Of a stretch of DNA of 64,000 nucleotides, positions 1 through 64,000 are shown one piece after another; position 1 is the stretch's first letter; each line of letters begins with the position of its first letter. The notes beneath the pieces are model-generated. The model was not told where the DNA came from and did no database searches. It was given only the letters and a program-made list of their open reading frames with translations. Source of the DNA: Antedon mediterranea (Eukaryota > Animalia > Echinodermata); contig NC_092680.1 in NCBI RefSeq assembly GCF_964355755.1, positions 12,533,045-12,597,044 on the forward strand. The letters run 5' to 3'. The translations under genes were made by a program, and so were the position numbers.

Positions 1-901
1 CAATCTCTTCCTCACATTTTTTAAACAATGTATCGGCTGCTCCTTTATCAAGAAGTTGAAGGTAATCACAGTCTAAATTTTCCCCTATTATCTTTTGCAC
101 CGATAACTTATCAGGGGGTAGCAATTGATGTTCTGAATTGAATAAACGTCCTCCATTATCGCTTTTGTCAACAGTAGCCGCATTATCATTACTAACCTCC
201 TCAATCATCTTTTGTATTTCACAGTGTTTTTCAATTATCTTGAACCACTGACTCTTTGGAAGGTTTACACCTTTTTTACCGGGTTTAAACTTGCCTCCTT
301 CTTCAGACTGGTAATAGCGGCGAATACACACAAATTGTTCTTCTTTCCAGTTACTAACTACCACATGAATTATGTCCGAAAGTGGGATTCTTACTGCCTC
401 CACCATGTTAATGTCTCTTTGTAAGTCTTCCAGTGCCTGAATAATTAAATCAATATTGTTGAAAAGTTTTTGCCACAGCAGAACGGGTAAATTAATACCT
501 AGAGGTCCAGGTTTGAAGGCACCATATTCTTCCGTTTGGTAATACTCTCTGAGACAAACATAAACATCGTCACCCCATCGTTGGGCCACTACATGGCGTT
601 TTTTAGACAAGAAAATCCGATTCTTTGAAGTTATGGAAATCTTTGGTACACCATCGGTCATTACGGCAAAATCTCGGGCGCTCATTCCTAAGGCTTTACT
701 CAAACCTTTACACTCATCTGTTTGACCGTTAAAAGATTTTATAGAATCCATTATATTCGCTGATGTAGAAGCCATCGTTGGTAATTTTAAACTGCTACAC
801 TCGTCAGTTTGACCATTAGAACTCCCCATAACTCTTTTCATAGTCCTACGGGCTTTCTCACCAATTGCCAATTTCGGAGTAGGTAAACAGTTGAAACTCA
901 T
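1..901 (-). CDS. Tandem PC4 (Sub1/p15-like ssDNA-binding) domains fused to the N-terminal part of an ALKBH2-like 2OG-Fe(II) dioxygenase; 3'-truncated by the window edge (300 aa visible)
   Basis: Stop-free frame from ATG 901 to the edge. PC4-1: IFLSKKRHVVAQRWGDDVYVCLREYYQTEEYGAFKPGPLGINLPVLLWQKL. PC4-2: IPLSDIIHVVVSNWKEEQFVCIRRYYQSEEGGKFKPGKKGVNLPKSQWFKI. It ends IIGENLDCDYLQLLDKGAADTLFKKCEEEI, matching recalled ALKBH2 IRAEGLDCSYTVLFGKAEADEIFQELEKEV. Confidence 0.85.
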   Translation of the reverse strand, partial: MSFNCLPTPKLAIGEKARRTMKRVMGSSNGQTDECSSLKLPTMASTSANIMDSIKSFNGQTDECKGLSKALGMSARDFAVMTDGVPKISITSKNRIFLSKKRHVVAQRWGDDVYVCLREYYQTEEYGAFKPGPLGINLPVLLWQKLFNNIDLIIQALEDLQRDINMVEAVRIPLSDIIHVVVSNWKEEQFVCIRRYYQSEEGGKFKPGKKGVNLPKSQWFKIIEKHCEIQKMIEEVSNDNAATVDKSDNGGRLFNSEHQLLPPDKLSVQKIIGENLDCDYLQLLDKGAADTLFKKCEEEI

Positions 902-1063
902 GTTTATAGACTGTAGAGAGTTACAGAGAGTGAAACGAACGATTACGCTTGAATCAGGATGTATATGCAGCTCAGTAGGGAAGTAGCCCAGTACAGTAAT
1001 TAAAAAGATAATGATTGTTATTTCCGGTCAATCGTTTCCGTGACACGTGCGATCAAACACAAT

Positions 1064-1618
1064 TTAAATATCCTCGCACAACAGCTTAAAAATAGCCTCT
1101 GAATTAATCAGGGTATTGACAAGAAAATAAACGAAATGTCTATACCGAGGCAATGAATATTCTCCTTGCATATTTAGTTCGTTGTAAACGGTATCGACTG
1201 AAACATACTTCTTATCCAGAACCTCCCGATAAAAATAGTCAATCTGTTCTTCTAGAGACTTCATACAACAGAAATCATGATCTTTTTGACTGCTCCTGTC
1301 AAATTCACAACCATAACAAGCCGCTTTACTTAAAACCCAACACTTGGCTAACACTTGAGCAGCAAACAATTGTTTAACCAAACGCTCCATTTTCAACAAA
1401 AATTCTCTCTCCACCTCGTCCACGTACGTAAATATACAACTTGTAGGCCTGTTACTCCTCTCGACTCCTTCATCTATACCGGCGGGGATAACCTCTTCGG
1501 CCGCCGTGTAACGATCATCTATATCACTGCCTGGAACAACAACAGTATCCTCATCATCGCTAATTATTATAACAGTATCTACACAACTCCCTTGCGAAAA
1601 ATATATACTTCCAGACAT
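1064..1618 (-). CDS. Hypothetical 184-aa protein with acidic N-terminus and a CxGCx5SQx2Hx2C putative zinc-binding motif (Polinton accessory-like)
   Basis: Intronless ORF from the track with motif CYGCEFDRSSQKDHDFCC. Co-oriented with and 162 bp upstream of the PC4-AlkB ORF, next to the terminal repeat array. Confidence 0.7.
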   Translation of the reverse strand: MSGSIYFSQGSCVDTVIIISDDEDTVVVPGSDIDDRYTAAEEVIPAGIDEGVERSNRPTSCIFTYVDEVEREFLLKMERLVKQLFAAQVLAKCWVLSKAACYGCEFDRSSQKDHDFCCMKSLEEQIDYFYREVLDKKYVSVDTVYNELNMQGEYSLPRYRHFVYFLVNTLINSEAIFKLLCEDI

Positions 1619-1788
1619 AATGAAATACTGTAAAGAGATACTCTACGCAAAGATAGGCAAAACAACTGGAAAATAGTACAGCAATAGCCGCTTCACTTTG
1701 TTTCACCGTCTTAAATCGTAAATAAAGTAATGACGTCACTCACCACGTACCAGAACATCGCGCCAAAAATTAATAAATAAGAGACAAA

Positions 1789-2342
1789 GAAACACCTGGC
1801 GGAAATTACATATCTATTGCGAAACTACCAGGAAATACACCAAGGCCAACTTTGGGCTGAAGTACCAGGAAATGAACGACCTTCATTAGAAACATCTGGT
1901 GGAAATTATATAACTATTACGTAACTACCAGGAAATACACCAAGGCCAACCTTGGGCTGAAGTACCAGGAAATGAACGACCTTCATTAGAAACACCTGGC
2001 GGAAATTATATAACTATTACGTAACTACCAGGAAATACACCAAGGCCAACCTTGGGCTGAAGTACCAGGAAATGAACGACCTTCATTAGAAACATCTGGT
2101 GGAAATTATATAACTATTACGTAACTACCAGGAAATACACCAAGGCCAACCTTGGGCTGAAGTACCAGGAAATGAACGACCTTCATTAGAAACACCTGGC
2201 GGAAATTATATAACTATTACGTAACTACCAGGAAATACACCAAGGCCAACCTTGGGCTGAAGTACCAGGAAATGAACGACCTTCATTAGAAACACCTGGC
2301 GGATATTACGTAATCAGGAAATACACCAAGGTCGGGTCTGAA
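1789..2342. repeat. 100-bp tandem repeat (~5.5 copies) in the subterminal region
   Basis: AACA(C/T)CTGG(C/T) recurs at 1791, 1891, 1991, 2091, 2191 and 2291. Each unit holds the hairpin CCAAGG-CCAA-CCTTGG and two ACCAGGAAAT motifs. Confidence 0.97.
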
Positions 2343-2521
2343 GTATCACTATTACTACTGGCAATGGTAAAGAATAGGCCGTGCTGAGTAACGATTCGTT
2401 GATTTTGGTGTTGCTGTGTTAGGCCTTTTTTGTGAACTAATTTAGCCTGTTAGTAAATAACTGTCTGTAAAAGTGAATGTACACTAGTTTGTTAATAAAT
2501 ATGTATTATAAAATAGTTTAC

Positions 2522-2556
<35 letters not shown>

Positions 2557-2900
2557 TATCATAATTCTATTTAATGTGACATGTACAATATCTATTAAAT
2601 CAAGTCTTATTTAGTATGTATACATCCGCCCTTATGAGGGCGGGCATCACTCTCTGGAGCTCTCTGTTACAAATTTCTCATGCAAAAATCGCGGAATACT
2701 CATTCTTGTTATATATATTCTTTGACGATAGTCGAATTTCAACTTCAACGCGTTTAAAACGACAGCAGCGAAGGCTTCGCACGCAAATTTTCAAAAGTTG
2801 AACCGTGGTCAACTTTTTGAGGCGTCGCGAGCGCGGTTCGCGTTCGTCAACCAATCAGAACTCAGGAATATCTCTCATCGACGACACCGACGGCAAAAAA

Positions 2901-5730
2901 ATGGTGGCTGACGAGCGAGGTCTTTATGGAAAGAGTGTTGACAAAGTGCGAGGCAGCGAGGCACGCGCGGCATGCCAAATATTTGTGCGAGGCATCATTT
3001 TATCATTTCCAAAAGTGCGAGGCATGCGAGGCATATAGTTTACAATTTCAAAAAGGTGCGAGGCATATCTTAACGTGCTATTATGCTATATTATAGGCCT
3101 AATAATCAATCGATACAAGGGTATCTAAATAGATTCGTGTATACACTCATCATGTTGTTTATTTTTATGTAACGATTGTTTTTTCATTCAAGTCATATCG
3201 TGTCAAATTTTACTTTTACAAAAGTGCCCAAACTACGGTTCAAAAATCTGAACGACAGTCTTCAACTTTCGATAAACAATAATTGTATAGCGACACACTC
3301 ATCAAATGACTGCAATGTTTGTTGGCATTTCGAGCGTGTTTACTCACATGTCTCTCGAACATAGCAGAGTGAAAATAATATTTTGTCACACCCCTGCGCC
3401 TAGATCCGGTAGACCCGAGAGATGGAAAATCCCTCTTTACTATTTAGCAGGTAGCGGAATGATTCAGCCCCCCTCAGCTCAGAGGATTGTGGTGCATTCC
3501 CCTCCTATAGCACGTGGTTTCAGCAGCAACGCACAGACTTCTCTCTGAGCGGCGTGCCAAAGACATTTTTGACATTCCATTCTCTAGGAACAACACGTGT
3601 ACCTCTCTCGCAAATAAGGTGAACAGCGATTGCCAGGACAAGTTCAATAACTGGCGGTGAATAAAAGGTAACTGATATGCCGATCCAATAACATGCCGCA
3701 AAGAAAAAAATTGCGACAGAATTCTGGAGCGCGTGTGAAAAAAGACTTACGTCCGACAATTGTAATACTAGGCCTAAAATTAAACTTTAGCTAATATGCT
3801 TAGCCCTAACCTAGATAAGAGGCCTATGTAGAAAATAATTTAATCAATTTTGATAAAATAATAATTAGTGTAATATTTAATAATGATACACTATTCCTGT
3901 TTTAGTAAGCTAGGTAGGCTATATTACGAACGATTTTTATTTATTGTTGTCCATGTACGTACTAATAAACCTGGCGCTAGTTTCCTTCGCTTGTATTTTT
4001 ACTCCAAATTTGATAACTAACTTTATCGTGTGAATACCACACCTTAGAAGTATACCTCATGAGTACTTTAATGAAAGAATCACATAAAAAGTAACAAATA
4101 AATCCTTAAATTAATGATTTTACAGGCGTGTTTCTCGCACACTGTTCGCGAATTTCACTTATTCAATGTTCAATATTTTTGTTTCTATGGAGCGCCAAAA
4201 GAGCAACGATAATAGAGGACTAAAACTCAGTGGAATGCGTCAATTTCTCATGCATTTATTGGTGAAAAACACGTTTTATTTCAATATATTTGTTAATTTG
4301 TCAATAAAAATGTTGTAATATGTTACTGCTGATACTGTTCTGTTTTCAAAGAATAATAATCGATCCTAAATCAACATCACTACCTAGTCTAGACCTAGGA
4401 CATCCTACTAAGGATATTATGATGAATTTTTCTATTTTATTCTTTAAAAGGTTAACGAAACCGTGTACATTATCAACAGTAACATTTTTCCTTACTGACA
4501 GTGACAAAATCTATTGAAATTGTACTTGATTTTCACCAAATAATGCGTTAAATATAAATGGATTCCACAGAGTTTTTAGCCCTCTAATTAATTTTGCTCT
4601 TTTGGCGTTCCATAGAAACCAAAATATTGAACATTGAGTGTGCGAAATGCGAGAAAAACAACGTCTGTAAAATCACCAATTTAATGGATTTATTGTTACT
4701 TTTATGTGATTTTTCTTCATTAAAGTAGGCCTACTAATTCTAAGCTGTGGTATTCAGGATAAAGCCTTGGTTAAAATACAAGGCAGGTGCAAAAGGAAAC
4801 TAGCCTAGCGGGCCTAGGCCTAGGCTACTTCAATTTCGGTGATTTCCTGCCTTGCAATTTTGAGAAATGATAAAATGATGCCTCGCATTTTTTGATGATG
4901 GTAAAACGATGCCTCGCATAAATTTCTGACTTGCCTCGCATGCCTTCCCTGCCTCGCGTGCCTCGCACTTTGTTACTACCCTTATGGAAATACTTTGTCA
5001 TTACCCTTCTTGTCTTTACGATAAGGGAAGTAAGTCATACACAGACAGAAACATAAGGATTAATGCATGAAGACAATAATTTCAGACAAACATAACATCT
5101 GTGTAGAAGAATGCCAGAAAAACTAGGCCTAAAACGCGTCAGAGATCAATTTGTAAAGTGAGTTGGCAAGCCTTCTATTCTATTTCTAGCCTACCTAGGC
5201 CTAGCTTTAGGCCATACTATCGCCTAGCTAGGCCTACCTAGGCTAGGCTACATATACCCTAGTAGGCTAGGCCATGCCAAGTAGTACTTATAGGCCTACA
5301 TAATACTTACTAATCCCTACTAGTACTAGTCTACTATGTGCTAGGCCAGGCCTAGCCTAGGCCTAGGTTAAGCCTACTACTAAATATGATGAGTACAGTA
5401 CTAGGCTAGGCCTAGGCTACTTATTATTATTAATTAATATTTATAGGCCTAATATTTAGTTGATTTAGTGTTGTAAGGCTAGGATAGGCCTAGTGGTAAT
5501 ATTAATACATAAATACTGTTGTTTTTGTTTCTTTTAGGTCAATTAGATGAACATTGATAAATGGGACCCTTCAGGCTATTACCTGCGTTACAAACTCCAC
5601 CAATGACCAAGCTAGTAGTTTAAGCGGCCAGTATATTATTGCCATGGAATTAAGAGCAATTGCTCCTCAAAAACGTGGACTGGCAATTATGAGGCTGATA
5701 CAGGTTTGTATAGACTTTTTTCAAATGGGT
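2901..5730 (+). pseudogene. Decayed MADF (Myb/SANT-like) gene of a probable PIF/Harbinger element, split by a MULE-type MITE
   Basis: Joining across the 2933-4981 insertion gives EVFMEILCHYPSCLYDKGSKSYTDRNIRINA*...ISDKHNICVEECQKN*...RVRDQFV (MADF pattern with stops and frameshifts). A BESS-like GQYIIAMELRAIAPQKRGLAIMRLIQV lies near 5630-5710. A Harbinger-like end ...GGTGTGCACCGGCCT|TAA is at ~7171. Confidence 0.55.
2933..4981. mobile_element. Non-autonomous MULE/MuDR-type DNA transposon containing an internal fold-back MITE (~3976-4803)
   Basis: 9-bp TSD TTATGGAAA (2924-2932 and 4982-4990). TIRs GAGTGTTGACAAAGTGCGAGGCA / GGGTAGTAACAAAGTGCGAGGCA, with subterminal TGCGAGGCA repeats at both ends. 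Confidence 0.85.
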
Positions 5731-8700
5731 ATGTCAGTTGGTGACATACATTGGCCAGAAAAAATTATTTGAGCAATATGCCTTACTATAGCAATTTTTT
5801 AATACTTATTTCATTTTTTTTTATAGAAAATGGAAGAGATTAAGGATGAGTTGGACTGTAACTAGTATTTATTAAGTGGTTATAGAAGGAAAGCTGAACT
5901 GAATGTCTTTTTTTAGCAATAGAGAACACATGGAAATATATGTATATGTTTTGTTATACTCCAATACTAAAAAAAATAGTCAAATTGGCTGCCAGCTAAT
6001 GGAATTTTGTGAAAAAAAATGTGAAAACATAAATTTTTGGAGTTTTTTTTTCTATGTAAGTGATTAACTTTGTTAAAACTACAAAATGTCCTATTCAAAT
6101 TTGATTTTAATCATCTTCATTTTTCATGATTCTATGGGACAATACATCTTTAAGTTTAGTTTCATTTTTTGGACAAGATATATTGTCTTCCTGAAAATAT
6201 AATTTAATTTAAAACATTTTCGTTGTGTGTAATACAGTATAACACTTTAGGTTAGTTATTCACTTTTAACAATAATAATATTTCTTCAATTTTCATTTTT
6301 TTTTGGATGATACATTTTAAATTTATTATTTTGCGAAAGTATTCAGGAGTAGTAAAAAATAAAATCTGGTTGATATTTAATGATACCTTTAAAAACAATG
6401 ATTCACTATTTAAATAAGTGTATTTATTTGAAAAAAAAGTCATAAGATAATATACAGTGTAAATATGAGTTTGGGATATTTATTACATTTAATCAAATGA
6501 GAAAAAAACTGTATGTTTTGTCATGAATAATATAATATTTAATAATAATTAGAAAATGAATGTGAAAACTTTACATTAATATATAGGCCTATAGTTTATA
6601 TTTGAAAGTGACAAACCCATGAAGATTCCCAGTTCGTGTTTATATGAAATGTTTTATATGGTTATAATAACCTCTGTTGAAAGATATTTGTAACACCACT
6701 AATAAATACAGTCAGCAGATCACATGTACGTGTAATCAACATGCAATAAATGCTTTAATTCTTGTAACTGTATTGATATTGGATACATCTTCTTCTGTCC
6801 TTGTGATATATACATACAATCATGCACATTTCAGGCTTTGGAAAAGGATAACATTTTCCCACCAAAACCAAACACTGTGATTGGTGTAACCAGGGAAGAG
6901 TTAAATTACATTTTAATTTAACTCTTCTCTGGTTAAACTTACATAGGAAATACTTCAGAGTCATCTTCTCTGATTATTTTAAATGTAGCATTGTATTATT
7001 GGCCAACCCACTATCTCCTAGGCCTAGCAATCGCGACGAATCAGCACATCGTTTAGTGGGAACCGACAAGAAAAACTAATAGACGCATGACAATTCAACT
7101 TTCAAAGCGATCCGTCGAATGACGCGTGACGCATAACGCTTCGCGGCTTCGCGTTCGGTGTGCACCGGCCTTAAGGCCGGCCACGCGCAGCCGCGACCGC
7201 GTGAAAATTGAAAAAGTTACGGGTTTTGACGCTTAAACCCAGCCTAGGACCTACTTTCGTTGATATCTTAATCTAGGCTTACACTAAAGACAAACATTAA
7301 ATTTAATTGGTTTAATATTATAATTTAATTTAACTTACACTTGTTTTTTTTTTAAATATCAGACCTTAAAAGTGTACAAAAAAGGTGAAAAACATCGTCG
7401 CGTTGTAAACATTCAAGAATTGTCAGCGCGTACCTATTTTTTCACAAACTGCAATGACGTAATTTGTGGACCATAATAATGATTGGTCAGTTTTAACGAT
7501 CGTAATCGTTAACGATTTAAGATTTTAACGATTTTCAACGTTAATTTTTCCCCCCTCTTCCTGTTAAATCGTTGAATATGTCAACTCAACGTCGACAGGA
7601 AAACAGGCTTAAAATTTAAAAAAAATGTCTCCTCGGATCATCTGTAGGCCTACCCTCTGTACGCATAACGCCTGGGTTTCGACCCGACACTTGACAGTCA
7701 CCAACGGATTCCCGCGGATATAAAATTTACCTACGTCTAAGGCAAAGATTGAACAGTTTGTGTAATTGAACCAAAATGTCTATATAAACCCAAACAATTA
7801 TGACTTAAACAACAAACTTTAACAGAATTAGAATAGTATGACGTATTTTTGTATACTTTCTTAAAACAATATAAAGTTAGTTGCAGGGCTAAATACCGGA
7901 GCAGTTTTTTTTTATCATAGGCCTACAGAAATATCATCAGACCCCTTCGCGAAACGCATGGTTTTGTCAAATGACTACGCGGTTAGTGTCTCTTCGTGGT
8001 GTGTCGCTGCGCTGACGATAATATTTATGATCAATTTAGAACAACTCCGAAAGTGGAATACTGTAAAAATTCAAAAATATATATAGAAAATATGGTAGGC
8101 CTACTGCAGGTAAAGGAATTCACCTACAGCCTACAGCAATCGTAGTATCTACGACGTAAAAATGTTCTTGTGTACATTGCAGCAGCATTGTGATCAGTGA
8201 CGCACACTTGTTGTATCTTGACGAGTTTAAGCAAACATGCACGTAAACTATCTTCATAATAATTCAGTATACATTTCTGTTTGCTTTGCTCTTGACCCTT
8301 TCACGATCAGAGACTTGCTTTTCACTAAAAGGCCTACAATACCAATCTAACTCAGTTCTTATAGTGCTAACCAGAATTAAAACTTAGTTCCCACTAGGAC
8401 GTAACGCACGGATATAAACACAACGCGACAACGTTGACAAGCGACAGTTAGATTTAATCCATCGCTTGTGATTGGTGTTGCGGCTCTAGTGGGAATCAAG
8501 CATTGAATACTGTAGTGTATAGATTTGTTATATGCCTGTCTACCTGCACAGGTAAACATAACACGAAAATCAATCTGCTTAAAAAAAACCGGTAGTTTGC
8601 CCTTGAAATTAGTATGTTCCCTGTTATATATTATTATTTACGGTTTATTTATTCCGGTTCCTTTACAACTTGTAAAACTGAAGTACAGTTAAGTAATCTT

Positions 8701-10175
8701 AAAATAAAACCATATCATTATAACCTTTATTCCCGCCTTTATTCCACAATTAAATATGCACTTATGTGAAAGGGCACAATTGAACCGTGAAAACCAAGTT
8801 AATCCTTATTATCCACTTTTAAAATACAATCATACACCGTGACCTTATTCCTAATGGGTGCAGTGATGTTTAGACAGTGTCAAAACAAGTTATAAGCCAA
8901 AATAAGTCTGAAATGGTGGCCATTTTGTTTTTCACATTCTAAGGGTGAAGATCTAAAAATTTAATAAAACAGCATACTTGAATTCAGCACCCCAAAATAG
9001 CCCTTTTACAGCATTTCATTTTTCTCAAATGTGGACTAGGGGCCTATTCTAGTTCACAAAACAGAATCTTTGGTGTTTTGAATTCCCCCAAATTGTTTAA
9101 ATTATAGCCTAGTTATAAGATATTATTGAATTTTTTAAAACATTTTTGAAACAAATTTCTGTAGGCCCCAACGAGAATTAAAACCAAAAGAAGCGCATAG
9201 TTGTTTTTTGTTGTTGTTTTTGACATACGTTGATATAGTCACTGATGGCACAGAAAATAGGAAAGATAGGGCAAAACTGAACTAAAGTATTATATAGATG
9301 ACATATTGGAGAAAATCAATGTCTTTATGATTGTTTCTAGCGATAACATCACTCTGTATACGTAAAATTAGAATCTGACATTTACCTCTAAGAAGTTTTC
9401 AATGACTATTGGGACCATGGCCGCGGAAAATTTATATTGTAGTAAATATATGAAATAATATTCCGAAATTAGTAATATTAACTTAGGTATAACTTATTGA
9501 GTCTAAACCAATTAGAAACTGAATAATTTGATATAATGTTGTTTTATTGAAGAAAAAAACCCGTTGAATGTTTCATGTTCTCTCGGTTTTTTACACCAGC
9601 CTTACAAACCCCACACCCTGCTTTTACAGTAGTAAAGTGGTTTAATAATAACCACAACTATGTTTTGTTTTTTTTAGAAGAAAAGCAAAGCATCATCTAA
9701 ACGTGTAGAAATGAGCACTGAACCATGACGATGTTGGTATGGACTGGATCCCAAAGTACATAGTAAGTACAAACTCCGTTGACTATTTACATTTTACATC
9801 AAAAAACAATTAGAGAGAGTACTAAAAATTAACCTGGAATGATTTTGAATACTATTACATCATATGTATTACGTCACCCCATGACCCATTACATTAAATT
9901 TTTTTTTCAAACTTGCATACTATATTATGAAAAATGAATGCCATAAACCGGTTACTTTCAGTTCATCATCATTTCATCTTATCCAACTTATTATTACAGT
10001 ACTATTAACTTTCACTGGCTTAAAAGAATGCTGTGGACGCCATACCTACTTCAACAACAAACAAATATCTATCCCTCTCAGAAATGGTGTGTAAAGTCGA
10101 ACTTTAATGGAGTCCGGTTTCTCTTTAAAAAACATTGTAGTACTAAGAATCCATATTTAATAGACATGCGGATAT

Positions 10176-13100
10176 CTAACTATCAGAATCAAAATCAAAA
10201 CATTTCTTGCCAGCAATAAAAGTTTGTTTAAGATTTAAACTTTCGTCCATAAGTAATAGATCTGCCCTGTATCCAATGTCTACTTTTCCAACATTTTTTA
10301 GATGCGCAATGCTGTAAGATAAAAATTCAAAGAAATAAATCTAAAAAAAAACAATATTAAATTTCGCAAATATTCAACAATGCAAAATAAAGTTCATTTG
10401 TAAATAGACGTGTTAGATAGATTGATTGTTAATAGGTTATACAAACAGATTGTGTAAAAAAACATATCCCACAAGTGAAAACCAATATCCGTCATCTATA
10501 ACCCAGGAACAAAACAAAAGTAATGGTAATTGTGTAAACACTTTGATAACTTCTATTTAGTGTTATAACTGGGTACAATAGGCGATGTCAGCTAGGTGAA
10601 TGATGATGATGTCATCATTCTTTAGTCTGGGTATAACCACAAGGATATAAAGTATTACTAAAACTAAGGTACATTGATAATTTTTATATATGATAATATA
10701 AAACAAACTGTGACAAGAATGAGGCTAGTCATTATGATTCAATTTTTTAAACTTTATTTTTTATTCTTCGTTTTGGATTCCTCCCTTTTGTAAAAGATAT
10801 ATTGTCCAACAATTATTTATTTGTTTAAATTTGTTGTTGAATATTCAATTTTAATGTCACATAAGAGTTATTCATGACCAAAAAGTGGATCTAAAAAAAA
10901 ATCCTAAAAAAAGCAAAAAATACTTAATACTTTTTGGTTTAAATTAACTGTTTCTTTTGTCTTTTTATAAGTGAAATAATTATTTAACTAGATTTAATTC
11001 GTCACTATGACGAATTATAGGTTATATGCATTGATTTAAATAAAGATAATTGATTTTTAAAAGATATTTTGATTCATTGATTTTCTCAGATTCTTTAATT
11101 ATTTATAATATATGATAGGACCTTGCTAACGCGAATACAATAGCCGGTATCACAATCCGATCAAAGATCCCTCTGCGTATAATGTCATAAACCACATTTG
11201 CTGTTACATAATAATAAAGACATAAGTTATTTTTTATCTAGATTTCATTATAAATCATGTGTATAATATATACACTAAGAAATAAATTTGAACAAACAAT
11301 ACGGATAATAAAAAAAAATCTTATTTCGTTTCCCAAGGTGAGACTCGATCTCGGTACCTTGAGTGCCATAGACACGAGCACACACCACCGAGCCATACAC
11401 AACTGACTAAAAATTGTAGAAAAATTCCTCCGTGTATTTACTATGCAGTAACCACTTTGGTGCAGATAGATTATTACATACCGCAATGAATTATAATTTT
11501 TTACTATGATGACATCTCTAAAAATGTACAACAATGATGCACTGTCAAACTATATACTTTTAACTTTAATATATGAACTTTTGAAGGAAGAAAGTTAATG
11601 TTAAGTTTGTTATTTTGGCCTAAGAAAATGTCATAATTTGTTTGATTGTCGAAATGAATTTTTTTAAATTTAATATGCAATTAATTATGGCTTAATCAAC
11701 TTTTGTTCCCTTAGTTTAATAATAAATCATACATAAGATACATACACTTCAAGAAAATGAAATAAAAAATATGTGTTCCCGAGCATTCTGACGATCTATA
11801 TTAATTTTAAAATTTAGCATATTTTCACCATTTTGTTAACTTACACGTGCGTAGCCTGTCACTTTTGACGTGCTCGTATAAGGCAATTTCGCGTTGAAAA
11901 GTGAATAAAATATGATGATATTATTAAAGAAAGGTTGTACAACCGAAATCGGACAAAAAGAGTGCGCATTAACGTATAACGCGCAGTGCGCGTGCAGAAA
12001 TCTGCGCACTCATGGCAATTTTTTAAACGCTTAAAATTGCCTGAAACGTACTCTAATTTCATCGAAAATAAATTTTGACAATTTTGAACATTTTAAGCGC
12101 GCGTACGCAAGCGTTATATGCGCTACGCACGTAAGTGTATTGCCATGTGATGAAATATGACCTGAAATTTATGAGTACCAAATTTTGTTTAATTGTGATT
12201 CATGCTTGTGAAGATATGATTACAAACGTGATTTCGTAAAAAATTTTTGATTACGCATCGTGAAAATATAACCACATCGATTCCTGGCCATAAGGAATAC
12301 ACTCTGAAAAATTGACTTAGATAGATGAAACTGATGCCAAGATAATTCACGGACAAAATAGTGCTAAGGAAAGAATAAATAAAGAAATAAATAAAGATTT
12401 TGACAGAATCAAGAGGTTATATGCATGAATGCATATAACCTAAAAATAAGCAAATGTAAATCTTTGTGTATCACTCTGAAAACAAAGCCTATTATAACCA
12501 AATATAAGTTGAATGATTAGGAATTAGATTGTGTTAATTCTCAAAGGGATTTAGGAGTTTTAATTGATAGTAAGTTAAATTTTTGTTTACATGTTAATTA
12601 TGTTGTATCTAAGGCAAATAGAATGCTGGGTTTGTTATGGAGGAACTGTAGATTCATGGGTAATGGTGGAGCATTAACATCATTGTACCGTTCAGTCGTG
12701 CGCCCCCACCTGGATGCTTTGTTTAAGTTGAATATACCAACTCGTACTCGCAGCAAGTGTTTCACGTTCCTTGTGGTTGTGTTGAATGCACAAAACGAGG
12801 TATTTTTCAGCGGTTACCTAACACATTTAATAGGTTACTTGTTACTTTATTTTATGATAGTTTAAATGTATTTAAGGGTAAAATTGTTAAATCTCTTTAA
12901 TGTTGTGATCTTTGTTTATGTTTTTGTTGTTTATTTGAATACATTTTATAGTTTATTATGTTTAGATTCAACCTGTTAGTGGCGGTTTCATCGCTGTTGG
13001 TTGACAACTGAACAAAATAAAAAAATTAAAATAAATAAAATAAATTTTTGTTGTTTTTTTTTCTACAGAAGTGAATAATCAAATCAAAACTGCATAATGG

Positions 13101-16100
13101 CCTATTCAAATTCTGATTTTAGCAATCTTCATTTTTCATGTTTTTTGGGCACAATACATCTTTAAATATGAATCTAAAAGTAAATAAATGTGTAGTTACT
13201 AAAGAATCTATTCAACTGCAGTTAGCACCAGTTGAGGGTTTGATAGAAACTGGCAAGTATGATAGCCAACCAATGAAACTGAATCGACAAAAGTGGTAGT
13301 GGTCTTGTTACAACTGACAAAAGTGGTCTACATACCGTGCTGGTGTCTCAGAAACCATAGCGGATGCTTCGCCAATTGATATATGAAAGATATTAACCAA
13401 TGATTTGAAAGCATCATGACTTGTACAACAACTGCCAGCTAAAGTACAAGTGCCACTAACAAATAAACATTTGCCATCTGCTGAAACCTCCACTATAGAA
13501 ATAAAAGAATCCATGTCAAAGGTCAAATACTGCAATTATTGGTTTATGATTTCTTTATAATAAATGTTTAACCTAAAATAAAGGGTTTTTTTTATTATTA
13601 AGTTTTAAGATTATCTTTTACTTTTTGTTGTTAATTATGTATAATCCCACTCGACAGTGAATTAGTTCACTTTTGGTGTCATTGTCCTGTATTATTTCTA
13701 TTATTTGATTGTCTGTATATTTTAGTTTTGTTATGTTGGAAATTTTATTATTTCTCAAGGAAATTTACCAACCGTGACATTTGGACTGTTTCCACCTAGA
13801 TAATTTTCCCATAGGACATTTTTCCCCTCAGAGGAAAAAAACTAAATTATTAAAATTACTTTTGAAGTTGAAGGTAGCCTTTCTCCATTATAGGATGTTT
13901 CTGGCTGTTTTACTTGTTTTGATTTAGCTTTTTGCTTTTTTTTGTATCTCCATTGAGATCCAGCCACGGATATCCACATTTTTTCAGTATTTTGCCTTTG
14001 GATTTATATATTATAATTTAATTATTATTAGGATTAGTGACTCAAGTCAGTGACTGAACTAAATTATGTCAAAGTAAGTCTTGATCAGGTTTAACTTTTT
14101 CATTTAGTACAAATATATTTCAGTAATAATGGTTATAAAAGTGTGTTTTTTTGTGATTTTTATCTGTTCAAGGTTGTTTCACTGGAGTGCACCTTTATAA
14201 AAAAAATTTATTCTGACTGGAGTTGGTCATGAACAACACATTTTAAGTCTTCAAACCAGCCTAAAGCTAGGCCCTCCACAGACTAACTTTAACACCCCAC
14301 CCCAAAAGTTTGGGCAGCTGAAGCATCATTTACTTACTTGTTCTACCACTATAACTAAGTTTCTTTCCTGGGACTGACTCTGCCGTACAATCTGATATAA
14401 ATGCAATTTGATTAAAGCACCTAGCTTTTAGTAATATGCCAACGGTTAATGGATGTCTGTAAAAAAAAAATAAGTTAAACTATATATTAATCTAGGAAAA
14501 TTAATAAAAAAATAACAATACTGTGAGTGTCTTAGGAGCGAAAGACATTTACGATCCATTGAATCTCATAAAAAATAGATTACAAAATATAACCCATTTG
14601 TCATTAGAGCACTGAATGTTATAGAATGATTTTTGTCATGGTTTTTCACTGTTTTCTGTTTTGTATTCTCAGAGCAACACAAATTTCTATAATAAATGGA
14701 AATTATTTTAAGACCACTTTCTACCATTGCTATACCTTCAAATAATAATATTTACTTACACGTGACACATGTCACCTATGATTTCTACAGTTGGGGGCGC
14801 TAACCTCTCGTACCCTGGAATATTTGGGAAGACGTCTACTAGTCCAAAGTTGACAAGACTTGGTGTTCTAAAAAGTTATAAAAAATAATATGTTGAATAT
14901 CTACAGCTCTGTCCACACTATCAAACTAGTTTGACCAAATAAAATTGATACTGTACATGTGCTCATGGTAGTGATATCCCCAAATATGGTAGTGATATTA
15001 CATCATCATGTCCATACAGTACATGGGCACATAACATTTTTTGTCACATAAAATTTGATAGTGTAGACAAGGCTTAACATTGGGCAAGTCAGAGAAGTTT
15101 TACTTTATTGATATGGTTGCATTAAGAGCTACAATGAAAAAAAAGACCATTTATAGATTATTGATTAATAAAGAAGTTGTGCTTTTCAATATGGTTTTTA
15201 AAAGAAGGTGGTCCATTAAGTCTAAAGTTACTACCTGTGATGGAAGTTTGTAACATTAAACAGGTGAGTCACATGACACTGCGTAGGATGAGCAGCTTGA
15301 AGAGCTCCGAGAATTTCAGCTTCGCTCGCAACACGATCGTGACCGAGTGATGGAACAATTCCCCTATCATAAAATAAGGTTTGAATAAGATTGAAATATA
15401 GGATTGAAATAAAGGATTGATATAAGGCTGTAATGTTTATTTAATATATATATTAAATTTTGGATTGACCCATTATTTACCTCCGCCAAGGAGGTATATG
15501 TAATCGATCGCGTGTGTTTGTTTGTCTGTCTGTTTGTTAGCAGGATTACTCAAAAAGTAATTACAAGGTCTTTACCAAAATGAATGTACAGATAGATATG
15601 TGGTCAAGGACGATTCCATTAAATTTTGGGACCATTTCGGACCACGGTCCCAATTCTGGACCACTTTTTAGTATACTTTTCAGACCTGCTAGTGTTAAAA
15701 GATAGGACTAAATTTTTCAAAAGCCGGCGAGCAGTCTTAAAGTAACAAGTAAACTGTAATTCCATTTTCTCGAAAACTACTTGTCCAAAAAACTTCATTT
15801 TTGTACAAGAGGCAAGAGTTATAATTTCTGATTTGTAATTTTAAAACATAATTTTATTTAATGTGCACGTTTTTTATGCGAGTAGTTTACAAAACCTATT
15901 TCTTTTCAAATTCACTCGTTTCATTTTCGCGTTGCTGTTCTATTGTTAGTCAACTGAAGCTATTGTTAACTTAATTGTTGAAAGGCTTGTTACATAACCA
16001 TTACACCAAACTCGCATACACATGCTTGTATTTAAATTAGCCTAAATCAGAAACAGCATTAAGACACATATTTTTTTTTTTTTAACCGGAGAAATCTTAT

Positions 16101-19100
16101 GTAGGAGAATTTACAGTAGGCGGAGGTATGCACTCTCGGAGTGGCTTTCTAGTTTGTTTTGTGTTAGTACTCTTGACATTTTCAATCTTTTTATTAGTAA
16201 ATGTTCAAAATAAAGCATTTAAAGAAATAGAAATACATTTTCAAATGACCTTTGAACCAATGCGTTTATCTTCTCATATCCAGACTGCACATCAATGTGT
16301 GGACTAATTGTCATCAGTTTACAGCTGGGCATGGAGTCTAGTAGTTGATTAAACTCTGTCATTGACATCTGGTTGTTACCCTTTGGAAGTCCACCTAAAT
16401 CATTAACAATAGGACCCTACAAATAATTGTTAAAGTTGTAAACAAGTTTTATAAGTTGATATTATTTGTATGGCATTTGATGAAATTGGCAATTGTTGAA
16501 TTGAATTTATTAGTTATCCGCTTGGTATACCAAGCGGATAACTCCTTGTTATTGTACGAGATCAACATTTTTTTAGTTATCCGCATTCAGCGGATAACTC
16601 CTTGTAACTGTATGAAATCATCTTTTTTTTTTTCTGTATTATTCTTTCTTTCTGTCAATTTTGTGTCTCGCGTAACTCAAAAACGTGTAAACATAACATT
16701 TTATAACTTTGTCAACATGTGGGCATTCACGTGAAATAGTGCACCTCCTATTGTGAATGACGACAGAGTTGCGCAACATGACTTACGCGCGTTTTTACGA
16801 ATTTCGCGTATTTAATATAGATCGAAAACCATATAACAATTTAAATTGAAACTTAACAAAAGTTTAATTTATATCTTGCGCTAACTGACTGTGGGAAAAA
16901 AATGGCATGTTTCACACGAAGTTACGCGCGCATGCGCGTTTAAAATTTCAAATTGAGAAAAATCAATTTCTAATCAACTTTCTACGCGTTTCATGTCATT
17001 TTGAGCATGTCAAAAATTCCCACGCGTGCGCATTTTTTTACGCGTGCGGTGCACACGTAGCGTTGAAAACAATTTTTTTTCCGTGATTTTTGTTTTTCCA
17101 CCCTTTTTTAGTAATTTTACCAATTTCTAAACATTTTCGACTTAAAATTACGTCATACGGGCACGTCGAATTGGATAATTTATGTGCGTTTTTTATGAAA
17201 AAGTTCAAAAATTTGTCAACATTTTTCAAAATTATACCTTTTTTTAAACAGTCGTAGTTTCTAAACCAAACGGTGAAAGTTATTTTTATTGCATATTCTG
17301 GAAGTTGATGAGTTGTAAATATCGGATCATGCATTAATATGGCTAACCGGACATTGTGACGTCACTGTATGGCCACGCGAATACAAAATTTAGGATTTTT
17401 GTATCTTTTGTCATAGCTCATCACATTTAATAGAGCGCATCTACACTTATCCGTTTTCCATTTTCACCCTGATTTTGATATTGTCTAGGTCAATCAACTG
17501 TCTTTCGCATGAGTTAAAAATATTTTAATTTTTATGACGTCATCATGCCTAAAAATTTAAATTACATGTTGCATAAATTTCATCTTTACAGTAAATTTTA
17601 ATCTGTTATAGCTCGTAAGAATGAAATGTGATAATCACGATTAAAACGTTTTCTGGAAGCTATTGAATTGTAGATACGAAATCATGTGAACATTTTGCCA
17701 ATCGGATGTTGTGAAGTCATCATATGGCCAGTTAAATAAAAAAAGTCGTATTTTCATCTTTTGCATTATAATTCATTACATTTAAAAGAGCGCGCATCAA
17801 TATTTCACGTATTCAAATTTCTTCTACATGCTAATATGTTGTTGCTGAGATAATTTCCTTCCGAAATTGCTACCTTCGGGTTTCATTTTGAAACCGTCAA
17901 CATGTTAAAAATTGGAATAAATAGCGGGTCCCGTAATTTCACCTATTCTACACTGTATGTGATGTATACAGATTATACTGTGTATACTATATGACACAAA
18001 ATAACAGAATTCAGCAATAATAACATAATCATATTCTTCTTCAGGTCATAATGCCATAATCTTTTTCTGTGTGCAATATTCCAACGCATGACGTGCTCGT
18101 GGCGTTTGTCGTGCGGATAACTAACTCGTCAAAGTGACGAGTTTCATGTCTAGTTTCTGTATTATTCTCGTTTCCATCCTTCCTTTTTGTGGATCGCGTT
18201 TCTCTAAAATGTGTAAACATAACATTTCATAACTTTGACAACATATGGGCATTTACGTGAAGTTGTGCACCTCCTATTTTTGAATGACGTCATAGTTGCG
18301 CAATGTAACTTACGCGCAATTTTATGAATTTCAATGATTGATCATAGATTAAAAACTAAAAGTCATTTAGTATTGACACTTTGACAAAATTTAAGTCATA
18401 TCAGGGGCAAACTTTCTACGGATTAAAAATGGCATGTTTCACAAGAAGTTACGCGCGCACGCGCATTTAAAATTTCAAAATGCGCAAAATTAATTTCTAA
18501 TCAACTTTTTATGCGTTTCTTGTCATTTTGAGCATGTCAAAAATTCCCACGGGCGCGCAATTTTTTACGCACGCGGTGCGCACGTAGCGTTAAAAACATA
18601 TTTTTTTCTCTTGAATCATATTTTTCAAGCCTTTCCTAGTAATTTTGAAAACAATTTAGACCTTTTCCAATTTAAATAACGCCATACGAACACGTTGAAT
18701 TAAACATTTCATGCGCGTTTTTTATGAAAAAGCTTAAAAAATCGTCAAAATTATGTCTTTTTTTAAACAGTCATAGTTTCTAAAGTAAACCGTGAACCGT
18801 TTATTTTTATTACAAAATCTAGAAGTTGATGAGTTGTAGATATCGGATCATGCATCGATAAGGCTAAAAAAACATTGTGACGTCATCGTATGGCCACACG
18901 AATGTAAAATATAGGATTTTTGTCTCTTTCGTTATTGCTCATCACATTCAATGGAGCGCATCACGCTTATCTGTATTCCTTTTTCTCCTACATTTATATA
19001 TTGTGTAGGTCAATCAACTTTCTTTAGCATGAGATAAAAATATTTTAATTTTTATGACGTCATCATGCCTAAAAATTTTAATTACGTGGGTCATTAATTT

Positions 19101-22100
19101 CATCTTTACAGTAAATTTTAATCTGTAATAGCTCGTAAGAATAAAATGTGATAATCACGATTAAAACGTTTTATGGAAGCTATTGGATTGTAGATACGAA
19201 TTCATGTAAACATTTTGCCAATCGGATGTTGTGACGTCATCATATGGCCAGTTGAATAAAAAAAGTCGTATTTTCATATTTTGCGTAATAGTTCATCACA
19301 TTTAAAAAGGTGCGCATCAATATTTTACGTATTCAAATTTCTTCTACACGTTAATATGTTGTTCCTGAGATAATTTCCCTCTGAAATTGCTATCTAAGTG
19401 TTTCATTTTGATACCGTCGCCATGTTAAAAATTGGAATAAATGGCGGGTCCCGTAATTTCACCTATTCTACACTGTATGTAATATGTATACAGATTATAC
19501 TGTTTGCATGTATATACTATATGACACGAAATTGACAGAATTCAGCACTAACAGCATATCATATTCTTCAGTTCTTGTCATAATGCCATAATCTTTATCT
19601 GTGTGCAATATTCCAACGTAAGACGTGCACGTGGCGTTTGTCGTGGTGCGGATAACTAACTCGTCAAAGTGACGAGTTTCATGTCTAGTTTAATATTAAA
19701 ATTGTATTTAAAAATTTAATGACATGAATTTTTCTTTTAGTCATTCTGAAAATGAATTAATTTGAAGCGATAAAGATGAAGAAATTTGTAAGAATGAAAA
19801 AAATGCTGCCCCAACCGAGATTCAAACTCGGAAAGTTCCGCTTGATATACAGATGACCTAACTAGAAGACCACTATTAGGGCTTTCATGCTATTGTTTTT
19901 CATGTAATTTGTTTGAAGCAGCACTCTAGTTTTTTAGTGTACTACACACACGTAACAAACAATCAAAGTGATACGCATTCATCTTTCAGTTTAATTCATG
20001 AACCGAGATCTCAGATTCAGAAGAGATACTTTATATATAATATTTATATAGTTCAAGAAGTTCCCACTTCTGCGTTGGCCCATTAGCTTATGGTATCCTT
20101 TTGGGCTGTTTTTTGCTGATTTTTTAATAAATAAATAAAAAAACAAGTAGAATTTGAACTCTGGCTGACCTCTGCATGAACCCCTTGACACACAGCACCC
20201 CTGCTGGAGTCACCAACAATAGATTCCACAAATTGAATGGTTTCCATTGTTCCATCAGTAAAACACGTCTCAGGAAAGACTAAAGTTGCTAAAAAGGATG
20301 TCACACCGTATTTAGGCAGTCGCTGTTGAGTATATTCTGAGGAGGAATAACAATATCAATACCATTACCAGTTATTATTACTGGTATAAAGCTCTGTCTA
20401 CACTATCAAACTTAGTCTGGGTTCCAGACGGAGTTTTGTCTTAATATTAGTAAAAAGATAAATATTTTGGCACATATGGTGTTTCATACGTATTCTACTT
20501 GATTTTGGATACTCCGTCTGGGGAAACACGCACAAGCCACGTGGTTTGACACCAAGAATTCTTGGTGGATACGATTATCCGGTTGACTAGTTTCAGCTGC
20601 ATGCGATTGGCTACTCACTCGTACACTGTTTTAATATTCATATTTCAGAATTTCCAAAGACTCGATCAACAACTAAGATGATGCGCATGCGCTATGTTAC
20701 GTTTAGACAATGTGAACTTCGGTACATTTATGAAAGTTTCAGAAGGCTAGAAATTATTTTATATGCCTAGTAGTCTGGTAAACATTTGATGGGATTTTTC
20801 CCAAGAACATGAAAACTCGTCTTGATATGATAGGCTAGCTTCTCCGCAAATCAAACATTGAATGGGTCATTTATTACGCGGAGATAATTTTGATTTAATT
20901 CCCACCCAGACCCTGTCCTGTTCTGTGTGGTGGTGTAGCCCTGTTGTGTGCCGGAGGTGGTGGGCTACTTTATTGGCGTTTTATTTGGCAGGTCATACGT
21001 GCGAGTTGAGTGGGACCTACGAAAGAGGCCTAGGCCAAGGACTAAACAATTAATAAACAAAACAACTTGGCATTACGATTTTATATTTCAACAGTCTCGA
21101 TCGTACATTCAGCAGCACTGTACGTACGTCCAAAGAACTTATTCTTTGGTACGTCTCGATCTTTTTCATTTTGAAACAAAATGATCATTGGTTGATTCGA
21201 AATCCATATTTACATACCACTCGCCCCATATAGCCAAATACGGTATGGAAACCTACGTCATTCTTATCGGATGTTTGCGGTCTGCAAATCGATTTCTATA
21301 CGTGTTTCACAAGTCTGTATTTTCAGACAAAAATCGCGGTCGAAATAAAAAAAAATAAATAAAAAAAAAAAGATAATACAGACTTGGGGCAAGTCTATAT
21401 CAAACTTTATGTGACATAAAAATGTGATGTGCCCAAATATGGACATCAGATGATATCACATATTTGGGCACATCACACTTTTTTTGTCAAACTAGTTTGA
21501 TAGCGTAGACAGTATTGTATTTATATACCTGCATTTTGCCAAAAATTCACAAGATCTTCTGCACCACCTATTTAAAAAATAAAAACAATTTAAATTTATT
21601 TTTTAAAAGTTTATCTTTTAATACTTGAATATGTTTACATGATATGTATAAATGTATTAGGCCTACTTACTGTTATTCTGTGATATTACGTACACTTTAA
21701 ATGACTTTATATTTAAAAAAAAAGGAAAATGAATGTAATGTGTTTACAAATCATTATCAAGTGCAATTTATGTGAGATTAATTAAACATATTGCGATTGT
21801 TAATTTTACCCATTCCATGGTTGTGTATATCTACAAAGCCAGGCAAAACTATATCAGCAGCATAATGATGTTTTGCCATTTTTACCATGTCTGTTTCTTG
21901 ATTAAATAAACCTGAAAAATGAAATTAATTAATTTAATTGTCAGTAGAATAGAATTTATACAAAATGCTGTGTGTATGTGTCAAAGTTAATGATGAAAAT
22001 AAATAAATTTAAACGAATTTAAATAAACATTTTGCAAATGTTTCAAATCTCGCCTTCTCACTGGTGGGAATGAGTTTTTAGTAGTAGGTGGTCCTCCTAT

Positions 22101-22414
22101 TATTAATATTATAGCTACTACATGAGAGGGCTTCCTTTCTTGAATTTTATTTAGTACAGTACTACTAGTCTATCAGGGCCCTAACCTACACGGGAAGCTA
22201 ACAGAAACACTTCATGGCATACACAACATCAACACACAGACAGACCGTAGTAAACACACAGCACACAGACAGAGCATTAACACACAGCCCACCAGAACAC
22301 ACGGGTACCTGTAATTATACCATCTTCAATAATAATATGTGTAGTTTCGTCTGATGTTACACCTCCTGGAAGTGCAACATGTTTACATGTAATACATGTT
22401 ATATTTTCCTCCAT
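10176..22414 (-). CDS. nagA: N-acetylglucosamine-6-phosphate deacetylase-like amidohydrolase (NagA/AMDHD2 family), 10 exons, 409 aa
   Basis: GT-AG exons with consistent phases: 22414-22309, 21911-21810, 21567-21529, 20336-20170, 16416-16250, 15363-15235, 14867-14760, 14456-14338, 13492-13336, 10311-10176 (1230 nt). Motifs PGFVDIHNHG, GVTSFLAT, GVHAEGP, LGHD, THLFN..FHHR, DMCHVHP, FISD, TLAGS, ETPAR, GYRADL. Confidence 0.9.
10988..12440 (-). mobile_element. Non-autonomous Helentron/DINE-1-like rolling-circle element
   Basis: On the minus strand: 5' inverted repeat GGTTATATGC..GCATATAACC, 3' subTIR GCATATAACC, hairpin AATTCGTCA-TAG-TGACGAATT, and CTAG end in a T run. Confidence 0.7.
12505..13045 (+). 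mobile_element. 5'-truncated CR1-like LINE 3' fragment
   Basis: RDLGVLIDSKLNFCLHVNYVVSKANRMLGLLWRN...LYRSVVRPHLD (post-RT CR1 motif), followed by an (AAATA)n tail. Confidence 0.75.
14905..15074. mobile_element. Short Harbinger-type MITE family (TIR AGCTCTGTCTACACTATCAAAC); one of 8 copies
   Basis: Other copies: 20390-21512 (interrupted), 51696-51855, 55464-55597, ~57000-57118 (partial), 59946-60097, 61835-61957, 62782-62940. Mostly flanked by TTA/TAA. Confidence 0.8.
15479..16152 (+). mobile_element. Non-autonomous Helentron-type element (ACCTCCGCC subTIR family)
   Basis: 5' ACCTCCGCCAAGGAGG then (TGTC/TGTT) microsatellite; 3' GGCGGAGGT, ACTCTCGGAGT hairpin and CTAG-TT. Related copy at 57246-57834. 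Confidence 0.75.
16513..19688 (+). mobile_element. Two nested Helentron/DINE-like elements of one family (inner copy 16576-18153)
   Basis: Two 5' ends GTTATCCGC..GCGGATAAC (16513, 16576), two homologous ~1.5-kb bodies, and two 3' ends GCGGATAAC-T-AACTCGTCAAAGTGACGAGTT-..CTAG (18153, 19688). Confidence 0.85.
20413..21397. mobile_element. Non-autonomous TAG...CTA element with 9-bp TSD (AcademH-like) inserted in a MITE
   Basis: TSD TATCAAACT (20404-20412 and 21398-21406). Ends TAGTCTGG-GTT-CCAGAC and CAGACTTG-GGG-CAAGTCTA each form a small hairpin. Confidence 0.75.
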
Positions 22415-22876
22415 TTCATATAAAGTGATAGGCTTAAAAACACTTAAAACTCTCTCTACACTCTAACTACTCTCTAGTAGGCCCTCCTTTTGTTTATTAT
22501 TTTACCTACGTACGAGGTCAATAATAGTTCTGTTTAATTTTTACATAACGAATAGTAATAGCATATTTTATGACTTTAAGCCATTTGAAACTTTTAAATA
22601 CATATTATAAATTCTATATTATTACAATGTAATAACATATATAACGCTATTTTATTAGGCCTATAATTTTAAAGGTGAAATTAAATTAAATCCATAAAAG
22701 GTCACAATGACACGCTTGAGTAGATTCAGTTACACATGGTTATGAAACGACAAGCTATAAATAAGAAATAAAAACTCCCAATTGACGTTTATGATTTCAT
22801 TTAATAACTTAGATAGTACTAGATACTGTCTCTTGAAGAACTAAACTAACTTAGAGTGTTAATTGTAGTGGGCAAT
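22415..22876. promoter_or_regulatory. Probable bidirectional promoter and 5'UTRs shared by the nagA-like gene and RIOK1
   Basis: Only 462 bp separate the two divergent start codons (22414 minus, 22877 plus). No transposon is evident in the interval. Confidence 0.7.
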
Positions 22877-25800
22877 ATGTCTGAAGAAGGACAATTTGAC
22901 GATGTTACAGAACTGTAAGTAAACACCGTTATCCAGCCAGCTAGCCTACTATAGTAGTACTACTAGTCTACTACTAGCTAGGCCGGTTCACCCCCCCCCC
23001 CCCCCCACCTAGAGGCCTAGGCCTAGCTATTAAAGCTAGGAGGCCTAGGCTAGCTAGGTTAGGTAGGCCTAGTTAGATCATGGAAGTAAAAGATCATATA
23101 GAGATGGATAGTAGATAGTAGTACACAAACTTGTGATAGGCCTATATCGGTCACAGTGCATATCGGCCGCCAGTCATTTCGGCCGCCGGTTATGGAACGC
23201 CTAAAATCATGAAACGCCAAAAAGGACAAAATATGTATTGTTCATTTCGGCCGCCACAATTGTCAATATTGTTAATGTATGGCACGCCTCAATTATAAAA
23301 ATTGGTGTATACATGTGCCTATCGCCTGAATAATAGACGTGCGTATTCAAACAGCAAGCAGCAATCAACAAAAACGATCATACTTTTTGATTTGTATAGA
23401 GTTGCGCTATTTTACTATCATTCGCCGGCTTCTTCCTGAGCCCTACAACCCTTCAGCCCTTCAGCCCCCCCTCCCCCACCCACAACAACCACTGTGAAAA
23501 TAATAAAATAAGTCGTGTAGAAATACTTTAGTTAAAACTACTAAACTAATCCCCCCATAAGTCATAAATCGGCTGTGTGATTAAAAATAGTTGTTACTAT
23601 TAGTAAAAATGATCATTATATGCGGATGGTTAAAAGGCGAGTTACTGAAATAAACCCCCGAATAAGCCATATTGGAGATGCGCCTTCTATGATCGTGCAG
23701 CTGTTTCCTCTAACAATGTGTTATTTTGCTGACGGGGTTTCCCCTTTTTAAAAAGCACGCACTTGTTAGTGTGTCAAATCATGGACAAAACACGTATGAT
23801 CGTTGTCCATGGCCAGGTAAAGATGACGTCTATTACTAATAACCATACTTTTAAAACGTCTATAGGCCTCCTGCACGTGTTTTTGTGAAATGATGTATAT
23901 AATTTACGTATACTGTACGTCAATACTATAGATTTTAATTTGAAAAATATCTTTTATTTCTTTATTTACAATAATCATTTAATGTAAATAATTAAGTAAG
24001 TAGTCTCACATAACATCCATACGACGTTCGTAAATCTAAATGTTTAAATATCAGTACCTCTTTGAGAATCGTGTCCACCTTTATTATCAATACATTATTC
24101 TCACATCTATCGTCATTGTACATGATAGACCTACTGTAGGGCTGGTAGATTGATTTATAACGGAATATTATCTATATATTTTATTATTATCCAAAACCAT
24201 GCTCACGTCAGAGTGGCGGATATCGAATGCAAAAATCATCATCATGCATCAAATTCCTTTATTGCATAAACCTCATTGAGCTGGTATCCACTTGCAGGTA
24301 TAGAACGAGTTTCGTAATTAACTGTGATTAAAAAATACGCAATAGGCGCGTCTACTTGTTTAACTATTAAATTATTATTTATTTTCAAAACCTTAAACAA
24401 CGGCATGCTAAAAGAACACATTACAATTCATTAAAACCTGTAAGATAAAATGGAAACACAAATTATTTATAAATAATGAGATAAATATTTATATTTACTG
24501 TACTTAAAAAATAACGATCGAGGTTTAAAAAATGTCAAACAGTATTATTAGAAATTCAAATATTCAAAATTAACTAAAAACATAATGAACGTTTTCATTA
24601 AAAATGTATCTAATGCGCCATAGCGCGACCAAAATAAAACGCGACCGATATCAAACGTAACTAATAGGATAAAAAGCGTATCTAGCGGCGCTCCATACAA
24701 AATACCGGATGTTTATTTTATCGCGACCGATTTCAAACGCGATCGATTTCAAGCGCGACCGATTTCATCTGACACCATTTACACACGTCTATTCAGGCGA
24801 TAGGCACATGTATACACCTTTTTTGACAATTAAGGCGTGCCATACGTTATTAACAATATTGACGATTTTGGCGGCTGAAATGAACAATACATATTTTGTC
24901 TTTTTTGGCGTTTCATAATTTTGGGTATTCCATAACCGGCGGCCGAAATGATCAGACACCGTACTATCTAGGCCTACTGTAGCTAGTACTGTACAGTAGT
25001 AAGGATTAGACTCTATTCTAGTGGCATATGACCGTTTCGGCCACAGACAGTTTCGGCCACAACCGATTTCTATGGCGCGCCAATCAGGCATTGTGTGATT
25101 GTATTGTTAACACAAACTCGGAATCGCTGTGGTTCTTTAGAAATTAGTTATGCAAAAAGTGTAAGATTGTACAGTAAGTATTAATAAAACAATATTCAAT
25201 TTAAACGTGTTATAAAAGTATTTTTATTTACAAATCATATATACAGTACAAGTACATTATATAACATTATTTTATACATTATTAATTAATATACTATATT
25301 AATATTATACTTATACATTATTAATTATATACAGTATTAAAATACTAGCTTTTATTATTATTATCGTTAATTATACATTATTAATTACGGTATACTATAT
25401 TAATTATACTTATACATTATTAATTATATATTGCTTTTTTATTAATTATGTTGTACCTCTTAATTATTATCGTTAATTATACATTATTAATTATATACTA
25501 TATTAATTATACTTATACATAATATTAATTATGTATTAAAATACTAGGTTTTATTATTGTTATCGTTAATTATAATTTCCATTTTTATTTTATTACAGTC
25601 TTATTATTACTCTAATTTGCATTTTAACTATATCTAATCAGTCTGCTGGCTGCAATCATCAGGGATTGGACACCTCGCTCACCGGCTCCATACTCGTCCC
25701 ACAATCGAACCAAACAAACATTGGCGGCAATGCTTCGTCGAGATGTTAAACGCTGTACATCCTGCTGAAAAACGAATTCTGCTGTCAGTCAGCGATATTG

Positions 25801-28800
25801 TCACTCCCTCCTCATACAAAAACTCGCACATCAAGTAAAACTGAAGTTTGCCTGTAAAAGAAGAAGAAATTCACAGTGATAAAAAATTAAATTAAAATTT
25901 AATTAAATGTTTTTCCTTCCATTTTGTAGGTGACCTAAAAAAACATATAAAGGAATATCAGGAACTCGCACATCAAGTACTGTAACAAGAAACTTAAAGA
26001 TGTATTGTCCCTTTGACTAATTCCAAAAAAATAAAAAATAAAAGATTTCGAAAAAAGATGGGTCATTTTGAAGTATCATAATAGTTATTAACTATCACCA
26101 AAAATTTTTAGAAAAAAAAAAAAATTTAACTGAAATACAGACGTTTTTTTGTTAAAAAAATAACTTTGACTTCCAGTCAAAGTTTTCAATCAAAACATAT
26201 CCCATAATGAAACGCGCTTGTTTGGATACTCTGTATGCATAATCATAAAATTTCCTCATGATCTGTGTGAAAATACCTTCTTAACCGTGATGAGTTGTAA
26301 ACAATCCTGATTTAGCATATGCATAATGCATACTCATGGTTTGAAATCTTTGTTTACTTTCGCTCGTGACGATTTTCCAGATGAAATGTAATCAAACTAA
26401 TTTACCTGTTAATTACGTAAATTTTTTATTTTTGGCTAAAATTTTCGACTTAAAGTGAATAACTTTAATATTACTTTGATATGGCCACTGTGTTTCAAGG
26501 GACAATACATCTTTAATGATAAAAAATGTAATTAAATAAAACGTTTTGTTCTTCTGTGTAGGTGAAAAAATATGTTAAATTAAGCTTCAATATTGAAGTA
26601 ACACCTACCACGTTTCGCACGGTAATTAATTCGGCGATGCCACCCTTCGATGTCGTTGTTTGTACGGACAACTTGTCGATAAACGACCCAGTCACGAGGA
26701 GTAAACATGGTTCCGTAGATCCAGGTGGTTCGATTTGCATCAACTCGCGTAGTGCCGGGAACATCAACAACCACATCCTCGATGTCCATATACACTTGCT
26801 CAACACGTTCAACAGGAACAAAAGGCAGTGTCATCAGCCGGCGAACAATCATGTGGGTACCTGGATCCGTCCGATAGTCGCGTTTTAGTCCCAAATCTTG
26901 GACCTTTCGAAAAACGGCCTGCAATTATAAAAAAACAAAAAGCTGGAAAATTAGATTTCTGTTAAAAAAATAATACAGGCAATGAAAATCCTAGACGACC
27001 CGCAATTATAAAAAAGAAAGTGTTATTTTGCTGCAAATAGGTTTCTCTGTTGAAAAAAAATGTTCGTTAGAATTTAATTTTCCTATCACTTTACTTGTGT
27101 GAAATGAAAAAGGCAACCAGTCAGGCGCACTCTTGGAAACACTGTCCTAAGAGATTGCCACAGAGATGACTCATAGTCTGCAACTATCTTCAATACGCTC
27201 ACCATTGGTACCAGTTCCAATACAGATCTAAGTACTGCGTTGTAATCAACTACCCTCTTCCTTCCCAGACACAACGACGAATAGCAGGGGGACCTGTTTC
27301 TGCGCAGCCCCAGACTTTACAAACGCGTTTACCGAATAGAGTTGGTAGAACGGATCCTTCACCACCTTAAAAGTGCCATCAATGTACCTGTAATGGCACA
27401 AAAAACAACAATTTGTAAAGAACATATATTTTTCCTTACGAGATCTTCAGAGACAAGAACACCTGTAATGAAAAAAAAATGTTAGCTTAATGAAAAGATT
27501 CATTTGTCGTTACCAAACTTTCGACCTTTGCAGCAGAAACAGCATATCATCAGTTGCCAAGAGGATGTGGCGGTAACCATCGATGTGGATGTCTGAGCGC
27601 AGGAAACCAGGTGGGATGTGTTCCTCGTCCAATTCAAATGCAAGATCTGTTGGGTGGTTTGGTCGAGTATGTTTCCTCTTTAAGTTCGCCTGCCGAGCAA
27701 GGGTTTTGGTAGCGACTGATGTAGAGCGACATTTCCCACTCCTATATCCTCACGCAATATCTGTAACGAAATTTACGTATTTAAAAAAAAAAACAATATT
27801 TGTAATACAACACAGGAGTTTAATTCAACGATTTCAGCAAGGAGCGCATAAGAAGGTATGTGATATTTGGTGAAGCAACGTAAAAAGGGAGGGAGGATGA
27901 GGATGTGTGTATATTTGTTTACGACTTGTATCTGCAGTTTAAAGTTAAGAAATTATTATAGACAATTTAGTTAATTACCTTCTCTACCATTGCAGCTGCT
28001 GAATCAAACGGTTTATCAACTGCCTGCCTTCAGGTCCCGTCTTATCAGCGCTACCTTTTCTCGCCCTAAAAACATGAACATGATTGTTAATGCAGTGGTT
28101 CTAAGAAAATACATTGGGGTGGTTTCAATCCAAATGCATCTATATATAAATTATGGTTAATTCTGACATAGGCGAGCACAATGCAAAAACTTCGGTACAA
28201 ATCTCCGCCTTGGATACCTACCTTATCTATCTGAGATGTACCGCGAAACGTAGATTTGATAACATTAGTGACGGTATTGTTCCATATTTCTATCTTAGGA
28301 AGATATTATAAAGAGTTTTTTAACACAATTTATGATTTCAACATTAGATTTTCATCTCAATTTCAATTCTTCCAGGTCAAAGTAATTTCCAGGTTTAAGA
28401 TAAGTTCACCTTGCAACAACCTGTTTTCAAATATTTTCTCTCTTTTATACACAAGGGTGCAGTTAAAATAATAGATTTGACCCTAAAGGTGACTGGAAAC
28501 AGGCACTTTCCATCAATCAATACAGTGTCCCTTTGGAAGACGAAAAAAAAAACCAGAATATTTGGCCATTAATCATAGCCATTTCAGTTTTTTGGAAAAC
28601 GAAAAAAAAATCAGATATAGGCCATTAATCATAGCCATTTCAGTTTTTTGTTTATTTTAAAACATACCGCAGCGCGTGTGTGAAGGTACAGTAGTTAAAT
28701 AATAGGAATTATACTGCAAATTAATAAAGATCAAATTAAATATACGCCATAAAGAATCAGAATATATTGTGGGGAATAGTATTATAAAATTACATAGGGA

Positions 28801-31800
28801 GATTTGATGATAAGACATTTTTCGAGTGAAATCCCGATAGCTGAGTTTTATTGAGTAAGCTTGCAGGAATAACTGTAGGCTATCTTCCTGTGTCCCGTTA
28901 GGACCGAGATGTCTGCCCATGTTGCAAGCCGTACCATAATGTCTTCTTTCTTGGGCCCACTCTGTCACGGCAGTTAGTTTCAAAAGATGATTAAATTAAA
29001 TAATGTATTAATAATTATTAGGATGGTATTCATTTGAATAAACGCCTCTCTAATAAAACATCACTTTGAATAATAACCCCCCCCCCCAACCCAACTATCT
29101 AATAAACGTCCATCCACATACTTATAACAACACAATTATACGGTACTATTTGTAGTAGAATTCACCGCACTGTTATCTATTTACCAAGCATTTGTTATTC
29201 TTTTAGCACTTTTCATATCTATTAGAGGTTTTCATTTGATTATAAATGTTACCATATTATTAAAACTACAAAATTTAACATATATCCCTCGAATAAGCAC
29301 CTCCCTCAAATGACTTCCGCCTCCCCAAAGCAGGCCCATATGCAGCATTTCTAATGGGGGGGTGCGAGCGAAGCAAGCAAAAATGGCTGGGGGCCAGGGG
29401 GCCGCCAAGGGCCCCCGGTCAGGGGCCGAAGGCCCTGGAAAAATTTGCGTTATTTGACGTTCTAAAGACTGATTTAAGACTCTCTGTTGTGGCTTGGGCT
29501 AGTTGAACGATGGACACCAGAACTTAACGCTTTCATGATGAGGCCAACTCAGACAGCGTCGTACGACGCTGTCTGAGTTGGCCTTCTCTTGTTTAGGCGC
29601 CGTATTCGATAGTGTCTGTATTTCCAGACACGTCTTTACCGCCGGTTAAAGTTGTCTGTATTTCCAGCAAACACTTTACCGCATACCGCGTACATGAAGC
29701 GCTAAGCTATTGCTTGTCGTCACATGATCGACTGCGCATGTTTTACATCGAGTTTGTAGTCAGTTCAGATTCCGTAATTTAATTACCGGTATTTTTTCAT
29801 TTTATATTAGCATATTTTTGTTTGTATACCATTGATAATGTAAATTTTGTATATATATAATGATATTGTCTTTAGTTAAACAAGACAAGAAAAAATACCA
29901 ACCGAGGAAATAGTGGACCTTTTGGGACTTGGGGGGGGGGGGTGCGTCTGCACCCAACGCACCCCCCCTGGATACGGGCCTGCAAAGGGCCCTACCAAAC
30001 AATAAAAACTGTACTTTAAAATGTTATTAATCATCTAAAACACTGTGAAACAAAGTAGTTTAGTTTTACGAATGTCAAGCATTTTTAATAATGGTAACCG
30101 ACAGAAAACGTATAAGGAGAACATTATCATTCCGAAAACCACGAGCTCACCCTCTAGTATTATTAATCCAGGTATTCTGTATTGAATTGGTTTTTTTTAA
30201 CGGGCCTTGAGCACTCTTTGTGTGGTATAGTTACAATTATTAGTTACAATTTGCGATAATTGATTGAAATGATGAGTCTTTGAAATTGAACATTATATAA
30301 ATAAATGAACATCAGGTACATACAAATAATAATTGAGTAATGTATTTTTTGTAGATTTGCATAACGAAAATGATTAGGATGTCAACTTTTGTTTAATCGT
30401 TACCTGGAATCATGTCGCAGACATGGTCCTGTGACCCACGAACATATCCCCCATTACGTTCCGTTACTGTCGCTTTGCATGTCACGTTTTTATTACGCAC
30501 TACACATCTCAAAGTCACTGTTGCACGGGTTCGGTCGACCTTTTTGGTGTACTGATAACCGATGCTATCAGCCAACGTGTCCTATAAAAACAGTAATTGA
30601 GAAAATGAATTGTTAAATAACAAAACACGATAAATAAATGCACTTAACCGAATCTGTAAATATATATTAATTAAGTAATTTGTGGCGATAATGTAATTGA
30701 ATTAGGTCATCTCTGTACAAATTTAACAGATCCAAAACATAAAAACAGTAATTGAGTATAATTTGTTGTTAAATAAAACACGATAAATAAATGCACTTAA
30801 CCGAATCTGTAAATATATATTAATTAAGTAATTTAATAATAATGTAATTGAATTAGGTCATCTCTGTAAAAATTTAACAGATCCAAAACATAAAAACAGT
30901 AATTGAGTATAATTTGTTGTTAAATAAAACACGAAACGCAAAAAAATAATTAATTCAAATACCTTGCCCCGGTTAGAGGTTCCTGGAAGAACTCTGTAGG
31001 TCACTTCATCCTCTGGAGCTACCACAGGATTAGCAACCGGATATGGGTCTGGTAGATCATCTTCGACAAATTCGTCGGGTTCAGCGAAATTTCCCAAATT
31101 CTCCGCAAAAACATCGTGAGCTTGTTTGTTATTGCCGGCCAACATACAATCACCACAAGACCAATCCATGTATCCATTCTCAATACCTCGCCGGTATTCC
31201 TCCTGGGATATTCCCGTACCACACGTCCTGTGCTGCCAGCGTTCGCATTCTTCGCAAAATATTGCCTCTTGGCGTTGAATTTCAAGTTGATGACATTCTA
31301 AGCATTCGTTCATGTTGTTCGGTAGATCAAAAAATTAAAAGTGGTGTTTTACTAATATTTTTGGTTCATTTTATAGTTGTCATCGCGGTTAAAATGTACA
31401 CGCAAAGGCACGCGTACGCTACTTTCTATTAACAAGAGCTGCATTGTTTTATCTCCGAAAAGGCGTCGGTACGCATCGTCTTTGAGGAATCTGTGTATTG
31501 GTTTTTTTTAGCGTCTTGATTTGATTTGCACAATGCCCTCTTAAACAAAGACGAAAAACAAACAATTAATTTAATTTGTTTTATTAAACATTTTCGAACC
31601 ACATTATTATCACTTTAATAATTCTTCGTTTCTTGGGCCTACAAATTTACATTTGAAATCCCGCACATTAAATACGTATATGCCTACATTCCCATTCGTT
31701 TCTTATATCTATCTTAAACCTTACTCTCATTGGCAATTTAATTAATTTAATTATAACTTTAGTAATTCCTCATTTCTTTTTTGTTATACCGTAATAGTAG

Positions 31801-34800
31801 TAGTAAATAACGATTATTTTATTTACTATTTATATAATTAACTATTAAATTTTATTTACAATACCAATCGAATGAATCTTGTTAATAAATTATATATTAT
31901 AGGCCTTATAGGTACTAATTCGTTTATAAGAAATAATAAGGGTCCAAGGACCGACCCCTGTGGTACACCACATGGAACGTTCTTTGCCGATGATTTACAG
32001 TTACCAATCTGTACATATTGTTTACGATTACTAAGATAACTAATAAACCATTTTAACGAAACACCTCTAATGCCATAACGTAACAGTTTTGAAAGTAAAA
32101 TATCATGATTCACAACATCAAAAGCTTTGACTCCCTTACACCTTCTGTTCTTAAAAAAGTTACTCCTTTTATTTTAATTCCTTTTATAGACAGGTTCCAT
32201 TTCTCAAAAAACGGCCTAGAAAACGAATCAAGAAGCATTTTTGGGTAGAAGCTGGGATCCACTTGATTTAGGATATTTTGACCTCGCTGATTACGAATAT
32301 GGCGGATCCCAAGCGAAATTCGGCCATCTTAGCCCTTAATTTGCATAATTAAAAATGGCGGCCATTTTTTATAATTACCTTATATCTCGAGAACCACTAG
32401 TCACAGATAATTAATTTTGGTCTCAAAATGTTTTAAATATATGTTTTTATATTCACTTTAATGACACATTTTCTCAAAAAATGGATGCAAGTCTTATTTC
32501 TGACATTTTGACCTTTGACCTTGATTTATCGTATCTCAGTAACCAATAATCGGAGAGACACGAAATAGGGCTCAAATTGTTCAGAAACTATACATTCATA
32601 TTTATTATAATGAAATGTTTTTACAAAAAATGGCCGATTCTACAACTATTGACCTTTGAACTATTAGTCAAATATAATAATATAACTTTGAAAATTGTGG
32701 TCTTATGAATTTTTTTTTCTTTTTAAATTGTTTAAAACATGTGTGTTTCTATCCAGTTTAATGGCACATTTTGTACAAGAATGGCCGATAGTATGGTTAT
32801 TGACCTTTAAACTATAGCATAGGCCTACTGTATACTAAATATAATATAATTGCATAACTATGAAATTATTTATACACAATAATTAGTAAAATTATAAAAT
32901 TCACTGCCATCAAATATTATGTGTTATGATTTATATAGATTTAAAAAAAAATTTGAACCCGCAAGTTACATTTGTTGAAATTTGAAATTTGAAATTACCT
33001 GCCATCAATATGATGGAGTATGATTATAGATTTTTTTAAATGTGAACATGTCAGCTACATTTGGAAATTACCTGCCATCAATATGATGGATTATGATTAT
33101 AGATTTAAAAAAGAATTTGAACACGTAAGCTACATTTGAAAATTACCTGCCATCAATATGATGGATTATGATTATAGATTTAAAATAGAATTTGAACACA
33201 TCAGCTACATTTGGAAATTTGGAAATTACCTGCCATCAATATGATGGATTATGATTGTATAGAGGCCTACCTGCCATCAATATGATGGATTATGATTATA
33301 GATTTAAAAAAGAATTTGAACACGTACTAAGCTACATTTGAAAATTACCTGCCATCAATATGATGGATTATGATTGTATAGATTTAAAAGAAAATGTGAA
33401 CACGTAAGCTACATTTGGAATGAACATGTTAAGGGCATCAGTTTAAGATAATTCATGCAAAGGTTTCCGTCATCTTTAGCGTTGTTACAGCGGCATAAAG
33501 CTGTACATGGTAGTTTTGACTTCTTGCACCTACATCTATTGTCTTGCATCCACAATAAATCATCTCTAACGAAGCAGTAGGAATAGCTTCATTTTTCAGA
33601 AGCACTGGTTGAAGTTTACCATTAGATAGCTCCCACCCAAAATCTGTTGGTGATGGCAAATGCTGGATTGGCGATACAGCTTTTTTCCACCATACGAGTG
33701 CTTGGGAGTGTGCTCTTTTTATATGTTGGTGCACTGCATCGCTTGTTGGAGGTAATGCCTCTGGTTTTGTTTGTTTTTTTAAAGCCTAACTTCATTGGTA
33801 CTTTTAACTTGACAAACACCGTAAACGTAGCAAATGAATCTTTCCGATTTCATAATAACTTGGTCACTGATAGGTTTTCTCCCAGGTCTTTAATTAGTTC
33901 ATAATTTTTTTGAATACTTCCCATGCCGATGCCTTTGAGTGACCACTTAGATATGAACAGGGAAGAGTTAAATTACTGTATGTATGTATTAATGTAATTT
34001 AACTCTTCCCTGGATATGAGATAGTATCGCATCCACTAATAGTGTGGAATGGAATCAGTGCTTTTGCATAACCCTCGGGCAAGGCTTCAAAAATGTGTTT
34101 TATAGATACTTTCTTTTTTTTGGATGTCCCTGTCATCATCCATTTGGATACCATTCTTTGGTAGTGAGACACTAGAATCAATAGTACGTCTGTATCCCTA
34201 GAAGCAACTACAACTGTGTCGTATCGGACATTGGCAGCATGACAAGTCTCGTGTCCGATTCTTCATGATCTGCGACCAGAGACAACGTATTCGTGTAGAC
34301 TTTTGATGATTTAACAACTAATTCTTTCATAAATCCACCAGCTGTGACAATTTCTTTGTCTATAGGAGCTTGACGAATCAACTCCTCTGATAGAAATCGT
34401 GCCAGATCTGCTTTATTATCTTGTAATGCCAAAAAGTTTGACCAGCAATTTGGCAGCGGTATTTCACCACTTTCTATAATTCGACGAATTGGTCTCTGTG
34501 TTTTGGTTCATCTTTGTCTAGTGGTACCCTTTATCGACAGTTTTAAGTTAGGCATGCCATGTTAAAAAAAAAAAACCCCGAGGCATTACCTCCAACAAGC
34601 GATGCAGTGCACCAACATATAAAAAGAGCACACTTCCAAGCACTCGTCTGGAAAAAAGCTGTATCGCCAATCCAGCATTTTGCCATCACCAACAGATTTT
34701 GGGTGGGAGCTATCTAATGGTAAACTTCAACCAGTGCTTATGAAAAATTAAGCTATTCCTACTGCTTCGTTAGAGATGATTTATTGTGGATGCAAGACAC

Positions 34801-37800
34801 GATGCATAACCAATAGATGTAGGTGCAAGAAGTCAAAACTACCATGTACAGCTTTATGCCGCTGTAACAACGCTAAAGATGACGGAAACCTTTGCATGAA
34901 TGATCTTAAACTGATGCCCTTAACATGTTCATTCCAAATGTAGCTTATGTGTTCACATTTTCTTTTAAATCTATACAATCATAATCCATCATATTGATGG
35001 CAGGTAATTTTCAAATGTAGCTTAGTACGTGTTCAAATTCTTTTTTAAATCTATAATCATAATCCATCATATTGATGGCAGGTAGGCCTACTATACAATC
35101 ATAATCCATCATATTGATGGCAGGTAATTTCCAAATTTCCAAATGTAGCTGATGTGTTCAAATTCTTTTTTAAATCTATAATCATAATCCATCATATTGA
35201 TGGCAGGTAATTTTCAAATGTAGCTTACGTGTTCAAATTCTTTTTTAAGTCTATAATCATAATCCATCATATTGATGGCAGGTAATTTCCAAATGTAGCT
35301 GACATGTTCAAATTCTTTTTTAAATCTATTATCATAATCCATCATATTGATGGCAGGTAATTTCCAAATGTAGCTGACATGTTCACATTTAACAAAATCT
35401 ATAATCATACTCCATCATATTGATGGCAGGTAATTTCAAATTTCAAATTTCAACAAATGTAACTTGCGTGTTCAAATTTTTTTTAAATCTATATAAATCA
35501 TAACACATAATATTTGATGGCAGGGAATTTTATAATTTTACTAATTATTTAATTGTGTATAAATAATTTCATAGTTATGCAATTATATTATATTTAGTAT
35601 ACAGTAGGCCTATGCTATAGTTTAAAGGTCAATAACCATACTATCGGCCATTCTTGTACAAAATGTGCCATTAGACTGGATAGAAACACACATGTTTTAA
35701 ACAATTTAAAAAGAAAAAAAAATTCAAAAGACCACAATTTTCAAAGTTATATTATCATATTTGACTAATAGTTCAAAGGTCAATAGTTGTAGAATCGGCC
35801 ATTTTTTGTAAAACATTTCATTATAATAAATATGAATGTATAGTTTCTGAACAATTTGAGCCCTACTTCGTGTCTCTCCGATTATTGGTTACTGAGATAC
35901 GATAAATCAAGGTCAAAGGTCAAAATGTCAGAAATAAGACTTGCATCTATTTTTTGAGAAAATGTGTCATTAAAGTGAATATAAAAACATATATTTAAAA
36001 CATTTTGAGACCAAAATTAATTATCTGTGACTAGTGGTTCTCGAGATATAGGGTAATTATAAAAAATGGCCGCCATTTTTAATTATGCAAATTAAGGGCT
36101 TAGATGGCCGAATTTCGCTTGGGATCCGCCATATTCGTAATCAGCGAGGTCGAAATATCCTAAATCAAGTGGATCCCAGCTTCTACCCAAAAATGCTTCT
36201 TACACCATATTTCAGAGGAAATAGAACTTGTCTATTACTTATGTTATCAATTTATCTTTTACTACAGGAATCGTACCTGATCATATAAAATTAGCTAAAG
36301 TGGTCCCAGTTTTTAAAAAGGGAAATGCAAACTTACTTAACAATTATAGACCGATTTCCGTTCTCTCCATTCTCTCAAAAAATAATAGAAAAATTAATGC
36401 ATACTCGTCTTTATACATATTTAACTAAACATAACATCCTAAATAATCATCAATATGGTTTTCGTAAAAAACACTCTACCTGTCACGCTATGCTTGAACT
36501 TATCTATATATAAATTTACGTAAGGGCAAAATTCGGTAAATCGCGCCTTACTTCTAGAATTTTTACTCGATGGTATATAAAGTTGGTTCGTACTTTCGGT
36601 ACTGATTTTAACCACCTGATGTAACCCTGTTTACTAATTAAATTGAGTTAGATAATTAGTTATTGACGATTAAAACGAATTTAGGTTCAAAGATTTGCCC
36701 CAAATAGGGGTGTTTTCCGATCGTGGTATACACTGTCTAATGGATGTCCAACTTGAAAAATACCCGCACACAATAATACGAGGACGCTTCGCATTTTCCT
36801 ATCTCCTCCTACGATAATTGTTTTTAATAGCTGAAAACCGGTTGAACTGCTCGAGTACAGCATCATAATGTTGAAGACAGGCCGATTTTCTTTAAAAAAT
36901 ACTATTTTGATAGATTTAATTTACGTTTTTACAAATGTATTGATTTGCGATGAATGGAACATTCCAATCTCTCAGTCTGCCAGTTTGGTTTAACACAAGT
37001 AGGTAAATTTATGAGCCCTTGGAGAATAAACTTGCAATACTTTGACAATACAGTACTGCAAATACCTATTAACCATTTTTGAATACAAACATTTCTTACT
37101 GTGAATACTGTTAGATGTAAAAAAATATATACAAATAAACTTTATTACTGTGATTATGGGTAGGCTCTACTGTTAGATATATACACACGTAATATACAAA
37201 TAAACTTTATTACTGACAGTTGCTTCTCAACGTTTGCATTAATTAATAATTACAAAAAATATAAACGTCGTAGTGGTGTATCGTTACATGTACTTTACTA
37301 TTTCAATCGACTATGACAGTGACAGTTTTAACAAAGTATTAAATCGCAAATGTTTTACTATATTTAGTCACCGTTAGTGGTATATTATTTATAGGCCTAT
37401 GAAAAATGAAAACAAAATTTCGTTACTGACGTGGATAAAGAATATATTTAAAAATTGTTCTTCTTTGTACCTATCCTCTTTCCCATCCCTCAACCCTAAT
37501 TGGGTTTCTTTAAATGAATAAACAATTTGGACTCATTTTGTGGTAAGTTTCTCTTTCGGAAGTAATTCCCAGGGTGCTAATTTTGTTTGACTACATAAAT
37601 CATTGTGTCTACTTATTCGTTTCTGTAAACGACAATGTATTATAGTGCTGCGGTACGTGCATTTGAAATCGCCAGATTTTTTACCCTGAAATTACTGTGT
37701 ATTCGAGAACCATCTGTGGGCACGACCTAGATGGTACGCGAGCGAAGCAAGCGTACCATCTAGTACATTCAATTAATAATGCATTTGAAAATAAAGAATT

Positions 37801-40800
37801 TTTGTTAAGCACTTTTCTTGATCTATCCAAAGCTTTTGATGTTGTTAATCATGATATTTTACTTTCAAAACTGTTACGTTATGGCATTAGAGGTGTTTCG
37901 TTAAAATGGTTTATTAGTTGTCTTAGTAATCGTAAACAATATGTACAGATTGGTAACTGTAAATCATCGGCAAAGAACGTTCCATGTGGTGTACCACAGG
38001 GGTCGGTCCTTGGACCCTTATTATTTCTTATTTACGTAAATGACATAACCTTTGTTAGTGATACACTGAATATTGTTTCCTTTGCCGATGATACAACTTT
38101 ATTTTATTCAAACAAAAATATTGATTTATTAGTAAATACCTTTAATTTAGAATTAAATAAGATTGAAAATTGGTTCTCTTCTAATAAATTATTGATTAAT
38201 ACTTCAAAAACAAATTTTATTATATTTCACTCCCATCGAAACAGGCATAAATTAAGTAACAAAAACATTCAAGTTGTTCTAAATGGTAAAAATCTGGACC
38301 GAAAAAGTGAAACTTTATTTCTTGTAATTTTAATTAATGAAAACTTAAATTGGACCGGTCATCAGAAAAATATTTCAATCAAAATGTCTAAATGCATTGG
38401 TGTTATAAACCAGATAAAATATTTTTTTCCTCAACACATTTTACTTTCTTTGTATAATTCGCTTATATTACCACATTTACTTTATTGCAATATTATATGG
38501 GCAGCTGATTATCCTTCAAATATATGACCTTCATAAACTTCAAGTTACTTCTTTTATGTTTGAATATGTTACTGGTTTACTACCAAAGTCTGTTTCAATG
38601 TTATTTTCAAATCGTTTATTAGATCATACCTATAACATAAGAAATCCACATAAATTGTATGTTCCATTTGTTAAACTTAGAAAAAGCCAGTTTTTTATTA
38701 CTTATTTAGGACCAACGTATTGGAATAGTCTAGATTCAACTGCCATAAATCATTTATATACTGTAAATTCATTTAGAAAGCATATAAAAACCCTTTATTT
38801 ATCTTGTTACCAAACCTACTAAATATGTTGCGCACTGTATAATTTATTTAATTGTATGCGTTGTATTTGTATATTTATATCGTTCCGTTCTTATTTTTGT
38901 TTGAATTATTATTATTATTTTAGGGGTCAATGTTAGACAAGTTCTACTTCTAATTTTGATCCCTAAGATGGTCTTATATTAATTGTTTATTATTGTTTAT
39001 TGTAATATTGTTTGTTATATATTGTGACCATCTTAAATAAATGTATTATTGAACTGAATTGAACTGAACTGTTTACAATCAATAACGTTTATATCATTAA
39101 AGTTTCATTATCACTTGCGTAATTCTTTCTAATTCCTTTCTTTAGACATACAAAATTATTTGTACACATTAAATAAGTATAGGCCTAAGTACTAATTTAA
39201 ATTCGTTTCTTATATTTATATATTTATTTTTCATTAAGGAATGTTACATATTAATGCATGGATTACAAGTTACTATATATAGGCCTATAACGTTTATTAT
39301 ATCATTAACGTTTCTTATCACTTAGACAAATTACACTTTGCTGTATACATACATATAAATTGAGATCCAGCCACTGATACCCACAGCATTGTCATTTTTT
39401 CAGTAATTTGCCTTTGGATTTATATTATTTATCTTAAACTTTACTGGCAGGGAGGTATAACAATAATATGGAAGGAGCTAATTTTGTATGCGTTTGTTAT
39501 CGAAATGTGTAGTATGGAATACACAAAATAAAATTTTATTAAGGCTGTTTCAGTGTGCGGTTACATTAAAAATTGTACTCATTTTCGGGGTACTGTAGGC
39601 GCGCCTATGTTACAGCCACCACGCGTCGATACGTTCGTATTCGTAGACTACACTACTGACTGCACTCTGGCCACCGCCGCCGTGGCGACATCGGCCGTGG
39701 CGACATCGAACTGTCATCGTTTTGCTAACGAATCTGCTTAACAGTGCTTACCAATACCAGTAAAATACTGCTTTTTTCCATTATTAAATTAACTATTTTG
39801 AACTAAAAACATTTAAATAGCTAAAATCTAGTCTTATTCTTAGGCCATGGCCAGGTTTATAATACACACAGACCTAGCTAGGCCTAGCCCTGATTAAGTT
39901 TTCTTCCAAGCCTAACGTCGTGGGCCTAAGGAGGCTTAAAAGATAGCCTGATAATATTTGCGTAGCCTATAATTTTCGTTGTTAAACAAATATAGGGGGC
40001 ACAATTGATGGAAAATAACTATGTTTAAGTCTTGTAAATGAAAATCTGTCAATCAAAACATAACACACCCAACAATTCGAAGGGAGATAAACAACTTATC
40101 AGCTCTTATCGGGTGTGAAGTGTGCCTGTATCGGAGCTTCCTGGCAACATATATTTGGTGATTTCCCTAATCTACAAAAAGACTTCGACGCGGTAGCGCG
40201 TTTGTGTCGAAACTGTCGAACTTTTTTCCAGCGGGTAGTATCATTTACCCCGACACATTATATTTATCATAAACTTTAGTATCATTTACGTAACTCCTAG
40301 TTTATTCTTGTATAATTATAATAAAATATAAATAGCCCTCAAATATGTAATTGGTATTTTCATTTCAAATTCACTGTATAGTGATTATTAATTGCAACAT
40401 TTGTAGTTTGTCCGTGTTGAGTTGTTCCGTGTTGTTTTCCTGTGTAAAAACAAAAAGCAAAGAGGTAAATACACAATGAAATCGATATTACTGTATTATG
40501 CTGCTGTCGCGTCATTGTTTCCCCACCAACGGCACTATGGGCGTTCAATAGCTATTGTCGTATTATTGTCTGTGGCCGAAATTGTCTGTGGCCAAAGTGG
40601 ATCTAATCCATTCTAGTCTAGAGGCATTGAGGTATAAAATATGTTATTTTAGTGTGATACCGTTAATTGAAGAAAAATCAACTCGTAAAGAATTGTTTAT
40701 GAATGTTAATTTATCTGTTTATATTATTTTATTTTTAGTGTGATACCATTGAAGGAAAATCAACTTAATGATCAGGGTAAATAAATAAGTAAATAAATTT

Positions 40801-43800
40801 TAAATTTGGATACAAATAATAAATGTTTATGAGTCAAATATAAAAACATTCATTATTCTCATATTATAAATAATACTGTATAACTATAAATTTAAATTTT
40901 TGTCATTTGATTGAAGAGTTGGAAAATTGATGATATGCATACAAATTTGCTCTTGCATAACATAGTCAGGTTCCATTTCTCAAAAAACGGCCTAGAAAAC
41001 GAATCAAGAAGCATTTTTGGGTAGAAGCTGGGATCCACTTGATTTAGGATATTTCGACCTCGCTGATTACGAATATGGCGGATCCCAAGCGAAATTCGGC
41101 CATCTAAGCCCTTAATTTGCATAATTAAAAATGGCGGCCATTTTTTATAATTACCCTATATCTCGAGAACCACTAGTCACAGATAATTAATTTTGGTGTC
41201 AAAATGTTTTAAATATATGTTTTTATATTCACTTTAATGACACATTTTCTCAAAAAATTGATGCAAGTCTTATTTCTGACATTTTGACCTTTGACCTTGA
41301 TTTATCGTATCTCAGTAACCAATAATCGGAGAGACACGAAATAGGGCTCAAATTGTTCAGAAACTATACATTCATATTTATTATAATGAAATGTTTTTAC
41401 AAAAAATGGCCGATTCTACAACTATTGACCTTTGAACTATTAGTCAAATATAATAATATAATAATAATATAACTTTGAAAATTGTGGTCTTATGAATTTT
41501 TGTTTCTTTTTAAATTGTTTAAAACATGTGTGTTTCTATCCAGTCTAATTGCATATTTTGTAAAAGAATGGCCGATAGTATGGTTATTGACCTTTTAACT
41601 ACAGCATAGGCCTACTGTATACTAAATATAATATAATTGCATAACTATGAAATTATTTATACACAATAATAATTAGTAAAATTATAAAATTCACTGCCAT
41701 CAAATATGATGTGTTATGATTTATATAGATTTAAAAAAAAATTTGAATACGCAAGTTACATTTGTTGAAATTTGAAATTACCTGCCATCAATATGATGGA
41801 GTATGATTATAGATTTTCTAAAATGTGAACATGTCAGCTACATTTGGAAATTACCTGCCATCAATATAATGGATTATGATTATAGATTTAAAAAAGAATT
41901 TGAACACGTAAGCTACATTTGAAAATTACCTGCCATCAATATGATGGATTATGATTATAGATTTAAAAAAGAATTTGAACACGTCTCAGCTACATTTGGA
42001 AATTACCCGCCATCAATATGATGGATTATGATTGTATAGTACCTGCCATCAATATGATGGATTATGATTATAGATTTAAAAAAGAATTTGAACACGTAAG
42101 CTACATTTGAAAATTACCTGCCATCAATATGATGGATTATGATTGTATAGATTTAAAAGAAAATGTGAACACGTAAGCTACATTTGGAATGAACATGTTA
42201 AGGGCATCAGTTAAGATCATTCATGCAAAGGTTTCCGTCATCTTTAGCGTTGTTACAGCGGCATAAAGCTGTACATGGTAGTTTTGACTTCTTGCACCTA
42301 TCTATTGGTTATGCATCGTGTCTTGCATCCACAATAAATCATCTCTAACGAAGCAGTAGGAATAGCTTCATTTTTCAGAAGCACTGGTTGAAGTTTACCA
42401 TTAGATAGCTCCCAACCAATATGTTGGTGATGGCAAATGCTGGATTGGCGATATAGCTTTTTTCCATACGAGTGCTTGGAAGTGTGCTCTTTTTATATGT
42501 TGGTGCACTGCATCGCTTGTTGGAGGTAATGCCTCTGGGTTTTTTTAAAAGCCTAACTTCATTGGTACTTTTAACTTGACCAACACCGTAAACGTAGCAA
42601 ATGAATCTTTCCGATTTCATAATAACTTGGTCACTGACAGGTTTTCTCCCAGGTCTTTAATTAGTTCATACTTTTTTTTTAATACTTCCCATGCCGATGC
42701 CTTTGAGTGACCACTTAGATATGAGCAGTGAAGAGTTAAATTACTATATGTATGTATGTATTAATGTAATTTAACTCTTCCCTGGATATGAGTAGTATGG
42801 CATCCACTAATAGTGTGGAATGGAATCAGTGCTTTTGTAGAACCCTCGGGCAAGGCTTGAAAAATATCTTTTATAGATACTTTCTTTTTTTGGATGTCCC
42901 TGTCATCATCCATTTGGATACCATGCTTTGGTAGTGAGACACTAGAATCACTAGTACGTCTGTATCCCTAGAAGCAACTACAACTGTGTCGTATCGGACA
43001 TTGGCAGCATGACAAGTCTCGTGTCCGATTCTTCATGGTCTGCTACCAGAGACAACGTATTCGTGTAGACTTTTGATGATTTAACAACTGATTCTTTCAT
43101 AAATCCACCAGCTGTGACAATTTCTTTGTCTATAGGAGCTTGACGAATCAACTCCTCTGATAGAAATCGTGTCAGATCTGCATTATTATCTTGTAATGCC
43201 AAAAAGTTTGACCAGCAATTTGGCAGCGGTATTTCACCACTTTCTATAATTCGACGAATTGGTCTCTGTGTTTTGGTTCATCTTTGTCTGGTGGTGTCCT
43301 TTATCGACAGTTTTAAGTTAGGCATGCCATGTTAAAAAAAAAAAAACCAGAGCCATTACCTCCAACAAGCGATGCAGTGCACCAGCATATAAAAAGAGCA
43401 CACTTCCAAGCACTCGTATTGAAAAAAGCTGTATCGCCAATCCAGCATTTGCCATCACCAACAGATTTTGGGGGGGAGCTATCTAATGGTAAACTTCAAC
43501 CAGTGCTTCTGAAAAATGAAGCTATTCCTACTACTTCGTTTTAGATGATTTATTGTGGATGCAAGACACGATGCATAACCATATAGATGTAGGTGCAAAA
43601 ATTCAAAACTACCATGTACAGCTTTATGCTACTGTAACAACGCTAAAGATGACGGAAACCTTTGCATGAATGATCAAAACTGAAGCCCTTAACATGTTCA
43701 TTCCAAATGTAGCTTACGTGTTCACTTTTCTTTCAAACCTATAGGCCTACAATCATAATCCATCATATTGATGGCAGGTAATTTACAAATTTCCAAATGT

Positions 43801-46800
43801 AGCTGACGTGTTCAAATTATTTTTTAATTCTATAATCATAATCCATCATATTGATGGCAGGTTCTATACAATCATAATCCATCATATTGATGGCAGGTAA
43901 TTTCCAAATTTCCAAATGTAGCTGACGTGTTCAAATTCTTTTTAAAATCTATAATCATAATCCATCATATTGATGGCAGGTAATTTTCAAATGTAGCTTA
44001 TGTGTTCAAATTCTTTTTTAAATCTTTAATCATAATCCATCATATTGATGGCAGGTAATTTCCAAATGTAGCTGACATGTTCACATTTTTAAAAATCTAT
44101 AATCATACTCCATCATATTGATGGCAGGTAATTTCAAATTTCAAATTTCAACAAATGTAACTTGCGTGTTCAATTTTTTTTTTTTAATCTATATAAATCA
44201 TAACACATCATATTTGATACTCCTTCACCTGTAGTTAAGATACTGATGTCATGGTATAGGAATCAGGAATTTGTTGTCAGGTGGGGAAGTTCCGTTTCCG
44301 ATTCTTTCAATGTTCGTAATGGGGTTCGCCAGGGAGGCGTTATGTTCCCTCTACTTTACAATGTGTACACTGATCCGTTAACTGTTGAACTGACTAAGTC
44401 AAAAGAAGGTTGTGAAATTAACAGTCTTAAACTGAATTGCCTAAGCTTTGCCGGTGACTTGGTCCTTTTGGCTCCGTCAGTGACTGGCTTACAAAGCCTA
44501 ATTGGACTCTGTGAAGGTTTTGCTAGTGACCATGATATTACTTTTAATGAAACCAAATCCAAATGCTTGCTATTTTGCCCGAAAGTCTGCAACCTCAAAG
44601 GTGTTCCACATATTACCTTAAATGGGGCACCTCTAATCGTTGATAATTCAATAACCTATGTTACCATGATATTCCGAAATAAAAAGATAAATGAATGAAT
44701 TGTGTATAAATAATTTCATAGTTATGCAATTATATTATATTCAGTACGGTATACAGTAGGCCTATGCTGTAGTTTAAAGGTCAATAACCATACTATCGGC
44801 CATTCTTGTACAAAATGTGCCATTAGACTGAATAGAAACACACATGTTTTAAACAATTTAAAAAGAAAAAAAAATTCATAAGACCACAATTTTCAAAGTT
44901 ATATTATTATTATATTATTATATTTGACTAATAGTTCAAAGGTCAATAGTTGTAGAATCGGCCATTTTTTGTAAAAACATTTCATTATAATAAATAAGAA
45001 TGTATAGTTTCTGAACAATTTGAGCCCTATTTCGTGTCTCTCCGATTATTGGTTACTGAGATACGATAAATCAAGGTCAAAGGTCAAAATGTCAGAAATA
45101 AGACTTGCATCCATTTTTTGAGAAAATGTGTCATTGAAGTGAATATAAAAACATATATTTAAAACATTTTGACACCAAAATTAATTATCTGTGACTAGTG
45201 GTTCTCGAGATATAGGGTAATTATAAAAAATGGCCGCCATTTTTAATTATGCAAATTAAGGGCTTAGATGGCCGAATTTCGCTTGGGATCCGCCATATTC
45301 GTAATCAGCGAGGTCGAAATATCCTAAATCAAGTGGATCCCAGCTTCTACCCAAAAATGCTTCTTACATCATATTTCAGAGGAAATAGAACTTGTCTAAA
45401 CAATGCACTATTGATGGTGCATAGAAAATTTATTGAATAACATGTGACCCAATATCCTTCAACCAAATGACAAGGAACTGAGAATATGTTTATATAACAG
45501 TACTAAAAGGTTTGTTATTCTTCATTCAGAAGCATATGTTTATTTTTGTACCGTTCAGTTGTAAAAAAACACTTTATTTGCTAATTAATTCAGTGAATGA
45601 CTTAAATGTAAGTGATGCGGAGGAAGAGCCCTTTGACAGTGAAGATGATGACGATATGTGGCAGTGGCAGGGACAGACTGCTGGTAAGTCATAAATTGTT
45701 TTCAGTTTTTGTCTCACTATGTTCAAACCTGGAAGTATGCTTACCGTAAATTAGTGTTGAAAGTTGTTAAAATTAATTAACCAAAACTTTTGTTACAAAG
45801 TGAAATGTCACAGATCGGAATGCATGAGTAATTTCATTTCTTTTGAATTCAAAATCATCGTGTCATAAGCGTTGTATACTGATAGTCCATGGGCCAGACA
45901 TTTTTTCGGTATCAAATTGGTGGCAAATGCTACCATACATTTTTGGAAAGCTTAATATGTCTACTTTTCAGAAATCCATGATAGCAATGCCAATTGTACA
46001 GCTTAATAGTCATTTTTGAGGATTATATAACACCGCCTACGGAAAATATGCACCACAAAATTTTGGGGTAGGGGGTAACACTTTTGCTAATAACTCAGGA
46101 TTTAATGAACAGATTTGCATTTTCTTGGTATCAATATGTATTGTATAGACAGCTTAAGTGTAATATATTTTTCTAAGAAAATCCAACAATTATTGACGCC
46201 ATTAGAGGTCAGAAGGTCATTGAACTTTAATAAAAAATGATTTTTTGTCTAATATTAACGTATAACTTTCAGTTTTTAACAAAAAAAATACAATAGATGT
46301 TATGCAAACTGAAGTTTTCATGAACATATAGACCCAATAAACAAGAAAATTGAAGTTAAAGATTAACAAAATATGAATATGCTGTGTATTATGAAGAAAT
46401 TTGTTGTTTTTAGTAATTTGTAATCGTTTACAATTATGGGGTAGGGGGTAACATTTTTGCGAATAACTTACAATTTAGTTAACAGATTTGCATTTTCTTG
46501 CTATCAATATGTAGTGTATAGATTGCCTAATTGTAATATACTTTTTAAAAATGAATCCCGCATTTGTTGACATCTTTAGAGGTCAAAAGGTCACTGACCT
46601 TTAATAAAAAATGCAATTTCTTCTAAATTAGCTTATAAATTTCAATTTTAAACACAAAAAACAGGAAATCTTATGCAAACTAATGTTTTCTTAAACCTAT
46701 AGACACAATAAATAAGAAAATTGAATTTAACATTTTTTCTAAATTGAATATGCTGTGCATTATAAAGAAACTTGTTCGTCATTAGTAATTTGTGACAATT

Positions 46801-49800
46801 ATGGGGTAGGGGGTAACGTTTTTGCAAATAACTTAAGATTTAGTGAACAGATTTACATTTTCATGTTATCATTATGTAGTGTATGGATTTCATTATTGTA
46901 ATATATTTTTTTTAAATGAATCCAGCATCTATTGACGTCTTTAGGTCAAAAGGTCAATGACCTTCAATAAAAAATGCAATTTTTTCTAAATTAACTTATA
47001 CATTTCAATTTTAAACACAAACTTACAAAAGATCTTATGTTGATGTTTTCCTAAACATATAGACACAATGAATAAGAAAATTGAAATTAAACAAACAAAT
47101 ATTCTATGAATTTATGAAGAAATTTTGTCCGTTACTAATAATTTGTTATTAACAATTATAGGGTAAGGGGCAACATTTTTTCTAATAACTTTGTATTTAG
47201 TGATCAAATTTGCATTTTTTTGTATTAATAATGTACTGTGTAGGTTGCCTAATTGTTATATTCATGTTGAAAAAATAAAACGTAACATATTGACATCATT
47301 GTAGGTCAAAGGATCATTGAACATTAACAAAAAATACAATTTCGTCCAAATTTAACATTAATAAAGTTTCAATTTTAAACACAAAAATACAACAAATCTA
47401 TTACAAACTGGTGTTTTTTTTTAAACCTATAAAGACAATGTACAAATACAAATTAAAGTTAAAGATTAAACACAAATAAACATGTATAGGCCCTAACAAT
47501 ATGAAGAATTTTGACCGTATTAGTAATTTGTAATCCTTAAAAATTATGGGGTAAGGGATAACATTTTCGCTAATAACTTTGAATTTATTGAACATATTTT
47601 GCATTTCTTGGTAACAATAAGTAGGGTACTGTATAAACTGTTTAATCAAAAATTGTTATATTCAAAAATTATGCAACATTTTGATCTCAAATAATAGTGG
47701 TTGTGTAGTTTTATTTAAAGCCTGTAGACAAAATTTTAGTATTTAGTGTTGTTGTGGGGTACACAATGCACACATTATGCATGACTTGTTGGAGGGTATA
47801 AATTATTGAAAAAAAAATTAATGATTTTGTTTTAATATGAGGATAGGAGTTTTATAAAAACATATATTTCATCGTGAAATTACAGGGTGGATAAACTATT
47901 TTATAATTTATCGTGATTATAAACTAAGTCTCACTTAAGGCTTAAGGAGTGGAGTTGAAAGAGTCGTGAGTTACAAGCCTGGCACTAGGTCAGGATTGAA
48001 CCACGGAACTTGGGATTGGAAGGCAAGCATGTTAACCACCAAGCTACAGCTCCACTACTTTAGATAGGGTATTTGGTTATTTTTTAAATACATCCTACGG
48101 CTCGCTACTGTTTTTAGGCTATACTGTATAAATTGTTATTATTTTACAGATTGTACTTTAAATCAATTAATCGACTTATATAGTAATTTTAAAAATGACA
48201 CTAGGGCCTACCAATTAAATTTGTACAGTATTTAAAAGATATTCTTTTTCTATAAATGTTCATCTGACATTTTCCTGTATCTTGGTTTACAAAAATGAAC
48301 TCCGTAACAATATGTAAATGTTTCAGATCTGCATATCAGCTGCAGTTTAGCAATTCACACTTTCTCGAAAATTAATTCTATTATATTACATCGTCAAATT
48401 CCAGTAAAGCCTACATCATTTAAAACAACTGGGTATATATAGAAATCTTTAAAAGACATGATTTTGTTATCGCAAACTGAAGTATGATCTTGTGCAATGT
48501 TCCTTGACATTTTGGAATGTGATACTTTGCAAGTTTCCCGATTTTGATCAACGCTACCGTTAATATCTTTTAAAATGTTATGAAAAAGCTGACGAAAATA
48601 CTAGAACCAAGTACACTGGTACAGCACGTTATAGTCTTCAGTCTGTATTCTCTAGAGATGTGAAGGGCATCCAACAATGGATAGAAACACTATTTGGCTC
48701 AGTGGCGTCTGTGAGCAATGAGGAAAATGTAAAGTATGAAGATGTACCAGATAAGATTTTTCCTTCCTGTCTAAATTGTATTGACTGGACCTTCTCACCT
48801 AACTTTAGGTGGTTGTGTCAGAGTTATCCTCCAATATAATTGTTAATTTCCATGTCAATGTCTCTCTCGACACAATATTTTGGGTCCTTTCCAGGAGTCC
48901 AGAAAATACAAAGAAACTGAAGACCGTAACATGCTGCACCAGTGTTCTTGGTTAAAACATTGGTTAATAGATATTAATGGTAACCTTGATCAAAATGGGG
49001 AAAACTTACAACCACCTTCGACCATGCCAAGATACATGGAACATACTTTAAACTGCGATATGAAAACATAGAGATACTCAGTTCTTTCAAACGTATGTGG
49101 AAGATGTGGAACTGCAGCTAATATGGAAATCTAAAAAATTGACATATTAATGAGTTTGAATAAACTAACTGTTTTCTTTAAATCAAGATGAAGTAAAATG
49201 TAATTGTCCTGTAATATTACAATACCATAACAGTTTTGTTTAGAAAAAACTATCTCATTTGCATTTGCAAACCAGATGAACAATTATAACCTTAGAATAT
49301 CTTATCAGTTACAAATAAAAGATATAATTGGTAATCTAAACAATTTCTATGATTACTATAGACAATTGAATGTTTAGAATGTAAATTATAAAAAACAATT
49401 TACAACACAGAAGCTGGATATGTTTATTTAATATCCTCATATTTAAATTTCATTTATTTTAATTAATAATAAATCAAATAATGTATAGCTTCCAAAAAGT
49501 CATGCATTTTGTTATTTCGTACCCCATAACAATACTAAACGGTGAATTTTTTCCTATAGGTTTAATAAGTTAAAAATCACATAAATCTATTGGTAATAAC
49601 ATTTTGATAATTTTTTAATATATAGCAATTAAACAGTTTATATACTACTTATTGGTTCCTAGAAATGCAAAATATGTAGACTAAATTCAAAGTTATTACC
49701 AAAAATGTTACCCCTTACCCCATAATTTTTAATAATTACAAATTACTATTACGGTCACAATTCCTAATATTATTACACATGTTTATTTGTTTTTAATCTT

Positions 49801-52800
49801 TAACTTCAATTTCTTGTCCATTGTTTTTATAGGTTTTAAAAAAAATTTAGATTTGGTGTATTTTTGCGTTAAATATTGAAACTTTATTAATGTTAAATTT
49901 GGACGAAATTGCATTTCTTTAAATGTTCAATGACCATTTGACCTACAATGATGTCAATATATGTTACGTTTTATTTTTTCACAATGAATATAACAATTAG
50001 GCAACCTACGCAGTACATATTAATACCAAAAATATGCAAATGTGATCACTAAATACAAAGTTATTAGGAAAAAATGTAACCCCTTACCCTATAATTGTTA
50101 ATAATAATACTATTAACAGACAGAATGTCCTCATAAATTCACAGAATATTTGTTTGTTAAATTCAATTTTCTTATTTATTGTGTCTATAGGTTTAAGAAA
50201 ACATTAGTTTGCATAAGATATCTTGTATTTTTGTGTTTAAAATTGAAATTTATAAGCTAATTTAGAAGAAATTGCATTTTTGATTAAAGGTTATTGACCT
50301 TTGACCTCTAAAAGACATCAATAGATGTTCGATTCATTTTTTAAAAGCATATTACAATAAAGAAATCCATACACTACATACTGATAACAAGAAAATGTAA
50401 ATCTGTTCACTAAATCTTAAGTTATTTGCAAAAACGTTACCCCCTATCCCATTATTGTCAAAGATAACTAATGACGAATAAGTTTCGTTATAATGCACAG
50501 CATATTCAATTTAGAAAAAATGTTAAATTCAATTTTCTTATTTATTGTGTCTATAGGTTTAAGAAAACATTAGTTTGCATAAGATTTCCTGTATTTTTGT
50601 GTTTAAAATTGAAATTTATAAGCTAATTTAGAAGAAATTGCATTTTTTATTAAAGGTCAGTGACCTTTTGACCTCTAAAGATGTCAATAAATGCGGGATT
50701 CATTTTTAAAAAGTATATTACAATTAGGCAATCTATACACTACATACTGATAGCAAGAAAATGCAAATCTGTTAACTAAATTGTAAGTTATTCGCAAAAA
50801 TGTTACCCCCTACCCCATAATTGTAAACGATTACAAATTACTAAAAACAACAAATTTCTTCATAATACACAGCATATTCATATTTTGTTAATCTTTAACT
50901 TCAATTTTCTTCTTTATTGGGTCTATATGTTCATGAAAACATCAGTTTGCATAACATCTATTGTATTTTTTTGTGTAAAAAACTGAAAGTTATAAGTTAA
51001 TATTAGACAAAAAATCATTTTTTACTAAAGTTCAATGACCTTCTGATCTCTAATGGCGTCAATAATTGTTGGATTTACTTAGAAAAATATTTTTCACTTA
51101 AGCAGTCTATACACTACATATTGATACCAAGAAAATGCAAATCTGTTTATTAAATCCCGAGTTATTAGCAAAAGTGTTAACCCCTACCCCAAAATTTTGT
51201 GGTGCATATTTTCCGTAGGCGGTGTTATATAATCCTAAAAAATTACTATTAAGCTGTACAATTGGCATTGCTATCATGGATTTCTGAAAAGTAGACATAT
51301 TAAGCTTTCCAAAAATGTATGGTAGCATTTGCCACCAATTTGATACTGCTTTCGCAAAAAACTGGACCTGGCCCATGGACTATGATCTTAACAAACAAAG
51401 TGGCTTATAATAAGTTTGATACGAAACCGTACCTCTGTATGTCTGAACAGGCTTTTAAGTATCATACAGTATTCCCACCTAAACAAATAAAATGTTAAAT
51501 AAAACCAAGTTTTCTGATGTTTAATTTATTGACTTTTATTGTATTTGAGCATTGTAATTTACCTTCATGAATATTCATAATTGTAAATATTTTGTCTTGC
51601 TATTCTAGATTTTACTAAAAGGTTTAATGCTGCTAGATCCAATGTTCCACAGGTATGAATGTTTTACATTATTAACTCTTGATAATGATACATTAAGCTC
51701 TCTCTACACTATCAAACTTTATGTGATAAAAAAAATGTGATGTTTCCATATATGGACACAATGATGTCATATCACTACCATACTTGGAAATATTACTACC
51801 ATATTTGGGTACACCACACTTTTTCAAACTAGTTAGTGATTCTGTAGACAGAGCTTTAGGGCTTTGTTTATCTATCTGTAGACATCAAAGAAAATGTTTG
51901 ATGTGATTATTGGCATCAGTTTGTTTTTGATTTATTAGAATTTATACACTAAATATATATAAATAATAATAAGTAGTAAAAAGATGAAATGATGAAATTC
52001 CAGGGGTCCTCAATAAGCTAGTTACAAATCATGTAAAATGATATAATTTGTATAAGTTTTGTATTAAATGTTACATTATTTATTGTTTTGATTGCAGCCC
52101 AATGCTCACCAACCAAACAAACAAAAGCAAAAGACACAGCATTATCAGGTATAGTCTGTCAAATATCTACTTAAATCTTGGAGCTATAAATAGCCCTCAT
52201 ACTTATTTATTTATGTTCATAAGAGGTGTAGTAAACATTAAGAAATACTTATTAATAATTCCTTTTGGTTATCCGCAACGAAGTTGCAGGATAACCTCTT
52301 GTGATTGTACGAAATCATCATCATCTTTTTTGTCATCTTCTTTCTTTCTGTATGATTTTTGTGTAACGCTTTTCTCTAAAACTTGCAAACATAACATTTT
52401 GTTAACTATGTTAACATTTTGACATTTATGTAACGTCGTCAAGCGAAGCTTTTCATGATTTTTACAATTGCGCAACGCGACGTACGCGCGATTTAACGAT
52501 TTTCTTGTATTTAACATATGTCGAAAACCAAATAACATTTTAAAGTGAAACTTTGCAAAAGTTTAATTTATATCATGCGCTAACTGTCTGTTGAAAAAAA
52601 ATTGCGTGTTTTACACAAAGTTACGCGCGCACGCGCATTTAAAATTTCAAAATGCGCAAAATTAATTTCTAATCAACTTTCTACGCGTTTCATGTCGTTT
52701 TAAGCATGTAAAAAATTCCCACGCGTGCGCAAATTTTTACGTGTGCGGTGTGCACGTAGCATTAAAAACAAATTTTTTCCGCGTGATTTATGTTTTTCCA

Positions 52801-55800
52801 GCCTTTTATAGTAATGTTACCAACTTTTAAACAATTTCGACTTAAAGTAACGTCATACGAGCACGTCGAATTGGCCAATTTGCGCGTGTTTTTGATGAAA
52901 AAGTTAAAAAAATCGTCAAAATTATGCCTTTTTTTAAACAGTCGTAATTTCTAAACTGCACGGTCAACTTTTTGTGGATGACATTTTCTGGAAGTTGATG
53001 AGTTGTAGATATCGGATCATGTATTAATATGGCTAACCGGACATTGTGGCGTCATCGTGTGGCCACGCGAATATAAAATTTAGAATTTTTGTATCTTTCG
53101 TCATAGCTCATCACATTTAATAGAGCGCATCTCCACTTATTCGTTTTCCATTTTCACCCCGATTTTTATATTGTCTAGTTCAATCAACTATCTTTCGCAT
53201 GAGTGAAAAATATTTTAATTTTTATGACGTGATCATGCCTAAAAATTTAAATTACGTGTGGCATTAATTTCATCTTTACAGTAAATTTCAATCTGTTATA
53301 GCTCGTAAGAATAAAATGTGATAATCACGATTAAAACTTTTTCTGGAAGCTATTGGATTGTAGATAAGAAATTATGTAAAAATGTTGCCAATCGGATGTT
53401 GTGACGTCATCCTATGGCCAGTTAAATAAAAAAGGTCGTATTTTCATCTTTTGCGTCATAATTCATTACATTTAAAAGAGCGCGCATCAATATTTCACAT
53501 ATTCAAATTTCTTCTACACGCTAATACGTTGTTGCTGAGATAATTTCCTTTCGGAATTGCTAACTTCGCGTTTCATTTTAAAACCGTCAACATGTTAAAA
53601 ATTGCAATAAATAGCGGGTCCCGTAATTTCACCTATTCTACACTGTATGTGATATGGATACAGATTATACTGTGTATACTATATATGAATTTAAACAATA
53701 AAATTCAGCAATAACAACATATCATATTCTTCAGTTCAGGTCATAATGCCAACGTGAACACTTCCTTTTGTCCTCAACCTATCCCCTTAATGTTAATGTT
53801 GCACCACTTGCGCGGCGGATAACCAAACTCGTCAAAGTGACGAGTTACATGTCTAGTTGTGATAAGTATTATTTTGTTCTCAACAATGAAATTGAAACCA
53901 CAAACATACAGTAGATATATCTGATAACAAATCAGATTAAATGAAAGTTTCAATTACATAATGGACCTTGTCAAAATTATTTAACTGCAGTTATTGCAAT
54001 AACTACATTTTTCTATTTTCTTTCCTATTTATTGGCATAACAATATACACTGTTTACTACAGTGACTCACCATACGATTTAATCACGCCGTGGCTAAAGA
54101 TACGGTAACGTATCCTAACTTCCGTCTACTAAAGGTACGGTAAAATTGCATTACGTCATAATCAGCCAATGGGGTGCTGGTACGCGTGTGATGTCATCGT
54201 ATAAGGACAAGATCATGGGTTGGTGGACGTTACATAAAGCGTTTAAAACATGCACTCAATCTCAAATATTATTTCATTATACAACATTATACACTACACT
54301 ACAGTAGAAATATGTTGATAGCCGAATTAGAAGTAAAGGAATTATAATTCAATGTTGGAAATTGTGTTGCGTCAAAGAATATATATTCTTTGGTTGCGTC
54401 GAGTTCATTCGTCCATAGTTAATATGAGGGTTTTATTTTTATTCCAAATGGCCTATTTAGGCCTATATTTTTTAATAAACTTTGTTTACAGATGGTGACC
54501 ATAAACAAAAAGCAAATGCGGACAATAAAGGGGCCCTCAAATACTATGATTTAGACAATAGGCCTAGCCCCAGGTCTTAGTCACAGAAATCAGCGCACAC
54601 ATGCAGCTGTCCCCAGCCTGGCAAACAAACTCATATACCGAGGCTATAGGTTATAGCATGGTTATATTACGTAGTAGGCGCATCTTTTGAAACGGTAAAT
54701 TTCTGTATTCTAGAATTAAAATTAACATGTTTTGGCCTATCAATAATAACAGACATACATTTTAGTATTTGTCACACGACGGGGATATTTTATAATAGCG
54801 CTAAATGAAGCATAAAGAAAATGTTAAGCCGCCAGTTGATCACTGTTTTTATTTCGCGATATGAAAAAAAATCCCAAGTCCTTATACGATGACGTCACAC
54901 ACGTACCATTGGCTGATTATGACGTAATGCAATTTTACCGTACCTTTAGCAAACGGAAGTTAGGATACGGTACCGTATCTTTAGCCACAGCGTTTAATCA
55001 AACCTAAAAATTGTACATTATAGTAGTAAAATGTGTAGGTACTGTAGAAGAATAATTTTTACATGATGATGAAAATACTGGTTGCAAAATACCAACTACT
55101 GTACAATATTTATAATTGAGGTTTTTTTACACAATGTTATGTTTAATATTGTATACTATAATCTTTTCTAGCCACACGAAAAAAACTTTCAGAAATTTGT
55201 CAACAAAATAAAAGTTGAACGTTATGAAGGGCCAGCACTACCAGGCTCTGCCTCAAATCAACTTCTGCGTAACAGCAAGAAACAAGAGACAGGAAGGTAA
55301 ACAGACCATCAAACAAACAACATTACTAAGCTTTTATTATTAATATAGAAGAATTCTAATGTGTGTGACGGTATATAGAAATATACATATTAAGGGAATA
55401 TACTCCTAGGCTTAAATACAGTTACAATTGAAATTGTAGACAGCTTGAATGCATTACATTTAAAGCTCTGTCTACACTATAAAACTTTATGTGACAAAAA
55501 AATATGAAAGATATGCCCATATATGGACACGATGACATATCACTACCATATTTGGGCACACTTTTTTTAATCTAGTTTGATTAGTGTAGACAGAGCTTTA
55601 TGTAAGAATTTTGCAAGACTTAAATCCCTTACTGTGGACCTGCACTAAATCTGCATTTGAACAAATAATAAATTAAGTTAAAAACTGACAATCTAAGTTT
55701 AAAAACTAACAATCTAAGTTTAAAAACTAACAATCTAAGTTTAAAAACTAACAATCTGGCATCTTTTTACAGAGTAAGAGTAAAAGAAAAAGCTGACAGG

Positions 55801-58800
55801 GCTACTGTTGAACAGGTAAATTGATACAATTACAAGTATGTTGTTACAGTAATACAGTTATTATCTATTATCAAGTATAATCCCACCCCTAATTTGAACT
55901 AAATTATACTTTGGCAAATTCTATAATAATGCTCAAACTCAGGCTAATCCAAACTCAGGTTGACCCTAACTCAGACTAATCCCATCTCAGGCTAATCCCA
56001 CCAACTAATTGTATCAACATTTCATTTACTTTAATAACATTTTGACTATAAAACTCTCTCCCAATACCTGACACCAATAATAATTTTCTAGTATTCAGGA
56101 AAGTATGGTATTTTAAATATGTTTTTAATGGAAAAAACCCTTTTGAACGTCAAAAAATCTGGTTATCTGGTATTATCTTGTTTCTGGTTTGAGTATTGTG
56201 CCAGTCCAGTATTGAGCAAGTTGACTGTAAATAAAAGTAATGTATGTCCTCTTATTTATTATGATCATATTATATTCATACCAGGTCCTTGATCCAAGAA
56301 CTCGTATGATTCTGTTTAAAATGTTGAGTCGTAATGTGATTAGTGAGATCAATGGGTGCATTAGTACGGGCAAAGAAGCTAATGTGTACCACGCAACGAC
56401 AAGCGACGGACATCACAAAGCAATCAAAGTAAGACTTTTCAAGTTGTTTAAAGGTTCGCATCGCAAATAAACACTCCACTTTGTGGTACAGCATGCGTTT
56501 CCAGAAAGGTAATTAAAATGCAGTGGTGGATCCAGCACTACGAAAGATGAAGACGTGGGCCCGGGGCCTAAAAATGCTAAAATGAAATGCCGAAGTTGAA
56601 TTTGTCAATAGAAAGAGTCAATACTAAATAACAATATTCTCCTCTTAAGTATGTCCTACCTACCCTCACAAACTAATATTAAACCAAGTATTTAAAATAT
56701 ACATTTTACAGGTATATAAAACATCTATTCTAACGTTTAAAGACCGTGATAAATATGTGAGTGGCGAGTACCGATTTCGTCATGGTTACTGCAAACATAA
56801 CCCAAGGAAAATGGTTAGAACGTGGGCAGAAAAGGAGATGAGGAATCTAACGAGGTTAGATTTATTAATCAATGTTGTTTTTTTAAACCACAAGTTCATA
56901 ATATGTTTTTTTTTAAATAATAATGATGTTAAGAGAATTGTTATACTGGATTATTTATTTGTATTATAATTGTAATAATAAGGTCAAAGTTGTTGAATAA
57001 AGTTTGTTTGGCAAAAAAGTGTGATGTGCCCAAATATGGTAAGGATATGACATCATCATGTCCATATATATATATCACATTTGTTTGTAACATAAAGTTT
57101 GATAGTGTAGACAGAGCTTTACAGTGCATTACATATTATATATCAATTAGCAATTAGTTTTAGGATTAAATTGAATTTTAATAAATGTTAAACAATCATC
57201 ATCATTAATCATGATCAACAGTGAATGTGAACCTACCTATTAATTACCTCCGCCAAGGAGGTTATGTTTTCACCCCTGTATGTTTGTTTGTGTTTGTGTC
57301 TGCCTGTCTGTGAACAGCCTGGAGGCCACAGTTTTCATCCGAATCTGGCCAAATTTGGCCACAATGATCTATGCCCCAAAAGCTCGGACGAGTTCGACTT
57401 TGAGGGGTAAAGGTCATAGTTCAAGGTCACAACTAACAAAAAACTATTTTACTGCCTAGAGACCACAGTTTTTATCCGATTCTCACCAAACTTAGCCACA
57501 ATGATCAATGACTCATCATATACTTGTGGTTAAATTTGGAAGGGTCATGGTCAAAGATCAAGGTCCACAAAAAAAAAGAAATAAAAAAATAATTAAAAAA
57601 AAAAACCTCAGCAGGACTTGAACCAGCGATCTCAACTGTGAGAGGCTGGATACATAACCATTACACCAAACTCTCATCCACAACTTTGTAGTGTCCAGTT
57701 AGCCTATTTACACTTACAACTAATAAAAAAAAATTTTAAAAAATATATAGGCCTAGGCCTATATTTTCCGAGGACATTTTATGTAGGGGAATTTTACAGT
57801 AGGCGGAGGTTTGTACTCTCGGAGTACCCTCTAGTTTATTCAATTTCTGAATGAATAGCCTGTTTTAGTGTTGTTAATTACATATGACCTTTTTTGCAAT
57901 GTATTTTCAATGAATAATCACTTCCTGTAGGTTACACAATGCAGGGGTAAATTGCCCTCAGCCAGTCATCTTAAGAAGTCATGTATTAGTTATGGAGTTT
58001 ATTGGCATTGATGGATGGTGAGTTATCCAGCAGTTGTCACTTTAAACATTTTACAATTTTTATGCAATTTCAGGCAGAGTTTAAATTTCTTTTTTAAACA
58101 ATTTTTATTGCATACCTGGTATGCCATTGAGAAAAAAAAATAGAAAAAAAAATATTTACATGAAAACACTGTAATTTAAGGCAAAAAGTAACCATGTGTT
58201 AAATTTAACCATTAATATGTCTTCTAATAAGGGAAATAAATATAAAATACCATGAATAATGGCAAAATGGTTTCTCTTTTCAGACTAAAAATATAATTTG
58301 TTTTCCTTTACAGGCCTGCTCCATTATTAAAAGATGTACCCTTGTCTGAAAGCAAGTCTCGTGAGCTTTACTTAGACTGTGTTTACATGGTACGAAAGAT
58401 TTACCAAGAGAGTAAATTAGTTCATTCAGATTTAAGTGAATTTAACATGTTGTAAGTGTAATATTTTGTCTTCAAATCTTGATTTATTTTACTTTCATGA
58501 ACACAAACAGAATGTTTTTTGATGTATAACTGTCTTTAAATCAGTGTTTTATATAGGTCATGATATATTAACGTCCACCATTTTGTATGGAGCATCACTC
58601 CATTGAACCTGTTGCCATCGTATTTATCTAATCTTGGCAATCTAGTTTATGAATTAATTATGGTCTCACAATTATTTGTAGATTTCACATGTTATGTATT
58701 TGCGATCAATCAGTGGCTCTTTTAGTTTTTGCTTCTATGTGTACTTTTATCTTTCTCTTTTAGATATTGTAACGATAAAGTTTACATCATTGACGTATCG

Positions 58801-61800
58801 CAATCGGTGGAGCATGACCATCCTCTTGCACTGGAATTTTTACGTAAAGACTGTACAAATATTACAGGTGATTGTGTAATATAGCTAAATGAGTAGGATT
58901 ATTACCAACCCATTAAATATGTATTGTCCCCCAAAAACATTAAAAATGTTTAATAAAAAAGCCTTTAAATAAGCCATTTCACAGTTTTAATAAAGTTAAT
59001 AAATTTTGTAGAAAAAAATGTGAAAACAAAAATGTTTTCACTTTATAAAAAGACAAAATAGATGGTTAAATTCAACCACAAAAACCTAGTCAATTTGACT
59101 ATTTTTTGTTTAAAATTATAGTTTTTCCTGAAAACTATTATATGAAATTAAAATGGCATATTCAACAAAAACATTTAAACAAAATTATTTTTTCAGGGGG
59201 ACAATATATCTTGAGCTATATTTTTCTTATTCATTATGTTTATATTTGTACTTTTGTACAACAGATTTCACCCACTTTAATTCACCATACAATAAATGAC
59301 GTCATTGATATCCTATTAGAAATTCATTCATTCTTCTTGTACCTAAATATTAAATATAATAAGTAACTATCATCAACCCAACCCTTAATACTATGGTATT
59401 ACTTGTAATCAGTTATGGTTGAATGCATATTGTTCAGTCAATAATTGTGTTATAAAATAACAATTAACTTGTTTTTCATCCACTCTATTTTATCATACAA
59501 TAAATGACGTCCCTGATATCCTTGAGAAAACATTGTGGTCACAGTTGAAATCACAAACATTCCAACCAATCAATTTTTAATTTTTTTCTATCCTTTTTTT
59601 TTAATGTTTTTAAACCAGTTTCAATAACTTTTTTTTGTTTTATCTGGTCAAGATTTCTACTGTATACATTGTGTGTATCTTATTTTTTACCAAATTCATC
59701 CATTTCATATTGTTTTTTTACATTTTTTTCAACAGAATTTTTCCGTAAAAAGGGTGTCTGTACAATGACAATGAGGGAGCTGTTTGATTTCGTAACTGAT
59801 CCTAATATTAACGCAAATAATGTTGATGATTATATAGAAAAGGTAATACTCACTCTCTGTATACATGGAATTTATGTAATTGTCTGAAAGTGATATGATA
59901 AGACCCTGAAAAAAGTATTTGAATCTGTATTCTCCTCAGCTCTTAAGCTCTGTCTACACTATTAAACTTTATGTGTAAACAAAATGTGATGTGTCCATAT
60001 GGACATGATAATGTCATAACACTACCATATTTGGGCATATCACTACCATATTTGGACACTTTTTTTGTCAACCTAGTTAGATAGTGTAGACAGAGCTTAA
60101 CAAATAATAGTAATCATAATTGATGACCCTGTTTTCCAATTTATTCTTAACTTGGACAACATAAATATTCTTTTTTATTTTTTAACGGTAGTGACACTAA
60201 TATCCCAGGCTTCTTTTGAAGTTGATAATGAACTTCTCTGGAAATTATTACATTTTATTATATTTTACAGGCAATGAAAATTGCATCTGAACGGTCAGAG
60301 AACGAACCCACAGAACAAGAAAAAGTAGACGAAGGGGTAAGCATATTTCTCTAGTTTAATCATGGAGAAATAAGTTACTTAGTTTAATGTATTTTCTGTT
60401 GTAGAGAAAAAGAATGTTACGGTTTATCCTTTTGATAGGCCTCTCGAAATTCACAGTATGTGTTTTAAAAAATGATATATTTCATAAAAAAAAAAAATTC
60501 TAAGTACTGTATTTAACTCCACTTTAACTTTAAAATCTTAACATATTCAACTTTGAATACACCACTTACATATGTGTTTATTCTCTTGTTTGTCTATTTT
60601 GTCTGTATATGTATCTACTTCAACTATAGAGTATTACGGTGCTGAGTCACGATCAAAAATGCGTTCAGCCTGCCTTAGTGACTCCAAGGTCACCAATGGT
60701 TTGGAATAGGCTTATTGAAGTAGTCATTTTAAAACTTAATAATGTTTTATAAAAACAAACTAAAATTTCAAAAGATCACTAAATATTTAATAATCTATTT
60801 ATTCTTCATCTTCAGTTTAAGTTAAAAAAAATCAAGCTAATATACATAATTTGATAGAAATACAGATCTTTACTGTTTACATAGTAGCGCTAAACACATT
60901 TTTTGGTTTGATAGCAACCATGCAGCGCCCTCTATCATTGTGACGTCACACCATATATATATTCATATATTTAATGATTGTTTGGTGCCCTCTACAGGTG
61001 TTCAAACAGACGTACATTCCAAGAACCCTTGATGAAGTAGAAGATTACGAGAAACACATCCTAAAAATACAAGAAGGTGGAGCAGGCGAAGAGGTTAGAA
61101 TAATATTATTATAAATAAATAAAACAATAAGAAAGTGAAACAATGAACTAAGATAGTGACAATATTTGAAGATAAAAATATATGATGTACATGAGTTTGG
61201 ACAAGATGTTTAGTGTAGTTTCAAATGGAAATTAATAATATTTAATAACACTACAATTACAATGTTTTTCTTTTCTTTTCTGATATTTTACAGTACAATG
61301 TTATCCTTTTTTTCAGATATATTACAGTACATTAACTGGAATGAAACCAGACTTAAGTGGTGTACAACAGGTAAATCACTATTAGCCACCAAATCTCAAC
61401 AAACCTCTTAGATATTTTGCTTTTTATATTACCCTAGTAACGGCTAAGAAATGGTTTTAATTTTTTCAAATGCATTTAAACTAATGGTTTAAAATCCAGG
61501 GGACATTTTGTGAACGCTCGCAATTTGAATGTGTATATACTTTTCAAGTTAAACAATGAAATTAAGCAATATTTGATCAGATTTTGATATTCTTATTTTG
61601 GCAGCAACCAGCACTGTTATCAGAACAAACAAATGAAGAAATTGACGATAGCGACACCGGTAGTAGTGATGATGAGGAGAGCGAGGGCAGTTTAACAGGA
61701 AGTAGACAAAGTCATAAACACCAAAGATCAAGAGATGAGTCACCAAATACTAAAAAGGTCAGTTACTGTCAAGAAACTCAATTCTGATTGCACTTATTTT

Positions 61801-62440
61801 TACGGTTCACGGTTTTATGTAACTCCTCATTTAAAGCTCTGTCTACACTATCAAACTTTATGTGACAACAAAATGTGATGTGCCCATATATGGACATGAT
61901 GACATCATATCACTACCATATTTGGGCACAAACTAGTTTGATAGTTTAAACAGAGCTGTAGTTTTAGCTAAAAACTGTTTCTCTCAAATGGCCAAATAAT
62001 TTAAATCAAGGTTTAATTTGAAATCCTTTTATTATATAATACATATATATAATTTTAAATTGTATTTATTGATCAGCTTTGGCTAGATGAACCGCCCTCA
62101 TAAAATGTAGTTAAAATAAATAAAAAGTCGTTAATAGAGTTGAAAAAGTGATGAGGCAAGCCTAAATGTTCTGAATTTTGTAATAATTTAAGTAATTATG
62201 TGTTGTGGATAAATTACAATTTTAAAGAAAGTTGTGCCACGTGTTAGCTAGCTACGACCTTGAAATAATAATTATTTTTTATTCTGTAATAAATTTTGGC
62301 TAATATTTAAAACCTATTTTTAGGAAAGAAAACAAGCAGTTAAAGATGAAAAGCGTGAAAAGAGGAAAACTAAAGTACCTAAACATCTGAAAAAACGAAA
62401 AGAGAAGCTTTCAAGAATCAACAAAGGTGGCAAAAAGTAA
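22877..62440 (+). CDS. RIOK1: Serine/threonine-protein kinase RIO1, 18 exons, 545 aa
   Basis: Exons 22877-22914, 40739-40776, 45594-45683, 51609-51652, 52098-52148, 55172-55296, 55773-55815, 56285-56428, 56712-56854, 57931-58017, 58314-58451, 58764-58867, 59736-59842, 60271-60336, 60998-61093, 61317-61370, 61605-61757, 62324-62440 (1638 nt, phases consistent). Motifs [69 protein letters not shown], basic C-tail [12 protein letters not shown]. Exons 1-5 are less certain than 6-18. Confidence 0.93.
23180..24960. mobile_element. MITE-like element with ~160-bp inverted repeats
   Basis: 23175-23342 (CATTTCGGCCGCCGGTTATGGAA...GAATAATAGACGTG) is inverted relative to 24785-24952. Exact ends and TSD were not resolved. 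Confidence 0.65.
25998..26512. mobile_element. Kolobok-type MITE
   Basis: TTAA|AGATGTATTGTCCCT...AGGGACAATACATCT|TTAA. Related ends at ~6137-6153, ~13148-13165 and 58913-59212. Confidence 0.75.
29331..29982. mobile_element. MITE with CAGGCCC TIR and 5-bp TSD (hAT5-like)
   Basis: CAAAG|CAGGCCCATATGCAG ... CTGGATACGGGCCTG|CAAAG, with G-rich subterminal GGGGGGTGCG motifs. Confidence 0.7.
30585..30935. repeat. ~150-bp tandem duplication (~2.3 copies) in a transposase intron
   Basis: TAAAAACAGTAATTGAG recurs at ~30585, 30740 and 30891. Confidence 0.85.
32187..36234. mobile_element. Non-autonomous Academ fold-back element, copy 1 (arms ~1.6 kb)
   Basis: TAGAC...GTCTA termini with 3-bp TSD TTA. 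Arms ~32187-33781 and ~34565-36234. Decayed XPG-like/CXC coding: [53 protein letters not shown]. Confidence 0.9.
32920..33420. repeat. ~75-bp minisatellite inside the Academ arms
   Basis: AAATTACCTGCCATCAATATGATGGATTATGATT... repeated about 6 times. Mirrored at ~34935-35525, ~41690-42190 and ~43700-44215. Confidence 0.9.
36503..37763 (+). mobile_element. Non-autonomous Helitron
   Basis: Starts TC, ends CTAG, inserted between A and T without TSD. 3' hairpin GATGGTACGC..GCGTACCATC. Removing it restores the LINE reading frame. Confidence 0.9.
40963..45398. mobile_element. Non-autonomous Academ fold-back element, copy 2 (RIOK1 intron 2)
   Basis: TAG...CTA termini with 4-bp TSD AACA. Near-identical to and co-oriented with 32187-36234. 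Confidence 0.9.
44219..44697 (+). mobile_element. Internal reverse transcriptase fragment of a second LINE family
   Basis: [33 protein letters not shown]...[12 protein letters not shown] (degenerate YADD). It interrupts the right arm of Academ copy 2. Confidence 0.8.
45883..51382. mobile_element. 5.5-kb Academ-type fold-back element with ~370-bp tandem repeats in both arms (RIOK1 intron 3)
   Basis: TGA|TAGTCCATGGGCCAG...CTGGCCCATGGACTA|TGA (3-bp TSD). GGGGTAGGGGGTAAC units at ~46066, 46438, 46803, 47160, 47548, and inverted at ~49708, 50078, 50438, 50805, 51180. Confidence 0.88.
47945..48053 (-). mobile_element. tRNA-derived SINE head
   Basis: Minus strand GGAGCTGTAGCTTGGTGGTT (A box)...GGTTCAATCC (B box), without a full cloverleaf. 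Confidence 0.55.
52268..53856 (+). mobile_element. Helentron/DINE-like element, same family as 16513-19688
   Basis: GTTATCCGC 5' end, homologous body, and 3' GCGGATAAC..AACTCGTCAAAGTGACGAGTT..CTAG. Confidence 0.85.
54086..54992. mobile_element. MITE with ~120-bp TIRs and 8-bp TSD
   Basis: TTTAATCA|CGCCGTGGCTAAAGATACGGT ... ACCGTATCTTTAGCCACAGCG|TTTAATCA. Superfamily not determined. Confidence 0.8.
57246..57834 (+). mobile_element. Helentron-type element containing an antisense tRNA-like segment
   Basis: ACCTCCGCC / GGCGGAGGT subTIRs, ACTCTCGGAGT hairpin and CTAG end. The minus strand of 57606-57668 reads TGGTGTAATGG...GGTTCAAGTCC. Confidence 0.78.
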
Positions 62441-64000
62441 ATTTTAAAAAGATTTTTTACCCCAAGGATTAAAATATAGTATTTTATTATAATTTTAGGG
62501 ATTACAGTATATAGATTAAAAGTAATACTACAGTAATTCCATTACCATAGTATAAAACTGACTCCAGCATCAGTGCATCTATTAGTAATGCAATTAATTT
62601 TATTTAATAAAGTGAAATAAGTACACAAACAAACAATGAATTTAAGTAAAGTGTATAACACAACATTTATTAGATTAAAAAATAAACAAGTGGTGATGTC
62701 ATTACATGCTATATTTAGCACCATTTACTTTTATATAAATAAAGCATTTATTGTTAAATATTGCACCATTTTCTCGTATAAAGATCTGTCTATACTATCA
62801 AACTAGTTTGACAAAAAAAGTGTGAAGTGTCCAAATATGGTAGATATTCCCAAATATGGTAGTGATGTGACATCATCATGTCCATATATGGGCACATCAT
62901 ATTTTGTTGTCACATAAAGTTTGATAGTGTAGACAGAGCTTAAGGTTCATTACTTGTTCTCAGATAGAAATTACAACACCTAAGTAACTGCAATCTGTGC
63001 CACTATACAAAGATAACATACAGTATTAAAGCTACAATTCCTCATTGCATTCAGTCGATAGTATTCGTTTACTGAAAACCCCAATATATAAGGACTATTC
63101 TATCCATTATAAAACAGATTTTGTTGAATATGTCTTTGGTTATAATATAACAAAAATATGGCATAAATAAATTATATTACTTGCAATTAAAATATTTTTA
63201 TTCAAATTAGTCTGACCCTATAAATATGAGCTAAACCAATCTGAAATATTCAATAAGATTTATTGTACTGTATTTTATTTTGTTTTCAAACTTAAAAAAA
63301 AAATGTCTGATGACTGATTTTAAAGTTTGATAGAAGAGTTGGCTTTCGTGTATAAATATAATGCTATAAACTAAGCAGAGTGTTAACAAAAAAAGAAGAA
63401 ACAAAGAAAAAAGAAAACAATATGCAGTATTAATTTATGAATAACAATATTATGGTTTATCGCCAAGGGTCTTCTTTGCAAGCTACAATTAAAGGAAGGA
63501 AAAGCTGTATTGTAGTACTTCCTCCCATAAATATTCATATTAAATGTGCACATTTTGTGCTACAAATCTGAAAGTTATTCAGGACCTTGTATAAACCTCA
63601 GGACCTATAGCTTCATGATATAAGATTTTATAGTATGGGAAGCTCAACCTGCTACACATTATAGTATGCATGGTTTTGGGGTTGTGTAGAGGACTCAAGA
63701 AAGTTTAAAAAGGGGTGGAGGTGCAGTTATTTCCCTTTAGTACAAGCCAATGGTACTTTCAGCTGTGTTAAAGCATTTAACTTCATAGAAGTGTAACTTA
63801 ATAGGGAAGGTTCGCAACCTTACGAATACGATAACGAAAACGGATACGTCATACATTTGTGAAACTTTTGAGCTGATCCCCATTTCATATTCGTAAAGCG
63901 TATTCGTGTTGACGAATATCACCAGTCATATTCGTAACCACAAAACGAGTATAGTTTTTGATCTATTTTGCACATTTTGCATTTGAATTAGGAATGATTC

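Follow-up and report, generated by a model that had tools for sequence, protein, structure and literature searches.

A PC4-PC4-ALKBH2 fusion gene near one end of a probable Polinton-type element in the crinoid Antedon mediterranea

The fusion gene and its family

The window analysed here, a stretch of 64,000 nucleotides from the genome of the crinoid Antedon mediterranea (contig NC_092680.1, positions 12,533,045 to 12,597,044), opens with the 5′ part of a PC4-PC4-ALKBH2 fusion gene (2..901, minus strand). In the ORF scan, this frame (2-901) starts with an ATG at 901 and runs past the window edge without a stop, leaving 300 amino acids visible within a stop-to-stop span of 2-1027, and its assignment rests on the open frame, on Pfam and on an identity of 220/220 residues with the longer protein P0013. 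The N-terminal leader (aa 1-40; 782..901, minus strand) is homologous to the starts of crinoid PC4-family genes, which makes the ATG at 901 the likely true start. Pfam and alignment place PC4 domain 1 at aa 95-160 (422..619, minus strand), from RIFLS at 619 to the end of a helix at 422; it carries LREYY and KPGPLGINL, its KPG[KR]KG motif being altered to KPGPLG. PC4 domain 2 (aa 171-236; 194..391, minus strand), located by Pfam and PDB matches, carries IRRYY and KPGKKGVNL, with the canonical KPGKKG. A sequence-only reading of this DNA had proposed two tandem PC4 domains at about 619-431 and 390-200, coordinates that agree with 619-422 and 391-194, and the PC4 profile that it named (PF02229) does match two stretches of the ORF (E 5e-24, 84 bits with a cut-off of 25), whose PDB sequence matches are PC4 or MoSub1 in six cases out of six. 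The PC4 pair is followed by an acidic linker with a terminal DNG motif, common to unfused crinoid PC4 proteins according to alignment and a shuffle test (149..193, minus strand), and by the start of a host-derived ALKBH2 segment (2..148, minus strand), which aligns with Antedon, Anneissia and human ALKBH2 and is placed by a tree described below. The ALKBH2-like start IIGENLDCDY lies at 91-62 (minus strand), and the alignment puts the fusion junction near 149/148.

The continuation of the gene can be followed in P0013, a 389-aa protein that matches window aa 81-300 without a single difference over 220 residues and goes on into a complete ALKBH2 domain. The iron triad and RxxxxxR motif that the sequence-only reading had proposed to look for beyond the edge are both intact in this identical protein, as HKDDE, WYHSLP and RINLTFR (that is, HxD...H plus RxxxxxR), and a frame that stops or loses AlkB similarity past the window edge is ruled out, since P0013 continues through all motifs. 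P0013 matches human ALKBH2 structures with an E-value of 4e-72 and ALKBH3 with 7e-23, and the profile PF13532 is found in family member P0001 at E 4e-29. The proposed PC4-PC4-ALKBH2 architecture is thus borne out by Pfam and by full-length P0013; a full-length model of the fusion, built from a 7-row alignment, reached a pLDDT of only 30 and was left unused.

The fusion family consists of 17 proteins in 5 clusters, encoded as near-identical copies on 7 distinct contigs of 22-41 Mb. All named members come from Antedon mediterranea, with the source names 'uncharacterized' or 'ALKBH2-like'. The full catalytic set (HxD, distal His, two Arg) is present in 13/17 proteins (three of these 13 being short models without PC4 and one retaining a PC4 remnant only), P0003 is a PC4-only member, and 3 further models end before the complete catalytic motifs. 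An ordinary single-copy host gene is ruled out, since a host-type ALKBH2 gene exists apart (P0290/P0022). No relative of 526-2000 aa appeared among 488 candidates, which is weak evidence. When the window copy is compared with other copies, 9 of the 11 best-supported ORF differences (from 40 of 311 rows) are non-synonymous, as expected of a copy that would have been drifting since its insertion.

The element end and the rest of the window

A co-oriented intronless ORF of 184 aa with a CxGC...SQ..H..CC motif (1064..1618, minus strand) stands immediately upstream of the fusion gene. Found by the ORF scan and in variant contigs from three runs, it belongs to the same multi-copy element and shows divergent versions in other copies. 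It has no Pfam or PHROG match, and its Atlas leads reach only 0.83-0.84, under 0.9. A TGACGTCA palindrome at 1731-1738, which we take to be a CRE/ATF-type site, lies between this ORF and a subterminal tandem array of 100-bp units (1788..2308; 5.2 copies, 96% matches), and the contigs of other copies have array units of other lengths. A bacterial promoter scan was empty, its bacterial model not being apt for this host.

The element ends in ACTACT (2354..2359, plus strand), the 3′ (ACT)2 motif of Mavericks/Polintons, at a contig-defined boundary. In the accessible part of PMC8097293, (ACT)2-3′ is given as the commonest end of vertebrate Mavericks, the whole motif being 5′-(AGT)2//(ACT)2-3′. Here the Maverick terminal motif is present at one end, exactly on the boundary, while ACTACT and its complement together occur 33 times in the 64 kb. 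In four public runs, element-side contigs end at 2359/2360 and a much deeper flank repeat begins at 2360, with differing upstream DNA in 3 of the 4 runs; among the pieces listed for these runs, no contig bridges 2359/2360. The depth step and the loose ends at 2360 mark a host repeat of high copy number into which the element inserted (2360..2520), a flank outside the element, and the first 6 bases from 2360 are a candidate target-site duplication. No inverted partner of the ACTACT end was found within the 64-kb window, and no pPolB, integrase, ATPase or capsid gene in the window, which includes 2.36 kb of element. Scans of viral contigs with P0001, with the ORF at 1064-1618, with an alignment and with P0254 gave no relative; in metagenome contigs a different alignment found nothing and P0013 found one distant AlkB locus at 34% (L001). 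The copies are multiple and dispersed, with the family on 7 contigs and many variant contigs per run. The sequence-only reading had placed the gene on a Polinton-like element, in keeping with the Maverick-type end that adjoins the fusion gene, and a Polinton/Maverick is indeed the likely identity of the element.

Beyond the element, the window consists of host DNA that contains repeats, reverse-transcriptase fragments and a RIO exon. Nested MITE-like inverted-repeat elements occupy 2931-4983, with arms at about 2931-3066/4848-4983 and 4031-4213/4587-4756. Farther along are a PHD-finger ORF that is below the Pfam cut-off (30858-31313, minus strand), three reverse-transcriptase fragments (31856-32173, minus; 37667-38527, plus; 44204-44698, plus), tandem arrays with units of 75 and 365 bp, scattered in both orientations over 32987-44139 and 46059-51196, and an exon with a RIO domain, probably from a host gene (56649-56969, plus).

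Descent of the two halves

In the case of the PC4 half, the closest matches outside the fusion family belong to a crinoid PC4 family at 42-55% identity (P0135, P0168, P0169 and P0181 of Anneissia; P0006, P0159, P0161). The proteins of this crinoid type are mostly single-domain, one is tandem, and AlkB occurs in none. The leader aligns with Anneissia P0168, P0169 and P0181 with local scores of 39, 42 and 37, equalled in 2, 1 and 6 of 5000 shuffles, whereas it gives no match with the host ALKBH2 N-terminus (3070/5000 shuffles); the linker/DNG region, on its side, aligns with the tail of P0168 with a score of 36 (14/5000 shuffles). The window protein therefore combines the leader and DNG tail of the crinoid PC4 family with a following ALKBH2, which by these alignments indicates that an existing PC4 gene acquired the enzyme at its C-terminus.

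The two PC4 repeats of the fusion are 44% identical. Modelled in tandem (56-row alignment, 155 residues), they form one compact predicted unit (pLDDT 93, pTM 0.87), as the sequence-only reading had supposed when it spoke of a single-chain PC4 pseudo-dimer. Both repeats of the model align with Pur-alpha, in which the PC4-fold dimer forms within one chain (Z 11.2, rmsd 3.4, 127 aligned), its PC4 fold aligns with human PC4 (rmsd 1.1 over 65 residues), and its best viral structure match is the lancelet adintovirus protein MOSUB (E 5e-8, TMq 0.76, 20% identity). In R-x-Y-Y, both the Arg and the aromatics are kept in the PC4 domains, as judged from the PDB sequence matches. The basic positions of KPG[KR]KG are gone from domain 1, and the net charges of the two domains, +1 and +3, are weakly basic, so that one of the two putative DNA-binding sites may be degenerate. 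A PC4 domain tree of 69 columns, with 3 of its 54 branches starred, is too short to resolve origins and is compatible with a descent of the PC4 pair from crinoid PC4, separate from MOSUB.

Several other PC4 arrangements were observed. P0228, P0254, P0259 and P0275 are tandem PC4 proteins of ~200 aa ending in HxNQ...CxxCxP, and these four are possibly members of a wider MOSUB family; a search of viral contigs with P0254 found no relative. Among P0136-P0170 there are many proteins of 330-510 aa in which PC4 is repeated four times and DEK_C is often present as well; the two that bear names are green algal. In P0196 and P0206 PC4 is paired with a Z-alpha domain.

For the enzyme half, a tree was built from 39 AlkB domains chosen from the matches, all of them ALKBH2 rows and 10 of them from the fusion. 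The fusion rows form one clade (support 100/98) nested in a crinoid ALKBH2 clade (100/100), and they group with Antedon copies, leaving Anneissia outside (91/92), next to a 268-aa Antedon paralog (89/81). The claim that ALKBH2 was captured from the host is thus upheld by the tree, with the enzyme nested in crinoid host ALKBH2. The crinoid ALKBH2 sequences (P0020, P0021, P0288-P0290) sit on a long branch of 0.49. As to the paralog, P0020/P0288 are a 268-aa Antedon ALKBH2-like pair that shares a single 41-Mb contig and forms the sister group of the fusion clade; their first 30 residues align with the start of P0168 with a score of 47 (0/5000 shuffles) and with the start of Anneissia host ALKBH2 with a score of 29 (78/5000), and this pair may be a second element-borne form, made of leader and ALKBH2 without PC4.

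The sequence-only reading had also supposed that PC4 re-targeted the enzyme to single-stranded DNA, a claim that finds no counterpart in the enzyme itself. The F1 hairpin of the fusion stays hydrophobic, with V-Y-G (Y stands in that column in 39/112 other ALKBH2), which rules out a switch to an ALKBH3-like, acidic hairpin for ssDNA; in the accessible part of PMC2965238, a hydrophobic hairpin confers dsDNA repair, and human ABH2 is already active on both ssDNA and dsDNA. An APIM-like PCNA motif is present in horse and urchin and absent in the three crinoid host-type ALKBH2 copies tested. Its loss is therefore not a fusion event. A near-C-terminal Arg, found in 111/112 other ALKBH2, is missing from the fusion and from 5 crinoid host-type rows.

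The mode of capture can be approached through the host gene, whose two ALKBH2 isoforms differ by one 12-aa piece. Two fusion-family models, P0017 and P0016, follow the common sequence until 1 and 2 residues, respectively, beyond its two ends, then diverge and stop after short tails. The simplest reading of these break points is read-through into retained introns, so that the host introns flanking a small exon are probably retained in the AlkB half, just outside the window, which in turn would imply capture as genomic DNA. The earlier description of the gene as intronless consequently stands for the 900 visible bases, and probably fails beyond the edge, where the protein models point to introns.

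A repair enzyme for the element, and the alternatives

Polintons are thought to replicate through long single-stranded intermediates, and metazoan ALKBH2 is an Fe(II)/2-oxoglutarate-dependent demethylase of 1meA and 3meC in DNA. The reading that we favour, with a probability of about 0.55, is that a Polinton gene joining a PC4 pair to host ALKBH2 repairs the element's own unwound DNA. The process would start, within the Antedon lineage, with the capture of a genomic, intron-bearing ALKBH2 fragment into an existing PC4 gene of the element, giving an in-frame fusion near the element end with its catalytic motifs intact. The PC4 pair, whose predicted fold is that of a single DNA-binding unit in one chain, would then hold the enzyme on unwound or displaced DNA of the element, where the tethered enzyme would remove 1-methyladenine and 3-methylcytosine. 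The dsDNA-competent hairpin is kept and human ABH2 acts on ssDNA as well as dsDNA, for which reason PC4 is better read as a tether that would most likely raise the local concentration of the enzyme than as a switch of its catalytic specificity.

A first alternative, improbable yet the best placed of those considered, is that a genomic piece of ALKBH2 fell by chance in frame with the PC4 gene of the element and is carried as a useless passenger, as in Pack-type capture. Host introns, if retained, would imply precisely such a capture at the DNA level, which the tree shows to be recent, and the apparently neutral drift of the window copy, the PC4-only P0003 and the three more of the 17 models without complete catalytic motifs would all fit an enzyme half without use. 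However, AlkB is the most conserved part of the protein between two subfamilies (98% identity between P0013 and P0018, as compared to 84% for the PC4 part and 62% for the linker). The stem leading to the fusion rows amounts to 0.11 changes per column and their clade is 17% diverged from its nearest paralog, yet all catalytic motifs were kept, and most of the clade-specific domain residues are of types also found in other ALKBH2. The conservation of AlkB and this motif-retaining stem favour an enzyme that would be functional and under selection, though the 98% identity between subfamilies could alternatively come from a recent exchange of cassettes.

It is still less likely that the gene belongs to a non-Polinton mobile unit or to segmental duplications, or that it is a domesticated host gene for repair or transcription. 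No Polinton core gene lies within the window, the AlkB half is likely to hold introns, and the source names of the members are those of a host ALKBH2-like or uncharacterized protein, all of which would suit such an origin. Against it stand the Maverick end motif exactly on the insertion boundary, the subterminal tandem array together with the interrupted high-copy repeat, the near-identical copies on 7 large contigs and the predicted MOSUB-like fold.

The least probable reading, by a small step, is that an animal Polinton took host ALKBH2 as a spliced genomic fragment onto its own PC4 protein as an eraser against host methylation, the fusion stripping 3-methylcytosine made by DNMTs, or weakly oxidising 5mC, on element copies so that these stay intact or expressed: ALKB2 is reported to repair DNMT-caused 3-methylcytosine and to be lost together with DNMTs (PMC7343188, accessible part), ABH2 oxidises 5mC inefficiently (PMC10377887, accessible part), the fusion enzyme keeps a dsDNA-type hairpin and PC4 is also a transcriptional co-activator in its Pfam description, but the element shows no CpG depletion relative to its flank (observed/expected 0.88 vs 0.88) and the host retains its own ALKBH2.

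Known relatives and biological meaning

Returning to the favoured reading of a PC4-tethered repair enzyme, its AlkB part and its PC4 part are each of known kinds. Tandem PC4 is already annotated on adintoviruses as MOSUB (lancelet Branchiostoma, UniProt A0A5H3CIS2), which like the fusion has two PC4-fold repeats per chain; its label adjoins 'ITR' in the map text of the accessible supplement of PMC8502044, just as the fusion gene lies near an element end. Unlike the fusion, MOSUB is ~200 aa long, lacks an enzyme domain and shares only 20% identity. Since tandem PC4 is thus a known adintovirus gene, the more likely order is that an element gene gained a repair domain. As regards the function of MOSUB, the name has 0 occurrences in the accessible main text of PMC8502044, and it is absent from the main texts among the matches listed in the literature search.

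The enzyme resembles metazoan ALKBH2 in keeping HxD...H, RxxxxxR and the hydrophobic F1 hairpin, with E 4e-72 to human structures, and differs in being multi-copy and element-borne and in having its host N-terminal extension swapped for leader + PC4 + PC4. On the other hand, the predicted PC4 fold and two-repeat arrangement recall the PC4/Sub1 homodimer and repeats I-II of Pur-alpha, whereas the fusion, unlike the homodimer, is single-chain and asymmetric, with one degenerate basic motif and an enzyme attached. AlkB domains also occur in the replicases of plant RNA viruses. In the accessible part of PMC10598087, PF13532 is reported in giant viruses (Marseille-, Mimi- and Phycodnaviridae). Unlike these viral forms, the fusion has as its donor the ALKBH2 of the animal host itself, acquired recently and joined to PC4 in an integrating element.

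The sequence-only reading knew of no description of this architecture, and none of the searches made contradicts it. In a library of 1.84 billion, AlkB is present in 0/146 other PC4 matches (best 150 of 206); among the best 120 of 527 ALKBH2 matches, PC4 is found in 3 rows, all of the fusion family, and in none outside it; and in the Atlas P0013 led to clusters that have AlkB alone, with scores below 0.9. The literature searched, outside which most subscription papers fall, holds no description of a Polinton, Maverick or adintovirus with AlkB, ALKBH2 or a PC4 fusion, nor of a repair enzyme ascribed to Polintons; ALKB is not in PMC11244446, and neither AlkB nor PC4 in PMC11131425. The union of PC4 and ALKBH2 on an animal Polinton-type element therefore appears to be undescribed and, among the sequences searched, confined to one crinoid lineage.

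If the favoured reading is true, the gene would represent a capture that is both recent and traceable, with its donor lineage, its junction and its unfused relatives all visible. It would offer a defined protein with which to ask whether a virus-like transposon is limited by alkylation damage or by damage from host methyltransferases, and it would open a first way into the function of the PC4-type gene labelled MOSUB in adintoviruses.
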